A stretch of DNA of 46,724 nucleotides, taken from the IMG/VR virus record IMGVR_UViG_2579778634_000020. The stretch is one strand, 5' to 3'. Source of the DNA: a virus. Its lineage: Duplodnaviria > Heunggongvirae > Uroviricota > Caudoviricetes. Within the stretch, counting starts at the first letter, position 1, and every line of letters starts with the position of its first letter. The position numbers and the translations under genes are program-made. Positions 1-46,724 of the stretch are shown piece by piece. The notes below the pieces were generated by a model. That model made no database searches. It worked only from the letters and a program-made list of their open reading frames with translations, and was not told where the DNA came from.

Positions 1-7
1 CACTAAC

Positions 8-32
8 GCCCGCACATTGCTGCGGGCTTTTT
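8..32 (+). terminator. Rho-independent terminator for a plus-strand gene ending at or before the window start
   Basis: Stem GCCCGCA (8-14) pairs with TGCGGGC (21-27) and is followed by TTTTT (28-32). A TAA sits at 4-6. Confidence 0.6.
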
Positions 33-330
33 GATTCATTTCGCAAATGTGCTGACATTTTCCCCTCTAATCCGTACCATACACGCCACAGTTTTTTATA
101 TCAGATTTCTTATGCTGGGCGTTCCGGCATGACGCATACTCTTCTGATGCCATATAACGAATTGAGTCGCTTTTAATGTCGCAAAATCAAGAAATTAGTA
201 AGAAAGAACAATACAACCTGAACAAGTAAGGGCAAAAATCACAACCATCTGACACATAAAGATTTTATTTATTTTTCAAAACGTTAAACAATATCAGCGA
301 CTACAATAACCTACGATAACCCACTCTTTT

Positions 331-377
331 TTTGCCCCATTTTTGCCCCTTTTGCAGCGTTTTGCCCCATTTTTGCC
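331..377 (+). repeat. 17-bp direct repeat TTTGCCCCATTTTTGCC, two copies (331-347 and 361-377), inside a run of TTTTGCC-like units
   Basis: Read directly from the sequence. An inverted GGGCAAAAA copy lies near 231-239. Confidence 0.8.
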
Positions 378-549
378 ACCACAAAAAATCCTAAACCACA
401 CAAATCTAAAACCTACAAATTGCCCCCTTGGATACTTTTCAATAGAATCTGTTCCGGCTGGAAATCATTCAATACTCGCACTATCGAAAGTTATCCAGCC
501 AACCGCAGCACGTCCTGCATACGTCGTGTCTGCGGTTTTTCTTTTTCGC

Positions 550-732
550 TTACATTGTGTCTGGTTCTTCCGGCCACTCAATATCAGGTGCAGTTGATGT
601 ATCAACACGGTTCAACAACACCCGATACTTTTTCCATGCGGCCAGTAACGCTTTCTCTTCCTCCGTTGCGATTTCCAGCTCAACAACAGTCTGAACGTAC
701 CGGGAACAGCCTCCTTCAGAGCTTGAAGGATA
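550..732 (-). pseudogene. 3' remnant of a tail fibre assembly gene (tfa), with no start codon
   Basis: The frame directly after the fibre stop reads ...[43 protein letters not shown]. This matches the remembered C-terminus of lambda Tfa (..[37 protein letters not shown]..). Only about 45 aa of similarity remain. Confidence 0.8.
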
Positions 733-3222
733 TCAATGTTCGCTTCCTGTTAACTGCCGGACAAGTGCAACCAGTTCGCTTACCTGATTTTCCAGAGTGC
801 TGATCCGGGTGTCTGCTGTTGCCAGATTTTCACGTAGCGTTGTGTTTTCCTCTTCCAGCGCGGTAACGCGATCATCTGTTTCACGGGCGACCTGAACAAG
901 TAAACCCGTCACGGCGGCGTAGTCAACATTAAGATAGCGCGTTTCTTCGCGTAGCTCGTTGCCGTCAACGGTCGGACCTTGTAACGCTTCACCGTAATGA
1001 GTAAACGATCCCACAGCTTCCGGTAGCGCCTCCATTACCTCCTGAGCGATAACGCCAGCGTAAGGTAGTCCGTTTTCCTTAAGGGTATAAGTGTACCCGT
1101 TCATTTTGCGGATGGCTTCAGTTGCATCACCTATAACCTGAATGTTGTCCTTCAGATCACGATCAGATGATTGGTTTATCGTTTCGCATGTAATGTGACC
1201 AGACGCTTTAAGATTTTTTACATCAAGTCTGTCGTTTGCAAAATTATATGAAATTGCGGTGCTGGTGCTTCCGGCATCATCATAATCGCTTTTATGAATA
1301 AACCAGTTTCCACCATTAGCAATGAGAGTATAAGTAGGCGTGTTAGCCGGGCGATCTGTTTCATTAAATCTTATTGCTGGGTTAGCGCTCCTTATTTGTA
1401 AAGGTTTTTCAACCGTGGATTTCAGTATCGCACTATCTACAATTAAATTACCTTCTGAGTTAATGTTTAGATATTTTGAAGCACCAGTTGAACCATCGTA
1501 TGTAAACCTTATTGTTAATTGACCTGGCTCATTTGATAAAGTCTCAACATACATATCAGCACCAAGACGCACAGTGCTGTCAGTTGCTAACAGTCTTGTA
1601 TGGAGAATACCACTAGATGTGTATGTATTGGTCGAATCACTATATCTATCAAGAAATAGACTGTTAAGTTGAGGGCTATTGCTCCTGCCTAATCCAAGAT
1701 TCGTTCTGGCACCATCAATAGTTGCCGCACCAGTACCTCCGGCCGCGATCGAAAGCGGAATCCATTCGCTATTCTCTGCATCGTAATAACCCCATGTTCC
1801 TGAATCGTAGATACTAAAAAATTTGCTTGCATTTTGACAATATACGCGTGTATTACCTGTTAGTTGAGTAAGCCTGTCCACTTCATCTTTTCTTGCGTGA
1901 CGCGTCCACTGCGGGCCTATTGTCGGATTCCAGCGATAAGTATAAAGCGAGCGCGTAGCCCATCCCTGAAATACACCTGTATACGCTGGTGTTCCATCTA
2001 CCTGACTAATAAACCCCGTAAGACTGCTTTCACCGGATGCAATCGATGGAAAGCCTTTTGCATTACTCATAATGCGCATAAATCCGATATACCCTGATGG
2101 GTTGCCGGAAATATCAGGACAATCACGCGGGGCTGAGCCAAGACCGATATTATCGCCAACAATTACTTGCGCCTGGTTGCGATAATTAAGTGCGTCCGCT
2201 GCAGATTTCGCCGCGTTTGTTTCACTGGATTTAGCATTAGTTTCGCTGGCTTTAGCGTTTGTTTCGCTGCTCTTTGCTGCTGCCTCGCTATTTTTCGCGT
2301 TGGTTTCTGATTTTTTGGCTGCTGTCGCGGAGTTTGCCGATGCAGTTTGTGAGGCCGCTGCCGCCTGTGCGCTGTTATCCGCATTCGTCTCAGACGTTTT
2401 TGCGGCCTTCGCGGAATTTCCTGCCGCCGTTGCCGAGGAAGCTGCACTACTGGCACTTGATGATGCGTTCGTTTCTGATGATTTCGCTGCCTCTTTTGAG
2501 GCCGCCGCATCCCGGGCTGAGGTGGCAGCTTCTGACGCTTTCGTGGTCGCGGTGGATGCAGAAGTGGCTGCAGATTTTTGTGACGCTGCAGCATTCGTTT
2601 CTGACGTTTTCGCCGCACCGGCACTGGTAGCCGCCGCGCTTTTTGAGGACTCTGCAGCGGCAGCACTTTTTGATGCTTCAGTAGCCTTTGTTGATGCCGT
2701 TCCTGCGCTGGAAGACGCTGACTGAGCCGACGTCGCGGCCTGCCCGGCTGATGTGCTGGCTGCACGTGCTGAGCCTGCAGCATCAGTCGCATGGGTTGCC
2801 GCCTCACGGGCTGATGTGCCGGCATCGCTGGCTGACTTCTTCGCGGCTGCCGTGTTCTGTTCCACTGCGGACGCGTTACGCGCCACCTCTTCCACCATCA
2901 GTTCAAAGCGGCGCAGTGCCTCCGGACGGGCATCATCCTCCGTCATGGCACCGAGAAAATCATTCAGTGTGCCCGGCTTTGAGTCCTCATATACGGTGAT
3001 AATCCCGGCGTGTGACGGCGGGAATCCCTCCACCAACAGACTGACGCTGTACTGACCATACTCGACGTCCATTGTGTAACGCCCGGCTTCATCCGGGTTT
3101 TCTGAGGCCACTGTGTTCACCACCACCGTGGTGCTGTTGCGCCTGGCCTTTAGCTGAATGGTGCAGTTTTGTATCGGCTTACCTGCGCCATCTTTCAGTA
3201 CACCTGAAATCCGTACTGCCAT
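733..3222 (-). CDS. Side tail fibre. It has an Stf-like N-terminus, a long Ala/Ser/Thr-rich repeat shaft, and a C-terminal intramolecular-chaperone (peptidase S74-type) domain.
   Basis: The N-terminus MAVRISGVLKDGAGKPIQNCTIQLKARRNSTTVVVNTV.. matches the remembered StfR/lambda Stf N-terminus. The C-terminus SDRDLKDNIQVIGDATEAIRKMNGYTYTLKENGLPYAGVIAQEV.. is typical of the auto-cleaving chaperone domain. RBS GGGGGGA is present. Confidence 0.9.
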   Translation of the reverse strand: MAVRISGVLKDGAGKPIQNCTIQLKARRNSTTVVVNTVASENPDEAGRYTMDVEYGQYSVSLLVEGFPPSHAGIITVYEDSKPGTLNDFLGAMTEDDARPEALRRFELMVEEVARNASAVEQNTAAAKKSASDAGTSAREAATHATDAAGSARAASTSAGQAATSAQSASSSAGTASTKATEASKSAAAAESSKSAAATSAGAAKTSETNAAASQKSAATSASTATTKASEAATSARDAAASKEAAKSSETNASSSASSAASSATAAGNSAKAAKTSETNADNSAQAAAASQTASANSATAAKKSETNAKNSEAAAKSSETNAKASETNAKSSETNAAKSAADALNYRNQAQVIVGDNIGLGSAPRDCPDISGNPSGYIGFMRIMSNAKGFPSIASGESSLTGFISQVDGTPAYTGVFQGWATRSLYTYRWNPTIGPQWTRHARKDEVDRLTQLTGNTRVYCQNASKFFSIYDSGTWGYYDAENSEWIPLSIAAGGTGAATIDGARTNLGLGRSNSPQLNSLFLDRYSDSTNTYTSSGILHTRLLATDSTVRLGADMYVETLSNEPGQLTIRFTYDGSTGASKYLNINSEGNLIVDSAILKSTVEKPLQIRSANPAIRFNETDRPANTPTYTLIANGGNWFIHKSDYDDAGSTSTAISYNFANDRLDVKNLKASGHITCETINQSSDRDLKDNIQVIGDATEAIRKMNGYTYTLKENGLPYAGVIAQEVMEALPEAVGSFTHYGEALQGPTVDGNELREETRYLNVDYAAVTGLLVQVARETDDRVTALEEENTTLRENLATADTRISTLENQVSELVALVRQLTGSEH

Positions 3223-3231
3223 ATTCCCCCC

Positions 3232-3260
3232 ACAAAAAAGCCCGCCTGAACCGGCGGGCT
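3232..3260 (-). terminator. Intrinsic terminator after lom
   Basis: Stem AGCCCGCC/GGCGGGCT (3239-3246 with 3253-3260), then a T-run on the minus strand. Confidence 0.75.
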
Positions 3261-3286
3261 GTCATAACACTGTGTTACCTGGCTAA

Positions 3287-3886
3287 TCAGAATTTATAAC
3301 CGACACCAACGATGAAACTGTTGGTACGCCAGTCACCGCTGCCGGAGCCTTCATAAGCGACGTCAACGGCCACGGATTCGGTCGGGTTAAACTGCACGCC
3401 AGCTCCCCACGCCAGAGACGTGTTGCTGTGGCGACCGTCATCACTTCCGGTCAGCACATCGTGCGTTTTCCCCTTGTTGTCAGTTACGCGGATATAATCC
3501 CCGGAGAAAGTCGACACACGGCTGTAAGCCATACCCGCCATCGCATACGCGCTGAACCATTCATTCACGCGCACAGACGGCCCCGCCATCACGCTGAACC
3601 AGCGATTACGCACGGAATCCTCATGCCAGCGGGTATCGCTGTAATGCGTTTTTTGCTCATCTTCAGCGTTGGCATAACTGAATGACGTAATCAGCCCCAG
3701 CGTGTCCGTAAACTCATAACGGTATTTCACGTTAATCCCGTTCAGATTATCGCTGCCGGGAGCGTTCGTACGGGCATGAAGATACCCTGCGCTCAGTGTG
3801 GCCTGCTGCTCAGACGCCCATGCAGGCGCACCGGATACGGCCAGACAGATGGCTGCGGACAAAATGGCTGCACAAACTTTACGCAT
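3287..3886 (-). CDS. lom: Lom/Ail-family outer-membrane beta-barrel protein (moron)
   Basis: Signal peptide MRKVCAAILSAAICLAVSGAPAWA, alternating beta-strand pattern and a terminal YKF. Sits between J and the tail fibre, as in lambda. Confidence 0.9.
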   Translation of the reverse strand: MRKVCAAILSAAICLAVSGAPAWASEQQATLSAGYLHARTNAPGSDNLNGINVKYRYEFTDTLGLITSFSYANAEDEQKTHYSDTRWHEDSVRNRWFSVMAGPSVRVNEWFSAYAMAGMAYSRVSTFSGDYIRVTDNKGKTHDVLTGSDDGRHSNTSLAWGAGVQFNPTESVAVDVAYEGSGSGDWRTNSFIVGVGYKF

Positions 3887-3908
3887 AATTACCTCTCGCT
3901 TTTCTGCA

Positions 3909-3935
3909 ATAAAAAAGGCGCCATTTCTGGCGCCC
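3909..3935 (-). terminator. Intrinsic terminator after J
   Basis: GGCGCC (3917-3922) pairs with GGCGCC (3929-3934), followed by TTTTTT on the minus strand. Confidence 0.7.
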
Positions 3936-3953
3936 GTATATGGGTTATAAAAT

Positions 3954-6900
3954 TCAGCTGATACTGATGCCTGCGGTGGCTTTCTTCATCACCACAACCA
4001 GCAAATCGCTGATACTTGCTGTGGGATACCAGTCATTTACCAGCCATGCTGACACCGAAAACTCCAGCGTCGTGTGACCGTGACCGGCAGGCATATCAAT
4101 AACGCCACTGTAAATCAGCGTATTATCCAGCGCGGTACGGTTATAAATTTCAGCACCGTTTTTCCGCACTATCAGACGGCATGAGGAGTAAATATCAGTA
4201 TGCTCTCTCTCATGTTTAGCGCCGCTGAATGCCACCGCCGGAATAACAATCTGCCGGTCAAACGGCTGATCGTCATAAATCCTGACGGTAATGGTCCCTG
4301 ATGGCCACCGCTCCGGTGCCCGGGAGTCCCGCGGGAAAGCCTTACCCACTGTTTTGACAATATCGCCTTCAATCTGGTTGGCTGACAGTTTCCCTTTAAT
4401 CTGACAGTTCTCATTTATCGTAACGTTGTTGAGCGTCCCGGCGTTCGCATTCACACTGCCACTGATATCCGCATTTTTAGCGGTCAGCTTTCCGTCCGGT
4501 GTCAGGGAAAAGGCCGGAGGATTGCCGCCGCTGGTAATGGTGGGGGCCGTCAGGCGCTTCAGGAACACTTCATTCATGAATATCTGATCACCCTGACCAA
4601 CAAACATCGGTTTTGTGTTGCCATTCGCAGGATTAATCATCGCAATCCTGTCTGCCGCCAGCAGCACCTGACTCTGCATGCCGTCAGGGGTGTTCTCAAT
4701 ACCGGCACCAATACCCGCGATATAAAGGCGTCCGTCCTGCATCTGCTGCAGCTTCACAGCCCACATGCTGTTCAGGTTATTATTTGTATCAACCTGAACC
4801 TTCTGTATCTGCTGAATTGCAGCACTCTGGTCTTCCAGTTTCTTATTGACGGTCTGCGTGATTTCATTGCTGACATCCGTAATGGACGTCCTGATTTCAG
4901 CCAGGTCAGGCGCAAGCTGACCGTTATCAATCTGCGTCCACAGCTCCTGAGCCAGATGGGTTTTCCCTATCTCGCCTTTGAAAAAATCCAGATAACCGGA
5001 TGCATCATCACTCGGCTGACCAACAGCCTCCACGAATGCCGATTTGCCAACGGTGTTCACACTGCGGATATAAAAGTAATAATCATGGCCCGGTTTGATA
5101 TTGATACTGGCGGCTATCCAGTACAGCGCCGTACCAAGATAGCGTGCTGTGGTTTCAACCTGCCTGATATCCGCAATCCGCTTTTCCGAGAACCAGAACT
5201 CAAACTGTACCGTCGGATCATAAACCGCAAGATGCGGCGTGGCGGTTATCTGAAAATAGCCCGGTGTCAGCTCAATCCGAGACGGCGCTGCCGGTGCGGC
5301 AATCCGGAACGATACCGATGCCGGATCGCCCTGCTGTCCCCACGCATTTACCGCCCGGACTGTCAGCCTGTAGTTCCCCAGCGCCAGTTGCGTGAAGCGG
5401 TATGTAGTTTCCGTCGTCCGGGCCGTGCTGACCAGCCGCTCACTGCCGTCATCCGCTGCCACGGTCAGGCGAAGCATAAAGCTCACCCCCTTCACCACCT
5501 TCGGCGTGTCCCAGCGCGCCAGCACCTGATATTCCCCGCTGTCTGCGGTGACTTCGGCAGTCAGGTGCTGCACCGCTGGCGGCGTGACACCATTCACCGT
5601 GCCGCTCTGGTCGCCGTCAAAGTGCGCCCCGTTATCCACGATGGCCTCTTTTTCCGGCACATGCTGCACGGCGGTGATGGCATACGTGCCGTCGTCGTTC
5701 TCACGGATACTCACGCAGCGAAACAGTCGCTGGCGCAGCGTCGGCAGCTTCAGCCCCCATACGCTGTATTCAGCAACACCGTCAGGAACACGGCTCACTT
5801 TTACCTTCACGCCGTCGGTGGCGGACTGGACCTCCACGCTGACCGGATTGCCATTTCCGTCAACCAGGCTTATCAGCGTGGTACCGGAGGATGGCAGCGT
5901 GATTTCACGGTCGAGCGTCAGCGTCCGGGTCTGGCTGTTCACCGCCAGCACGCGCCCACCGGTGCTGATACCCGCATAGTCATCATCACAGATTTCAATG
6001 ACATCGCCCGGCACATGGCGAAGCCCTTCTGCGCCCACGCTGAAGTCCACGGTCTGCGTTTCCAGCAGTTCTGTTTTAATCAGCCACAGCCCGGCGCGGT
6101 GTGCCTGCCCCCGGCTGGTACAGCCAAAGGCATCCATCTTCGTGACATTACGACCATAACGGGCAATGGCCTGCGTATCTTCAACAAGCTCTGTCGCCGT
6201 CTCCCAGCCGTTGTCCGGGTCAATCCAGTTCACCTCAACGGCATTATGGCGGACCTTCAGGGCGCTGAAACTGTAGCGGAACGGCGCGCCATCATCCGGC
6301 ATCACCACATTACTGCGGTTATAGGTCCACACCTTATCCGACGGCCGGTCCTGCACGAACGTCAGCGTCTGCCCGTTCCATACCGGCATACAGCGCATCG
6401 CCGAGCAGAAATCACTGAGCACATCCCACGCCTTACGCTGTGTGGTCAGCCAGGCATTACAGGTGATGCGCGGCTCCGTGCCGCCAAAGCCGTCCGGCAC
6501 CGACTGGTCGCAGTACTGGCCGATGACATACAGCGCCCATTTATCCACATCCGCCGCACCAAGACGTTTCCCCATGCCGTAGCGCGGGTGGGTCAGCATA
6601 TCCCACAGACACCATGCCATGTTGTTGCTGTATGCTGGCTTAAACGTTCCGTCCCAGATACCGCTGTATTGCCGCGTCTGCGGGTTATAGTTCGACGGCA
6701 CCTGCAGAATGCGCCCGCGAAGATGATAATTACGGCTCACCTGCTGGCTGCCGAACTGCTCCGAGTCCACCTGTACGCCGACCAGTGCCGTGTTCGGGTA
6801 GCACTGTTTCACATCGATGATTTCGGTGTATGACGACCAGAGCGTTTTGTTCTGCAGCTGGTCTGTGGTGCTGTCCGGCGTCATCCTGCGCATCCGGATG

Positions 6901-7433
6901 TTGAACGGGCGCGGCGGCAGGTTACCCACCACCACCGAGGCCAGATACTGCGAGGTGGTTTTGCCCTTAATGGTGATGTCTTTTTCCGTCACCCAGCCAC
7001 CGTTACGTTGTATCTGAACCAGCAGGCGGACTTCCGACGGATTCCGGTCCCCCTTTGAGGTGGTTTCCACCAGTGCCTGCACACCGAAGGTAAAGCGCAG
7101 TCGGTCGATGTTTGCCGACGTGATGGCGCGGGTGATCGGCGTGTCGTATTTCACTTCCGTACCCAGCACCGTCTCGGAGCCGGAGGATTCAAATCCCTCC
7201 GGCGGAGTCTGCTCCTGCTCACCAGCCCGGAACACCACCGTGACACCGGCGATGTTGGTATTCCCCTCACTGTCCAGCACCGGCGTACTGTTCAGCAGCA
7301 CGCTTTTTAATCCATCCACCGGACCTTCAATCGGCCCTTCACTGATGGCATCAATCACACTCAGCAACTGCGTGGATTTCAGGTTGTCCTTCGCTTCACG
7401 CGGGGTATGCCCCTTACTGCTGCCTTTACCCAT
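3954..7433 (-). CDS. Tail tip / host specificity protein J
   Basis: 1159 aa, lambda J-like throughout, following I-K-L-M in order. Confidence 0.95.
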
Positions 7434-7448
7434 TCGTCACGCTCCATA

Positions 7449-7475
7449 AACGACAAAACCGCCCGCAGGCGGTTT
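7449..7475 (-). terminator. Terminator-like hairpin between I and J
   Basis: 8-bp stem AAACCGCC/GGCGGTTT (7456-7463 with 7468-7475), then TTTTGTCGTTT on the minus strand. Confidence 0.5.
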
Positions 7476-7493
7476 CACATAAAACGTTTTTCA

Positions 7494-8135
7494 TCAGCGA
7501 CCAATCACCACAACCTGACCACCATCACCTTCATCTGCTGTGCTGATCTCCTGAGATACCACCCGCGACCCCACACGCATTTCACCGTACAGAACGGGCA
7601 GGACATTGCCCTGGGCAACCATATTATCCAGTGAAGAAAAATAGGTGTTCTGTTTGCCGTTATCCGTTGTCTGTGTGCGGGGGGTTTTGGGTTTAGGGGC
7701 CAGCATCTGTGCAACACCGCCAAGCGTCATACTGGCACCGAGAGAAAACAGCAGATTACTCGCCATAATTCCTACCCCCGGCATCCATATAGCAACCGCC
7801 ATAACAGCCGCCCCCAGCACAGCCTGAAACACACCGCCACTTTTGGCTCCTGCCAGACGCGGCACGATATGGATCACAGCACCATTTGCCAGCGGTTCAT
7901 TAAGACGGGCTGATAATTCCGTTTCACCTGTATCACGCCCGGCAATGCGTATCTGATACCAGCCGTCGCTCAGCTTCTGACGAAACGCCGGGATCTGCAT
8001 GGCCAGCGCCCGGATGGCTTCAGCCCCCGTTTTTACACGAAGGTCGATGCGGCGGCCAAATCGTTGTAAATCCCCGTAAAGGCAGATGCGCGCCATGCCC
8101 GGTGACGCCAGAGGGAGTGTGTGCGTCGCTGCCAT
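7494..8135 (-). CDS. Tail assembly protein I
   Basis: Position after K, hydrophobic central segment, lambda I-like. The start is uncertain because it overlaps K by 103 nt. Confidence 0.85.
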   Translation of the reverse strand: MAATHTLPLASPGMARICLYGDLQRFGRRIDLRVKTGAEAIRALAMQIPAFRQKLSDGWYQIRIAGRDTGETELSARLNEPLANGAVIHIVPRLAGAKSGGVFQAVLGAAVMAVAIWMPGVGIMASNLLFSLGASMTLGGVAQMLAPKPKTPRTQTTDNGKQNTYFSSLDNMVAQGNVLPVLYGEMRVGSRVVSQEISTADEGDGGQVVVIGR

Positions 8136-8776
8136 TTGTCGGTATACCTCTCTCGTTTGCTCAGTTGTTCAGGAATATGGTGCAGCAGCTCGCCATCACC
8201 ACAGTAAATGGCGGCATGATTCGGCACCGATGAACCAAAACAGCACAGCAGTACATCGCCCGGCTGCGCCGCTGACAACGGCACCTGATACAGCCCCGTT
8301 GCCTCCAGATTATCCAGATAGAGATTCTGGCCGTTACGCCACCAGCCATCCTCACGATGAAAATCCGGCATCTCAATCCCCGCCAGATGATAAGCATCCC
8401 GGAACAGCGTGTAACAGTCCGTCACCCCGTGCTCAAAGCGCCGCCCGGTGAGATGCGGCACACAGCGGAACTTATGAATCGCCCCCCGGCAGACCAGCCA
8501 CCACGGCAAATCACTCTGCACCTGCAGCCGCCGGTCAGCCTCACTCAGCCAGGGCAGACCACCGGGGTGGCTGTGGACCAGCGCCACAATCTCACCCTGC
8601 ATTTCTGCCCGCAGCCAGTCCTCCGGAGCCATCCGGAAATAATCCTCCGGCTCACCGGAAATATTCACGCAGGGATAATATCTTTCTCCCTCCGGCGTTC
8701 TCACCACGAAGCCGCACGACTCCGCTGGCGCACATCGCCGGGCGTGCGCCAGAATCGCTGATTCTGTCTCTGTCAT
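8033..8776 (-). CDS. Tail assembly protein K (MPN/JAB plus NlpC/P60 domains)
   Basis: HSHP metal motif (..VALVHSHPGG..) and a C-terminal NlpC/P60-like Cys/His region. Synteny supports the call. Confidence 0.9.
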   Translation of the reverse strand: MTETESAILAHARRCAPAESCGFVVRTPEGERYYPCVNISGEPEDYFRMAPEDWLRAEMQGEIVALVHSHPGGLPWLSEADRRLQVQSDLPWWLVCRGAIHKFRCVPHLTGRRFEHGVTDCYTLFRDAYHLAGIEMPDFHREDGWWRNGQNLYLDNLEATGLYQVPLSAAQPGDVLLCCFGSSVPNHAAIYCGDGELLHHIPEQLSKRERYTDKWQRRTHSLWRHRAWRASAFTGIYNDLAAASTFV

Positions 8777-8781
8777 GGGAT

Positions 8782-9480
8782 TTACTGCGAAAATTTGTTA
8801 ATGGAAAGGAAGCCGCCAAAGTTGCCGACGTTATTGCGGAACTTACATCCGCTCAGGCATTTGCTGCATTTATCCTTCGTGATATCGGACGTCGGCTGGT
8901 CATATTCATCCGCGACCGCCGGACCGTGATAACCGCACTCATCGCCGCGATAGGTCCAGGTGCAGGTGTTGGCCAGCATGATACGTCCCGGAAAAACGGC
9001 ACCATCCGTTTCAGTCGGAGTAGACAGCACAAAGGCCGCGCTAACCGCGTTCAGTTCGCTGCACTGCTCGATGCGCCAGCGGCTGATCACCTCCTGCTCC
9101 GGATCGGCTTCGCTGTTTCCGTTGATGAAGTTCACCGCATCCAGAAAACGGGCGTAGACCTTACGCCGGACCACTGTTCCGCCGACCAGACTCTGTAAAT
9201 CCTCCACCATCCCGGTGACCATGCCGTGCAGGTTAGATACTTTCAGTGTTGGCCTTGCACTGGCACCTTTGCCGTTCATCTCAAATCCACTCCCCTGAAT
9301 GGGATAGGCCTGATACTGCCGACTCTGCCAGGTGACAGACTCACCTTTTTCATTCTGCTCATTGCAGAAAAAGTAGCGATCCCCGCCTACCTCTGTCAGG
9401 TCGATTTCCCAGAGCACCACGCTGGCCGACTGCTCCGCCCGAATGCATTCATTCAGTGTTTCCTGTTGTATGTCCTGCAT
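8782..9480 (-). CDS. Minor tail protein L
   Basis: 232 aa with the C-terminal Cys cluster CSKCLSGCKF, typical of lambda gpL. Synteny supports the call. Confidence 0.9.
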   Translation of the reverse strand: MQDIQQETLNECIRAEQSASVVLWEIDLTEVGGDRYFFCNEQNEKGESVTWQSRQYQAYPIQGSGFEMNGKGASARPTLKVSNLHGMVTGMVEDLQSLVGGTVVRRKVYARFLDAVNFINGNSEADPEQEVISRWRIEQCSELNAVSAAFVLSTPTETDGAVFPGRIMLANTCTWTYRGDECGYHGPAVADEYDQPTSDITKDKCSKCLSGCKFRNNVGNFGGFLSINKFSQ

Positions 9481-9818
9481 CAGATCACCACTTCGTCAAA
9501 CTGACACGAAAAATCGGTATAGGTGATATGTTCTGTCGCTGACCACGTTCGACACACCACTCTGATTTTTCTGTTAATACCCGGCGGGCGCCAAAAAAAA
9601 GATTTATAGCCTTCATGCCGGGCTAAAAATTTTTCAAATGAATCACGTTCATTCGCCTCAACTTTGAAATCACAGGTGAAAACGCGCAGAGAATGATTAA
9701 GTCCATTTGGACTTCGTTGCTCATAACCATCGCCAAATCTTACAATTTTTATCGATGGTTTATTTTCTGTTTTCATTCCATCCTCTGGTAACCAGTGAAA
9801 TTCTTCCGTATTAGCCAC
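9480..9818 (-). CDS. Minor tail protein M
   Basis: 112 aa, located between the tape measure and L. Confidence 0.85.
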
Positions 9819-12800
9819 TTAACATTCCCCCATCACGTCGCATATTTAACAGATTGCCCTGCACCCGCTGATCAACCATCCCCATAAGTGCTTTTATTGC
9901 CTGAGGGCCAATCTCTCCATTCTGGCCGTCATTTTGAATAGTGATTTGGTATACAGGGGCATAGGTAATATCTCCGCCTCCATTACCACTTTTACTATTA
10001 ATAGCTCTGACACCAAGAGAACCATCGGAAGTTCGTGTTAATGGCATAATGGCTTCCGGTCCAGCCTCACCAAAAACACCAGCCCCTTTTGCAAAAGCAA
10101 AAAATTGCGGGGAATCATAAATACCGTTCGAATACGTGCTCAATGACGGAGACTCATAAACACCGCCCTTTGCATTCGGAATAAATTTACTAATAGCACT
10201 CCCGATAGTTCCTAAAATCCCCCCAGAAGAACTGTTACTAATGCTGTCGAAAATCCCAGTAATTGAAGCCTTTAATGCTATTCGACTAAGATCCGAAATC
10301 ACGGAAGTAGCGAAAGAACGAAAATTTGCCTTGCCTGTCGTGACAAAATCACCCAGCGCATCGGTCATCCCATCAAACATCTGAGTCGTGGTTGATTTTA
10401 TCTGCTCACTGATATCCTTAGTGTCATCCAGCCAGTTATTGAATCCCTGGGAGGCACCACTAACCCAGTCTCCTGCCTGAATATCGAGCTGCTCGTTTTT
10501 CTGTCTGACAATTTCTTTTTCCCGTTCCAGAGCATCATTCAGAGCCTGCATTTTCTCTTGAAAAACATGATCTGACATTCCACGGGATTTATCTGCATAG
10601 TCACGTTCAAGTTGCAGACGCTGATTGTTATATCCATGTTCAATCCGCAGTAATTCCTGCTGGCGTTGCTGATTTTTATCGCCAACCCCATAACCAGCAA
10701 TCTGAATATCATACCCCTGCTGACGATTATCAATCGAAGCCTGCAATGAATCACGCCATGCTGTTATTTCGGCGGATTCCTTGATTAGCCTGTTATTCTT
10801 TTCAATCGCAACATTTTTCTCCATCAACGCGGTTATTTCTTCCCGGTGTAAGAGAAGCGATTTCTGATCCTGGGTTAATTTCGATGATGGTCGTGACTCC
10901 AGGTCGGCAATCCGCTGACGCCACTTAACCAGTTCCTGTTCAGAGGAACTTAATTTAACGGTCAACTCAGCTTGTGAACTTAGTAACGCATTCTGTTGAT
11001 TCAGATGATCAATCATTCGTTGGGCTGCATCATCAGAATAACCTTTCGCCTTTGGTTGCTTTGGATCTTTATAACGCTCATTTATTTGAGCGATAAGATT
11101 ATTATATTCTTCCTTTGAATACTGATTCTTTAGCTTTTCCAGTTTTGCAAGTTCACTAGCTCTCTGCTGCTCCCGGGTCTGATATTGTTTTGAAAAGGCA
11201 TCTGCTCTCTGTCTGAGTTCAATTCCTTCCTGTTGTCGCTTGTTGTAATCGTTTATTGATGAATTTAGTACGTCCTGAGCAATTTTTTCTGCTTGAAGTA
11301 CGCCCAATTGCTGCTTTAATCGTGCCAGCCTTTTATTTTGAGCTCCGCCATCTCCAATGCCACCTAACCCGAAAACTCCGGGTCGGGTATTTTTTTCTAT
11401 TTCATCAATTTGACGGAGAACATCTGAGATTTTTTGATCAAGGGAGGCCTCACGGCCAATATCCAGCATGGAATCCCATGCCCATTTTGCGGAGTCTGCG
11501 ACAGCTTTCCATGCAGTCTCAAGATAACCAAGATTTTCTTTAATCTGGTTGGTGCGCTGGATCATTGAGGATGAGTATTCTTCTGTCGCAATGCGGGCGG
11601 CCTCCTGCTGGTTCCCTTCATCCTGTAGCGCCTTAATCTGGTTATAAGTCGCAAGTGTCAGAAAATGGTACTGATCATTAAGTTTTGATATGGCACTGAC
11701 AGGATCCTTTGCAATTTCATTGAAGTCATTAACCAGTTGTTCGGTTGATATTCCTGTTACTTCGCTCGTTTTTACTATCGCTGTCGTCACTTGCTCCAGC
11801 GAACTGCTCGCTACCTTTCCCGAACGCACAAGCTGATTTAATACTGCCGCCGCAGCACCAGTTGTCGAATCAGCCGCATTCCCGGCACGTTGAGCTATAT
11901 CGCCCAATTGCCCGCTGGTTGTCCCCAACTGATTTCCGGTAAGAATAAGAGATTTATTAAATTCGTCCTGCTCCTGAGAGCCTTTATAGTAAGCCAGTCC
12001 TAAGACCCCAACGGCTGCTGCGGCCAGGGTAAAAGGATTAATTAATCCCAGCACATAAGAACCTACACCTTTGATCGCCGGGCCAATCCCACCGAACATA
12101 TCTTTTAGCTGGCCGCCCTGCTGCATTAACACCATAAATGGCGACTGACCAGTGGACAACCCAACAACAATATCCGTCATTTGTGCAGGCAACATGCGCA
12201 TAGCAAAAGCCGTTTGTTTTGCCGACATTCCGGTTTTGCTTAATTGTGATTGGGTAACCTCAAGCTCACTCCGCATAGCACGAAGTTTTCCAGAAAGCTC
12301 CTCATACATTTCAGGAGAAAGCATCCCCTTAGCTTTTGCTTCATTGAGCTGTTTCTGTTGTTCTACCAGACGATTAAAAGCAGTTCCGACAGGATCAAGT
12401 TGAGCAATCAGACGTTGCAAAGCAACAACCTGTTCATCATGCGCTTTTGCTGCTTCTCGCTCTGCCTGAGCCTCTCCGGTAAGCTCTCGCCGTGTTTCCT
12501 GTATTTTTCGGCTATAATTCTCAAACTGAGAACCATTTATTTTCCCGGATGCAAACGCAGCATTAAGTTCATCATGCTGTTGTTCAAGATTTCTTAGCGC
12601 CGCAGCCAGAGGGTCGATCTTGTCCAGCATTCTTTGAAAGGCCTGAGCCTGCGCTTCCTGCTGGGCGGCAGCAAGTTTTCCGGCCTTCTCGGCTTCTCTC
12701 TGCGCTTGCGCAACCCCGCTCAATTCCTCTGTGGTTTCATTAAGTTTACGGACAAGAAATTCATATTCTTCTTTATCAATAAGCCCTTTATCGAAAAATT

Positions 12801-13044
12801 TCTTTAATTCAGAATAGCGTCGACCGACAGTATCAATTGCGGCACCAACTGGATCAATAGCTGCTTTTAATTTTGCGAGCGCGTTCTTCTCATCTTCTGT
12901 TGCCTTAGTCACTTTCCCTGCGCTATTTGCAGCAGTTTCCCCAGCCTGCGTCATTTTGACTAATGAGGAGGTCAGATTGTCAGCATTATTTTTCGCTCCA
13001 GTGCTATCAATAATTATTGCGAGACGCGAGGTTTGCTCTGCCAT
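9811..13044 (-). CDS. Tail tape measure protein
   Basis: 1077 aa, coiled-coil rich with a central hydrophobic segment. Follows the G/GT chaperones. Confidence 0.95.
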
Positions 13045-13057
13045 TTATTAAAACTCC

Positions 13058-13089
13058 TGACAACAAAAAACCCACCGCGAAGTGGGTTT
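13058..13089 (-). terminator. Intrinsic terminator immediately upstream of the tape measure gene
   Basis: 8-bp stem AAACCCAC/GTGGGTTT (13068-13075 with 13082-13089), then TTTGTTGT on the minus strand. Confidence 0.6.
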
Positions 13090-13209
13090 CAGGCGACATA
13101 ATAGTAGATATAGCGATTACGAGGCCACGCAATGCTTTTCTCCAGGAGCATCATCGATTTAATTAAAGACACCATCACATCTCTGTAACAGAGTGTACGT
13201 AATTAACAA

Positions 13210-13979
13210 CTACACACACTGCTCCTGAAAATACTGGTCATCCAGTGCAAAGATCACTGCTTCAAATTCATCGCGCTCAATCAATACCGGATGAGTGGCT
13301 AAATATTCATTTATCTCTGTCAGAGATAAAGGCAAAGGCACCCCAGCCATTCCAGCATAACGTCGGGCACGGGATATTACCGAATAGGCGTACAACAACT
13401 CCTTAAGCACCGGGTCTATTTCTGGTTCCGGTATCGGTGGCAACCTGAGTTTTTCTCGCTTCCATCTTGCCTTTTCCCCCCTTTCTCCCCCGAACTCCGA
13501 TAACCACCGCTGGGCAGCTATGGCTTTTTTATCGTATCCTGCTTCTGCTGCTCTTTACCCTGGGCGATGCTGGCTGCTTCTGCAAGGATCTGCCAGTACA
13601 ACTCTGGATTCTGCTTAAGCAGCGCGATCCCTCGTTCTGCCGTATATTCCAGTGCAACCTCAACACCATTAACCAGTTCACCAACCCCTTTCCAGTCTTT
13701 CAGCAGATAACGAGCGGCATTATCAATGAGTAAATCATCAACAGAATCCACCTCGGAAACCTTTGAAATATCAAACTCCTTCGTTCCGACGTGCAAACTG
13801 GCATCCATTTTCTCAATGTGGCGACGGATTAATGCATTACGGGAGCGATACTGATCGTTATCGCTGCTTGCCACCAACAGTTTTAACCCGTCTACAGGTT
13901 TTAAGTCCTTCATTGGCGTAAACCAGCGTTCTCCACCAATGATAATTTTCTGATTAAGAATAAACATCCATAACCTCAT
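13210..13979 (-). CDS. G-T fusion chaperone made by a programmed -1 frameshift at A AAA AAG
   Basis: The slippery heptamer AAAAAAG lies at 13524-13530 (minus strand), 2 codons before the G stop. The -1 frame stays open from there to 13210 (KKAIAAQRWLSEFGGERGEKARWKREKLRLPPIPEPEIDPV..). Confidence 0.75.
13518..13979 (-). CDS. Tail assembly chaperone G
   Basis: Position upstream of the tape measure. Ends just after the slippery heptamer. The start may instead be the ATG at 13967. Confidence 0.8.
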   Translation of the reverse strand: MRLWMFILNQKIIIGGERWFTPMKDLKPVDGLKLLVASSDNDQYRSRNALIRRHIEKMDASLHVGTKEFDISKVSEVDSVDDLLIDNAARYLLKDWKGVGELVNGVEVALEYTAERGIALLKQNPELYWQILAEAASIAQGKEQQKQDTIKKP

Positions 13980-14027
13980 TCAATGCGTCCCCCTGTAGGG
14001 CAGTACCACAGGAGGAATAACGGAAAA

Positions 14028-14990
14028 TCAACTAATCGCCTCAGCACTGGCTTTTGCGATCACGGCAGCCGGGGAATTTTTTTTTCTGGTTATCGTAGGT
14101 GCTTCATCTGCTGCGGTAATGCTCAATTGAACCTGGATAATGTCGCTATTACCCCCATCAGGCCATTCACCTGACACCTGAACCTTCGGGAAACTGAAAG
14201 TGTATGCCCCCTCTCCATTCGAAAGCGTGAAGCTGAACGGAACTGTTTCTCCAGTCAGTGTTTTACTCCAGATTTCCCACGCGGCTTTAGACCATGAAAG
14301 CGTCACCGTACCGGACGGTGTAAAAGTAGTCGGAATATTTGCTCCTGCATAAGGCGAGCCAGTCCCGATACAACGCTGTGTCTGGAGTTTGTTATCGAAC
14401 TGAATATCAAAACTGTCGATACAAAAACCGTTACCTCCGGCAACACCATTCAGGCTTACTGCTGAAACCTCCTTAAACGAATAACGTAGCTTTCCTGCAC
14501 TATCCACAGGTTCGCCTTTGATAAAATTCGTATCATCGGCCTTTGATTCCCAGTCCAGTCCGGCAAAGGTTACGGTCGCTGTAATATCGCCGTCGTTAGG
14601 GATCTGCATTTTCCATGAGCCAACCTGCGCTCCTCTGACGACAGAGGCAATTCCGACATCGGACGCATAGGTCGCCAGAGAAAATGTTATTCGCTCATTC
14701 CCCATTGTCAGAGAATCGCCTGACCATTCCGCGCCGAAACAGGATGCAAGAAAATCATCATGTTGACCCCAGCGAAATTTGGTACCAACATCACCGCCGA
14801 CATCCACAGTGCCAGGCGTCGCCCCCTGAGCCATCCGGGAGCCACCAATCTCATTATTTTCGCCTTTATTCTGGGTGGGTTTTACTCCCCAGCTTGTGCG
14901 TTTTAATAAACTCCAGTCACCACTTGCTGGCGTAGTGCCTGCAACCGTCTCCCGGATAAATGCCGAGATAACCTTTGCACCTGAACTCAC
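14028..14990 (-). CDS. Major tail tube protein with a C-terminal extension
   Basis: 320 aa, located between the tail terminator and the chaperones. Confidence 0.8.
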   Translation of the reverse strand: MSSGAKVISAFIRETVAGTTPASGDWSLLKRTSWGVKPTQNKGENNEIGGSRMAQGATPGTVDVGGDVGTKFRWGQHDDFLASCFGAEWSGDSLTMGNERITFSLATYASDVGIASVVRGAQVGSWKMQIPNDGDITATVTFAGLDWESKADDTNFIKGEPVDSAGKLRYSFKEVSAVSLNGVAGGNGFCIDSFDIQFDNKLQTQRCIGTGSPYAGANIPTTFTPSGTVTLSWSKAAWEIWSKTLTGETVPFSFTLSNGEGAYTFSFPKVQVSGEWPDGGNSDIIQVQLSITAADEAPTITRKKNSPAAVIAKASAEAIS

Positions 14991-15016
14991 AGGAGCCTCC
15001 TATGTCATAAATTGCG

Positions 15017-15409
15017 CTAGAGCGCGCGATATGGAATTTGAAGATTAAGCTGGAACCAGCCATTCTTTTCGCCAACGGCTATTGAGGAAACAGCCTGGTA
15101 ACTGAGACGATCGTCATCCTGAAACTCAAACAGTTCCCGCAATTTATCGGCTGTCTCAGTAATGAGTTTTGAACCAGAACCTGCGGGGACAAATAACTGA
15201 ATAATGATTATCCCCGTGCGATAAACAATCGGCCCCGCGCCAATTTCATTAACTCCAGCCTGCCCGGGAATATTACTTAACCGCGCCCAGATTAACTTAC
15301 CGGAAGGATCGAACGTTGGCGCGTTCGGATACAATACGTCTTTTCCATCAATAATCGTCTGTGCCGTCATTCTGGAAATAACCGTATTTCTGATTTCAGT
15401 AAACGTCAT
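15017..15409 (-). CDS. Tail terminator / tail completion protein (gpU-like position)
   Basis: 130 aa. Called from synteny. Confidence 0.65.
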   Translation of the reverse strand: MTFTEIRNTVISRMTAQTIIDGKDVLYPNAPTFDPSGKLIWARLSNIPGQAGVNEIGAGPIVYRTGIIIIQLFVPAGSGSKLITETADKLRELFEFQDDDRLSYQAVSSIAVGEKNGWFQLNLQIPYRAL

Positions 15410-15786
15410 TTGTAAGCCTGTAAAACACCATGAAAAGCGTTGGCATACACGCCAGTTGGCGCTTGTTGTGAATGACCGTTTTCAAGAATCTCTGCATAAG
15501 GAAGGTTATTCTGGATATAAATAACTCCGTAATTTGCAGCTTTCGAAATAACCCCGATCCCACGCTGAACCGCAATCGTACCGTTCGGATCCACGTTATC
15601 AGATATACCAAAATCGGGATGCTGTAACGACACCAGGTTGTTATTTCTGAAACGTCCGGTATCAACCGGAGTAGCAATATCAATAGCAGTAAGAATCTGC
15701 ATAGCGATGTAGCGAATTTTCAGCCCCACATCTTCCTCAATCATCCCGGCAAATATTGACGGTTCTATATCCCATGCCTTTGCCAT
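15406..15786 (-). CDS. HK97 gp10-family head-tail joining protein
   Basis: Motifs ..TGRFRNN.. and ..NNLPYAEILENGHSQQAP.. are typical of this family. Confidence 0.75.
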   Translation of the reverse strand: MAKAWDIEPSIFAGMIEEDVGLKIRYIAMQILTAIDIATPVDTGRFRNNNLVSLQHPDFGISDNVDPNGTIAVQRGIGVISKAANYGVIYIQNNLPYAEILENGHSQQAPTGVYANAFHGVLQAYK

Positions 15787-16170
15787 TTACGCTCTCCTTA
15801 ACTGGATAGAGTAAACTGATGCGGAAGGATCTACACTCGCTGTAATTACCTCGTATCGTTGTAACTGCCTTAATACAGGATCATAAATCTCAATAATATG
15901 GTCGACAGCGGGTTTATCCGTAACCTCGCATACCAGAGCGGTTAATTTAAGGTCACCATGCAAAATATTAATCCCATCAATTCTGCCCAGCTTATAACGT
16001 GTCAACACGCCTCGCCCGGTATAGATTGCGGTGGATTCGCCACCAGTTTCCGTCACAGGATCCCAGTGCCGGTGCGTAACGTAAGAACCAGAAAAATCAC
16101 TCACGGCGTCCGCTAAATCCTCATCAAAAGCAGCGGCAACCTCTGACTGAATCTCTTCACGAAGCCCCAT
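15787..16170 (-). CDS. Head closure / head-tail adaptor protein
   Basis: 127 aa, tightly packed in the head-tail joining block. Called from position only. Confidence 0.55.
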   Translation of the reverse strand: MGLREEIQSEVAAAFDEDLADAVSDFSGSYVTHRHWDPVTETGGESTAIYTGRGVLTRYKLGRIDGINILHGDLKLTALVCEVTDKPAVDHIIEIYDPVLRQLQRYEVITASVDPSASVYSIQLRRA

Positions 16171-16565
16171 TATCCCCCCCTCACAACCCTGACTTGTGAG
16201 CGACTAAGTCCGTACGGTTTCAGCAGTGCTATCGCAAGCTGTAAATCGGGTTCAAGCAATGCAGTGCTGTTTGCTGGCAACTCAGCAAATGATTTCGATA
16301 CACTGACCCCGTCAGCCGACACGGCTTTACTGATAACAACGCCAGAATCATTTTTCTGCTGAAACAACTTACCGAATGAGGCAATTCTGGCTGCATATGC
16401 TCCCGCAAGTTTTACCTCTTCCGGAATACGGGATGGGTTAATTTTCAGGTTGAAGCCATTAAGCCAGGCATTAGCCATTAAAACAGCTTTATTTTTAGCG
16501 TTCTCACTCGTCCAGCCGTTCCCAAACGCATTATCAACGTCATCACAGGTCACGTAAGTGATCAT
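16170..16565 (-). CDS. Head-tail connector (gp6-like)
   Basis: 131 aa. Called from synteny after the capsid gene. Confidence 0.6.
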   Translation of the reverse strand: MITYVTCDDVDNAFGNGWTSENAKNKAVLMANAWLNGFNLKINPSRIPEEVKLAGAYAARIASFGKLFQQKNDSGVVISKAVSADGVSVSKSFAELPANSTALLEPDLQLAIALLKPYGLSRSQVRVVRGG

Positions 16566-16568
16566 GTG

Positions 16569-16745
16569 TTACTCCTGAGTTTTCCAGCCCATAGCCTTCC
16601 AGTTGTCAACTTCATCAGGATGAACATTAGCGATAGTTGGTGCGCCGGGAAACATCTGATAATCGGTCACCATAACCACTAACTCAATTTGCGTTTTTTG
16701 TGCGGCTTCACGCTGTGCTCTTTGCTCTTTAGTTAATCCGGCCAT
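16569..16745 (-). CDS. Small head-module protein, 58 aa (below the ORF track's apparent ~60-aa minimum)
   Basis: ATG at 16745 preceded by GGAGGG. Translation is MAGLTKEQRAQREAAQKTQIELVVMVTDYQMFPGAPTIANVHPDEVDNWKAMGWKTQE*. It fills the capsid-connector gap. Confidence 0.65.
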   Translation of the reverse strand: MAGLTKEQRAQREAAQKTQIELVVMVTDYQMFPGAPTIANVHPDEVDNWKAMGWKTQE

Positions 16746-16755
16746 ATGCCCTCCA

Positions 16756-16778
16756 TTAAAAATGGGGCCGAAGCCCCG
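16756..16778 (-). terminator. GC hairpin with UUCG loop after the major capsid gene (attenuator/terminator)
   Basis: GGGGCTTCGGCCCC (16764-16777), then ATTTTT on the minus strand. Confidence 0.6.
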
Positions 16779-16787
16779 TTTGAATGT

Positions 16788-17927
16788 TTAACCAAGAATC
16801 AGACAACCATGTGCCGGCTTCACTGATGAAACACCCCATGCCAGTCCAACTTCATAGCGCACCTGGCGATACTGACGATACAGTGCAATCTGGAACGTAA
16901 TCCCTGAAATCGGGTCCGTAACATTCATTACATCATCAGCATTATCGCCACCTTCCGGCATTGCCGGAGTACGGGATGCCAGCAGAAACGCGTTGCGATC
17001 AAACGCCATATTTGCAGTAAAGGAGCCAACAACTGTGATTGCAGTATCATCGGCCAGATCCTGACGCAGTCCGGGCGCTGCAAGAGTAATCAGATTGCTG
17101 GTCGCTGCTGCCACAACATACTGATTCGGATCGCCAGCGAACGTAACAATCTGACCTGCAGAAATACTCCCCGAACCAGTATCAATGGAAATAAGAACAT
17201 CGCCTTCTTTTTTCTCGCCATTCACGAGATAACCAGTTGCAGCAACCTTTGGCGCTCGTTTTACACCTGCCGAACTGTGAATATTGAATCCCTCCAGACG
17301 CCCCAACACGCCCTCACGCAGTAGCTGTTCAGTGCCGGATTCATTCACTTTAAACAGTACAGACTGTTTTCCGCGCAAATTAGCAATGGCAGTGGAGCCA
17401 AGCACCATCTGCAGATCGGTTGTCGGTGCGCCGTTATCCTCCAGAACCTGACGAGCCAGAGCAGCATCAGAAAGATCATCTTTAACACCAAACGGCGTTG
17501 TCCCTGCGGTTCCCACGGCGCGGGAAGCACCGAAATACAACGCACCAAGATCAGCCTCAACCTCGTTTGCAAGGGCGCGAAAAGCCTGCTTGAACTGATC
17601 AGCAAGAATGGTGTTGTAAGTCCCTGAAGGGCCAAGAGCCAGTTGTTCTTCACCATTCCATTTAACCGGTGCCATTTTGGATTTAGTAATTTTCACATCA
17701 ACAGTGCCAATATTTTGATCACCGGTATTCGGAGCTGACGGCCCCGGTACGATATCTTCGGTTTTCGCCTCAGGCGCAACTGGCGCGGTTACCGTCTGAT
17801 CTTTTGCTGCGGCGTCAGCTTTTGCGTTTTTTGCTACCGCAGGGATAAAACCTACCTGCTCACGGGATACAATATCCAGGGCGGTATAAATAGTCGGGAT
17901 CAACCCGGTCAGGGTATTTCCAGCCAT
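16788..17927 (-). CDS. Major capsid protein
   Basis: 379 aa from MAGNTLTGLIP.. with RBS AAGGAA. Follows the scaffold gene. The 410-aa ORF on the track extends further upstream. Confidence 0.85.
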   Translation of the reverse strand: MAGNTLTGLIPTIYTALDIVSREQVGFIPAVAKNAKADAAAKDQTVTAPVAPEAKTEDIVPGPSAPNTGDQNIGTVDVKITKSKMAPVKWNGEEQLALGPSGTYNTILADQFKQAFRALANEVEADLGALYFGASRAVGTAGTTPFGVKDDLSDAALARQVLEDNGAPTTDLQMVLGSTAIANLRGKQSVLFKVNESGTEQLLREGVLGRLEGFNIHSSAGVKRAPKVAATGYLVNGEKKEGDVLISIDTGSGSISAGQIVTFAGDPNQYVVAAATSNLITLAAPGLRQDLADDTAITVVGSFTANMAFDRNAFLLASRTPAMPEGGDNADDVMNVTDPISGITFQIALYRQYRQVRYEVGLAWGVSSVKPAHGCLILG

Positions 17928-18025
17928 AATTAAATATTCCTTAAAAATTTGCGTAATTGTGAATAGATGGAGTAATGAGCTATCCAGCCCTGACACCAGC
18001 TCCCATCCGGAAGCTGACAAATGTG

Positions 18026-18790
18026 TTAATCAACAATTGTGATACCGTCTTTCAATGCGTTTTGCTTACCTGCAATATCCAGTGCATCAAAAGCAGAGCG
18101 TTTCATCGTTTTCTGACCAATATCATGCTGTGTCGGACGGGAGCCGCCGCCATTGTTGCCACTGGCTTTCAGGATGTAGTCTTTCTGAGGGTAATTTTCG
18201 ACGAGGAACTCCAGCGCCTCATCAAACTGCGCCAGTTCGCCAGGCTTCGCGCGGGAATAAATTTTGTTGCCGGAAGCGTCATAAGCAACGATCTTCCCTT
18301 CTTCCACTTTGAATGCCTGCCCGAAGCGGGCTTGTAATAAATCTGCCGGGATCGCAATTTTATCGGCAATATATTTTGAACCCGCAAAACTACCGCCAAT
18401 CATAGAATCGTAAAGCTGCGTCTCCAGCATCTGAGAGCGTTGCTTTTCTTCATCTAATTGCTGCTGAAAATTTTTCGTAATTTCTGCCTTAACCTGGTCA
18501 ACCTGTCCCGCATCGAGCAGCTTTTTCTGGTCGATTTTTGACAGCATTTCCAGTGCCTCGATCGCCTTCTTCGGGTCTTCGATAGCGGCAAACTTAGCCA
18601 GTTTTTCCTCTGCAGCTTCTTTAGCCAGGCGATGATTTTTTGCCTCGCCATTAAGCTCTGTAATTTTTTTTGTCGCCAGCGGTGCATCGAAGCCAATTTC
18701 TTTACCATCGTCGTGCACATAAACTGGCAGGCCAGCAGTATCAATTTCTGCGTATTGTTTTCCGTTAATCTCGACCGTTTTCAGTTTCAT
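18026..18790 (-). CDS. Scaffolding protein
   Basis: Charged, helical sequence (..EAAEEKLAKFAAIEDPKKAIEALEML..) between the Mu-F-like gene and the capsid gene. Start taken at MKLKTVEING. Confidence 0.7.
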   Translation of the reverse strand: MKLKTVEINGKQYAEIDTAGLPVYVHDDGKEIGFDAPLATKKITELNGEAKNHRLAKEAAEEKLAKFAAIEDPKKAIEALEMLSKIDQKKLLDAGQVDQVKAEITKNFQQQLDEEKQRSQMLETQLYDSMIGGSFAGSKYIADKIAIPADLLQARFGQAFKVEEGKIVAYDASGNKIYSRAKPGELAQFDEALEFLVENYPQKDYILKASGNNGGGSRPTQHDIGQKTMKRSAFDALDIAGKQNALKDGITIVD

Positions 18791-18848
18791 ATTAGTACCT
18801 GGTTTAAGTCTTCCGACAGTTACGCTGCTCACCATCCGGATCGCAGCA

Positions 18849-18875
18849 ATAAAAAAGGCCACCCGAAGGTAGCCT
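18849..18875 (-). terminator. Terminator-like hairpin after the head morphogenesis gene
   Basis: GGCTACC/GGTGGCC stem with one mismatch, then TTTTTTATT on the minus strand. Confidence 0.55.
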
Positions 18876-18894
18876 GTTGTAATAAATGATTTAT

Positions 18895-20010
18895 TTAAAT
18901 CCCTGCTTTTCTGAATACCTGTGCATCACGCTCACGGAGCTGCTTCAGCGTCAGCCATTCGCCTTTATCGGTGTAAAATTCATCTGGCGACATACCACCA
19001 TCCCGAATCAGCTTTGCTCGGGTTTCCCCCACAATCTGTTTTTGTCTGGTGTAAGGCTGACGCAAAAACCATTCCCTGTAGGTTGTATCTCCGGCCACCA
19101 CGCCATCCATGCTGGCCCGCTCAGCCGGGGAAATATCGCGAACATCAATACCCAGTTCCTTCGCTGATTTCAGAATGAACGTTTCCGTTGAGCGGCAGCA
19201 GAAATGAATTTTTCCCGGCCCCTGCAAATAAGGCACGCTGTGACCTACAGGTTTATTATTCAGCGTATATTTGAGGCGATCCCTGATTCGACATTGTGGC
19301 GTAGTACGATTATCAAGCGTTGATAACCATTGCTTACCCTTAATCAAATCATTATTCGCGCTGGCAAAACTCTCACGGGCAGTAGCAGCAAGATGTCCAA
19401 CCGCTGTTTTTGCAATGCTGGCCGCATTAGCCCGGCTCATCTGCAATGCACCATCCTGAAATCCCTTACTGACATGTCCCCGAATTTTTCTTGCGATCTG
19501 CTCATTGGTATCCCCCAGCAAAAAACCCTGACGCACTGTATTTGTTATGCGTCTGAGCCGATCCGCCTCAAGATCTGAGGCCCACTCACTGAGCAGTCGT
19601 CCCTGGAATGGTCGCGCCATTGCAGCGGCATAAAGTGCATCAGGAGAGATACCAACCAGAGGGTGAACATCAGCAACAAAATCAGGTAGCATAGAATCAA
19701 ACAGACTTAACTGATAACCAGCCTCATAAATTGCCAGCTCGTTCAGCTCTCCGGAGAGACGGGTAAACATGCTGTTAATAGCAGCGCGGTTAACCTCTCT
19801 GACACTCGCCAGAAGTGACTCCAGGCGCGTAACGGTAAAACTACCAGGATCGAGGCTGTCCAGTGCTACCAGCAGGCGAGCTGTAAGCTCCGCATCGCTG
19901 TCATTCAGTATTTTCACCATTCTGGCAGCCACACCAGTGCTATAGCGGGATATCCAGACTGCATGAGCAATTGATTCATCACGCAGCCGTTCATTCACGG
20001 TTTGCATCAT
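18895..20010 (-). CDS. Head morphogenesis protein (Mu gpF / SPP1 gp7 family)
   Basis: 371 aa directly after the portal gene, with a 20-nt overlap. Confidence 0.8.
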   Translation of the reverse strand: MMQTVNERLRDESIAHAVWISRYSTGVAARMVKILNDSDAELTARLLVALDSLDPGSFTVTRLESLLASVREVNRAAINSMFTRLSGELNELAIYEAGYQLSLFDSMLPDFVADVHPLVGISPDALYAAAMARPFQGRLLSEWASDLEADRLRRITNTVRQGFLLGDTNEQIARKIRGHVSKGFQDGALQMSRANAASIAKTAVGHLAATARESFASANNDLIKGKQWLSTLDNRTTPQCRIRDRLKYTLNNKPVGHSVPYLQGPGKIHFCCRSTETFILKSAKELGIDVRDISPAERASMDGVVAGDTTYREWFLRQPYTRQKQIVGETRAKLIRDGGMSPDEFYTDKGEWLTLKQLRERDAQVFRKAGI

Positions 20011-21397
20011 TGATTTCCATCAGCATTACACTCTGATTTTTTAATTCATCGATCACTTCCTCTGGACGGGAATCCTGATCGATAAATTTCAACGCCTGCA
20101 ACACCCGAACCGCATCAATCTGACGTATATCACCGCCCTGACGCAATGACTGAACAGCCAGCGCGGAGGATGAGTCAAACACCTGGGCAGATACATCCAG
20201 TTCAGTGCGCACATCCACATTGCCACCGCAACTCTCTCCGATCCATTCCGCCATTATCTGGAGAATATTATCGAGGGCATCTTCGAGGGAGTTCGCCATT
20301 GTATAAAGCGGCGAGTTTTCCTGCATTCGCTCTTCATTAGTCTGATCAACAGATTTGGTGGATGTATTTTCAGCACGCAGAAGTTTAGCGCCGGCATGAC
20401 GCATCTGATTTTCCAGCTTCTCAAGTGATGTTTCGCCAGATTCTATCGCTGCGCCACTATGTTCAACATATTCGAGGCCATTTTTTGTTCTGTCCTCAAA
20501 AATCGTAGCGGTGGATGCACCAACCGTCAGTTCTTCATTCCTGTCCAGCCCGTAGGCCACCAGCAATGGAACGCGGGCAACATGAAGAATATTGTCCTGC
20601 TCGCTCTGGCTTTGCCAGTGCTTGATATTCAGCAAGCCAAGATTAAGCAATGGCGGTGTACCACGCATAAACCCTGTTTTCTTCGTATACAGTGTTACCA
20701 GAGGAATATCATCACGGCTGGTATTCCATGACTCATGAAGCGTCCAGACAGATTCGCCATTAGTACCTTCGCTGCGTCGATAAATTTCAACTCGACGGGG
20801 CATAATATGGCGGATCTGCTCCACCTTCTTCTGCCCGAAATCATCACCATCAATAATGATGACCTCTTTTATACGCAAATCAGTGAGAACAACTTTCCCT
20901 TTTTCAACTTTCGATTTCCATCCAATAACCTGGCGTGGATTCAGCATCGTAACGTACGGGCGACCACCGGCCGCGTTTTCATCGGCTTTTGTCCGAATCT
21001 CTTTCATATCCGTTCGTGGATAGTCCACCAGCGCATGTGCCACACCATACTGAAATGCGAGACTGAAAAATTGCTGCGCCCACACATCCAGTCGGCTCCC
21101 CTCCATGTCGATATTTTCTGCATATTCCCTGATTTTTTCCGGCGTTTCCTCACTCAATACTGTCGGCTCTGCAAATATGCGCCCAATATTTTGTTTGATG
21201 CTTTCTTCATACACAGGAAGTAGCGTAGCCACAGACAGGCGTTTTTTATAAGCGTCTTCATCTTCATTAGGCCATTTGGGGAGATAATTTTCCCCCTGCC
21301 TGCGCATTTCAAGCGTACCGCCCATCAATGCGTCGTTAATATCCCACGCCTCCAGCATATCGTTATAGTCGAGGTTGGGTGTTGATATATCAGCCAT
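19991..21397 (-). CDS. Portal protein
   Basis: 468 aa immediately downstream of TerL. Confidence 0.9.
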   Translation of the reverse strand: MADISTPNLDYNDMLEAWDINDALMGGTLEMRRQGENYLPKWPNEDEDAYKKRLSVATLLPVYEESIKQNIGRIFAEPTVLSEETPEKIREYAENIDMEGSRLDVWAQQFFSLAFQYGVAHALVDYPRTDMKEIRTKADENAAGGRPYVTMLNPRQVIGWKSKVEKGKVVLTDLRIKEVIIIDGDDFGQKKVEQIRHIMPRRVEIYRRSEGTNGESVWTLHESWNTSRDDIPLVTLYTKKTGFMRGTPPLLNLGLLNIKHWQSQSEQDNILHVARVPLLVAYGLDRNEELTVGASTATIFEDRTKNGLEYVEHSGAAIESGETSLEKLENQMRHAGAKLLRAENTSTKSVDQTNEERMQENSPLYTMANSLEDALDNILQIMAEWIGESCGGNVDVRTELDVSAQVFDSSSALAVQSLRQGGDIRQIDAVRVLQALKFIDQDSRPEEVIDELKNQSVMLMEINDANRE

Positions 21398-21399
21398 AA

Positions 21400-22710
21400 T
21401 TAAATCCGAAGTGATGTGACTCTTCCGGTCGGTTTGACAATAGGGAATTGCTTAACGATGAAATAACCTCCGGCATCATTCGGGTGATCATTGCCAGATT
21501 TTTTATCAGGCTCCCCCTTATCATCCCAGACCTGTTGCTCCAGAGATTCGGCATATACCGGACAACGCTTCACATTAACTTTATAGCGACGCTCACCATT
21601 GGCATTGCAGAACATTGCATTCATTGAGTTAACGCGATCTTTTACTGGCGGGTTCGAGCTGTTCACCACAACGTTAAAACCAGCCTGCTTAAGCTGGGCT
21701 ATATCCGTCGTACTTGCGTTACTTGATTTTCTGGAATCTCCGGAAGCATCTGGATAAATATAAATCTCCCTCACTTTCCGGTAATCATTCCCGTCATACA
21801 GCCAGAAGCGTTCTTTAATGATGCGGATCATATCCGGCGTATCGTAGGCATTGATGATTTCAGTTACCGCACATGGAAGCCCCAAACGCAGCACATGGAC
21901 GATCCCCGCCATCTTTCCAACGTTAAAATCCATCCCAATATAAATCGGCTCCCCTGGCTGCTCCACTTCTTCGCAATTATTCAGTTTCCGGTCAAACTGA
22001 TGGTAAACAGTACCACTTGTCAGGTTAGTAAACTGTCCTCGAAGATAGGCTTTAATCAGCTCTGGAGGGTATGATTCAAGAAGCGAAGGAATGTAATCTG
22101 CTGGCAGGTTCTTTTCATTATCGAAAGTAGATGCCTGCACCAGACCATACAGTGAGGCCAGCTCTGTTTTTTCACGCACGGCTTTAACAAACTGCTCGTA
22201 GACAAATTTGAATCCTTCCGGCGTGGTTGTAACGTCAATACCGTTGCGAAGTCCATCAATCTTATAACGCATACGCGCAATTATCTTGCGCCACGCCGTT
22301 CTGGCTTTTTCCTTCGGCAAAATGTCCAGTTCATCCACCAGCGCATTACCAATTTTGAAACCGACGATCGTTTGTGGCTTCTCCATCGATCTGCAGATAG
22401 TGGTTCCCCGATACTGGCGTCCGTAATAAAAGTGAACCTCTTTATTTCCCTCATTAATTTTTACGTTCAATCCCCAGTCAGCAGCAACTTCTTCCACTGT
22501 AGGGTAAAAAATATCGCGAATTTGGGGATACGTTGGCGCAAAATATCCCTGATTTATACCTGGATGCTCCCAAATCCCCTTGCATATGCCGCCACACCCA
22601 ACCCATGTTTTGCCCGAGCCAAAACCAGCAATATAGGCTTTAAATTTATGGGGCATTGAAAGAAATCGCGCCTGAGGCACATTAAGCGTCGGAGAGATCA
22701 TCTTCATCAC
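21400..22710 (-). CDS. Terminase large subunit
   Basis: Walker A GFGSGKT near the N-terminus and a C-terminal nuclease region. 436 aa. Confidence 0.95.
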   Translation of the reverse strand: MMKMISPTLNVPQARFLSMPHKFKAYIAGFGSGKTWVGCGGICKGIWEHPGINQGYFAPTYPQIRDIFYPTVEEVAADWGLNVKINEGNKEVHFYYGRQYRGTTICRSMEKPQTIVGFKIGNALVDELDILPKEKARTAWRKIIARMRYKIDGLRNGIDVTTTPEGFKFVYEQFVKAVREKTELASLYGLVQASTFDNEKNLPADYIPSLLESYPPELIKAYLRGQFTNLTSGTVYHQFDRKLNNCEEVEQPGEPIYIGMDFNVGKMAGIVHVLRLGLPCAVTEIINAYDTPDMIRIIKERFWLYDGNDYRKVREIYIYPDASGDSRKSSNASTTDIAQLKQAGFNVVVNSSNPPVKDRVNSMNAMFCNANGERRYKVNVKRCPVYAESLEQQVWDDKGEPDKKSGNDHPNDAGGYFIVKQFPIVKPTGRVTSLRI

Positions 22711-23776
22711 TCCTTACTCTGGCATCAACCACATTAATATTGATCGCCACAGGCTGGGGATGTTCATTATCTTCCACCGTTTCGATCTCTTTGCGCAGCT
22801 TCTGGTTTTCCATTCTGCGCCGTTCAATTTCCAGTTCCTGTAGCCGTTTATCTGCACATAAAGCCCCGCCAGCAGAAAACAAACGCAACAATTCACGCCG
22901 GGCGGCAGCCTTATCCTCCAGCAGGATCTCAACGCCGAATTTTCCGAATTTTGCCCCTGCATATAATTGCCGCGCATCCCCATCAAGCAGAGTGGTATCA
23001 GCCATATAAAGCTGTCCCGTTCCCTCACCGCAGCACTTCGGGCAGTCCGGATTGGGTATGGCGTTATCAACAAAGCCGAGGCCTCCATATTCCGGTTCGG
23101 GTTTGCCATCTCTGGAAGCCTGCGCCGCTGCCTTGTCGAATTCTGCTATATCGCGCCACTGGTAGAGATGATTCTCGCCCCAGCAATAACGGCAGTTAAC
23201 ACGGCGAAATTGTGCAAGCTGATTGGGGTCGGCCAGGACAATGGCCATCAACTGACTCACCAGTAAATCCAGGTCTGCGGTATAGCGTTTCTGGTACTGA
23301 TTGCGGAAGTAGCTGATAGCGCGAAAAACCCTGGCATTTCTAAGCATACGACTGGCGTTGCTGTTAGCTGTCGCACCTTGCCCCTCATAACCGGCTAGTC
23401 GGTACGCCTCTGTCGGCTTTTTCCCCTGAGCAACAAGCATCGCAAACTTAGCCTGCTGGTCAGAAATGCCGAATTCATCGGGACAGAACGAAAATTCCTC
23501 CGCGTCGCCCTCATTCAGGCCCGCATCGAATACTGGCTTTTTTTCCTGAGATTTTTCGTTCCGCTTTTGTGCAGTCTGCGCAGATTTTTTCTGCGCACTT
23601 TTTTGCGCAGTTTTGCGCATTTCTGTCTGCGCATTTTTCGGAGGTTTTTTGATGTAACGACGGGCTGTTGCGTAATTCAGTCCCCTTGCTTCACACCATG
23701 CCACCGGAGATATACCGGAGCGGGTGTATTCAGCAATATACTCCTGCTGCAACGCCCCCCAGTCCGGTCTGCTCAT
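22682..23776 (-). CDS. Terminase small subunit (Terminase_2-like core with HTH N-terminus and Zn-ribbon-like C-terminal part)
   Basis: The core ..QQAKFAMLVAQGKKPTEAYRLAGYEGQGATANSNASRMLRNARV.. is the typical TerS motif. Also contains CRYCW..CPKCCGEG. Confidence 0.85.
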   Translation of the reverse strand: MSRPDWGALQQEYIAEYTRSGISPVAWCEARGLNYATARRYIKKPPKNAQTEMRKTAQKSAQKKSAQTAQKRNEKSQEKKPVFDAGLNEGDAEEFSFCPDEFGISDQQAKFAMLVAQGKKPTEAYRLAGYEGQGATANSNASRMLRNARVFRAISYFRNQYQKRYTADLDLLVSQLMAIVLADPNQLAQFRRVNCRYCWGENHLYQWRDIAEFDKAAAQASRDGKPEPEYGGLGFVDNAIPNPDCPKCCGEGTGQLYMADTTLLDGDARQLYAGAKFGKFGVEILLEDKAAARRELLRLFSAGGALCADKRLQELEIERRRMENQKLRKEIETVEDNEHPQPVAININVVDARVRSDEDDLSDA

Positions 23777-23779
23777 CAG

Positions 23780-24031
23780 TTAGTCCTGATTTTTATCCAC
23801 CCTGAGTAGTTCGCGCAGAGCAAAGGCATCCCCTTTTCTGGCAAGCTTAAACAATGCCGCTCGTAACTCGGCTTCACCTTTCGCTCTGCCCTTACGGATG
23901 GCCGCATAAAAATCTGTCATTGCTTCCCGATTTTCTTTCAGTCGGTTCAGATCAACATCCAGAACGTCAGCGATTTGTTGTGCAGTCATCCGGCACGCTG
24001 CCAGAGACTCGACTTTCGAATACGGAATCAT
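23780..24031 (-). CDS. Small HTH protein (TerS-associated type)
   Basis: 83 aa with RBS GGGGTGA. The motif ..MTAQQIADVLDVDLNRL.. looks like an HTH. Confidence 0.7.
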   Translation of the reverse strand: MIPYSKVESLAACRMTAQQIADVLDVDLNRLKENREAMTDFYAAIRKGRAKGEAELRAALFKLARKGDAFALRELLRVDKNQD

Positions 24032-24899
24032 TTGTCACCCCTATTGATATGCAGGGTGTCTTCTTCCTGTATTTTTCGTGAAGGATTTTTACTGCAGCGT
24101 TGTTCCAGGTGACCTGATGGTGAATGCGTTTATGGCTGGCACCCATCAGTGAGATTTTTACGCACGACGGCGCATACATGACGGAGTAAAAACTTTTAAC
24201 GTAGGTTCCGGAATCCAGATACAGCTCGGTCATTCCGCCGCTGTTTTTCTGCGTCTGTTTCTGCCCTAACTGGACAGCACCGATCGTCATGAACAATTCA
24301 CCACAGCGACCGAGATTCGTGTACGTATTCACATCCTCGTTAATGCGCCCCATGAATGAGAACGGTCGATCAACCGAACAGATAAAGCTGTTCATTGCCT
24401 TGCGTTTCACCCACGAAGCATGGCCGCCATTGTCACCAAGAAAATCCCCGCCCTGCGACATAGCGATGGAAAGAGCAGGTATTGATTCGTAGTACGCCAG
24501 CATTTCAGAAAGGATCGCATCCAGTTTCCTTATCGGAAAATAGGCCTGGTCATAGTTGCGATCCACCCGAAACTGGAACTCGTGATAATCATCATCGAGC
24601 TGAATGAAGTATTTACACCCGACCAGTTTTGCCAGGTCGAAACAGGCATTACGGGCGTAAAAAATTGAGCGGCGGTCACCGAAATTATCGGCTTCGTCAA
24701 AACGACTGGCGATATCGGCTTTGGAAAACACCAGCACCTGTTCACCAAATTCAGCCATGTACTGATGCCGTGTCTTATCTTCATCATCAACAACGATAAA
24801 AATTTTCCCGGTATAGCCAGCACGACGCAACGTCCGGTAAGTCAGAACTTTGTCCGGTCGCCCGTGAGTCAGAATAAAGGCGCAAAAATCATCACGCAT
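23967..24899 (-). CDS. GT-A-fold glycosyltransferase-like protein (full-length counterpart of the K-12 ydaY remnant, from memory)
   Basis: AFILTHGRP beta-strand, IVVDDED, the DxD-type QLDDDY and a later NEDVNTY. The ATG at 24899 sits behind GGAGGAGG and overlaps the ParB-like stop by 8 nt. The 3' end overlaps the next gene by 65 nt. Confidence 0.6.
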   Translation of the reverse strand: MRDDFCAFILTHGRPDKVLTYRTLRRAGYTGKIFIVVDDEDKTRHQYMAEFGEQVLVFSKADIASRFDEADNFGDRRSIFYARNACFDLAKLVGCKYFIQLDDDYHEFQFRVDRNYDQAYFPIRKLDAILSEMLAYYESIPALSIAMSQGGDFLGDNGGHASWVKRKAMNSFICSVDRPFSFMGRINEDVNTYTNLGRCGELFMTIGAVQLGQKQTQKNSGGMTELYLDSGTYVKSFYSVMYAPSCVKISLMGASHKRIHHQVTWNNAAVKILHEKYRKKTPCISIGVTNDSVFESRVSGSVPDDCTTNR

Positions 24900-25683
24900 A
24901 TTCCTCCTCCTCACCACCATGCATGATCTCCACCATGCGCTGCGTCATCCGGACAAATCCATTTTCAATAGCCTGCTGATAATCAATGATCACCAGCGCC
25001 GACTCCTCGAAAAAACACTGAATTTCAGCGGGGGCGTGAGCGTAATAGTCCGCAATTCTGCTGAAATTAAACACCGTGTGACGTTCTGCCGCACACAGGA
25101 GGAATTTCTCAATATCAGGCTCAAGAGACGCCGAACGTATCCGGCTGATCAGCTCCTGAGTTTTCGTATCGTCGTACAGTTCACTGATATCCGGTTTACC
25201 GCCCGACGGCTCATAAACAGGCGTATCAATTTTCGTCGTATACGGCTCCTCCTCATTTCCTGTACCGGGCAAAACATCCGTCAACAGTTCATCAATTTCT
25301 GTCGGGATGAAGCCTGTCAGGGAGACATCAAAATCAGCATTGATTAGGTCCGACAGCTCCATCCGCAACAGATCTTCATCCCAGCCAGCATTCATCGGCA
25401 GGCGATTATCTGCCAGGCGGTACGCCTTTTTCTGCTCATCCGTCAGGCCAGACAGAACAATGACCGGAACAGAATCCATTTTGAGCATTTCAGCCGCCAT
25501 AACACGACCGTGACCCGCAATAATTTCGCCCTTTTCGTCAATCAGCACCGGATTAGTCCAGCCGAATTGCTTAATACTTTCTACCAGTTGTGCCACCTGC
25601 TCAGTACTGTGCGTCCTGGCGTTGTGCGCATACGGTGACAATTCTTGTAATGGGCGATAGACTATCTTTAATTTCTCGCTCAT
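24892..25683 (-). CDS. ParB/Srx-like nuclease-domain protein (full-length ynaK-like)
   Basis: The N-terminus ..LSPYAHNARTHSTEQVAQLVESIKQFGWTNPVLID..IIAGHGRVMAA.. is a ParB N-terminal domain. No methylase motifs follow it. Confidence 0.8.
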   Translation of the reverse strand: MSEKLKIVYRPLQELSPYAHNARTHSTEQVAQLVESIKQFGWTNPVLIDEKGEIIAGHGRVMAAEMLKMDSVPVIVLSGLTDEQKKAYRLADNRLPMNAGWDEDLLRMELSDLINADFDVSLTGFIPTEIDELLTDVLPGTGNEEEPYTTKIDTPVYEPSGGKPDISELYDDTKTQELISRIRSASLEPDIEKFLLCAAERHTVFNFSRIADYYAHAPAEIQCFFEESALVIIDYQQAIENGFVRMTQRMVEIMHGGEEEEYA

Positions 25684-25699
25684 ACAGCCTTGCTTTATG

Positions 25700-25734
25700 A
25701 ATAAAACGCACCCCAGCAGCCAGTGCTACTGGGG
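25700..25734 (-). terminator. Terminator after trkG
   Basis: CCCCAG...CTGGGG hairpin (25711-25734), then TGCGTTTTATT on the minus strand. Confidence 0.6.
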
Positions 25735-25820
25735 ACGGAGGTATTGCTGGTAAAGTTAGGTATTGGATCAATGAGTGAGTCAACATAATATTAAACTCAC
25801 AATTATAAATCAGCCATATA

Positions 25821-27296
25821 TTAGGAGCGCCAAAAAAAACCTGAAAACAATATAATAACAGGATAAATTTCAAGGCGACCAAGAATCATAGCTATGCACA
25901 TTAAACATTTTGCAATGTCATTAAGCACTCCGAATGACGATGCAGTAGCCCCAAAACCTAATCCCATATTATTAATACATGCAGCCACTGTTGCAAATGA
26001 TGTAAGAAAATCATATCCCATACCATTTAACACCAGTATAAAAAACACCGTGAAGAGAGTATAAAGAAAAAAGAAACTCCATACAGACCTCATTACACGA
26101 TCTGTAACTATCTTCCCTCCTACATTTACACTCAACAACGCTCTGGGATGAGAAAGCTGATTTATCTCGTGTTTGCTTTGTTTGAAAAGTATAAGAAATC
26201 GAAGTGACTTAATTCCACCACAAGTTGAACCTATACATCCCCCAAAGAAACTTGACAACAGCAAAAACACTATCGTGTGCGTGGGCCAACTTGCATAATC
26301 CTGCGTAGCTAAACCATTATCAGTGAGCATGGAGCTGGCAAGAAAAAACGAATGAATAAAACTTCCATGCAAGTCATACATACCTATATGCCAGACCTGG
26401 AAAGAGGTAACAATGATCACCCCTAAGGCTATTAACAGAAAGAAACGAAGTTCAATATCTCTGATTAAAGGTTTTATCGTTTTCCTGCTAATAACAATAT
26501 ACCAAAGAGTGAAGTTGAAAGCCGATAGCAGGGAAAAAGAACCAGCCACCAGCTCAACCAAATAGTTATTAAAATATCCGATACTCTCGCTATGAGTTGA
26601 GAAACCACCAAGCGAAACTGTGGAAATCCCGTGACAAATAGCATCAAACAAAGGCATTCCTGCAAGTCTATAACAGACAATACAAGCAATACCTAATAAA
26701 GAATAAGTTATCCACAGTGTCCGTGACGTATCGGCCAGGCGGGGAGTGAGTTTGTCATCCTTAAATGGCCCCGGCATTTCTGACTGATAAAGCTTTGCAC
26801 CACCAATACCCAATAATGGCAATACAGCAACCGCCAGAACAATAACTCCTAAACCACCTATAAAATTTAACTGTGACCGATAGTACAAATATGCCCGAGG
26901 TAATGAACTAACATCATCAATTACAGTTGCTCCTGTTGTTGTTATTCCAGAAACCCCTTCAAACAGAGCATCAATGAACGTTAAATTAAGTTCTGAGTCA
27001 ATCCATAAAGGGAATGCACTAATAACAGAAAACAAAATCCAAAACATTACAATTATAATAAACCCATCACGGGTACGTAATTGAATGCCAGATTTCTTAG
27101 TTGTATACCACGCTCCGCCACCAATGCAAAAAAATATAACGAAAGTTATAAAGAAAACGAACAGGCTTTTTTCTTTATAAAACAATGCTACAACCATTGG
27201 TGGCAACATTGAAAGACTATAGAGCCAAACCAGGAACCCACACATATGAGTAACAACTCTTACATGAGATGTATTCATATCTAAATATTCTTTCAA
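25821..27296 (-). CDS. trkG: Trk-system K+ uptake membrane protein TrkG
   Basis: Near-identical to the remembered K-12 TrkG (MNTSHVRVVTHMCGFLVWLYSL..). The annotated-type ATG is at 27278. An upstream TTG at 27296 has a better SD (AGGTGG). Confidence 0.95.
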   Translation of the reverse strand: MKEYLDMNTSHVRVVTHMCGFLVWLYSLSMLPPMVVALFYKEKSLFVFFITFVIFFCIGGGAWYTTKKSGIQLRTRDGFIIIVMFWILFSVISAFPLWIDSELNLTFIDALFEGVSGITTTGATVIDDVSSLPRAYLYYRSQLNFIGGLGVIVLAVAVLPLLGIGGAKLYQSEMPGPFKDDKLTPRLADTSRTLWITYSLLGIACIVCYRLAGMPLFDAICHGISTVSLGGFSTHSESIGYFNNYLVELVAGSFSLLSAFNFTLWYIVISRKTIKPLIRDIELRFFLLIALGVIIVTSFQVWHIGMYDLHGSFIHSFFLASSMLTDNGLATQDYASWPTHTIVFLLLSSFFGGCIGSTCGGIKSLRFLILFKQSKHEINQLSHPRALLSVNVGGKIVTDRVMRSVWSFFFLYTLFTVFFILVLNGMGYDFLTSFATVAACINNMGLGFGATASSFGVLNDIAKCLMCIAMILGRLEIYPVIILFSGFFWRS

Positions 27297-27415
27297 TTAT
27301 AACCACCTTGCTGCAATATTATGATTATACTGTATAAAATTTAACTCCTCTTAGATCTTACTTCACTGTTCCTTATGAAACAATCATCAAAATGAATCAT
27401 ATTGTAGTTAAGATT

Positions 27416-27880
27416 TTACTTTAAACACTGCTCGGTTATGTATTGCTGAGCACCTTCAAGTTGGGCCTGCATCATTACCAGTCGTTCCCGCAGGGTGAAA
27501 TAATCCCGTTCAGCGGTGTCTGCCAGTCGGGGGGAGGCTGCATTATCCACGCCGGAGGCGGTGGTGGCTTCACGCACTGACTGACAGACTGCTTTGATGT
27601 GCAACCGACGACGACCAGCGGCAACATCATCACGCAGAGCATCATTTTCAGCTTTCGCATCAGCTAACTCCTTCGTGTATTTTGCATCGAGCGCAGCAAC
27701 ATCACGCTGACGCATCTGCATGTCAGTAATTGCCGCGTTCGCCAGCTTCAGTTCTCTGGCATTTTTGTCGCGCTGTTCTTTGTAGGCGATGGCGTTATCA
27801 CGGTAATGATTAACACCCCATGACAGGCAGACGACGATGCAGATAACCAGAGCGGAGATAATCGCGGTTACTCTGCTCAT
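27416..27880 (-). CDS. Spanin inner-membrane subunit Rz
   Basis: N-terminal TM segment and coiled coil. Follows the endolysin gene. Confidence 0.9.
27475..27660 (-). CDS. Spanin outer-membrane lipoprotein Rz1, embedded in Rz
   Basis: Lipobox LVVVGC and a Pro-rich mature part. Lies entirely within Rz in another frame. Confidence 0.85.
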
Positions 27881-28353
27881 ACCTCAATCTCTCTGACCGT
27901 TCCGCCAGCTTCTTTGAATTTTGCAATCAGACTGTCAGCCTTATGCTCGAACTGACCATAACCAGCGCCCGGCAGTGAAGCCCATATATTGCTGCAACGG
28001 TCGATAGCCTGACGGATATCACCGCGATCAATCATCGGCAAAGCGCCACGCTCTTTAATCTGCTGCAGCGCTACAGCATCCTGACTTTCTGGAGAAAAAT
28101 CTTTCAGGCCAAGTTGCTTGCGGTAGGCATCCCACCAGCGTGAAAGAAGCTGGTAACGTCCAGCGGCTGTTGATTTGAGTTTCGGATTTAGCGTGACAAG
28201 TTTGCGGGGGTGATCGGAGTAATCAGTGAACAGTTCGCCACCGACAATAACATCATAACCGTGATTTCTGGTTTTCTGCCGTCCGTTATCTGTTCCTTCT
28301 GACCATGCCACCATATCAAGGAAAGCTTTACGCTGGGAATTAAGTGTCTGCAT
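27877..28353 (-). CDS. Endolysin, lambda R-type transglycosylase
   Basis: ..[46 protein letters not shown].. is nearly identical to the remembered lambda R. Confidence 0.95.
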
Positions 28354-28356
28354 TAA

Positions 28357-28698
28357 TTACTCCTTATGGGCACCGAACTTGTTACCGATGACCCTCATTG
28401 CCGCACCACGAATAGCATCAACACCAATCAGCCCCACCCCACCACCAATGGCAACAGAAAGTGATTTAGGCCATCCGACATACTCAAGCGCGGATGCAAA
28501 GGTCAGCGTCAGAGCACCACAAAGCAGAATCTCAAGCGTTTTTCGTTTCCAGCCGCCGCCACCGCCAAAATAGGCAATGCGCAAACCAGCCATAATAATT
28601 GACATAACCACTGCACCCAGCGGCGTATCTCCACGCCACCAACTTTGTAAGAGTTCCAGTAAGTCAGGCCAGGAATGAGGGGCATTGTGCATTTTCAT
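28357..28698 (-). CDS. Class I holin with an MKM dual-start motif
   Basis: GGAGGTGAGG RBS, then ATG AAA ATG (28698 and 28692). Three hydrophobic segments. Lies upstream of R. Confidence 0.85.
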   Translation of the reverse strand: MKMHNAPHSWPDLLELLQSWWRGDTPLGAVVMSIIMAGLRIAYFGGGGGWKRKTLEILLCGALTLTFASALEYVGWPKSLSVAIGGGVGLIGVDAIRGAAMRVIGNKFGAHKE

Positions 28699-28792
28699 AA
28701 GCCTCACCTCCGAGAGTTCGGATGGTGCTAAGTGTAAGATTCAGGCTCTCAGGCTTGCTAACAAGAAGTCGAGGATGTTTCCGGAGCCTAAC

Positions 28793-28821
28793 AACGAAAA
28801 AGCCCCGGGACATGCCGGGGC
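28793..28821 (-). terminator. Intrinsic terminator downstream of the 189-aa moron
   Basis: GCCCCGG/CCGGGGC (28802-28808 with 28815-28821), then TTTTT on the minus strand. Confidence 0.7.
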
Positions 28822-28915
28822 CAGATGGAGTGCCAGATTAAGCTTCTGGCGGTATATACTCGTGTTTGATATCGTTAAATCGCCAAAAGTAACAATTCAA
28901 ACAAAGAGGATTTTT

Positions 28916-29077
28916 ATGTCTGAAAAAAACAAACCACAAGGTGAAAATAAACCTCAGCACCCCGTGGCACCAAAACCAACTCCAACACAAAGTACTACAG
29001 ACTTTGCTACACGTCGTGTTTTTGTTGGAGATTCTGCCGACTCAGTCATTGAACATATAAAAAAACAGCCGAGATAA
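28916..29077 (+). CDS. Possible 53-aa Pro/Lys-rich protein, convergent with the moron
   Basis: AAGAGGA RBS 5 nt before the ATG. Translation is MSEKNKPQGENKPQHPVAPKPTPTQSTTDFATRRVFVGDSADSVIEHIKKQPR*. No clear promoter was found. Confidence 0.3.
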   Translation: MSEKNKPQGENKPQHPVAPKPTPTQSTTDFATRRVFVGDSADSVIEHIKKQPR

Positions 29078-29615
29078 ACATCGCCGCTACCGGAGCAAGG
29101 ATGGTATACATCCTTGCTTTATCGAGACTCGTGCGGATTTTCTCATTTTCCAACAGTAACTCTCTTGCTGTATCACTCAAGTCAACAAGGCGATACCTTC
29201 GTATAAGCGGCAATAACTTATCAGGTCCTAAATATCCTGCATCAGCGAATATTTTAAAGCTCGAGGGCTCCATATCCTTATATTTTTCATGATATAGATG
29301 ATCAGGAGGGGCATTGATCAGGCCCCTAACCTTCACAGATAAACCAGTACATACCAAGTAAATGGCGCACCATGTCCATAGTAATGTAAATGTGGTAATT
29401 CCGGCGGTGAGAAAATCGAAATTAGTTTTCTGTGTCAGCAATAAAAAAGATGAACCAATTCCAACAATCTGAATGTTCAGAAGTTTGTATCCATTCTCAA
29501 CATTGGTTTTGTTAGAAAGATGAATCTCTCGTATCGTCTCTTCCCCTTGTTTTTCAAGATAATCGACGAGCTCATCATCTACTCCTAAAAAATAATCTTT
29601 AGGTAGTTCTCTCAT
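29046..29615 (-). CDS. Unknown membrane protein (about 3 TM segments), a moron between tR' and the lysis cassette
   Basis: Strong RBS GGAGGTGAG. Hydrophobic segments are LLNIQIVGIGSSFLLL, FLTAGITTFTLLWTWCAIYLVCTGL and MYTILAPVAAMFISAVFLYV. The gene is visibly AT-rich. Confidence 0.75.
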   Translation of the reverse strand: MRELPKDYFLGVDDELVDYLEKQGEETIREIHLSNKTNVENGYKLLNIQIVGIGSSFLLLTQKTNFDFLTAGITTFTLLWTWCAIYLVCTGLSVKVRGLINAPPDHLYHEKYKDMEPSSFKIFADAGYLGPDKLLPLIRRYRLVDLSDTARELLLENEKIRTSLDKARMYTILAPVAAMFISAVFLYVQ

Positions 29616-29643
29616 CTCACCTCCACATCCTGTACTGAAAACA

Positions 29644-29652
29644 ATTTTACCA
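29644..29652 (-). promoter_or_regulatory. Candidate extended -10 promoter (TGGTAAAAT) for the moron
   Basis: Minus strand reads TGGTAAAAT about 25 nt upstream of the RBS. No good -35 element. Confidence 0.35.
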
Positions 29653-29721
29653 GAATGTCTCGATTCTAGGTATTCCGCCAGGAATCGCGCTCCAGAAATG
29701 AAACATCAGGTTCGCCAGTAC

Positions 29722-29753
29722 CAGAAACAACAAAACCCGCTCAATGGCGGGTT
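29722..29753 (-). terminator. tR'-like terminator downstream of Q, the expected target of Q antitermination
   Basis: AACCCGC/GCGGGTT (29734-29740 with 29747-29753), then TTTGTTGTTT on the minus strand. Lies about 85 nt after the Q stop. Confidence 0.7.
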
Positions 29754-29836
29754 CTGGTAAAGTTCATGCGCTTGGTTCGCCTCGCGATACAGCTTTGCGA
29801 AGCATACCGGAATTGAAGCAGTTTATGCGTAAAAAA

Positions 29837-30379
29837 TCAAGCTATTTTTTGAGCAAATGATTCTCGCATGGGAATATATAGGGCATACTCAGCAACAGCC
29901 AACCAATTAGCAATTCGCTTTTCGCATGTGCTAAAACACCACTCAGGATGTGCATCATTTAGCAATTCAGCCATTTTGCGCTTAGTCATCCCCCGTCCTT
30001 CATACCGTTGCCGGAGGACACTAATCAATCCAGGATGCTCTGCCAGCACCTCACTTATGACTCTATCAATACATAACGCCTCTGCATCAGTACAATGCGC
30101 CAGCCAGGTCTTTTGCTTGCCATTGATCATCTCTCGCAAAAACGCTTCCAGCTCAGGTTTCTCTATTCCCGCTTTTTTCATCCTGCGCAGGGCTTCATTG
30201 ACGGCTGTTTTCGTCAATTTTTTGGATGCCAGCAACTGGTTAAACATATTTCCCGTCTTACCGCCGCCAATATACGACCAGCGCCCCCACATGCGCAGTT
30301 TTCCCTGAATCCAGACACTTTCCAGCGTGGTGAGACGAAGGTGTTCCCCGCTTTTGCCTGTATTTGTTGGGTAAATCAT
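29837..30379 (-). CDS. Late antiterminator Q
   Basis: 180 aa from MIYPTNTGKSGEHL.. with RBS GGAAGG. Last gene before the lysis region. Confidence 0.8.
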   Translation of the reverse strand: MIYPTNTGKSGEHLRLTTLESVWIQGKLRMWGRWSYIGGGKTGNMFNQLLASKKLTKTAVNEALRRMKKAGIEKPELEAFLREMINGKQKTWLAHCTDAEALCIDRVISEVLAEHPGLISVLRQRYEGRGMTKRKMAELLNDAHPEWCFSTCEKRIANWLAVAEYALYIPMRESFAQKIA

Positions 30380-30666
30380 AAATAACCTTCCTTTCTCCAG
30401 ATTTCTTGTGTGCGAAAAACACCTTCTGCATGCATCAGGCGTAATTCTTCTTTGGTGTAATCGCTGGTTTTTACCCGCCCGTCGATTAAATCGTGGCATG
30501 AGCTACAGGCAATCGCTGCCTGCATATCGTGTGGTTTTGTCGCTGTTCCGCACGTCCCCGCCAGCCTGTAATGCGCCAGCACAGATGTTTCGGGATTGTG
30601 ATTGCAGTAGCCAGGAATTCTGACGGTGCACATCTGCCCCCGCGCCGCTTTACGTAAATCCACCAT
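30376..30666 (-). CDS. DUF1364 (YbcO-like) Cys/His-rich putative nuclease
   Basis: 96 aa with C..C...CxxCH pattern (..MCTVRIPGYCNHNP..IACSSCHDLIDG..). Sits in the nin region. Confidence 0.7.
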   Translation of the reverse strand: MVDLRKAARGQMCTVRIPGYCNHNPETSVLAHYRLAGTCGTATKPHDMQAAIACSSCHDLIDGRVKTSDYTKEELRLMHAEGVFRTQEIWRKEGYL

Positions 30667-31265
30667 TACGCAAACTCCAGCAGCTGCGCGGCCACATTTT
30701 CGACTTGTTCCGGAGAGGAAAATTTACGGAACAGAATCCAGTTCCACAGCACATTCAGAACAGATTTATAAACCTGCTGAAACTCGGTTTCGTCCATATT
30801 CGCAAAAGCGATAGATTTTGCCCGACGCCCGCGGCTACCGTCCTGATAAAAATGTTCGGTGTAAAATCCAGCCTGAATGGTTACCCACTCGCGAAAAGCC
30901 TCAAACGACTTTAGCAATGCCGTATCCCGGGTTCTGCGTGTCGCAACTGTATTCAGATATTGCTCTGCGGCATCACTCAGGGCTGGCGTGTGTTCCCGAC
31001 CAACTGATTCGCACAGGTAATCAACGAAACCAGACAGCAGTTCTCGTTCGCGAGGCGTGATCGCCCCACCGACCGGAGTCCAGTAATCGAATCCCAGTTG
31101 CAGGAGTTTGAAAAAACGCTTGTGGAATGCGTAGTTACGCACACGCTTAAAGTCTGCGTGTATCCACTCGCCTATTTTGATTTGATGCAGAAAATCACAA
31201 CTCTCCGGCGTCGCCGGGAGAAGTAATCCGGAAGAGGTTTGTTTGACCAGTTGTATATGCGCCAT
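30666..31265 (-). CDS. DUF1367 (YbcN/YdfU-like) nin-region protein
   Basis: 199 aa. N-terminus ..IHADFKRVRNYAFHKRFFKLLQLGFDYW.. as remembered for the family. Confidence 0.65.
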   Translation of the reverse strand: MAHIQLVKQTSSGLLLPATPESCDFLHQIKIGEWIHADFKRVRNYAFHKRFFKLLQLGFDYWTPVGGAITPRERELLSGFVDYLCESVGREHTPALSDAAEQYLNTVATRRTRDTALLKSFEAFREWVTIQAGFYTEHFYQDGSRGRRAKSIAFANMDETEFQQVYKSVLNVLWNWILFRKFSSPEQVENVAAQLLEFA

Positions 31266-31537
31266 TTCTTAATCTCTCGATGGCGCAGCGCAGCAGATGC
31301 CAGTTGTTCAGGCTGACGTATGAAGTATAAATAAACTGGCTCCAGTGTAAAGCCCCACCTTAATGGAATAAAAACCAAACAACAGATTGCTGGGATACAA
31401 ACAACGCTTATTATTAAAAGCGGTTAAACAAATTAAATTTTAATGTTATGCAAATCTGCCAGATCACCATAATATCTCATTTGAAAACCGCTGAAATAAC
31501 AACCCTATTAGGGTTAATCATATTAAGGTGAGTAAAT

Positions 31538-31624
31538 ATGGAAAACAACAAATCTGCACATTACGTTCCTTTTTTATCTGTAATACTTTTTGTTTTATGC
31601 TGTGCGTGGGCATTATTTTTATAA
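31538..31624 (+). CDS. Possible 28-aa hydrophobic peptide
   Basis: RBS AAGGTGAG. Translation is MENNKSAHYVPFLSVILFVLCCAWALFL*. Preceded by the palindrome AACCCTATTAGGGTT (31501-31515). Confidence 0.3.
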   Translation: MENNKSAHYVPFLSVILFVLCCAWALFL

Positions 31625-31635
31625 AAATATTCACA

Positions 31636-31672
31636 GATAAAATATACCCGCCAAAGTTGGTTAAGTGCGGGT
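31636..31672 (-). terminator. Terminator of the hok-like mRNA
   Basis: ACCCGC...GCGGGT hairpin, then ATATTTTAT on the minus strand. Confidence 0.6.
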
Positions 31673-31730
31673 GCGTTGAGGATGCCTGACTCATCAGAGG
31701 TGGCGAGGGATTTCTCCCTCGCCTGGTCTC

Positions 31731-31883
31731 TCACTCCTCAGGTTCGTAAGCTGTGAAGACAGCGACCTCCGTCTGACCGGTTCGGATTTGTACCTCGCAG
31801 AAGTCTTTCCTTGTTACCAGTGCCATCACAACGACGGTAATACAGATGACAATCAGGGCGGTTAACATCGTCTTTTGCTGCAT
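31731..31883 (-). CDS. Hok/Gef-family type I membrane toxin, 50 aa (below the ORF track's apparent ~60-aa minimum)
   Basis: Translation is MQQKTMLTALIVICITVVVMALVTRKDFCEVQIRTGQTEVAVFTAYEPEE*. It matches the Hok consensus (..LIVICxTxxxxxxLTRKxLCEVRIRxGxTEVAxFxAYE..). Confidence 0.9.
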   Translation of the reverse strand: MQQKTMLTALIVICITVVVMALVTRKDFCEVQIRTGQTEVAVFTAYEPEE

Positions 31884-31897
31884 CACAGCCTACTTAC

Positions 31898-31932
31898 CCT
31901 TACCTTTCGTTCAAGCGGTAAGGTCACTTTTT
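31898..31932 (+). ncRNA. Candidate 3' hairpin/terminator of a Sok-like antisense RNA
   Basis: CCTTACC/GGTAAGG (31898-31904 with 31917-31923), then TCACTTTTT. Lies antisense to the hok leader. Neither the promoter nor the 5' end was located. Confidence 0.35.
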
Positions 31933-32031
31933 CTGTTGTGTGCTAACCAACAAACCTCTTTTATCTGCATTAAAAATCGTTATCATGTCATCCTCAACCT
32001 GTTAATAGCCTATTATGGACTTTAGTAAACA

Positions 32032-33861
32032 ATGAGCACTTCCGCATACAAGAGCAAAATTCGAACACTCCAGTGCGCGTTAAAAAACGGTGAATTTGAA
32101 CCATTCATACAACATATCCGTTTTCCATACTTTAAAAATATAGAGCAGAATGCAAGGATCGATTTTCAGTTCCCTATAACGGCTTTAGTAGGAAAAAATG
32201 GAACTAATAAAAGTTCTGTTATCAAAGCGCTATTTGGTTGCCCACATGGTAAAAATATAACTCGTTATTGGTTCACAACTGAAACAGATGAGTTTCCTGA
32301 CCTAAAACTTGCTGATGGCAGTTCTCTTAAACCTAGATATATATATGGATATAAAAATGCTGATGGCCGTTTAGTTGAAATACTCCAAGCACGTATCAAT
32401 GCTACCAAGAAAACAATCGATTATTGGGAAACAAGTCGACCATCTGTTGGTGATAACATGGAGAGTATTTCGGATGATCTGGGTGCTAATAGTAATGCAA
32501 CCAGATGGAAAAAAATCAAGAAGGGATTGGTTTTCCTAGATTTCAGATCGGAAATAAGTGCATTTGATAGATGTATGTATCACTCTGATTTTAAATTAAG
32601 AAAGAAGAAGAGTGGTGTATTAATTACAAAGCAAGACTATATCAGAAGCAAATCTAAATATATAAAGAAAGCTTTTGATGAAAAGCTAAGTAATTTAAGA
32701 CTCTGGGGGGCGGAAACCATTGTTAAAAATATAACCTTGGCGCCAGAACTAGTTGAGCACGTCTCATTTATATTAGGGAAAAAATATAAAGTCATTAAAT
32801 TTCTTGAGCATCGGTTATTTGGAACCAGAGGAGGAACCGCTTTACTTTCAACTGATAAGTTGAACTATACAGAAGCGTTTGCTGGAAGTGGTGAATTTGC
32901 AATAGTTTCACTAATACTCAATATTTATTCGGCCAAACCTAATTCATTAATTCTTCTTGACGAACCAGAAGTTTCACTTCACCCTGGTGCACAAAAAAGG
33001 ATGATGGATGTTCTGTACTCTATTGTTGAGCAGAAAAAACATCAAGTGGTAATATCAACCCATTCTCCTGTTATTGTGAACACTCTTCCCAAAGATGCCA
33101 TTAAATTATTTGTTTTTGATGAAGAGAGTGAAACAGCTAAAATAGTTCAAAATATAGCACCGGATGAAGCTTTTATAGAGCTAGGGCATGATATTAACAA
33201 GAAAACAATAATTGTAGAAGATAAATTAGCTAAAGCAATTATAGATAAAGCGATTAAAAATGATGAAAGATTAAGCTTATCATTTAGTGTAAGTTATATA
33301 CCAGGTGGTTCGGAGACCATTTTAAGCAAGCATCTTCCCAGTTACGCTGTGGTAGAACGCAATGATATTTTGTTTTTACTTGATGGTGATAAAAACAAAA
33401 AAATAAAACCAGTAAGAATTAGTGAAATTGCTGATGCTGATTTAGTTAATACAATGTGCAAATATTATGGTTGCGAGTTAATTATCAATGCCAGTGGTAG
33501 TAATGGCAAAAAAAATGAACAAGAATCTAATAGACTCAAAAGGCAAGTGCTTGAGTATGCATTCAATAAAGTGCAGTATTTACCATTTGATACTCCCGAA
33601 CAATTACTCATTGAAAAGGCAATTACGCCAAGTGAAAAAGAAATAATTGATTCACAGACCTGGAGTTCTAATGATCCAGAACTGTATAAGAATCAAATAA
33701 GATTATTAGCGCAACACCTGTATGATAAAGAAGAAGTAAATGCAGAGGAAATTTTTTGCCTCCAACAAATGATGACCGCAAGACTTAAAAATGAATTGCC
33801 TGAATTTATAAAAATAAGAAAAATAATTACTCAGGCTCTTGACCGTGGTATCATTAGGTAG
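32032..33861 (+). CDS. ABC-type (AAA_15/21-like) ATPase fused to a C-terminal Toprim/DUF4435-like region; OLD/PARIS-like architecture
   Basis: Walker A GKNGTNKS (aa 54-61), signature-like AGSGE (aa 284-288), Walker B LILLDE (aa 306-311), H-loop STHSP (aa 342-346). C-terminal IIVED (aa 393-397), PGGSE (aa 424-428) and LLDGDKN (aa 449-455) resemble the Toprim E..DxD pattern. Confidence 0.8.
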   Translation: MSTSAYKSKIRTLQCALKNGEFEPFIQHIRFPYFKNIEQNARIDFQFPITALVGKNGTNKSSVIKALFGCPHGKNITRYWFTTETDEFPDLKLADGSSLKPRYIYGYKNADGRLVEILQARINATKKTIDYWETSRPSVGDNMESISDDLGANSNATRWKKIKKGLVFLDFRSEISAFDRCMYHSDFKLRKKKSGVLITKQDYIRSKSKYIKKAFDEKLSNLRLWGAETIVKNITLAPELVEHVSFILGKKYKVIKFLEHRLFGTRGGTALLSTDKLNYTEAFAGSGEFAIVSLILNIYSAKPNSLILLDEPEVSLHPGAQKRMMDVLYSIVEQKKHQVVISTHSPVIVNTLPKDAIKLFVFDEESETAKIVQNIAPDEAFIELGHDINKKTIIVEDKLAKAIIDKAIKNDERLSLSFSVSYIPGGSETILSKHLPSYAVVERNDILFLLDGDKNKKIKPVRISEIADADLVNTMCKYYGCELIINASGSNGKKNEQESNRLKRQVLEYAFNKVQYLPFDTPEQLLIEKAITPSEKEIIDSQTWSSNDPELYKNQIRLLAQHLYDKEEVNAEEIFCLQQMMTARLKNELPEFIKIRKIITQALDRGIIR

Positions 33862-33884
33862 TGATTCTGGATGCAGAGGGAAAA

Positions 33885-34925
33885 ATGAAAAAAATCAAAG
33901 TGTTTGACTTCTTTTCCGGTTGTGGTGGAACCAGCCAAGGTTTCCATCAAGCTGGAATGGATATTGTTTTTGGCCTCGATTTCGACGTTGATGCAGCCAG
34001 TTCATTTCGTGCAAATTTCCCGCAGGCTGCTTTTATTAACTCGGACATTAGGTTAATCGACAACAATGCCATAAACAAGTTAGTAAAAAAACATCGTAAT
34101 GATTACATTCTTTTTTCAGGATGTGCGCCTTGTCAACCGTACTCTAAGCAAAACTCAAATAAGAAAAATGATGATCCACGATTAGATCTATTAAAGGAAT
34201 TCAGTCGCTTTGTAGAGCATTATATGCCTGATTTTATTTTTGTTGAAAACGTGCCAGGAATGCAAAAGTTTAACAAAAATGAAGGAACATTCATGATGTT
34301 TTTAGAAATGCTTTCATCAAAGGGATATAGTGTAGATTATAAAGTAATGCCAGCTGCGTGGTACGGTGTACCACAGACGCGAGAAAGATTAGTGCTCATT
34401 GCATCCAAGGATTTTTATGTCGCATTGCCTTCTCCTACACATGGGGTTGGAAATACTCCCTATTCAACAGTAAAGGACTGGATCGCTAATTTACCGAAGA
34501 TAGAAGCAGGAGAAAAGCATAATAGTATTCCTGATCATGAAGCTGCACGCTTATCAGAGCTTAATTTACGTAGAATAAAATGCACTCCTGAAGGTGGAAG
34601 TCGAGAATTTTGGCCAGATGAATTGATTTTAGAATGCCATCGTAACCATAAAGGGCATACAGACGTATATGGACGTTTGAGTTGGGACAAACCAGCCAGC
34701 GGACTAACAACTCGTTGTATTAGCTATTCAAATGGACGTTTTGGACATCCAACACAAAATCGAGCAATATCGGTTCGTGAAGCAGCGTGTCTACAAACAT
34801 TTCCTTTGGATTATAAATTTATTGGTTCTTTGCAATCTCGGGCTCGTCAAATAGGAAATGCGGTCCCTCCGAAGATGTCTGAAACGATTGGAAAACATTT
34901 GCTTAATATAATCAAAGCCTCCTAG
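33885..34925 (+). CDS. DNA (cytosine-5) methyltransferase
   Basis: All conserved motifs are present: I DFFSGCGG, IV GCAPCQPYS, VI FVENVPG, VIII QTRERL, IX SVREAACLQTFP, X GNAVPP. ATG at 33885 follows GAGGG. The ORF track starts it at GTG 33861. Confidence 0.95.
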   Translation: MKKIKVFDFFSGCGGTSQGFHQAGMDIVFGLDFDVDAASSFRANFPQAAFINSDIRLIDNNAINKLVKKHRNDYILFSGCAPCQPYSKQNSNKKNDDPRLDLLKEFSRFVEHYMPDFIFVENVPGMQKFNKNEGTFMMFLEMLSSKGYSVDYKVMPAAWYGVPQTRERLVLIASKDFYVALPSPTHGVGNTPYSTVKDWIANLPKIEAGEKHNSIPDHEAARLSELNLRRIKCTPEGGSREFWPDELILECHRNHKGHTDVYGRLSWDKPASGLTTRCISYSNGRFGHPTQNRAISVREAACLQTFPLDYKFIGSLQSRARQIGNAVPPKMSETIGKHLLNIIKAS

Positions 34926-34940
34926 GAGGCTTTATTTTAT
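34914..34940. terminator. Bidirectional terminator closing the cassette
   Basis: GCCTCC TA GGAGGC (34917-34930), flanked by an A-run upstream and TTTATTTTAT downstream. The MTase stop codon lies in the loop. Confidence 0.7.
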
Positions 34941-34958
34941 TGTTATCCCCCCTAGTAG

Positions 34959-35390
34959 TTAATCGTGCTCACCAGACAACCTCCTGAAATTACTCTGGTA
35001 AAATGCCAGTACACGCTGCATAACTTCGCTTTTCCGGCACTCGCGACAGATTATATTCAGGCGCCTGTCGTAGCGGCGTATTTCTCCGTCTGGTAATGAC
35101 CAGATAAGGTCAGGATCAACCACAACCGTTTTTTTCACCTTTGCCCTGGATAGTTTTTTGCGGGCGTTTTGCCAGTCCTTACGAGCCTGCTCAGACGGGA
35201 ATAATCCGTAGCCTGAATTGTAAACATCACCACTGGCGACCAGTTCTCTGGCGAGAGTGCTTATGTAATACCTTGATGCACCGGTTTTAGCCTCCAGAGC
35301 CCGTAACGTCTCGCGACCGCTCAGACGTACAAGTTCAACAACCTGCCCTTTAATTTTTTCCCGCTCTTCTGGTGTAAATACTTTTGCCAT
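34959..35390 (-). CDS. Hypothetical phage protein with a putative HTH, 143 aa
   Basis: RBS GGAGG before MAKVFTPEERE... Positioned after the replication module. Confidence 0.7.
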   Translation of the reverse strand: MAKVFTPEEREKIKGQVVELVRLSGRETLRALEAKTGASRYYISTLARELVASGDVYNSGYGLFPSEQARKDWQNARKKLSRAKVKKTVVVDPDLIWSLPDGEIRRYDRRLNIICRECRKSEVMQRVLAFYQSNFRRLSGEHD

Positions 35391-35405
35391 AGGTGCCTCC
35401 GGCAA

Positions 35406-36167
35406 TCACTTTTCCGACACAATACGACTGGAGGAATCGAAAATCTGTCGAACAATATCCCGGTGCTTGTTCAGCTCCCGCAGCGCGGCGCAGACTCGCT
35501 CCCACTTCTGGACATGATTTTTCGCCCGACGCAGTTCACGGTTTGCCATATGCAGCGATGGTAAAATCAGGTTATCCGCTTGCGTTTCAGTAAACGATGG
35601 CAACGACTGCACAATGTCCGCCACAGTTTCTGTTTTAATATCTTCCTGTGTTGCAGCTTCCTGTACTGGTAACGCAACACCGGCTAGCTGAGGAAAGGCT
35701 TTACCATCTGTTTCCGCTACCGATGCAGCTTTCGGCTCTGCTGGTAAATTACCGCCCGGCATGCAGTAACGAAATTTACCGTTCTGATTAACGCGAATCA
35801 GACGAGCTTTGCTGATTGCCATTGCCAGCGTTGAAGCCACTTTGCGGGATGTGGTACCGAACACCGTAGCCAGTTCATCCGCAGTTAGTGGACCACGTTG
35901 TTCAATCGTCGCAGTTAAATCGCTCTCTGAAATTTTCGCGACTGTTGCCGTGGTAGTTTCTTCCGGCAGTTCTGCCGGCGCTGGCTGTTCCTGCTGAACG
36001 TTGTTATCAGCCACACGCCAGGTGTACGCGCTTTTATCAACGAAACCAGCCTTTTTCAGTTCCCATAGTTCGTTCAGCACTTCTTCACGGCTGATATCAA
36101 GTCGCGCAGCAAGTTCTATGGATGTGGCTTTTCCCATTGCTTTCAGTGCGTCAAAAACAGTCTCCAT
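35406..36167 (-). CDS. Hypothetical protein with two winged-helix-like modules (DUF1627-like)
   Basis: RBS GGGAGA before [23 protein letters not shown]... A second similar module is ..[32 protein letters not shown]... Confidence 0.7.
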
Positions 36168-36189
36168 TAAATTTTTCTCCCGGTAAAAA

Positions 36190-36936
36190 TTACTTCGCAA
36201 TTCCTGGCTGGACGACATTCGGACGCCAGCTCTCCCAGTTAAAATTCACCCATCGCCCGCCGTTCATGGTCATGCGATCCATAATCCTCTCGCCGAGCAA
36301 TGTTTTCATGGCCTCATAATTCAGGTTTGTCAGCATCCCCACGCTGCGCATCGACGCTGTCCGGCGATCAACAATCTGGTGCAGCACCACCTGCTCGTTT
36401 TTTGTCTCGCGCTGAATGCCAATTTCATCAAGAACCAGCAGATCCACTTGGCACAGTTCCCGCAAAAATTTTTCGCCTGATTGCCCGTCGTCATAGCTGG
36501 CGTGTAGGGCACTCATGACATCAGCCACGGTAACCACAATCACTGTCTGGCCATCTTTCAGCAGGCGATTCCCGATAGCTGCCGCTAAGTGGTTCTTCCC
36601 GGTACCAGGTTTTCCGCTGAACGCAAAATTTGTACACCCGGTCATCAGTTCATCAGCGATGGATTTCGCCTGACTCAACGCGTATCGCTGCCCTTCGTTC
36701 TGCACCTGGTAATTCGAAAACGAGCATTTGCGGTGCAATGGCTGGATGCCAGAGCGATTCAGAATTTTTTCCACCCGCAACTGACGATTCTGACGGTTGA
36801 TCTCCTCACAACGTTTCTGGCCTTCGGAAAGTTGCCACTCGCGCCACTCCGCTACCGTCTTGAATGGCGCGGTTACATGCGACGGGGCCAGTCTGCGGAT
36901 ACGTTCAAGAACGTCGCCTGTCGCAATATTTTTCAT
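36190..36936 (-). CDS. DnaC-like helicase loader ATPase (YdaV-like)
   Basis: Walker [12 protein letters not shown] and Walker B LLVLDEIG. 248 aa. Confidence 0.9.
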
Positions 36937-36942
36937 GGTCAG

Positions 36943-37731
36943 TTACCCCCTGAAGCCTGGCGGGATCGCACTATCCGGTAACGAGACGGTGTTAACCTGT
37001 CGGAGTAACGTCTCAGGTCGAACACCTTTCGGCGCGAACAAGCCCTGGTATTCGTTGGCGATGCTGTGTCGAATCACCTGCTCAGGTGAAAAACCCTGCT
37101 GGCGGAATTTTTCCAGCTCCCGTATCGCCCCGTTAGCGCCCTGCTCCGTTCGAATCGGTTTTCGCAATGCCTGCCTGAACTGAACCCACTCATGCCAGAG
37201 TGTTTCCGGCAACCAGTCAGGCAGCTCGATAGCCTCCGGTTCGAATTTTTTAGACGCTCGTTTTTGGCGAGGGGGATTTAGGGGGAGATAAGTATTTATA
37301 TCTTCCTCTTTCTCTTCCTCTGGTAACGCTTTTTGATCCGTTTTTGTAACGCTGGCAGCGTTACCTTTTCGTTTCAGTTCTCGTATTTTTGTTACTCTCT
37401 CGTTTGTAACCGCCCGTTTTTTAGAGCTTTTCCCGTTATGGCGCTCAAAGTTAGGAAGCGACAACACACCATTAGTTTCGACCAGCCATCCAACCTGAAT
37501 TAACGCATCAGCAAAACCAGCCATAAAAGTGATGCGATCTATTGCACTTTTTGTAACGCCGCGAGCGTTACACTCTGCGTTACCGTCTATCATTTGTTGA
37601 TCCGCCCATGCCCAGAAGCGAATGACTTTCCCTAATGCGGCATCTGGATCAATATTCAGAATCTCAGCAAGCCTGAATATTTCCGGCTTATCCGGCGTAA
37701 TAACTTCGAGCTTTATCCAGTTTGAAGCCAT
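36943..37731 (-). CDS. Replication initiator / replisome organizer (O-like position)
   Basis: 262 aa directly upstream of the DnaC-like gene. Contains internal GTAACGC-N5-GCGTTAC sites. Confidence 0.7.
   Translation of the reverse strand: MASNWIKLEVITPDKPEIFRLAEILNIDPDAALGKVIRFWAWADQQMIDGNAECNARGVTKSAIDRITFMAGFADALIQVGWLVETNGVLSLPNFERHNGKSSKKRAVTNERVTKIRELKRKGNAASVTKTDQKALPEEEKEEDINTYLPLNPPRQKRASKKFEPEAIELPDWLPETLWHEWVQFRQALRKPIRTEQGANGAIRELEKFRQQGFSPEQVIRHSIANEYQGLFAPKGVRPETLLRQVNTVSLPDSAIPPGFRG
37346..37364. repeat. Palindromic site GTAACGC-TGGCA-GCGTTAC
   Basis: Read directly from the sequence. An extra half-site lies at 37323-37329. Confidence 0.85.
37553..37571. repeat. Palindromic site GTAACGC-CGCGA-GCGTTAC
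   Basis: Read directly from the sequence. An extra half-site GCGTTAC lies at 37577-37583. Confidence 0.85.
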
Positions 37732-37744
37732 TTGTTTTCACCTT

Positions 37745-37763
37745 GTAACGCTCGCAGCGTTAC
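37745..37763. repeat. Palindromic site GTAACGC-TCGCA-GCGTTAC, in the intergenic region upstream of the O-like gene
   Basis: Read directly from the sequence. Confidence 0.85.
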
Positions 37764-37773
37764 ATTTAACTGA

Positions 37774-37795
37774 TACCGAACAAAACAGTTCGGTA
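37774..37795 (-). other. Perfect 8-bp stem-loop TACCGAAC-N6-GTTCGGTA after ydaT
   Basis: Read directly from the sequence. No clear U-tract follows. Confidence 0.6.
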
Positions 37796-37808
37796 CGATT
37801 AATTTCAA

Positions 37809-38231
37809 TCAATGCACTACGACAGAATCGCTAGGAGAACCGCCGCCGCTGAAATGTGCTTTACGGTAAACGGCCTGGACTGCATCATCATGCGCATCAA
37901 TTGCCGTACTCAGTGCATCCTGTGCCGCCAGTAATGCACGGCGTTCCAGGGTATCGAAGATGCAGAGTCGGTGACGCAGCTCGCGAGGAAGAATTGCCAG
38001 AACCGCAGGGATCAGTTTCTGAATTTTTTCCCTTTGCGCATTCGTTTCACCTTTCAACCAACGATGATAGATATTCTGCTGATTGTTCCAGTCCTTGCCT
38101 GGTACCAGGGGCAATTCGCCGCCCCCCTGGCGCAGATATTCTTCAGTAATTGCGTTAGCGACCCACGCCTGCCCTTTTTCGGCTGCCAGGGCTAACAACA
38201 CTGATTCGATGTGCTCATGCTTGATTTTCAT
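37809..38231 (-). CDS. ydaT: YdaT (CII-like regulator of Rac-type phages)
   Basis: MKIKHEHIESVL.ALAAEKGQAWVANAITEEYLRQGGGELPLVPGKDWN.. matches the remembered K-12 YdaT. 140 aa. Confidence 0.9.
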   Translation of the reverse strand: MKIKHEHIESVLLALAAEKGQAWVANAITEEYLRQGGGELPLVPGKDWNNQQNIYHRWLKGETNAQREKIQKLIPAVLAILPRELRHRLCIFDTLERRALLAAQDALSTAIDAHDDAVQAVYRKAHFSGGGSPSDSVVVH

Positions 38232-38482
38232 GAATCAACTCCCATCAGCTTTTTCGTAGTAGTTTTATTTCTGCCAATAGTTAAAATTGCATCGGCAGAA
38301 AATAATCCGTTTGATGCATGAGCGATTTTTTCAGCGTAATTTGTTTCGCCGGTATATTCTGTGCGAGGCAATTTTCCGTTATCCATCCATTTGTAGATTG
38401 CTCTTTGGCTGACACCACAAACGTCGGCCACAACAGAAACGCGAACAGTTTTGATTACATCTTCAAGTGTTTTCTGGTTCAT
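38228..38482 (-). CDS. Cro-like HTH regulator
   Basis: 84 aa from MNQKTLEDVIKTVRVSVVADVCGVSQRAIYKWM.. with SD GAGGG. Divergent from the repressor gene. Confidence 0.75.
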   Translation of the reverse strand: MNQKTLEDVIKTVRVSVVADVCGVSQRAIYKWMDNGKLPRTEYTGETNYAEKIAHASNGLFSADAILTIGRNKTTTKKLMGVDS

Positions 38483-38561
38483 ATCACCCTCACAATGTGA
38501 ACTTTGAGTACATGCTATAACAGAACTGACAGTACATTCAAGAGCGAATATCATTGAACTT
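38483..38561. promoter_or_regulatory. OR-like switch region with divergent promoters and AGTACAT operator motifs
   Basis: AGTACAT at 38507-38513 and 38531-38537. Minus-strand promoter: TTGAAT (38536-38541), 16-nt spacer, TATAGC (38514-38519). Plus-strand promoter: CTGACA (38526-38531), 17-nt spacer, TATCAT (38549-38554), with 7 nt to the ATG at 38562. Confidence 0.55.
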
Positions 38562-38981
38562 ATGGTTCATGAAGATAAAGCGCGTAAAGAGTTCGCCAGT
38601 AGGCTTGCGCTAGCCTGTGAAAACGCTGGTTATGAACAACATGGAAGGCAGGCAGAAATTGCCCGTCGAATGAAATTAACACCAAAAGCGGTTAGCAAAT
38701 GGTTTAATGGTGAAACAATTCCTCGCCGAGAGAAATTAAGGGAATTAGCAACACTCATTGGAACAACACCAACCTATCTTTTGGGAGAGGATACAGAAGA
38801 AAGTGGACAGATACGTTTCTATCAGGAGTTAAATCCAAGACAAAAAATCATCATTGACCTTCTGGACGAGCTCCCTGACAGTGAGACAGATGAACTTTTA
38901 AAAACTCTTGAGGAGAAAAAACAGAAGTACAATGCAATTTACGAAGAGTTAGCACGAAAGAAAAAACAAAAAGCCTCTTAA
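38562..38981 (+). CDS. Prophage repressor (XRE-family HTH, CI analogue)
   Basis: HTH ..GRQAEIARRMKLTPKAVSKWFNGETIP... Divergent from the cro-like gene. No SD upstream. Confidence 0.8.
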   Translation: MVHEDKARKEFASRLALACENAGYEQHGRQAEIARRMKLTPKAVSKWFNGETIPRREKLRELATLIGTTPTYLLGEDTEESGQIRFYQELNPRQKIIIDLLDELPDSETDELLKTLEEKKQKYNAIYEELARKKKQKAS

Positions 38982-39056
38982 ACCAGCATAAATCCGGTAG
39001 CGTCCCCCTCCGGGTTTGTGCTTCACTTTATCCCGTCTCATTTTTTTATACATAAA

Positions 39057-39101
39057 ATGTACTTAAAGTACTTTACAATGATGAACACAAAGTACATTAT
39101 A
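39057..39101 (+). promoter_or_regulatory. OL/pL-like region: a 17-bp near-palindrome and a further AGTACAT motif bracketing a promoter
   Basis: ATGTACTTAAAGTACTT (39057-39073) and AGTACAT (39091-39097). Promoter elements: TTTACA (39072-77), 17-18 nt spacer, CATTAT/ATTATA (39095-39101). Confidence 0.5.
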
Positions 39102-39268
39102 TACCTACCAACCCACCCCGCCCCACAGAACGCCGGGCAATACTTCGAGTTACCAGGCAGTGGTCAGGGGTTAAGTAGCCAGCCCGAGGCGTATGAACAT
39201 GACGGCGGGATTCAAATTTTGCAGTGCAGCAGTTAGTTCCGCCACCCGGCGTTAAGGGGATAGATAAG

Positions 39269-39403
39269 ATGGTGCATTACGAAGTAGTTCAGTATTTGAT
39301 GGATTGTTGCGGTATCACTTACAACCAGGCTGTGCAGGCTTTACGCAGCAACGACTGGGATCTCTGGCAGGCAGAAGTCGCTATACGTAGCAACAAGATG
39401 TGA
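39269..39403 (+). CDS. ydaG: YdaG, 44 aa
   Basis: MVHYEVVQYLMDCCGITYNQAVQALRSNDWDLWQAEVAIRSNKM*. Same position as in K-12 Rac, between the repressor and sieB. Confidence 0.75.
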   Translation: MVHYEVVQYLMDCCGITYNQAVQALRSNDWDLWQAEVAIRSNKM

Positions 39404-39413
39404 GATTCGCAAA

Positions 39414-39569
39414 ATGCAAAAAATCGACCTCGGCAACAACGAATCCCTGGTGTGCGGCGTGTTCCCCAACCAGGATGGAACGTTCACTGCCATGACGTAT
39501 ACCAAAAGCAAAACATTTAAAACCGAAACTGGTGCGCGCCGATGGTTGGAGAAGCACACAGTAAGCTAA
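39414..39569 (+). CDS. ydaF: YdaF, 51 aa
   Basis: MQKIDLGNNESLVCGVFPNQDGTFTAMTYTKSKTFKTETGARRWLEKHTVS*. Its end overlaps the sieB stop by 4 nt. Confidence 0.75.
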   Translation: MQKIDLGNNESLVCGVFPNQDGTFTAMTYTKSKTFKTETGARRWLEKHTVS

Positions 39570-40054
39570 CGATTAAAACGTCTACTCCTGCTGTTCCAGA
39601 ATAACTTCATAAAATGGGAGTATTTTTCGGTGACGAGATAATAAGAACAGTTTGCGCTATCACTCTGATGTTGAATGATGCCCTTCCGTTCTAATTTTTT
39701 CATAACCGGGTTACGGCAAGGAGAAGTGATAATAAGATTTCCTGTTTTAAGGAAATCTTTAAATACAGCGATTTCTTTCTCAGATAAACGAAGCAATACT
39801 CGTTGCTCTGGTAGTAATGAATAATGCTTTTGAATATGTGCTCGCAATCTTGAGAAGGAAATGGCGACCACGAAAGAAAAGGCAAAAACGATAATCTGAA
39901 AGAGCCAAGGTATTTCAGTATAAGCATTGAATGCGACAGTAAACTCTTTCGGTATCAGCCAGAGAGTGAGACCAAAAATGATAATCGTATACATAAGTCT
40001 TTCGAGTGGCTCGTTAGCAAAAAGTTTCAACAATGGAGTAAATACATCCAACAT
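39566..40054 (-). CDS. sieB: Superinfection exclusion protein B
   Basis: 162 aa from MLDVFTPLLKLFANEPLE.LMYTIIIFGLTLWLIPKEF.. matches the remembered K-12 SieB. The ORF on the track extends 41 codons further upstream. Confidence 0.9.
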   Translation of the reverse strand: MLDVFTPLLKLFANEPLERLMYTIIIFGLTLWLIPKEFTVAFNAYTEIPWLFQIIVFAFSFVVAISFSRLRAHIQKHYSLLPEQRVLLRLSEKEIAVFKDFLKTGNLIITSPCRNPVMKKLERKGIIQHQSDSANCSYYLVTEKYSHFMKLFWNSRSRRFNR

Positions 40055-40272
40055 ATCAATAACTCTCAACTGTAAGGGTATTGAAATGTTAACACAAGCT
40101 CTCGCTGTAGGGGTATAGCCGAGACCACCGAAGCCCGGAGGTGGTGAAATAAAACCGGGCACAACACGAAGGCGCATTTCCGATATCCATAAAGAGTCGG
40201 TCTTGTCTGTTAAATTTAAATGGTGGGAGTGCGCCTCCGGTTGTAAATAACGACATTGCTGTGTGTAGTCCT

Positions 40273-40320
40273 GGCGGCATCAGTTTTTTTCTTGAAGTTC
40301 GGCTGATGTCCGCCCTTTTT
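40273..40320 (+). terminator. Intrinsic terminator in the early-left transcript upstream of kilR
   Basis: GGCGGCATCAG (40273-83) pairs with CTGATGTCCGCC (40303-14, one bulge), then CTTTTT. Confidence 0.6.
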
Positions 40321-40495
40321 AAAGTGAATTTTGTGATGCGGTGAATGCGGCTAAGCGCACGTGGCACAGTTAAAAGTCATGTTAGTCCTTATTGGTTTGG
40401 GTGGGAAAGCCGACTGTAATTGTTAACTGGTTGCAGTCACCTGGAGGCACCAGGCACCGCATCAACAAAGTTCATTTGTAAAAATGGAGATAATT

Positions 40496-40717
40496 ATGAT
40501 TGCACATCACTTCGGAACTGATGAAATACCACGTCAGTGTGTGACTCCTGGCGATTATGTTCTTCATGAAGGCCGGACATATATTGCCTCGGCAAACAAT
40601 ATTAAAAAGCGAAAACTATATATTCGTAACCTGACCACAAAAACATGCATTACTGACCGCATGATTAAAGTCTTCCTCGGTCGTGATGGTTTACCTGTAA
40701 AGGCGGAGTCATGGTGA
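40496..40717 (+). CDS. kilR: KilR, inhibitor of FtsZ/cell division
   Basis: [73 protein letters not shown] matches the remembered KilR. RBS GGAGA. Confidence 0.9.
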
Positions 40718-40887
40718 TGACTAAGAAAATAAAATGTGCTTACCACCTTTGCAAAAAAGACGTTGAAGAAAGCAAAGCTATTGAAAGAATGCTTCACTTC
40801 ATGCACGGGATTTTATCAAAAGACGAACCGAGAAAATATTGCAGTGAAGCTTGTGCCGAAAAAGACCAGATGGCACATGAACTTTAA
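40717..40887 (+). CDS. ydaE: YdaE, 56 aa Cys-containing protein
   Basis: [56 protein letters not shown]. The start overlaps the kilR stop. An alternative ATG lies at 40711. Confidence 0.75.
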   Translation: MTKKIKCAYHLCKKDVEESKAIERMLHFMHGILSKDEPRKYCSEACAEKDQMAHEL

Positions 40888-40961
40888 TTAATTGACTATT
40901 CGAAACTGAATTTATGCCAGAAATGGCAGGTATTCGCTCAACCTTAATTAAGGAGAAAAAC

Positions 40962-41237
40962 ATGATTACCAATTATGAAGCCACTGTTGTAACTACCGAT
41001 GACATTGTTCACGAGGTGAATCTGGAAGGAAAGCGCATTGGCTACGTAATTAAAACAGAAAATAAAGAAACCCCATTCACTGTGGTTGATATCGATGGTC
41101 CATCAGGCAACGTAAAAACACTTGATGAAGGTGTCAAAAAAATGTGCCTGGTGCATATCGGAAAGAATCTGCCCACAGAAAAAAAAGCCGAATTTCTGGC
41201 AACTCTAATTGCAATGAAATTAAAAGGTGAAATCTGA
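40962..41237 (+). CDS. racC: RacC
   Basis: MITNYEATVVTTDDIVHEVNLEGKRIGYVIKTENKETPFTVVDIDG.. matches the remembered RacC. RBS AAGGAG. Confidence 0.9.
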   Translation: MITNYEATVVTTDDIVHEVNLEGKRIGYVIKTENKETPFTVVDIDGPSGNVKTLDEGVKKMCLVHIGKNLPTEKKAEFLATLIAMKLKGEI

Positions 41238-41242
41238 AAGAA

Positions 41243-41267
41243 ATAGCCTGCGTATGGCGCAGGCTAT
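41243..41267. other. Perfect 10-bp stem-loop between racC and recE
   Basis: ATAGCCTGCG (41243-52) pairs with CGCAGGCTAT (41258-67). No plus-strand U-tract. TTTCTTTC follows on the minus strand. Confidence 0.6.
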
Positions 41268-41338
41268 GAACAGTGTGTATCCGGCAAGATCATTCACTGA
41301 ACAAAACGAATTTTAATCTGAGTTGAGGTTAAAAAACA

Positions 41339-43939
41339 ATGAGCACAAAACCACTCTTCCTGTTACGGAAAGCGAAAAAATCATCCGGTGAACCTGACGT
41401 CGTCCTGTGGGCAAGCAACGATTTTGAATCGACCTGTGCCACTCTGGACTACCTGATCGTTAAGTCAGGTAAAAAACTGAGCAGCTATTTTAAAGCTGTT
41501 GCCACGAATTTTCCTGTCGTTAATGACCTGCCCGCTGAAGGTGAGATCGATTTTACCTGGAGTGAACGCTATCAACTCAGCAAAGACTCCATGACATGGG
41601 AACTAAAACCGGGAGCAGCACCAGACAACGCTCACTATCAAGGCAATACCAACGTCAACGGCGAAGACATGACTGAGATTGAGGAGAATATGCTACTCCC
41701 AATTTCTGGCCAGGAACTGCCCATTCGTTGGCTTGCTCAACACGGCAGCGAAAAACCGGTAACGCACGTTTCACGCGACGGACTCCAGGCATTACACATT
41801 GCTCGGGCTGAAGAACTACCGGCTGTTACTGCCCTGGCTGTTTCCCACAAAACCAGCCTGCTCGACCCGCTGGAAATTCGCGAACTCCACAAACTGGTTC
41901 GTGACACTGACAAAGTTTTCCCTAATCCTGGTAATTCAAACCTGGGACTGATAACTGCTTTTTTCGAAGCATACCTGAACGCTGACTACACCGATCGAGG
42001 ACTGCTGACAAAAGAGTGGATGAAGGGTAATCGTGTTTCACACATCACTCGCACGGCTTCCGGTGCTAATGCTGGCGGCGGAAACCTCACCGATCGCGGC
42101 GAAGGTTTCGTACACGATCTGACGTCACTGGCGCGCGACGTAGCCACTGGCGTACTGGCCCGTTCAATGGATCTGGACATCTATAACCTTCATCCGGCAC
42201 ACGCTAAACGCATTGAGGAAATTATCGCTGAAAATAAACCGCCCTTTTCTGTTTTCCGCGACAAATTCATCACCATGCCTGGCGGGCTGGATTATTCCCG
42301 CGCCATCGTGGTTGCGTCCGTAAAAGAAGCACCAATTGGGATCGAGGTCATCCCCGCGCACGTCACTGAATATCTGAACAAAGTACTGACTGAAACCGAT
42401 CATGCCAACCCTGATCCGGAAATCGTGGATATTGCCTGCGGTCGCTCCTCTGCCCCGATGCCGCAGCGAGTAACAGAAGAAGGAAAACAGGATGATGAAG
42501 AAAAACCGCAACCATCTGGAACAACGGCAGTTGAACAGGGAGAGGCTGAAACAATGGAACCGGACGCAACTGAACATCATCAGGACACGCAGCCGCTGGA
42601 TGCTCAGTCACAGGTAAATTCTGTTGATGCGAAATATCAGGAACTGCGGGCAGAACTCCATGAAGCCCGGAAAAACATTCCATCAAAAAATCCTGTCGAT
42701 GCCGATAAATTGCTTGCTGCATCACGTGGTGAATTTGTTGACGGAATTAGCGACCCGAACGATCCGAAATGGGTAAAGGGGATCCAGACTCGCGATTGTG
42801 TGTACCAGAACCAGCCAGAAACGGAAAAAACCAGCCCGGATATGAATCAACCTGAGCCAGTAGTGCAACAGGAACCGGAAATAGCCTGCAATGCCTGCGG
42901 CCAGACTGGCGGGGATAACTGCCCTGACTGTGGTGCGGTGATGGGCGACGCAACATACCAGGAAACATTCGATGAAGAGAGTCAGGTTGAAGCTAAGGAA
43001 AATGATCCGGAGGAAATGGAAGGCGCTGAACATCCGCACAATGAGAATGCTGGCAGCGATCCGCATCGCGATTGCAGTGATGAAACTGGCGAAGTCGCAG
43101 ATCCCGTAATCGTAGAAGACATAGAGCCAGGTATTTATTACGGAATTTCGAATGAGAATTACCACGCGGGTCCCGGTGTCAGTAAGTCTCAGCTCGATGA
43201 CATTGCTGATACTCCGGCACTGTATTTGTGGCGTAAAAATGCCCCCGTGGACACCACAAAGACAAAAACGCTCGATTTAGGAACCGCTTTCCACTGCCGG
43301 GTACTTGAGCCGGAAGAATTCAGTAACCGCTTTATCGTAGCACCTGAATTTAACCGCCGGACAAACTCCGGAAAAGAAGAAGAGAAAGCGTTTCTGAGGG
43401 AATGCGCAAGCACAGGAAAAACGGTTATCACTGCCGAAGAAGGCCGGAAAATTGAACTCATGTATCAGAGCGTTATGGCTTTGCCGCTGGGGCAATGGCT
43501 TGTTAAAAGCGCCGGACACGCTGAATCATCAATTTACTGGGAAGATCCTGAAACAGCAATTTTGTGTCGGTGCCGTCCGGACAAAATTATCCCTGAATTT
43601 CACTGGATCATGGACGTGAAAACTACGGCGGATATTCAACGATTCAAAACCGCTTATTACGACTACCGCTATCACGTTCAGGATGCATTCTACAGTGACG
43701 GTTATGAAGCACAGTTTGGAGTGCAGCCAACTTTCGTTTTTCTGGTTGCCAGCACAACTATTGAATGCGGACGTTATCCGGTTGAAATTTTCATGATGGG
43801 CGAAGAAGCAAAACTGGCAGGTCAGCTGGAATATCACCGCAATCTGCGAACCCTGGCTGACTGCCTCAATACCGATGAATGGCCAGCTATTAAGACGTTA
43901 TCAGTGCCCCGCTGGGCTAAGGAATATGCAAATGACTAA
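41339..43939 (+). CDS. recE: Exodeoxyribonuclease VIII (RecE), full length
   Basis: 866 aa. The C-terminal nuclease region and overall sequence match the remembered RecE. Confidence 0.95.
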
Positions 43940-44741
43940 GCAACCACCAATCGCAAAAGCCGATCTGCAAAAAACTCAGGGAAACCGTGCACCAGCAGCA
44001 ATTAAAAATAACGACGTGATTAGTTTTATTAACCAGCCATCAATGAAAGAGCAACTGGCAGCAGCTCTTCCACGCCATATGACGGCTGAACGTATGATCC
44101 GTATCGCCACCACAGAAATTCGTAAAGTTCCGGCGTTAGGAAACTGTGACACTATGAGTTTTGTCAGTGCAATCGTACAGTGTTCACAGCTCGGACTTGA
44201 GCCCGGTAGCGCCCTCGGTCATGCATATTTACTGCCTTTTGGTAATAAAAACGAAAAGAGCGGTAAAAAAAACGTTCAGCTAATCATTGGCTATCGCGGC
44301 ATGATTGATCTGGCTCGCCGTTCAGGTCAAATCGCCAGCTTGTCAGCCCGTGTTGTCCGTGAAGGTGACGAGTTTAATTTCGAATTTGGCCTTGATGAAA
44401 AGTTAATACACCGCCCAGGAGAAAACGAAGATGCCCCTGTTACCCACGTCTATGCTGTCGCAAGACTGAAAGACGGAGGTACTCAGTTTGAAGTTATGAC
44501 GCGCAAACAGATTGAGCTGGTGCGCAGCCAGAGTAAAGCTGGTAATAACGGGCCGTGGGTAACTCACTGGGAAGAAATGGCAAAGAAAACGGCTATTCGT
44601 CGCCTGTTCAAATATCTGCCCGTATCAATTGAGATCCAGCGTGCAGTATCAATGGATGAAAAGGAACCACTGACAATCGATCCTGCAGATTCCTCTGTAT
44701 TAACCGGGGAATACAGTGTAATCGATAATTCAGAGGAATAA
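43932..44741 (+). CDS. recT: RecT single-strand annealing protein
   Basis: [23 protein letters not shown].. gives 269 aa. The start overlaps the recE stop by 8 nt. Confidence 0.95.
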
Positions 44742-44796
44742 TTCAGCCTGGCGGTGTAATGCACCGCCAACTTGAAATATTTTTATGAGAAAAATT

Positions 44797-44991
44797 ATGA
44801 GATATGACAATGTTAAACCATGTCCATTTTGTGGTTGTCCATCAGTAACGGTGAAAGACATTTCAGGATATTACCGGGCAAAATGCAACGGATGCGAATC
44901 CCGAACTGGCTATGGTGGAAGTGAAAAAGAAGCGCTCGAAAGATGGAATAAACGAACCACTGAAAATATTAATGGAGGCGTTCATGTATAA
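44797..44991 (+). CDS. ralR: RalR/Lar: restriction-alleviation protein and type I toxin (DNase)
   Basis: MRYDNVKPCPFCGCPSVTVK.ISGYYRAKCNGCESRTGYGGSEKEALERWNKRTT.. matches the remembered 64-aa RalR. Confidence 0.9.
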   Translation: MRYDNVKPCPFCGCPSVTVKDISGYYRAKCNGCESRTGYGGSEKEALERWNKRTTENINGGVHV

Positions 44992-45172
44992 AATTACCGC
45001 TACAATTGAAAAGGAAGGTGGCACTCCTACTAACTGGACAAGATATTCAAAATCTAAACTAACGAAATCAGAATGCGAAAAAATGCTCTCAGGTAAAAAA
45101 GAAGCAGGCGTTTCCAGAGAGCAGAAAGTAAAACTGATAAATTTTAATTGCGAGAAACTTCAGTCCTCGTGA
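44984..45172 (+). CDS. YdaC-position small protein, 62 aa
   Basis: GGAGG RBS. The ATG overlaps the ralR stop. Starts MYKITATIEKEGGTPTNWTRYSK... Confidence 0.65.
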   Translation: MYKITATIEKEGGTPTNWTRYSKSKLTKSECEKMLSGKKEAGVSREQKVKLINFNCEKLQSS

Positions 45173-45204
45173 ATTGCATTGTATTCAAATTAAAACTTCA
45201 TAGC

Positions 45205-45220
45205 TGATTATTAATAATCA
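45205..45220. repeat. 16-bp perfect palindrome TGATTATTAATAATCA upstream of xis
   Basis: Read directly from the sequence. Confidence 0.85.
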
Positions 45221-45271
45221 ACATCAGGCGTCAATTTCAGTCTAACATTGGCGCCTGCCAGAGGTGATGCG

Positions 45272-45487
45272 ATGGCACAAGTAATCTTTAATGAAGAGTG
45301 GATGGTTGAATACGGCCTGATGCTTCGCACTGGTCTGGGGGCCAGACAAATTGAAGCATACCGCCAGAACTGTTGGGTGGAGGGCTTCCACTTCAAACGA
45401 GTATCTCCTTTAGGTAAGCCAGACAGCAAACGAGGGATTATCTGGTACAACTATCCAAAGATAAATCAGTTTATCAAAGACTCATGA
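45272..45487 (+). CDS. xisR: Excisionase XisR
   Basis: [46 protein letters not shown].. matches the remembered 71-aa XisR (YdaQ). Confidence 0.9.
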
Positions 45488-45488
45488 T

Positions 45489-46724
45489 ATGTCTAAATTA
45501 CCAACAGGTGTCGAGATTAGAGGTAGAAACATTCGCATCTGGTTCATGTTTCGAGGAAAACGATGTCGGGAAACATTAAAAGGCTGGGAGATTACAAACA
45601 GTAATATTAAAAAAGCCGGAAATTTAAGAGCGCTGATAGTTCATGAAATAAACTCCGGTGAATTTGAGTATTTAAGACGTTTTCCCCAGTCCAGCACTGG
45701 GGCAAAAATGGTGACAACGAGAGTCATAAAAACGTTCGGGGAGCTTTGTGATATCTGGACAAAAATTAAAGAGACAGAGTTAACAACAAACACAATGAAG
45801 AAAACGAAATCACAATTAAAAACACTCAGAATAATAATTTGTGAAAGTACCCCGATATCATATATTCGTTATAGCGATATCTTAAACTACCGGAATGAAC
45901 TGCTGCATGGAGAAACGCTTTACCTGGATAATCCAAGATCCAACAAAAAAGGAAGAACCGTGCGCACAGTTGATAACTATATCGCCCTGCTCTGTTCGCT
46001 GTTACGTTTTGCGTATCAGTCGGGATTTATATCAACCAAACCATTTGAAGGAGTAAAAAAATTACAGCGAAACAGAATAAAGCCTGACCCGTTATCTAAA
46101 ACAGAATTCAATGCATTAATGGAAAGTGAAAAAGGACAGAGCCAAAACTTGTGGAAATTTGCCGTTTACTCCGGGCTTCGTCACGGGGAACTGGCAGCTC
46201 TGGCGTGGGAGGATGTGGATTTCGAGAAGGGAATTGTGAATGTCAGAAGAAACCTGACGATACTTGATATGTTCGGTCCCCCAAAAACAAATGCCGGGAT
46301 CCGGACGGTAACATTACTACAGCCAGCTCTTGAAGCACTGAAGGAGCAATACAAACTGACCGGGCATCATCGCAAAAGCGAAATCACTTTTTATCATCGG
46401 GAGTACGGCAGAACCGAAAAGCAAAAACTGCATTTTGTTTTCATGCCCAGGATGTGTAACGGAAAACAGAAACCTTATTACTCGGTAAGCAGTTTGGGTG
46501 CGAGATGGAATGCAGCAGTAAAACGTGCTGGTATTCGCCGCCGTAATCCGTACCATACGCGACATACTTTTGCCTGCTGGCTGTTGACGGCAGGAGCGAA
46601 CCCGGCATTTATAGCCAGCCAGATGGGGCATGAAACTGCGCAGATGGTGTATGAAATTTACGGTATGTGGATTGATGACATGAACGACGAACAGGTAGCC
46701 ATGTTGAATGCGCGGTTATCATAG
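45489..46724 (+). CDS. intR: Tyrosine integrase IntR
   Basis: 411 aa with the C-terminal catalytic region ..YHTRHTFACWLLTAGANPAFIASQMGHETAQMVYEIYG... The stop codon is the last triplet of the window. Confidence 0.95.
   Translation: MSKLPTGVEIRGRNIRIWFMFRGKRCRETLKGWEITNSNIKKAGNLRALIVHEINSGEFEYLRRFPQSSTGAKMVTTRVIKTFGELCDIWTKIKETELTTNTMKKTKSQLKTLRIIICESTPISYIRYSDILNYRNELLHGETLYLDNPRSNKKGRTVRTVDNYIALLCSLLRFAYQSGFISTKPFEGVKKLQRNRIKPDPLSKTEFNALMESEKGQSQNLWKFAVYSGLRHGELAALAWEDVDFEKGIVNVRRNLTILDMFGPPKTNAGIRTVTLLQPALEALKEQYKLTGHHRKSEITFYHREYGRTEKQKLHFVFMPRMCNGKQKPYYSVSSLGARWNAAVKRAGIRRRNPYHTRHTFACWLLTAGANPAFIASQMGHETAQMVYEIYGMWIDDMNDEQVAMLNARLS

Follow-up and report, generated by a model that had tools for sequence, protein, structure and literature searches.

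The gene pair and its surroundings

The window, the whole stretch of 46,724 nucleotides analysed here (IMG/VR record IMGVR_UViG_2579778634_000020, Caudoviricetes), holds a Rac prophage in which two adjoining minus-strand genes encode polypeptides of 263 and 310 amino acids (Table 1). The first is called the partner, the second, a predicted glycosyltransferase, the GT. An earlier note on this DNA had described the sequence features of both genes, leaving the strand unsaid, and all of them were recovered. Gene names were taken from the PGAP annotation of a near-identical prophage copy that covers 21-46 kb of the window; for the 1-21 kb part only the large minus-strand ORFs were considered, which were taken without annotation as head and tail genes.

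Table 1. Features of the gene pair and its flanks, in window coordinates
Feature	Position	Strand	Basis or remark
Terminase large subunit gene	21400-22710	-	Pfam Terminase_6N/6C; downstream of the pair
Terminase small subunit gene (TerS)	22682-23776	-	Pfam Terminase_2; downstream of the pair
Small HTH gene between GT and TerS	23780-24031	-	83 aa as longest ORF, 69 aa by PGAP; phrog_309 (TerS fragment) 8e-23
GT gene, predicted GT-A glycosyltransferase of the TAGT family, 310 aa from ATG (MRDDF)	23967-24899	-	PGAP 'GREB1-related protein', WP_001204036
Lineage-specific frameshifted GT tail, residues ~281-310 and stop	23967-24059	-	homologues end ~21-25 residues earlier
Conserved basic C-terminal region of GT, residues ~216-280	24060-24254	-	GGMT..Y..GTY.K.FY..M.P...R.HH..W..K; invariant residues in 17-homologue alignment
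DxD motif D102-D103-D104 (QLDDDY), GT-A metal/nucleotide-sugar binding signature	24588-24596	-	read from sequence; invariant in alignment
Putative translational-coupling junction partner/GT	24892-24912	-	read from sequence
Partner gene, ParB-like, 263 aa; full-length form of K-12 ynaK	24892-25683	-	ORF with IIAGHGRVMAA and C-terminal end EEEEYA*; PGAP 'ParB/Srx family N-terminal domain-containing protein', WP_001291105
C-terminal helical 'TAGT-partner' domain, residues ~170-254, followed by acidic tail	24922-25176	-	conserved block in alignments
Invariant linker motif YTTKIDTPVYEPS, residues 148-160	25204-25242	-	consensus Y-[TS]-x-K-[IV]-x-x-P-x-Y; three partner alignments
ParB/Srx NTP-binding-type N-domain, residues ~1-135, box-II-like GHGR (R60)	25279-25683	-	AF2 pLDDT 70-92
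Terminator-like hairpin after trkG moron	25711-25734	-	consensus scan; 10-bp stem with 7 GC pairs, then T-run

The partner stop codon TGA (24892-24894) and the GT start codon ATG (24897-24899) lie within ATGCGTGA, which gives the 8-nt overlap that had been noted before and can be read directly from the sequence. A Shine-Dalgarno-like GAGGAGGAGG is located at 24903-24912, 3 nt upstream of this ATG; a second possible ATG further upstream, at 24920, would extend the GT to 317 amino acids. Overlapping or abutting junctions are kept in relatives (4-29 nt in annotated phages), with gaps between the partner and GT ORFs ranging from -41 to +17 across all loci. The putative terminator-like hairpin is situated 28 nt upstream of the start of the partner gene. 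Pfam and PHROG matches as well as substitution rates indicate that both genes are real: the partner matches Pfam ParB_N with 29.3 bits (cut-off 26.3, residues 23-90) and, over its whole length, phrog_620 (1.3e-90), and the GT matches phrog_842 (8.6e-104). Compared with relatives of ca. 80% identity, the GT has a dN of 0.12-0.15 and the partner one of 0.24-0.29; dS is saturated, and where dN/dS of the partner is computable it is about 0.11. These rates point to strong purifying selection on both genes.

The location next to the packaging genes proposed in the earlier note was borne out, with both terminase subunit genes directly downstream and terminases of other families in the relatives. The pair is usually found directly upstream of terminase genes, of which at least four unrelated types occur in relatives, and in a few lineages it accompanies replication genes instead. 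In the cos-phage c5 the two genes are ORF1 and ORF2, immediately after cos.

Between the GT and TerS lies a small HTH gene, which is present in 13 of 31 diverse loci and belongs to the context, outside the universal pair. The 65-nt overlap of the GT with this gene is real for the longest ORF and shrinks to 23 nt with the PGAP start (MTAQQ). It exists because of a frameshift in the non-conserved GT tail of Rac: DNA alignment showed that Rac has 2 additional nucleotides compared with its relatives after ...HEKYRKK in the tail-coding segment, and in these relatives the GT ends with a TGA that overlaps the ATG of the next gene. The earlier guess of a frameshifted tail was thus essentially right, only the non-conserved part being affected. 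The statement that ynaK and ydaY are the K-12 remnants of the two genes proved right for the former, which is the 5' part (ca. 254 nt) of the ParB-like gene, but not for the latter, since residues 4-119 of K-12 YdaY are 100% identical to a tail-assembly-chaperone ORF of the window (13521-13868). K-12 ydaY being a tail-chaperone fragment, the GT has been wholly deleted in K-12, and most of the partner was lost from K-12 Rac as well.

Such losses and the frameshifted tail would fit a defective prophage whose cargo is decaying or no longer functional. So would two further observations: in the dairy phages LL-Ku, Ld17 and Ld25A the GT gene looks fragmented, and among 1580 E. coli genomes with a match only 889 contain at least 80% of the pair. 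We regard decay as very improbable, considering that the catalytic and family-invariant residues are all intact, that the frameshift is confined to the non-conserved tail, that the genes are under the selection described above and that viruses of bacteria and archaea alike have kept the pair. Moreover, the prophage in the window is intact as a whole, and near-identical elements have been deposited as phages. The intact pair is carried by hundreds of sequenced E. coli strains and by deposited phage isolates.

Sequence and fold of the glycosyltransferase and its partner

The 310-aa protein matches the Pfam family PF20691 (TAGT) with 121.5 bits (6e-35, cut-off 27.5), the match covering residues 8-222 of the protein and positions 4-205 of the 205 positions of the profile. 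The orthologues of the archaeal virus HHTV-2 (106.7 bits) and of a Porphyromonas phage (58 bits) are also above the cut-off, and the number of GT homologues exceeds 8000. Foldseek searches with an AF2 model returned only GT-A enzymes as top matches in the PDB (E ~1e-4, TM 0.3-0.39), and viral TAGT-domain models ranked first in BFVD (E 2.7e-19, TM 0.63/0.69). The N-terminal half of the GT model is confident and the C-terminal half is poorly modelled; confidence is low across the C-terminal halves of both proteins. Since PF20691, phrog_842 and Foldseek all agree with the earlier assignment, we classify the protein, on the strength of family, fold and motifs, as a GT-A nucleotide-sugar transferase of the TAGT family.

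All four motifs pointed out before (AFILTHGRP, IVVDDED, QLDDDY and NEDV) are present in the protein, and an alignment of 17 homologues, down to 59% identity, revealed that G13-R14-P15, D38/D41, D102-D103-D104-Y105 and N187-E188-D189-V190 are invariant. Of these, R14, DDD102-104 and E188-D189 correspond to the R...DDD...ED[Y/F] motif set of phage GT-A DNA glycosyltransferases, a set that belongs to enzymes experimentally shown to glycosylate 5hmC in DNA (bioRxiv 10.1101/2023.12.21.572611). The conserved C-terminal region lies mostly past residue 222, where the Pfam model stops, and is spanned by phrog_31222 (residues 199-280); the calculated pI of residues 216-285 is 9.7.

The partner has a ParB/Srx-type N-domain, as the earlier note had recognised, with the Pfam ParB_N match and Foldseek matches to Noc, ParB, PadC, KorB and Srx in agreement; SerK was found as well. 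A PDB profile search aligned its GHGR motif with GERR of Noc. The second arginine of this box-II-like motif (R60) is invariant and the first is replaced by Gly, as opposed to GERR. N21, G57, R60 and N93 do not vary in the alignments, which reach from E. coli to a haloarchaeal virus. Nucleotide binding and specificity of ParB-type domains are not predictable from sequence (PMC12704722). The methyltransferase domain usually fused to such modules is indeed lacking: no methyltransferase family matched, and the matches to ParB-methyltransferase fusion profiles, which are 436-633 positions long, stop at residue ~144. These matches (phrog_498 on residues 3-141, 8.9e-51; PADLOC MTase_II, PDLC03229, on residues 10-144, 1.7e-38) show that the first ~140 residues belong to the same ParB module subtype as the fusions. 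A partition ParB of the ParABS type was rejected: TIGR00180 scored 38 bits against a cut-off of 58.45 and covered the N-domain only, no HTH is present, and the PGAP annotation lists no parA in the prophage.

The N-domain is followed by a stretch predicted to be disordered (pLDDT <50 for residues 137-169) that contains the linker motif, which is kept in HHTV-2 and in partners without a ParB N-domain. The helical C-terminal domain has the conserved block FLLxAAERHTVFNFxKIADYYAHA..LFExSALVIID..AIENGF with invariant polar residues R, Y, E and D, and gave no significant match in PDB and Pfam. In some lineages (loci L114, L082, L105 and L109) the ParB N-domain is absent and the linker motif and the C-domain remain; partners of this kind are encoded between DNA polymerase A and a sliding clamp or amid genes for primase and helicase. 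Judged from these alignments, the invariant part of the partner is an undescribed region of ca. 120 amino acids made up of linker motif and helical domain, and the ParB N-domain, though usually present, is dispensable. The term 'DNA-binding', used for this ParB-like protein in the earlier note, could not be upheld: all lineages have a strongly acidic partner (pI 4.3-5.2, net charge -15 to -33; pI 4.49 and -25 in Rac), the AF2 model and fold matches of the protein contain no HTH, basic or other DNA-binding domain, and the N-domain is missing in some lineages.

Distribution of the pair and comparison with known systems

The partner gene is located directly upstream of the GT gene, on the same strand, at all ~108 TAGT loci for which upstream DNA is available (~45 of them non-Rac), and conversely a TAGT gene lies downstream at 80 of 80 partner loci. 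Across 31 diverse loci, GT and partner are the only universal families. The hosts of carriers include E. coli, Bacteroides, Lactobacillus and Nocardia, besides a haloarchaeal virus, and the pair is found in cultured phages of Lactobacillus, Nocardia and Porphyromonas as well as in HHTV-2. This co-occurrence, strict in both directions, together with the coupled junction supports the paired function suggested in the earlier note, and the two genes appear to form an obligate, functional and translationally coupled pair across phyla.

Among characterised proteins of the TAGT family, phage members glycosylate DNA bases (PMC13216743; bioRxiv 10.1101/2023.12.21.572611). The beta-glucosyl-HMC-alpha-glucosyltransferase of phages T2/T6, likewise phage-encoded and of GT-A fold (PMC13216743), shares PF20691 with the Rac GT, both being above the curated threshold, but the T6 enzyme is a distant relative (37 bits as compared to 121 bits for Rac). 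An hhalign comparison of the 17-homologue GT alignment with the T6 protein gave a probability of 0.1%, and tblastn with the GT at 1e-5 found no T-even phage; on these sequence data the relation of the two rests only on the common Pfam model. The T2/T6 enzyme acts on glucosyl-5hmC DNA and needs alpha-glucosyl-5hmC as acceptor, and the T6 gene adjoins a dCMP hydroxymethylase gene (annotated as thymidylate synthase), whereas both hmC synthesis and a first glucosyltransferase are lacking in Rac. No ParB-like gene is annotated in the 17-kb region around the T6 TAGT gene. The PGAP name of the GT derives from eukaryotic GREB1, a large cytoplasmic protein with a TAGT domain, for which O-GlcNAcylation of oestrogen receptor alpha has been reported (PMC7968844); the name 'GREB1-related' is uninformative on the substrate of the phage enzyme.

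The 5mYOX/TET-associated phage GT-A enzymes and the trypanosome base-J glucosyltransferase share the fold and the R...DDD...ED set with the Rac GT, and their post-replicative action on DNA has been shown (bioRxiv 10.1101/2023.12.21.572611; Burke et al., PMC8256090). The former also have ParB and terminase genes among their neighbours. Unlike the Rac-type pair, they need an adjacent methyltransferase plus dioxygenase, or a ThyS-type hydroxymethylase, to obtain a hydroxyl acceptor, and the dedicated obligate partner domain sets the Rac-type TAGT subfamily apart from them. A similar architecture is seen in 5mYOX176/ParB176, a phage thymine dioxygenase that works on double-stranded DNA only together with its ParB-like protein (O'Toole et al., PNAS 2026; PMC13229309). 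ParB176-type activators and the Rac partner both consist of an NTP-binding N-domain and a C-terminal domain without a recognisable DNA-binding domain, and both systems have conserved NTP-motif residues and an association with terminase genes. The enzymes differ, 5mYOX176 being an Fe/2OG dioxygenase and the Rac GT a predicted glycosyltransferase, and both ParB domains are required for 5mYOX176, whereas the N-domain is dispensable in some Rac-type lineages.

Phage ParB-DNA methyltransferase fusions, which are enriched in prophages (PMC12704722), share the N-terminal module with the partner. In these fusions catalysis resides in the same chain, while in the Rac pair it would reside in the separate, coupled polypeptide, the linker motif and helical domain taking the place of the methyltransferase. 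The DpdA/DpdB 7-deazaguanine system resembles the pair in that a base-modifying enzyme needs a ParB-like NTPase partner, but DpdA is a transglycosylase that exchanges a base, unlike a sugar transferase.

TAGT genes without an enzyme for hydroxymethylated bases were found in 288 of 753 phage genomes, their role being left open (PMC13216743), and ca. 65% of GT-containing contigs have a standalone GT (bioRxiv 10.1101/2023.12.21.572611). The present results indicate that one large and ancient TAGT subgroup is not solitary: a dedicated partner, composed of a ParB/Srx module and an undescribed domain, is always present, in parallel to the newly described ParB-dependent thymine dioxygenases.

Acceptor and proposed function

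No TET/JBP dioxygenase or thymidylate-synthase-like hydroxymethylase was found in the Rac annotation (window 21-46 kb), and neither a dioxygenase nor a hydroxymethylase in the complete genomes of phi jlb1 and c5 (32-38 kb); dCMP hydroxymethylase and alpha-glucosyltransferase are likewise absent from these three. The Pfam-annotated neighbourhoods and the families recurrent in the 31 loci include no dioxygenase, and the 25 families listed for 130 neighbouring ORFs contain no dioxygenase or hydroxymethylase, single rare cases being possible. Therefore the classical acceptor is missing, and the acceptor cannot be 5hmC or 5hmU from any recognised phage route. No report of modified DNA was found for any pair-carrying phage, which is absence of evidence only.

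The GT might still modify a hydroxylated or glycosylated pyrimidine made by the C-domain of the partner, by a host enzyme or by a phage gene elsewhere. Known acceptors of the TAGT family are 5hmC derivatives, the C-domain has invariant polar residues and no known fold, and C5 or N6/N4 methyltransferases occur near some pairs (3 each among the 130 neighbouring ORFs), Rac itself encoding a C5-methyltransferase. We nevertheless judge such a hidden precursor improbable, as the methyltransferases are not co-conserved with the pair in the 31 loci, the small complete genomes contain no candidate enzyme, a helical domain of ca. 90 amino acids without metal-ligand motifs is unlikely to be an oxygenase, and host supply would be needed in both bacteria and haloarchaea.

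Gram-negative and Gram-positive bacteria as well as archaea serve as hosts, and virion and terminase proteins differ among carriers, so the acceptor has to be a universal one. Besides DNA bases, other acceptors shared by bacteria and archaea are conceivable: RNA, such as a tRNA base; nucleotides, or immune signals derived from them; or the ends of DNA. The proximity to the terminase would then reflect late timing only. Proteins of the ParB/Srx fold bind a range of NTPs, and some are small-molecule kinases (PMC12704722); Srx and SerK are among the Foldseek matches of the partner, and the pair adjoins cos in phage c5. Acceptors of this kind have no precedent in the TAGT family, the N-domain is most like those fused to DNA methyltransferases, and the neighbourhoods give no hint of RNA or signalling functions; we judge these acceptors improbable.

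Another possibility is that the GT O-glycosylates a protein, most economically its partner, in a glycogenin-like manner at the linker motif; alternatively, a packaging or replication protein could be the target. Either way the role of the ParB-like module would be to deliver or regulate a glycoprotein instead of targeting DNA. The partner is the sole other protein conserved in all 31 loci, its linker motif offers conserved hydroxyl residues in a predicted disordered and accessible stretch, three GT-A enzymes that modify proteins (glycogenin, ColGalT1 and SunS) are among the Foldseek matches of the GT, GREB1 is a reported protein O-GlcNAc transferase, and no hydroxylated DNA base is at hand in Rac, phi jlb1, c5 or the 130 neighbouring ORFs. 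On the other hand, the linker motif is equally plausible as a docking peptide, a glycosylated ParB-like protein has no evident function, the context is always one of packaging or replication, the partner N-domain is common to DNA methyltransferase fusions and the characterised phage TAGT members act on DNA. Taken together, both variants seem unlikely, although less so than an RNA or signal acceptor. If the partner protein were the target, the pair would represent a new type of protein glycosylation in phages, tied to genome packaging.

The reading that we prefer, tentatively and at just short of an even chance, is a partner-activated, late-expressed glycosylation module acting on phage DNA. 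It builds on the observed family, GT-A fold and catalytic motifs of the GT, the co-occurrence and coupling, the packaging or replication context, the absence of hydroxymethyl-pyrimidine enzymes in the genomes and loci covered, and the acidity and anatomy of the partner. In this model, which is patterned on the ParB-dependent thymine dioxygenases and the phage ParB-methyltransferase fusions, the two genes would constitute a self-contained late module carried along with the packaging genes, or in few lineages the replication genes, of tailed viruses. The GT would be an active metal-dependent GT-A nucleotide-sugar transferase and the partner its obligate companion, co-translated stoichiometrically with it. 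Rather than binding DNA itself, the partner would dock on the GT by its linker motif and C-domain and license it for double-stranded phage DNA, possibly as an NTP-gated clamp or activator; the surface for DNA or acceptor would be the basic, aromatic-rich C-terminal region of the GT. The sugar would be added shortly before or during packaging, and the injected glycosylated genome may then be less visible to the nucleases of the next host.

As to the position modified within DNA, the TAGT could, only when licensed by the partner domain, act on a canonical component of double-stranded DNA that carries no hydroxymethyl group, for instance an exocyclic amine, a carbonyl or ring position, a phosphate, or a defined site near cos or pac. 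We hold this more specific proposal to be doubtful, and to our knowledge glycosylation of a canonical DNA constituent is without precedent. It would imply a previously unknown modification made by two genes, which roughly one of every six complete E. coli genomes would have, as would viruses that infect haloarchaea or bacteria of many phyla. If DNA is the target, the pair would provide a new two-gene route to glycosylated DNA that does not require prior hydroxymethylation, with relevance to phage-defence biology, to sequencing and restriction artefacts and to DNA-labelling tools. Consisting of two genes absent from K-12, the pair makes a convenient test system.

Several loci bear on donor use. 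In three of them a phosphatase plus cytidylyltransferase-like gene is inserted within the pair, tandem TAGT genes exist, and TAGT domains are fused to methyltransferase and sulfotransferase domains or, as far as can be told from sequence, carry a P-loop kinase-like N-terminal extension. The insertion, tandem copies and fusions point to active use of activated donors.

The glycosyltransferase and its pairing with a ParB-like protein

The 310-aa protein (GT) matches the Pfam family PF20691 (TET-associated glycosyltransferase, TAGT) with 121.5 bits (cut-off 27.5) over residues 8-222, and it matches phrog_842 at 8.6e-104. Its AlphaFold2 model (mean pLDDT 64.7) is confident in the N-terminal half and poor in the C-terminal half. 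Foldseek comparison of the model with the PDB retrieved GT-A glycosyltransferases only, i.e. ColGalT1, the chondroitin polymerase K4CP, SpsA, LARGE1, glycogenin and SunS, which together with the PF20691 match bears out the GT-A assignment made in the earlier note. Among viral models the best matches were TAGT-domain proteins (E 2.7e-19, TM 0.63/0.69). A search by sequence for a related solved structure gave none, and PADLOC gave no match for GT. The protein is mostly neutral to basic, with a pI of 9.7 for the conserved aromatic-rich residues 216-285, and it has more than 8000 homologues (1329 clusters at 50% identity). Alignment with 17 homologues of at least 59% identity showed that G13-R14-P15, D38/D41 and D102-D103-D104-Y105 are invariant in the N-terminal part, as are N187-E188-D189-V190, G221-G222-M223-T224 and H260-H261 further on. 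The same R...DDD...ED motif set has been reported as the signature of phage GT-A enzymes whose glycosylation of 5hmC in DNA was demonstrated; these enzymes are similar to the base-J glucosyltransferase of trypanosomes (bioRxiv 10.1101/2023.12.21.572611). Another member of the TAGT family is the T2/T6 enzyme, by which glucosyl-5hmC receives a second glucose (PMC13216743, PMC13390438). Its relation to GT is distant, with 37 bits for the T6 enzyme on the TAGT Pfam model and no similarity in a direct profile comparison of the GT family with the T6 TAGT, so that the PHROG-derived name 'beta-glucosyl-HMC-alpha-glucosyltransferase' should not be taken for a function.

Loci encoding GT homologues were fetched from viral contigs, one genome per species and metagenome contigs. 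A close homologue of the Rac partner is encoded directly upstream on the same strand in all of the ca. 108 loci with upstream DNA, about 45 of which are not Rac-like (hmmsearch E 1e-31 to 1e-134; ORF gaps of -41 to +17 nt). The hosts include Enterobacteria, Desulfovibrionaceae, Bacteroides, Lachnospiraceae, Planctomycetes, Ignavibacteria, Acidimicrobia and Saccharibacteria. The reverse search, starting from divergent partners, found a TAGT downstream in 80 of 80 viral loci, adjacent in 72, with an overlap beyond the cut-off in 5 and after an insertion of about 850 nt in 3. The pairing suggested earlier from the sequence is thus found in both directions, and judged by these loci the pair is obligate. 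An all-against-all comparison of the ORFs of 31 diverse loci gave partner and GT as the only universal families and revealed no third co-conserved gene. Start/stop overlaps of 4-29 nt between the two genes are the rule. No convincing partner-TAGT fusion was found; of two proteins that match both profiles one is a probable frameshift artefact and the other a deletion chimera. Cultured viruses with the pair are the Lactobacillus phages phi jlb1 and c5, Nocardia phage NTR1, a Porphyromonas gingivalis phage, the GT of which has only 28% identity, and the haloarchaeal virus HHTV-2, the partner of which is a full-length match (2.6e-88). Both genes are under purifying selection (dN 0.12-0.29 with saturated dS; dN/dS of the partner about 0.11). 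That the pair represents decaying, non-functional sequence is contradicted by this conservation and is hardly credible.

Several loci carry modified versions of this arrangement. In three viral contigs a fused histidine-phosphatase (His_Phos_1) and cytidylyltransferase-like gene lies between partner and GT, and it possibly encodes a dedicated enzyme making a nucleotide-activated donor. One soil lineage has the tandem order ParB-like, TAGT, TAGT (loci L083-L085, ca. 1357-3938). Representatives of the family include fusions of TAGT to a SAM-methyltransferase, a sulfotransferase, a second TAGT or, as seen from sequence only, a P-loop kinase-like N-terminal region (proteins P0128, P0131, P0147, P0148, P0151, P0166, P0167, P0188). 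The donor-type insert, the tandem genes and the fusions hint at an enzyme that is active and diversifying.

Coordinates of the gene pair and of related features (L-numbers are fetched loci)
Feature	Position	Strand	Details
Partner gene, 263 aa	window 24892..25683	-	ORF call
GT gene, 310 aa	window 23967..24899	-	ORF call
Small HTH protein, 83 aa (longest ORF) or 69 aa (PGAP)	window 23780-24031	-	matches the middle of phrog_309 (TerS PHROG)
Terminator-like hairpin	window 25711-25734	-	10-bp stem, 7 GC pairs, T-run; 28 nt before partner gene start
K-12 deletion joint, ynaK to tail-assembly-chaperone fragment	window 13518-13979 and 25430-25683; L002 2651-3254	- (window)	
Partners without ParB N-domain	L114 5432-5875 (Vibrio phage pv27); L082 6166-6570; L105 5607-6011; L109 4899-5294		
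Phosphatase/cytidylyltransferase-like insert	L173 2909-3892; L180 5190-6173; L196 5722-6675		

Anatomy of the partner

The ParB-like part of the partner is confined to residues ca. 1-135. This N-domain matches Pfam ParB_N; a PDB profile search aligned it to the N-domains of Noc and ParB, with GHGR opposite GERR, and Foldseek retrieved Noc, ParB, PadC, KorB and sulfiredoxin. It also matches phage ParB-DNA methyltransferase fusions (phrog_498, 8.9e-51; PADLOC MTase_II, 1.7e-38) and shares its subtype with the ParB module of these proteins, which are over-represented in prophages (PMC12704722). Over the whole range from E. coli to the archaeal virus, Asn of box I, Gly and Arg of box II and Asn of box III do not vary. 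Matches of the partner to PADLOC defence systems arise through the ParB module only, and membership of such a system was rejected.

The N-domain is followed by a linker that is predicted to be disordered and contains the invariant motif Y-[TS]-x-K-[IV]-x-x-P-x-Y (YTTKIDTPVYEPS in Rac), by a conserved helical domain and by an acidic tail. Searches of Pfam and PDB profiles gave no significant match for the linker-plus-C-domain unit. In at least four lineages (Vibrio phage pv27, a Lachnospiraceae contig, a Bacteroidetes contig and a viral contig) this unit alone, of about 131-148 aa, precedes the TAGT; 178 partners in our sample are full-length and carry the ParB module. The invariant partner is therefore the undescribed linker-plus-C-domain unit, and the ParB module is usual but dispensable. 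The short partner of pv27 is encoded among primase, helicase and exonuclease genes, and that of the Lachnospiraceae contig between the genes for DNA polymerase A and the sliding clamp; those of pv27 and L105 stand among replication genes away from the terminase. In every lineage the partner is strongly acidic in all three regions (pI 4.3-5.2, net charge -15 to -33).

Candidate function of the pair

The pair is usually located directly before the terminase genes, regardless of whether these are of the T4 type (as in Rac), Terminase_4/TerL_ATPase, lambda GpA or Terminase_3/gp3. In the cos-type phage c5 it forms ORF1 and ORF2, beginning 79 nt past the cos site. Its presence in c5, which is annotated without an integrase, and in Vibrio phages of ca. 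190 kb argues against a role in lysogenic conversion.

The closest functional precedent is provided by the ParB-dependent phage thymine dioxygenases, which need a cognate ParB-like protein for action on double-stranded DNA. The latter protein has an NTP-binding domain and a C-terminal domain and lacks a DNA-binding domain; structure predictions place the dioxygenase between the two ParB domains (PMC13229309). By analogy, the partner would dock on the TAGT via the linker motif and the C-domain and would license it for phage dsDNA around the stage at which the DNA is packaged. The nucleic-acid-binding surface would be supplied by GT, and the benefit would probably be escape from nuclease-based defences. 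We favour this partner-licensed action on phage DNA because of the known substrates of the family, a ParB module also found with DNA methyltransferases, the location near packaging or replication genes, and an acceptor that must be available in bacteria and archaea alike. Anatomy, family membership, co-occurrence and context are shown by the data; complex, activation, target, timing and benefit are all inferred, and the proposal as a whole is tentative and could well prove wrong. An acceptor of similar universality might also be RNA, nucleotides or DNA ends, to which we attach little weight.

The main obstacle to modification of DNA is the lack of any hydroxymethyl-pyrimidine pathway. The annotated part of Rac and the complete phage genomes phi jlb1 and c5 have no gene annotated as a TET/JBP dioxygenase or a thymidylate-synthase-like hydroxymethylase. 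None was found in four Pfam-annotated metagenomic neighbourhoods either, and the 25 families listed for 130 ORFs near the pair, taken from about 40 diverse loci, do not include one. These 130 ORFs mainly encode terminases, portals, proteases and nucleases, with a few DNA methyltransferases. The classical role, in which GT would act on a hydroxylated pyrimidine, would call for an unrecognised activity that makes this base and is improbable. Glycosylation of a protein is a further alternative, most simply of the invariant hydroxyl-bearing linker motif of the partner itself in a glycogenin-like manner. GREB1, a eukaryotic protein with a TAGT domain, glycosylates protein (PMC7968844). We regard such a role of GT as unlikely but worth considering beside the licensed action on phage DNA.

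Linkage of TAGT and ParB proteins is an idea credited to Aravind and co-workers in PMC8256090, and 'solitary' TAGTs are acknowledged as unexplained (PMC13216743; bioRxiv 10.1101/2023.12.21.572611). A survey of the ParB-CTPase fold published in 2025 is silent on any glycosyltransferase partner (PMC12704722). Literature searches on ynaK/ydaY, ParB plus glycosyltransferase pairs and DNA modification in HHTV-2 yielded nothing on this pair. In the literature searched, no report was found that this TAGT subfamily and a dedicated partner strictly accompany each other in both directions, that the invariant partner consists of the linker motif plus C-domain, that a precursor pathway is entirely absent, or that the pair ranges from Rac of E. 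coli to a virus of haloarchaea. With the pair, the acknowledged question of the solitary TAGTs becomes a two-gene experiment in E. coli.

The pair in Rac prophages and its remnants

The window represents an intact Rac prophage, inserted beside ttcA. The gene order in a 99.5% identical copy annotated by PGAP is intR-xisR-...-recET-...-racR-ydaSTUV-...-Q-like-holin-lysozyme-Rz-trkG, followed by genes for a 'ParB/Srx family N-terminal domain-containing protein', a 'GREB1-related protein', a small hypothetical protein, TerS, TerL and head proteins. A 1.7-kb query spanning both genes matched 1580 of 5426 complete E. coli genomes, in 889 of which at least 80% of it is present, and phage records in databases include near-identical elements. 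Some strains, NZ_CP020107 among them, have loci of 99-100% identity. All motifs quoted in the earlier note were recovered in the two ORFs. The partner stop codon TGA (24892-24894) and the ATG of GT (24897-24899) share the octamer ATGCGTGA, and GAGGAGGAGG lies 3 nt upstream of this ATG. Between the lysis cassette and the pair stand trkG (25821-27296), a moron inserted before the partner gene, and its own strong terminator-like hairpin. Expression of the Rac pair is inferred to be late and antitermination-dependent.

The suspected frameshift in the tail of GT was confirmed in substance by alignment of the 3′ ends. Typical homologues have 285-290 aa and end about 21-25 residues before the end of Rac GT. 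In relatives the GT stop codon TGA overlaps the ATG of a small HTH gene; Rac has 2 extra nt directly after the conserved ...HEKYRKK, and the shifted frame runs 65 nt further through the junction with this gene. The alignment indicates a fixed indel limited to the non-conserved tail, and programmed frameshifting as the origin of the overlap was rejected. The small HTH gene between GT and TerS is conserved in enterobacterial relatives, and its product may be a split-off or accessory DNA-recognition module of TerS.

The earlier statement that fragments of the two genes survive in K-12 as ynaK and ydaY is correct for ynaK, which is the first ca. 254 nt (ca. 84-87 codons) of the partner gene, the rest being gone. 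It does not apply to ydaY, which is ruled out as a GT remnant by 100% identity of its residues 4-119 to a tail-assembly-chaperone ORF (window 13521-13868). Since ynaK is the 5′ end of the partner gene and ydaY a tail-chaperone fragment, K-12 Rac carries a deletion of about 11.5 kb, by which the entire GT gene, the terminase genes and the head genes were lost. Many database proteins fuse a 5′ portion of one or other gene of the Rac pair to fragments of tail-fibre, Lom or terminase genes (P0005, P0008, P0023, P0033, P0040, P0042, P0045, P0336, P0337, P0346, P0369), which suggests that deletions in decaying Rac prophages end repeatedly in this region. Several Lactobacillus delbrueckii phages (phiLdb, Ld17, LL-Ku, Ld25A; sequence matches H72-H84) have a TAGT match that is partial or in two pieces, which suggests that some lineages can do without GT and have let it decay.

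Rac also carries cargo genes at 32032-34925(+), just downstream of a Hok/Gef gene at about 31.7 kb. The first encodes a 609-aa OLD/Gabija/PtuA-like ATPase-nuclease (PGAP 'ATP-dependent nuclease'; PADLOC HEC-04 and ATPase-Toprim matches) and the second a C5 cytosine DNA methyltransferase, and the two genes may form a defence or restriction-modification-like module. Because the methyltransferase gene is 9 kb from the pair, on the other strand beside the nuclease gene, and is not co-conserved with the pair, it was rejected as a member of the pair's module. In two other loci (L087 17837-20316; L088 8659-11138) four consecutive Glycos_transf_2 genes follow the capsid gene in the same phage contig as the pair, and their products may glycosylate the virion independently of it.

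Follow-up and report, generated by a model that had tools for sequence, protein, structure and literature searches.

The interval 31266–34950 of the window, by which we mean the whole 46,724-nt stretch of viral DNA that was analysed, lies, on strong support, in a slot where Rac-type and lambdoid prophages exchange cargo by recombination, the host prophage here being of the Rac type and from E. coli. In this prophage the slot holds a two-gene module that encodes a predicted OLD-type ATPase-Toprim nuclease and an m5C DNA methyltransferase (C5-MTase). The explanation that we favour for the locus as a whole, and consider reasonably probable, combines such a slot with a nuclease–MTase defence module and a truncated hok gene. 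A first-pass annotation of this DNA had judged the interval by eye to be more A/T-rich than its flanks and computation bore this out, with a GC content of 0.369 in the interval and 0.359 in its core (31910–34960) compared with 0.467 in the left and 0.501 in the right 3-kb flank and 0.471 in the window overall. Among 3-kb stretches of the window the core is the richest in A/T, and the 1.1% of same-size segments with a GC content as low all overlap it. The gene content and strands were likewise as described there: minus-strand flanking genes, a small ORF, the 'ATPase' gene and the MTase gene on the plus strand, and a hok coding sequence on the minus strand.

The slot is bounded on one side by the end of the replication module (DnaC-like, DUF1627, DUF977) and on the other by a hok-DUF1367-YbcO-Q-like nin module. 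Its left anchor, the DUF1367 gene of the nin module (30666–31265, minus strand; PF07105, 1e-96), is present in 1,329 of 5,426 E. coli genomes and is kept in all 42 other slot variants with which the window was compared. The right anchor is the DUF977 gene (34959–35390, minus strand; PF06163, 5e-27), beyond which lie DUF1627 and a DnaC-like gene, both on the minus strand; DUF977 is missing from nine of the 42 variants, in which DUF1627 forms the right anchor. Homology to the other variants restarts on this side at 34950–35008 in 29 cases, at 35073 in two and at 35449–35452 in nine. The edges of the cargo are sharp, the sequence from 31915 to 34950 being matched by none of the 42 variants, and variant-specific cargo comprises only ~31910–34960 (3.05 kb, AT-rich), not the whole of 31266–34950 as had been supposed.

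What occupies the slot elsewhere was established from 59 loci sharing a 96–99% identical DUF1367 anchor, which yielded 43 distinct contents and slot lengths of 1.7 to 5.3 kb. Other contents include IetAS, Menshen, RosmerTA, Tmn, PARIS-like genes (such a pair fills the slot in locus L047) and a type II restriction-modification (RM) system, as well as genes for kinase, SIR2 and STAND proteins and a number of unknowns. In at least 12 of the 43 content clusters the representatives matched PADLOC defence models, several of them full-length, a figure that is a count without an enrichment statistic. Full-length IetA/IetS and NsnABC are among these contents, RmrA (RosmerTA) is near-full-length, and Tmn, AriA/AriB-like, REase_II with MTase, Stk2/PD-T4-6-like, SIR2, AbiLi-like, BstA-like and NACHT/STAND proteins are also found, as are non-defence contents such as QueH and small phage genes. 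The nuclease–MTase cargo sits in this same slot in prophages that differ in their replication and lysis modules; it is carried by 32 of the 5,426 E. coli genomes, that is, by 32 of the 1,329 with the anchor, and in all 32 it is intact and at least 99.3% identical. Content at this position is thus far from universally conserved and its composition does shift, in agreement with the earlier suggestion of a variable defence hotspot with different cargo at the same junctions, and it is strongly supported that the slot gathers defence genes and that its contents are swapped among related prophages. The opposite-strand layout that had been taken as characteristic does hold for this module, uniformly so in the E. 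coli prophage contexts seen, but is not general for the slot, where only ~14 of 43 variants show it.

To the left of the core, the interval consists of backbone sequence. The segment 31266–31645 is a semi-conserved, AT-rich sub-module common to 24–25 of the 42 other variants and is itself mosaic, with secondary breakpoints at 31288/31330 and 31625/31646. Within it, on the plus strand, lies an unannotated 28-codon ORF (31538–31624) with the Shine–Dalgarno sequence AAGGTGAG 7 nt upstream. Its product, MENNKSAHYVPFLSVILFVLCCAWALFL, is a candidate small membrane peptide that had no match in the protein collection searched; all 48 related copies of the ORF are intact, and the nine protein variants among them keep the hydrophobic tail. 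The adjoining segment (31646–31909, minus strand), common to 32–34 of the 42 variants, is a hok remnant comprising the coding sequence and the 3' stem-loop region without the 5' leader. Homology to canonical hok loci stops at 31909–31913 in 32 of the 42 variants, and from 31910 on the alignment shows the ~170-nt mok/sok leader supplanted by cargo sequence. A canonical locus, L027, has sok (RF01794, 119.6 bits) directly upstream of hok and a 70-aa Mok-Hok ORF; in the window there was no Rfam match, to sok or to anything else, at E ≤ 1 across 31000–35200 and, for mok, no ORF of at least 30 aa overlapping hok upstream. Set against hok/sok type I toxin–antitoxin loci, the window therefore keeps the Hok coding sequence and the 3' terminal stem-loop but has lost the hok promoter, the 5' leader, mok and sok, and hok without its leader would not be a working addiction locus. 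What had been called a hok locus is accordingly present only in its coding sequence and 3' end.

These results bear on the view that hok, the small peptide ORF, the ATPase and the MTase were all separately collected and that hok is a functioning addiction locus. The Hok ORF (31731–31886, 51 aa) is indeed intact with a strong Pfam match (PF01848, 1.8e-21), and the 3' stem-loop survives (folding energy -24 kcal/mol). However, the region holding hok and the small ORF is shared with 24–34 of the 42 other variants (hok itself with about 33), and the sok/mok leader that 45 of 53 loci possess has been replaced here, so that we regard this view as very improbable. From its distribution, hok is instead a semi-conserved backbone module beside DUF1367, and the idea that it was collected as addiction cargo did not survive. 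Acquisition of the nuclease–MTase module would have deleted the promoter, mok and the sok leader of this backbone hok and left it a silent remnant. The sequence now in place of the leader (31910–32031, plus strand) is cargo-specific, being matched in none of the 42 other variants and recurring only in loci L008, L010 and L017, and is the presumed site of the nuclease–MTase operon promoter; because no strong sigma-70 consensus was found in this region upstream of the nuclease gene, we infer a promoter there rather than recognize one.

The first gene of the module (32032–33861, plus strand) encodes a 609-aa protein with Pfam AAA_21/AAA_15/SMC_N matches, which is predicted to act as an OLD-family ABC-ATPase-Toprim nuclease. 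An N-terminal ABC-type ATPase with Walker A, signature, Walker B and H-loop motifs is combined with a C-terminal Toprim domain bearing a conserved glutamate and a DxD metal-binding motif. In an alignment of 74 sequences (A2), the invariant ATPase residues were G54, N56, G57, N59, K60 and S62 of Walker A, A284–E288 (AGSGE), D310–E313 (DEPE) and H344, and the invariant Toprim residues were E396–D397, G426, D451 and D453; T58, S61, F289, P424 and G452 were invariant only in an alignment of 20 sequences (A1), P424 and G452 being nearly so in A2. The PADLOC ATPase-Toprim_I-B model matches residues 41–464, the top PDB sequence match is the OLD nuclease 6P74, and no REase model occurs among the best 25 of 140 PADLOC matches. 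With an AF2 model of the protein (pLDDT 87), the best Foldseek matches were 6P74 (TsOLD) and GajA, both full-length (~640 aligned columns, probability 1.00) with TM-scores of only 0.33–0.38, which are low because of a different arrangement of the domains; the overall fold, as modelled, resembles that of the solved OLD proteins.

The second gene (33885–34925, plus strand, with an alternative GTG start at 33861) encodes a 346-aa C5-MTase, matched over its full length by PF00145 (5e-61) and also by TIGR00675 and PADLOC MTase_II (1e-96). The motifs FxGxG, PCQ, ENV, QxRxR, RE and GNAVP (I, IV, VI, VIII, IX and X) are complete, so that, judged by its sequence, the protein has all the catalytic motifs required of the DNA methyltransferase in a type II RM system. 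Classical RM systems diversify specificity, whereas here the target-recognition region is 58–72% identical across the family and specificity appears to be fixed. The operon would end at its own hairpin terminator (34914–34933), located between the convergent MTase and DUF977 genes. Its palindrome, AAAGCCTC-CTAG-GAGGCTTT, forms a perfect 8-bp stem and a 4-nt loop within which, as had been noticed at first pass, lies the TAG stop codon of the MTase gene (34923–34925); the hairpin folds at -12.9 kcal/mol (plus strand) and -12.6 kcal/mol (minus strand), with a good U-tract on the plus strand and a weak one on the minus.

The ATPase and MTase genes, listed earlier as two separate cargo genes, constitute one conserved two-gene module in a single operon. 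The C5-MTase adjoins a nuclease homologue in all 14 contexts examined and is directly downstream in 13, the exception being locus L100, where it lies ~1 kb away on the opposite strand. These contexts include prophages, integrase islands and plain chromosome, from E. coli (three variants), Pantoea, Yersinia, Pseudomonas, Tolumonas, Microbulbifer, Bradyrhizobium and metagenomes, and in Pseudomonas one prophage carries the pair after a cI-like repressor gene on the same strand. The gap between the genes ranged from -4 to +25 nt in the six pairs measured, and divergence of nuclease and MTase was correlated (r = 0.86, six pairs). A Vsr gene stands beside the pair in two divergent members, implying that the genomic DNA does carry 5mC. 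No PADLOC system matches the pair in full, and it was not found in the literature searched; an earlier computational account may exist (Krishnan et al. 2020, NAR 48:10045). This combination of OLD-type nuclease and DNA cytosine methylase is widespread and apparently uncharacterised. No full-length homologue was present in 50,697 deposited phage genomes, which seems odd for a prophage-borne module.

Could two independent functions simply travel together, one an OLD-like abortive-infection sensor/effector (like P2 Old, HEC-04 or a fused PARIS) and the other an orphan phage MTase that protects the DNA of the element from host restriction or has an epigenetic role? Lone ATPase-TOPRIM proteins such as HEC-04 and P2 Old do defend, a 30%-identical Clostridium homologue of the nuclease stands alone without an adjoining MTase, orphan MTases are frequent in lambdoid prophages (loci L084 and L086 have a Dam gene), and the conserved specificity of the MTase would fit a generic protective mark. 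Against this, linkage is strict in 14 of 14 contexts and extends to chromosomal sites outside phages, at which protection from restriction would have little point; the genes overlap or are closely spaced and diverge together, and among the contexts examined no member of the clade had an intact nuclease but no MTase. We therefore think independent functions rather unlikely.

The pair probably works like an RM system, telling self from non-self DNA by methylation. The module would be transcribed in the lysogen by a promoter of its own, in antisense orientation to the phage early operon. Its MTase would mark host and prophage DNA at a fixed motif, and the nuclease would act on meeting unmarked DNA, either cutting it directly in the manner of a restriction enzyme or setting off a less discriminate abortive response, with the outcome that the lysogen would be protected from incoming phages. 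To our knowledge, no OLD/PARIS-type Toprim effector reads methylation. Characterised effectors of this type respond to phage proteins or to signals of DNA damage, and the substrate of some is tRNA, not DNA (PMC11464382; bioRxiv 10.64898/2026.07.10.737580). This counts against an RM-like reading, as do the lack of a strong sigma-70 consensus, the conserved target-recognition region and the lack of a full-length homologue in deposited phages. In favour of that reading, strain EC11 has a frameshifted nuclease gene beside an intact MTase gene, a decay asymmetry seen in a single genome.

This sole decayed copy would also fit a module whose main role is addiction that stabilises the prophage, in which loss of the module dilutes methylation, residual nuclease kills the cell, and defence is secondary or absent. 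RM systems are known to behave in this way; moreover, the cargo is always intact and near-identical in the 32 genomes, and the neighbouring backbone normally carries hok/sok, so that stabilisation functions are evidently favoured at the site. Yet addiction does not exclude defence, the other cargos of the slot are overwhelmingly anti-phage systems and the same module occurs at stable chromosomal sites, and we consider addiction as the main role improbable. Returning to the RM-like reading, we put forward as a tentative proposal, at somewhat less than an even chance, that the pair represents a distinct and uncharacterised methylation-dependent immunity, in which an OLD-family ABC-ATPase-Toprim effector, restrictive or abortive, is coupled to an m5C self mark of fixed specificity, and which is spread over hundreds of Proteobacteria sequence clusters and found repeatedly in lysogen-expressed prophage slots. 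If so, it would in effect add a class to the OLD systems or a type, with a Toprim nuclease, to the RM systems. As to the first-pass annotation, its observation is confirmed and its interpretation partly supported.

Comparison with known systems places the nuclease near, but outside, the described OLD classes. Of Class 1 (P2 Old; Thermus scotoductus OLD, PDB 6P74) and Class 2 (GajA), TsOLD and GajA give the best structural matches over the full length and, as with P2 Old, the gene is prophage-borne, but sequence similarity is limited to the Walker B region (27–28 bits) and the PADLOC Old and GajA models cover only ~55–70 residues. The partner here is a C5-MTase, whereas Class 1 has none, Class 2 a UvrD-like helicase and Class 3 a retron RT. 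Class 2 (Gabija) was rejected since there is no tandem UvrD/PcrA-like GajB, no helicase gene was seen beside the nuclease in the 14 contexts and the C5-MTase is downstream in 13 of them; Class 1, a single isolated gene, was rejected since the MTase partner is present in all contexts of the clade. The top PADLOC match of the nuclease is HEC-04 (1.7e-34, 117 bits), a single-gene ATPase-TOPRIM protein of the same fused architecture that is experimentally defensive (Payne et al. 2024, bioRxiv 10.1101/2024.01.29.577857) and that, as a PADLOC candidate, is found embedded in a methylase-containing system, Hma. HEC-04 works alone without a dedicated MTase, whereas the module has an obligatory MTase neighbour, and the match is partial (nuclease residues 232–459, positions 160–383 of a 494-position model); membership was rejected on both counts.

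With type II RM systems the module shares close linkage of a nuclease gene to an m5C MTase, Vsr as an occasional companion, mobility, AT-richness in most contexts and one copy that has lost the nuclease and kept the MTase. It differs in having a predicted ATP-dependent ABC-Toprim nuclease instead of a REase of a recognised family (PD-(D/E)xK, HNH, GIY-YIG or PLD). PARIS (AriA ABC ATPase plus AriB Toprim) and AbiL/Rlo-type pairs follow the same ABC-ATPase-plus-Toprim logic, often in prophage or satellite hotspots, and PARIS responds to anti-restriction proteins by cleaving tRNA (PMC11464382). Here, in contrast, both domains are fused in one protein that is paired with an MTase, AriA models match only partly and there is no AriB (DUF4435 Toprim) gene, and PARIS was rejected. 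The slot itself is most like the hotspots of P2/P4 prophages and satellites, in which core genes flank diverse, AT-rich, mostly defensive cargo exchanged by recombination (Rousset et al. 2022, PMC9122126): it has conserved flanks, diverse content and cargo rich in PADLOC-matched anti-phage systems, but belongs to the Rac-type/lambdoid element family, lies at the junction of the replication and nin modules, and takes non-defence genes as well.

We have little doubt that the interval 31266–34950 contains defence cargo in a variable hotspot. The window around it is a Rac-type prophage. The Rac prophage of Escherichia coli ATCC 8739, which is sited at ttcA and has recET, kilR, ralR, intR and trkG aboard, contains the same 3.7-kb interval at 99.9% identity, and the RalR/RalA type I toxin–antitoxin system of Rac lies at 44785–45168 of the window, the antitoxin RNA RalA (44990–45168, minus strand, 218 bits) being the sole match in an Rfam scan of the window at the gathering threshold. 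All genes named in the first-pass annotation were found: DUF1367 (30666–31265, minus strand), which served as the left anchor, hok (31731–31886, minus strand), a 609-aa ATPase (32032–33861, plus strand), a C5-cytosine DNA methyltransferase (C5-MTase; 33885–34925, plus strand) and, at 34959–35390 on the minus strand, DUF977, followed by DUF1627 and a DnaC-like gene, both also on the minus strand. The impression that the interval is more A/T-rich than its flanks was borne out by a sliding GC profile, which runs at about 0.50 in the DUF1367 gene and right flank, at 0.31–0.41 in the interval and then at 0.49–0.53; GC content is 0.369 for the interval against 0.467 and 0.501 for the 3-kb flanks, and the core 31910–34960 (0.359) is the lowest-GC 3-kb stretch of the window, which has a mean of 0.471. 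Further AT-rich segments of the window are located at 25601–27600 (the trkG region), 38601–41400 and 44601–46200. A bidirectional terminator with the MTase stop codon in its loop had also been proposed. The perfect palindrome 34914–34933 does form a hairpin (folding energies of about -12.9 and -12.6 kcal/mol for the plus and minus strands) with the TAG stop (34923–34925) within its 4-nt loop, but a good U-tract is present on the plus strand only. No convincing promoter was found for the ATPase–MTase operon, promoter-scan matches being no more frequent than in shuffled sequence, and a single weak Rfam match in the interval to CRISPR-DR57 (E 0.32) was put down to chance.

The expectation that other Rac-like prophages carry different cargo at the same junctions was confirmed in 80 viral-contig loci (L numbers designate these and other loci below) whose DUF1367 protein is 96–99% identical to that of the window. 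The slot was taken as the stretch between the replication side (DnaC-like, DUF1627, DUF977) and the hok–DUF1367 nin module; replication-side anchors were placed by tblastn, and the counts that follow rest on the 59 of 80 loci in which both anchors were present. The DNA between the anchors measured 1.7 to 5.3 kb and fell into 43 content clusters, defined at 85% reciprocal coverage, in each of which the slot was AT-richer than its flanks (GC 0.35–0.47 versus about 0.50). Gene content at this position is thus not universally conserved and the compositional shift is general, so that the hotspot reading stands. Among the loci, the cargo of the window recurred only in L008 and L010 and in the truncated L017. 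Recognizable defence systems occupy roughly one third of the slot variants: IetA/IetS at full length (1e-143 and 1e-301 with PADLOC), found likewise in the isolated phage vB_EcoS-683R6; Menshen NsnABC, also at full length; RosmerTA RmrA; Tmn; a PARIS-like AriA/AriB pair; a C5-MTase with a GHKL-type REase_II; an Stk2/PD-T4-6-like kinase with a PP2C gene; a SIR2/ThsA-like gene with deaminase-like and HAM1-like genes; AbiLi-like, PD-Lambda-2_C and BstA-like proteins; and NACHT and STAND NTPases. Non-defence contents include QueH, the commonest variant, and DUF1971, with small phage-type ORFs in others. The multi-gene cargos of at least eight variants gave no PADLOC match (those of loci L009, L011, L031, L042, L057, L062 and L033, and a 310-aa plus 184-aa pair in L013, L020 and L040), and for those of L009, L011, L013, L031 and L057, which were also scanned against Pfam, matches there were absent or weak; such cargos are candidate new defence systems, and the 310-aa plus 184-aa pair recurs in three distinct slot variants. 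Defence hotspots in prophages are an established concept (PMC9122126), and the slot from DUF977/DUF1627 to hok–DUF1367 is a well-delimited one that could be mined for new systems as the P2 and P4 hotspots were. A second variable slot is flanked by the Q-like antiterminator (DUF1133) on one side and the lysis genes on the other. In the window this slot has an AT-rich stretch (29101–29700) and an AT-rich minus-strand ORF of 189 aa (29046–29615), for which membrane segments are predicted and neither Pfam, PADLOC nor NCBIfam gives a match; tRNA genes, absent from the second slot of the window, are represented there by tRNA-Gly and tRNA-Thr in ATCC 8739 and phage vB_EcoS-683R6.

The limits of the cargo were mapped by comparing the window with 42 representatives, one per remaining cluster. 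All 42 matched the window up to about 31250, 24–25 matched 31300–31645, 32–34 matched 31646–31909 and none matched about 31915–34950; homology resumed at 34950–35008 in 29 variants, at 35073 in two and at 35449–35452 in nine, all of which are without DUF977. Left breakpoints cluster at 31909–31913 in 32 of the 42, about 25 nt upstream of the hok start codon. This coverage map and these breakpoints indicate that the variant-specific cargo runs from about 31910 to 34960 and that hok and the small-ORF region, which the first-pass annotation had counted as collected cargo but which are common to 24–34 of the 42 other variants, are semi-conserved backbone. The small ORF, unannotated, has 28 codons (MENNKSAHYVPFLSVILFVLCCAWALFL; 31538–31624, plus strand) behind a strong Shine–Dalgarno sequence. 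All 48 related copies have it intact, and in their nine protein variants the polar head is retained, as is the hydrophobic tail. The exact peptide did not occur in a 15-billion-protein collection; the ORF looks like a backbone gene, next to hok, that encodes a small membrane peptide or resembles type I toxin genes.

Nor does hok itself appear to be the working addiction locus that had been supposed. A region of about 170 nt upstream of hok is conserved in 45 of 53 loci; in the canonical locus L027 it is identified by Rfam as sok (RF01794; score 119.6 bits, gathering threshold 59) and also holds the start of a 70-aa Mok–Hok reading frame. In the window, L008, L010 and L017 this leader is replaced by unrelated AT-rich sequence, and at the hok locus of the window there was neither an Rfam match to sok at E ≤ 1 nor a mok ORF. 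The start context has changed from the canonical AGGAGAAGCAGGCT-ATG to AGGGTAAGTAGGCT-GTG, with the coding sequence and the 3′ stem–loop (-24 kcal/mol) kept. As judged from its sequence, therefore, the hok of the window is without promoter, mok coupling and antitoxin. Translation of hok depends on mok, so the window copy is presumably silent, and the simplest reading is that of a remnant made when the cargo was acquired. The DUF1367 anchor is present in 1,329 of 5,426 complete E. coli genomes (about a quarter) and the cargo 31915–34950 in 32 of the 5,426, always as a single copy at least 99.3% identical. The whole 3,685-nt interval was covered at ≥99% identity in each of these 32 genomes, which implies the same junction throughout and would fit a single acquisition event. 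Since the cargo occupies this slot in the O103 RM8385 and EC11 prophages too, despite their differing replication and lysis modules, it moves with its flanks by recombination.

The ATPase and MTase had been listed as separate cargo genes, a view that does not survive inspection of contigs encoding homologues of the former, which we identify below as an OLD-type nuclease. A contig search with this protein alone, a single-protein pattern that reaches close relatives only, gave one locus, in Pantoea, where a C5-MTase lies directly downstream of a 63%-identical nuclease and ttcA and an integrase adjoin. A C5-MTase is also directly downstream of the nuclease in a second E. coli variant (L084–L087; nuclease 39% identical), in a third (L103), in Yersinia and Bradyrhizobium, in a Tolumonas prophage, in metagenomic chromosomes and islands, and in Microbulbifer, there in plain chromosome; in a Pseudomonas prophage the pair, with the MTase again downstream, directly follows a cI-like repressor on the same strand. 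With one divergent locus, in which about 1 kb separates the nuclease from an MTase on the opposite strand, a C5-MTase was near the nuclease in 14 of 14 contexts, the window included. The two genes are separated by -4 to +25 nt and their protein divergences are correlated (r = 0.86, six pairs), and we regard them, on this comparative evidence, as a single module. The MTases, target-recognition region included, are far more conserved than the nucleases (58–72% versus 37–63% identity). The pair is AT-rich (0.34–0.38, host flanks 0.46–0.53) in four of five other measured pairs, that of Bradyrhizobium having 0.53 versus 0.57. When the copies from E. coli, Pantoea and Yersinia were compared, no conservation of noncoding sequence upstream or downstream of the module was detectable. 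A Clostridium plasmid homologue, 30% identical, has no MTase beside it, so the linkage defines a sub-clade. The L084–L087 and L103 modules lie antisense to phage genes between the Q antiterminator and the holin/lysis genes of other lambdoid prophages, which is where stx sits in Stx phages. Among the 32 genomes, only the EC11 copy has decayed (L093, 5115–6945), a frameshift splitting its nuclease into two CDS beside an identical, intact MTase; all copies of the second E. coli variant are intact in the 8 genomes available for comparison.

The 609-aa protein matches AAA_21, AAA_15 and SMC_N in Pfam. Its best PADLOC matches were partial ones to HEC-04 and the retron I-B ATPase–Toprim effector, with AriA, PtuA, NsnB, Old and GajA weaker. 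Conservation of the ABC motifs and of a Toprim triad was seen in alignments of 20 and 74 full-length homologues (37–83% identity to the window protein): G54, N56, G57, N59, K60 and S62 (Walker A), A284–E288 (AGSGE), D310–E313 (DEPE), H344, E396–D397, G426, D451 and D453 are invariant in both, and T58, S61, F289, P424 and G452 in the 20-sequence alignment only. Among proteins of solved structure, the Thermus OLD nuclease (6P74) is the closest in sequence, and an AlphaFold model (mean pLDDT 87) had its best Foldseek matches, over the whole length, in 6P74 and Gabija GajA. The protein is accordingly described here as a predicted OLD-type ATPase–Toprim nuclease. Its family counts 569 representatives at E ≤ 1e-30 among 1.84 billion 50%-identity cluster representatives, the best 150 of them being mostly full-length proteins of about 600 aa with a few shorter fragments. 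One distant homologue was found in a plasmid collection and no full-length one in 50,697 deposited phage genomes, which gave short Walker-B matches only (e.g. lambda Ea59); this absence contrasts with the three module variants in E. coli lambdoid prophages. By sequence, the best matches of the MTase among solved structures are eukaryotic DNMT1 catalytic domains (E about 1e-38), those to bacterial M.HaeIII and M.HhaI being far weaker (1e-20 to 1e-14). Identification as Dcm was rejected (PRK10458 score 39.6, cutoff 710). Deamination of 5-methylcytosine creates T:G mismatches, which are repaired by Vsr, and genes for this very-short-patch repair enzyme lie beside two divergent modules (L100, 4748–5158; L101, 2530–2952), which argues that the MTases of these modules methylate the resident genome. 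A Dnmt2-like tRNA methylase shielding tRNA from a Toprim tRNase was also considered and set aside, given the typical bacterial DNA m5C-MTase motifs and these two Vsr genes.

Our current working hypothesis, to which we would give even chances, is a restriction–modification (RM)-like logic in which the MTase would mark self DNA and the OLD-type nuclease would act on unmarked incoming DNA, either cutting it or launching an abortive response. The conserved MTase specificity of the module is unlike that of classical RM systems and counts against this logic. We know of no characterized Toprim/ABC system that reads methylation. Those characterized respond to phage proteins or to damaged DNA, and for some the substrate is tRNA (PMC11464382; bioRxiv 10.64898/2026.07.10.737580), which likewise speaks against the RM-like reading. 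Its main rival is that nuclease and MTase work independently. The full-text literature searched contained no description of an OLD plus m5C-MTase pair or of this Rac/lambdoid slot, although an earlier computational description may exist. The significance of the module lies in the obligate pairing of an OLD-type ATPase–Toprim nuclease with a cytosine methylase: were methylation to gate the nuclease, the module would be the first OLD-family system to come with a partner that explicitly marks self, and would bear on how OLD and PARIS-like ABC sensors separate self from non-self. The module is also of practical concern in strain engineering: E. coli K-12 lacks it, but it is present in ATCC 8739 and other laboratory and industrial strains, where incoming DNA could be restricted. 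In no PADLOC 2.0 family, HEC-04 and PARIS included, does the window nuclease count as a full member, and it fits none of the described OLD classes (single gene, UvrD partner, retron partner; PMC10568477, PMC6755086), yet it has the features by which the OLD family is defined.

What the first reader, a model, noticed from the sequence alone, without database searches (positions are those of the whole stretch)
32032..34925. OLD/PARIS-like ATPase-Toprim protein in an operon with a complete C5 cytosine methyltransferase: candidate undescribed defence/restriction system
Two co-oriented genes are separated by 23 nt. There is no terminator between them, one candidate promoter region upstream and one terminator downstream. 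They sit on the strand opposite to all neighbouring phage genes. Gene 1 (609 aa) has an ABC/SMC-type ATPase head: GKNGTNKS, AGSGE, LILLDE, STHSP. Its C-terminal region carries an acidic pattern, IIVED ... PGGSE ... LLDGDKN. This is the pattern expected of Toprim/DUF4435 nuclease domains in P2 Old, GajA and PARIS AriB. Gene 2 carries every catalytic motif of an active Dcm-type MTase, including PCQ Cys83, ENV, QTRERL and GNAVPP. OLD-family and PARIS-type effectors are, to my knowledge, described as stand-alone or as paired with helicases, DUF4435 proteins or reverse transcriptases, not with a modification enzyme. A fixed pairing would imply an ATP-driven nuclease whose self/non-self discrimination comes from 5mC. 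That would be an R-M-like logic with an Abi-type effector. Alternatively the MTase may protect prophage DNA from its own effector. The other possibility is simple juxtaposition of a class-1 OLD nuclease and an orphan anti-restriction MTase.
Basis: partly seen in the sequence, partly recalled or inferred. Interest (0 to 1): 0.85.

Follow-up and report, generated by a model that had tools for sequence, protein, structure and literature searches.

The report
Toprim nuclease paired with cytosine methylase
A prophage in E. coli carries a two-gene cassette, an ATP-driven OLD-type nuclease plus its own DNA cytosine methylase, and the two genes stay together across many bacterial phyla, so they are probably an uncharacterised restriction-modification-like phage defence.

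Summary
Gene 1 (32032-33861, 609 aa) is an ABC ATPase with a C-terminal Toprim-like domain. Gene 2 (33885-34925, 346 aa) is a complete C5 cytosine methyltransferase. They are 23 nt apart, form a low-GC insert, and lie antisense to a Rac-type lambdoid prophage of E. coli.

The key test was whether the pairing is conserved, and it is. A C5 methylase lies directly beside the gene 1 homologue in 56 of 78 loci from species-representative genomes. Eleven more have it one or two genes away. In viral contigs the figure is 58 of 61. The reverse also holds: all 17 viral-contig methylases at least 58% identical have gene 1 next door, against 1 of 63 at 53% or less. The two proteins co-evolve.

The slot is a cargo hotspot. 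A sibling Rac prophage carries the known IetAS defence there.

The pair is not modelled in PADLOC-DB v2. Gene 1's nearest named relatives are the single-gene HEC-04/IbfA defence and retron I-B effectors. No published OLD class has a methylase partner.

Most likely it is a restriction-modification-like system with an OLD-family nuclease as effector. That mechanism is inferred, not shown. A guard or abortive-infection role remains open. Juxtaposition by chance is refuted.

The parts
31887..32031 (+). Upstream intergenic region between hok/gef (- strand) and gene 1. It presumably holds the cassette's promoter.
   Evidence: No consensus sigma-70 site on the + strand and no Rfam match. The promoter is inferred only.
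32032..33861 (+). Gene 1: a 609-aa OLD-family ABC ATPase with a Toprim nuclease domain (RefSeq WP_000107696.1, 'ATP-dependent nuclease').
   Evidence: ORF. Pfam AAA_21/AAA_15/SMC_N. PADLOC HEC-04 at 1.7e-34 and ATPase-Toprim_I-B at 2.8e-26. AF2 model with pLDDT 87.8, matching GajA and TsOLD over their full length.
32107..33123 (+). ABC ATPase head (aa 26-364). Walker A GKNGTNKS is at 32191-32214, signature AGSGE at 32881-32895, Walker B LILLDE at 32947-32964 and H-loop STHSP at 33055-33069.
33193..33411 (+). Toprim core (aa 388-460) with catalytic-type E396 (33217-33219) and D451-G-D453 (33382-33390).
   Evidence: Foldseek with the C-terminal model puts OLD Toprim regions 6njv, 6nk8, 6njx and 6njw on top. 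Alignment to HEC-04 profile positions 311-384. BLASTP alignment to an IbfA-like ATPase-Toprim protein across the VED and DGD motifs. E396, D397, D451 and D453 are invariant.
33517..33858 (+). C-terminal helical region (aa 496-609) after the Toprim core, conserved within the family.
   Evidence: AF2 secondary structure with pLDDT above 90. Invariant P518, E523 and K553. No match to any named domain.
33862..33884 (+). 23-nt spacer with Shine-Dalgarno GAGGG (33876-33880). It contains no terminator.
   Evidence: Sequence and scan.
33885..34925 (+). Gene 2: a 346-aa C5 cytosine DNA methyltransferase (WP_000721512.1). The catalytic Cys83 codon is at 34131-34133 and the target-recognition region at about 34392-34760.
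   Evidence: PF00145 at 4.9e-61 and TIGR00675 at 1.4e-48. PADLOC MTase_II at 1.3e-96. Within the paired lineage the target-recognition region is more conserved (60%) than the catalytic core (55%).
34914..34941 (.). Bidirectional terminator-like hairpin (AAAGCCTCCTAGGAGGCTTT) with T-runs. It overlaps the end of gene 2.
   Evidence: Scan and sequence.

Best explanation
The two genes form one conserved, horizontally mobile module that works as a restriction-modification-like anti-phage system. Here it is carried as a moron in a cargo slot of a Rac-type prophage.

Shown: gene 2 is a complete C5 cytosine methyltransferase from a dedicated lineage. Gene 1 is an OLD-family ABC ATPase fused to a Toprim nuclease domain with intact ATP-binding and metal-binding residues. 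The two are inherited together, co-evolve and are co-transcribed in most lineages.

Inferred: the methylase marks resident DNA at its target sequence. The ATPase-Toprim protein uses ATP binding or hydrolysis to engage DNA and acts when that mark is missing, as on incoming phage DNA. It then cuts the DNA, or, like P2 Old and AriB, cuts tRNA. The nuclease may read the unmethylated site itself or be targeted by the methylase, as in type III enzymes. This is not known. Repeated switches of methylase partner within the nuclease tree favour methylase-dependent targeting.
For: Fixed pairing:
- In species-representative genomes, 56 of 78 gene 1 homologues have a C5 methylase directly adjacent on the same strand. 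Eleven more have one on the same strand with one or two genes in between. Four of the 10 without one sit on contigs too short to show it.
- In viral contigs, 58 of 61 are adjacent.
- Reciprocally, 17 of 17 viral-contig methylases at least 58% identical have gene 1 adjacent, against 1 of 63 at 53% or less.
- Pairwise identities of the two proteins correlate (r = 0.61, Mantel p = 0.001).
- The methylase target-recognition region is more conserved than its core. That fits a specificity that cannot drift while a nuclease partner depends on it.

Gene arrangements are those typical of R-M operons: nuclease-methylase, methylase-nuclease, convergent, often with overlapping stop and start codons, and Vsr downstream in Bacteroidota.

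Sister methylases carry other NTPase-type partners in the same position. These are GHKL/paraMORC-like ATPases, or GmrSD_N with HEPN. The GHKL type was interpreted as R-M systems in PMC2292703.

Disrupted gene 1 with an intact methylase is seen in L009, L132 and L149.

Defence context:
- The nearest profile, HEC-04, is an experimentally validated defence that needs its Walker A lysine and Toprim acidic residues. IbfA is a related defence.
- The same prophage slot holds IetAS in a sibling Rac prophage.
- Three diverged alleles of the pair sit in moron slots of E. coli lambdoid prophages.
- Some loci are flanked by type I R-M-like genes, judged only from their N-terminal sequences.
Against: - No experiment exists on any member. 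The methylation motif, the substrate (DNA or tRNA) and methylation sensitivity are all unknown.
- A few homologues have no methylase within 6 kb (L043, L065). L065 lies beside a 5mC-dependent AspBHI-like enzyme, so the nuclease is not always lethal without its partner.
- In L030 the methylase ORF is split while gene 1 is intact. This is a metagenome-assembled genome and the split could be an assembly error.
- Some homologues sit in operons that already have a conventional endonuclease: HpaII in L067/L069, SmaI-like in L011/L038. A plain 'this is the restriction enzyme' reading does not predict that.
- No DNA-reading domain was identified in gene 1.
- No known restriction endonuclease family matches it, and to my knowledge Toprim restriction enzymes are not established.
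Confidence: 0.58

Rival explanations
1. Guard or backup abortive-infection module. The ATPase-Toprim protein does not read methylation on DNA. It monitors the methylase or an associated R-M activity, as PrrC does with EcoprrI, or it senses phage anti-restriction factors or aberrant DNA, as PARIS and P2 Old do. When triggered it cleaves tRNA or DNA indiscriminately and aborts infection.
For: OLD-family relatives work this way. P2 Old and AriB are tRNases released by DNA structures or anti-restriction proteins (PMC11464382 abstract). ABC-ATPase defences embedded in modification systems are discussed as backups. Some gene 1 homologues are appended to complete R-M operons (HpaII, SmaI-like). Methylase partners have been swapped within gene 1 clades. 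A few homologues stand without a methylase.
Against: In most loci there is no primary nuclease to back up, only the methylase. A guard model does not explain why the partner is always a C5 methylase of one lineage. It also does not explain why that lineage is never found without gene 1 in viral contigs, or why its target-recognition region is so conserved.
Confidence: 0.22
2. Repair companion of the methylase. The ABC ATPase-Toprim protein deals with the damage that C5 methylation causes. That damage is T:G mismatches from 5mC deamination, as handled by dcm-vsr with MutS/MutL help, or covalently trapped methylase-DNA adducts, processed in a Rad50/SbcCD-like way.
For: The link is exclusive to C5, not N6 or N4, methylases. 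Operons of the form methylase, GHKL (MutL-like) ATPase, gene 1 homologue, Vsr occur in Bacteroidota. The head domain is most similar to SMC and Rad50. dcm-vsr is a precedent for a methylase-nuclease pair without restriction (established knowledge).
Against: Vsr is present in addition in those operons, so gene 1 does not replace it. The module is carried mostly by prophages in cargo hotspots alongside known defence systems. All characterised bacterial relatives are defence proteins. It has a patchy, horizontally spread distribution: about 250 hits in 185,579 species genomes, and 50 of 5426 E. coli genomes.
Confidence: 0.08
3. Chance juxtaposition of a stand-alone class-1 OLD nuclease and an orphan anti-restriction methylase in a prophage moron slot.
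For: Lambdoid prophages often carry orphan methylases and single-gene defences. PADLOC would label gene 1 alone as a single-gene system, HEC-04.
Against: Adjacency is conserved across Proteobacteria, Actinomycetota, Bacteroidota, Bacillota, Patescibacteria and others, in both directions, with co-evolution.
Confidence: 0.02

Closest known systems
HEC-04 (Payne et al. 2024 preprint) and IbfA of IncI1 plasmids: single-protein ABC ATPase-Toprim defences
   Same: Same architecture: an ABC ATPase head followed by a Toprim domain with E...DxD. HEC-04 is the best PADLOC profile for every family member tested (116-130 bits). E396, D451 and D453 align with HEC-04 E319, D375 and D377, and K60 with K62. 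There is 31% identity over 172 aa with an IbfA-like plasmid protein.
   Different: HEC-04 and IbfA work as single genes of about 500 aa with no dedicated methylase. Gene 1 is about 600 aa, has a conserved insert and an extra C-terminal helical region, scores only as a distant relative, and is tied to a C5 methylase.
OLD-family nucleases, classes 1-5 (P2 Old, TsOLD, GajA, retron Eco8 effector, PARIS AriA/AriB, Cran1)
   Same: ABC ATPase plus Toprim. The full-length structural model aligns with GajA and TsOLD. The C-terminal model matches class-2 OLD Toprim regions. The retron I-B ATPase-Toprim profile covers aa 41-464.
   Different: The classes are defined by genetic context: alone, GajB helicase, reverse transcriptase with ncRNA, split with a DUF4435-type AriB, or membrane protein. 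None has a methylase. The Toprim domain here has no sequence-level match to Pfam or PDB Toprim domains.
ATP-dependent restriction-modification systems (types I and III; m5C-linked systems with GHKL/paraMORC ATPases, PMC2292703)
   Same: A methylase is inherited together with an NTP-dependent nuclease component, in R-M-like operon arrangements, with Vsr downstream in some cases. Sister methylases carry GHKL ATPases in the same position, and some loci carry both a GHKL ATPase and a gene 1 homologue.
   Different: The motor is an ABC/SMC-type head rather than a helicase or GHKL ATPase. The nuclease is Toprim rather than PD-(D/E)xK, HNH or PLD. Methylation sensitivity is untested.
PrrC-EcoprrI and PARIS: ABC-ATPase effectors that back up restriction systems
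   Same: An OLD-clade ABC ATPase linked to a modification system. Some homologues are appended to full type II R-M operons.
   Different: Most loci have no primary restriction enzyme to guard. The partner is one methylase lineage, not type I systems.

Membership tests
OLD-family nuclease (superfamily level) | N-terminal ABC ATPase with Walker A, signature, Walker B and H-loop | tested here: met
   Pfam AAA_21/AAA_15/SMC_N. Invariant K60, AGSGE, D310/E311 and H344. Structural match to SMC, Rad50, PtuA, OLD and GajA heads.
OLD-family nuclease (superfamily level) | C-terminal Toprim domain with conserved Glu and DxD metal ligands | tested here: met
   Top four Foldseek hits of the C-terminal model are OLD Toprim regions, with probability 0.99-1.0 but modest E (1e-3) and TM (0.36-0.42). 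Invariant E396 and D451-G-D453. Alignment to the HEC-04 and IbfA-like Toprim motifs. No Pfam or PDB sequence-level hit, so support is structural and motif-based.
OLD class 1 | Stand-alone gene with no conserved partner | tested here: not met
   A C5 methylase partner is conserved.
OLD class 2 (Gabija GajA) | Adjacent UvrD/PcrA-like helicase GajB | tested here: not met
   No helicase is annotated or seen in the window or in the loci inspected by eye. GajA profiles match only the ATPase motifs.
OLD class 3 (retron effector) | Adjacent reverse transcriptase and msr/msd ncRNA | tested here: not met
   No reverse transcriptase gene in the neighbourhood and no Rfam hit in 31200-35200. The retron I-B ATPase-Toprim profile hit is only 91 bits.
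OLD class 4 (PARIS) | Separate AriA ATPase and AriB DUF4435/Toprim proteins, or their fusion | tested here: not met
   AriA profiles match the ATPase only (78 bits). There is no DUF4435 Pfam hit. AriB is a weak structural match, at probability 0.6.
HEC-04 (PADLOC) | Match to the HEC-04 profile as a single-gene system | tested here: inconclusive
   Best PADLOC hit at E 1.7e-34 and 117 bits, but the best stretch covers only profile positions 160-383 of 494. PADLOC's own thresholds were not run. The single-gene criterion is not met, because a methylase partner is conserved.
C5 cytosine DNA methyltransferase (gene 2) | Motifs I (FxGxG), IV (PCQ), VI (ENV), VIII (QxRxR), IX and X (GNAVP) in order | tested here: met
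   PF00145 matched 4-339 against 1-322 of 324, E 4.9e-61. TIGR00675 scored above its cutoff. All motif residues are invariant in the paired lineage.
Type II restriction-modification system | Endonuclease of a recognised restriction enzyme family next to the methylase | tested here: not met
   No restriction-enzyme family appears among the Pfam hits or among the 25 PADLOC hits shown for gene 1 (141 PADLOC families matched in all). Public names are generic: 'ATP-dependent nuclease', 'AAA family ATPase'.
Restriction-modification logic (any type) | Nuclease action blocked by the cognate methylation; nuclease toxic without the methylase | not testable with these tools
   Only indirect evidence: obligate co-inheritance and co-evolution, against rare methylase-less homologues.

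The most novel reading that the evidence does not exclude
This is the founding example of a widespread, previously uncharacterised class of OLD-family systems. In it, a dedicated C5 methylase supplies self/non-self discrimination to an ABC-ATPase/Toprim effector. The effector would be either the first Toprim-based ATP-dependent restriction enzyme or a methylation-gated abortive nuclease. The methylase may act as the targeting subunit.
Probability: 0.5. Interest if true: 0.8.

Novelty: new variant of a known kind. Interest (0 to 1): 0.72.

Why it matters
How OLD-family nucleases tell self from non-self is an open question; Gabija, class-1 OLD and HEC-04 all lack a clear discrimination mechanism. 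A clade whose only conserved partner is a DNA methylase offers a direct, testable answer. It links the abortive-infection-type OLD effectors to classical epigenetic self-marking.

If the nuclease cuts DNA, it would add Toprim to the catalytic folds used for restriction. It could also give a new ATP-dependent, methylation-sensitive enzyme.

The module is compact (2.9 kb) and present in E. coli, Klebsiella, Salmonella and Citrobacter prophages. It sits in the same prophage slots that carry stx or other defences. It therefore also matters for phage-therapy host range and for 5mC methylome interpretation.

Tried and rejected
- Pfam on the C-terminal 249 or 143 aa gave no relevant hit: no Toprim, OLD-like_TOPRIM or DUF4435.
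- A profile of the C-terminal region against PDB sequences gave nothing.
- hhalign of the family profile against P2 Old aligned only the Walker B region.
- NCBIfam had no model above cutoff. The weak hits were PtuA, MAD3, the restriction-associated AAA family and the Eco8 effector.
- The phage GenBank collection has no record with the pair, by DNA or by protein. Plasmids hold one distant full-length relative, and its methylase context could not be read.
- Rfam found no RNA family in 31200-35200, so sok/hok RNA was not detected.
- The promoter scan found no + strand site upstream.
- Literature searches for the accessions, and for OLD or Toprim together with a methylase, found no description of the pair. 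WonAB, PluTI-linked Gabija and a Geobacillus paper were checked and are unrelated.
- Krishnan et al. 2020 (ABC ATPase classification) could not be read.
- I did not try to infer the methylase's recognition sequence. No labelled reference set was available and k-mer avoidance in a lysogen would be uninformative.
Full report
WHAT IS THERE

The window is a full-length Rac-type lambdoid prophage of Escherichia coli. It is base-for-base identical over the searched 3.4 kb (31700-35100) to strain WP5-S17-ESBL-10 and others. It runs from the tail fibre genes through terminase, trkG, the lysis genes, the nin region, ydaV/U/T/S, racR, sieB, kilR, recET and ralR to xisR/intR.

Two + strand genes are inserted between the DUF977 gene and hok/gef plus the DUF1367 (NinB-like) gene, all on the - strand. 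Gene 1 is 32032-33861 (609 aa). Gene 2 is 33885-34925 (346 aa). They are separated by 23 nt that contain a GAGGG ribosome-binding site. A hairpin with a T-run follows at 34914-34941, and there is no terminator between the genes.

The pair has 34-39% GC against 42-52% in its surroundings. The only unconfirmed detail is the upstream promoter, which the consensus scan did not find.

WHAT THE PROTEINS ARE

Gene 2 is a complete C5 cytosine methyltransferase. It matches PF00145 end to end (E 4.9e-61), scores above cutoff for TIGR00675, and is closest to PADLOC MTase_II and DruM-type profiles.

Gene 1 has an ABC ATPase head (AAA_21, AAA_15, SMC_N). Its best defence-database profiles are HEC-04 (1.7e-34) and the retron type I-B ATPase-Toprim effector (2.8e-26, covering aa 41-464). 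PtuA, AriA, GajA and Old match only around the Walker B region.

A 66-sequence alignment gave an AlphaFold2 model with mean pLDDT 87.8. Its best PDB matches are GajA and Thermus scotoductus OLD, aligned over 612-661 columns (E 3.5e-12).

No sequence profile recognises the C-terminal third, so I modelled aa 372-609 separately (pLDDT 90.1). Its top four PDB matches are the Toprim C-terminal regions of the Xanthomonas and Burkholderia class-2 OLD proteins, and AriB follows. The probability is 0.99-1.0, but the E-value (about 1e-3) and TM-score (0.36-0.42) are modest.

The C-terminal fragment alone aligns to HEC-04 profile positions 311-384. This places E396, D451 and D453 on the HEC-04 residues E319, D375 and D377, whose triple mutation abolishes defence. 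A BLASTP alignment with an IbfA-like IncI1 plasmid ATPase-Toprim protein runs from Walker B through IIVED/ILVED to LLDGD/ILDGD (31% identity, E 3e-18). A Bacteroidota family member matches the P2 Old profile through positions 281-503. K60, D310/E311, H344, E396-D397, G426, D451 and D453 are invariant in 66 homologues.

I conclude that gene 1 is an OLD-superfamily ATPase-Toprim protein with an intact catalytic signature. The fold evidence is specific but not strong.

IS THE PAIRING FIXED?

This was the decisive question.

Gene 1 belongs to a compact family. There are 374 clusters at 50% identity with E below 1e-30 among 1.84 billion representatives. Members are about 600 aa and alignable end to end.

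A scan of one genome per species returned 250 relatives, of which the 80 best were kept. They span Proteobacteria, Actinomycetota, Bacteroidota, Bacillota, Myxococcota, Patescibacteria and others. I searched all ORFs of these loci with the window's methylase. Of 78 loci with a gene 1 ORF:
- 56 have a C5 methylase directly adjacent on the same strand (37 downstream, 15 upstream, 4 with overlapping ORF calls).
- 11 have one on the same strand with one or two genes in between.
- 1 has one on the opposite strand, 2.2 kb away.
- 10 have none, and 4 of those are on contigs too short to tell.

In IMG/VR viral contigs, 58 of 61 loci have the methylase directly adjacent: 53 co-directional and 5 convergent. 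The other 3 have one nearby.

The reverse test is just as clean. I scanned viral contigs with a profile of the paired methylases. All 17 loci whose methylase is at least 58% identical have gene 1 immediately upstream. Only 1 of 63 loci at 53% identity or less does.

Pairwise identities of the two proteins correlate (r = 0.61, Mantel p = 0.001). Within the main lineage the methylase's target-recognition region is more conserved (60%) than its catalytic core (55%).

Simple juxtaposition is therefore excluded. This is a two-gene module.

VARIANTS THAT BEAR ON MECHANISM

- In several Bacteroidota and other loci, a GHKL ATPase (HATPase_c_3, with Hypoth_Ymh in the one scanned) lies between the methylase and the gene 1 homologue. 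In others a histidine-kinase-like plus receiver-domain pair lies there. Vsr often follows.
- In L067/L069 the homologue is translationally coupled to a complete M.HpaII/R.HpaII-like system. In L011/L038 it lies next to a methylase and a SmaI-like endonuclease.
- L065 has no methylase but has an AspBHI-like 5mC-dependent enzyme. L043 has no methylase within 6 kb.
- A distance tree of gene 1 homologues shows these partner changes nested inside clades that otherwise carry the main methylase lineage.
- Sister methylase lineages are followed not by gene 1 but by GHKL ATPases, or by GmrSD_N (DUF262) proteins, one with a HEPN neighbour.

The wider methylase clade therefore carries interchangeable NTPase-type partners. 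The GHKL partners are the kind of arrangement interpreted as R-M systems by Iyer, Abhiman and Aravind (PMC2292703).

Disrupted gene 1 with an intact methylase occurs in L009, L132 and L149. One metagenome-assembled genome shows the opposite state (L030).

CONTEXT

In 5426 complete E. coli genomes, 32 carry this allele at 99% identity or more. Two further alleles are only about 39% identical in protein or about 71-74% identical in DNA. They occur in 8 and 10 genomes, again paired with a methylase, between the Q antiterminator and the holin. To my knowledge that is the slot where Stx phages carry stx.

The slot used in this window is variable cargo space. A sibling Rac prophage carries the known IetAS defence system exactly there. 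Others carry queH, or a hydrolase plus an IS element.

Public databases give only generic names. PHROGs has a related family of unknown function.

HOW IT MOST LIKELY WORKS

Shown: an intact C5 methylase and an intact ATPase-Toprim protein are inherited as a unit, co-evolve, and sit in defence-type locations.

Inferred: the methylase marks resident DNA, and the ATPase-Toprim protein acts on or in response to unmarked DNA. I give this R-M-like reading about 0.58.

It is not a textbook type II system, for three reasons. The effector is ATP-dependent and matches no recognised restriction family. It can coexist with conventional endonucleases. And it has swapped methylase partners. These points favour targeting through the methylase, as in type III enzymes, or a more indirect read-out.

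The main rival (about 0.22) is a guard or backup abortive system in the manner of PrrC, PARIS or P2 Old. The last two are tRNases released by DNA structures or anti-restriction proteins. It fits the R-M-appended variants. It does not explain why most loci have nothing to back up, or why one methylase lineage is obligately linked.

A repair role for C5-methylation damage (about 0.08) is suggested by the exclusive C5 link and by the operons that combine GHKL, ABC ATPase and Vsr. The prophage and hotspot distribution, and the presence of Vsr alongside gene 1, argue against it.

COMPARISON WITH WHAT IS KNOWN, AND NOVELTY

The published OLD classes are defined by context: alone, GajB helicase, retron, split PARIS, and the archaeal Cran1 with a membrane protein. 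At least ten further clades are described only as uncharacterised. None is linked to a methylase.

PADLOC-DB v2 has no model for the family or the pair. The tool would probably call gene 1 'HEC-04' on a distant match.

I found no paper describing the pair. A 2026 paper states that Krishnan et al. [quoted passage not shown] I could not read that survey, so the neighbourhood may already be listed there without experimental work.

I therefore rate it a new variant of a known kind: an OLD-family effector placed under R-M-type logic. Interest is 0.72. It offers a direct experimental handle on how an OLD-type nuclease distinguishes self from non-self, in a 2.9-kb cassette native to E. coli.

Noticed in passing
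window 31731-31886 (- strand) and 31887-32031: A hok/gef-family toxin gene lies immediately upstream of the cassette, divergently oriented. No Rfam hok/sok RNA family was detected at E <= 0.01. A Sok-type antisense promoter would point towards gene 1. This is my speculation from how hok/sok loci are organised.
   Followed up: partly
L235 (E. coli CNR85I8) 1379-4772, against window 31266-34958: The same slot between DUF1367 and DUF977 of a sibling Rac prophage carries the IetAS (iteA/iteS) anti-phage system. Other prophages have queH, or a hydrolase plus IS481, there. It is a cargo hotspot.
   Followed up: yes
L082-L086 and L154 (E. coli prophages): Two further, strongly diverged alleles of the same nuclease-methylase pair sit between the Q antiterminator and the holin of lambdoid prophages. 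To my knowledge this is the position of stx in Stx phages.
   Followed up: partly
L024, L059, L070, L071, L073, L076; L078/L079: Three- and four-gene variants exist. One is methylase, GHKL ATPase (HATPase_c_3; Hypoth_Ymh confirmed only in L024), gene 1 homologue, then Vsr in L071, L073 and L076. The other is methylase, GHKL/HEF_HK histidine-kinase-like protein, Response_reg_2 protein, gene 1 homologue. Only L024, L076 and L078 were scanned against Pfam. The others were assigned by N-terminal sequence similarity.
   Followed up: partly
L067 3657-7764; L069; L011/L038: Gene 1 homologues are appended to complete conventional type II systems. In L067 it is M.HpaII-like plus R.HpaII, with overlapping stop and start codons. 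In L011 it is a methylase plus a SmaI-like endonuclease. L069 and L038 were assigned by N-terminal sequence similarity.
   Followed up: partly
L065 4762-7752: A gene 1 homologue with no methylase within about 6 kb lies next to an AspBHI-like 5mC-dependent restriction enzyme. This is hard to reconcile with a strict need for the methylase.
   Followed up: no
window about 34635-34658 (methylase aa 251-258): The target-recognition region of the paired methylase lineage has an invariant C251-H252...G257-H258 cluster (ECHRNHKGH), possibly a metal site. It is absent from the Bacteroidota sub-lineage.
   Followed up: no
window 32230-32880 (gene 1 aa 66-283): The insert between Walker A and the ABC signature motif carries many invariant aromatic and charged residues: W80, F81, D86, E116, R121, W132, E133, R136, R158, D170-F171-R172 and Y183. 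It is far more conserved than a mere dimerisation insert would need to be. It is a candidate DNA- or methylase-contact surface.
   Followed up: no
L174 5044-6108; L178 5007-6856: Sister C5 methylases in viral contigs are paired with GmrSD_N (DUF262) proteins, in L178 together with a HEPN protein. These are other possible methylase-plus-effector modules.
   Followed up: no
window 9814-13046 (- strand): In the identical RefSeq record the tape-measure gene of this Rac-type prophage is annotated as frameshifted, so the prophage may be defective despite its full gene set.
   Followed up: no
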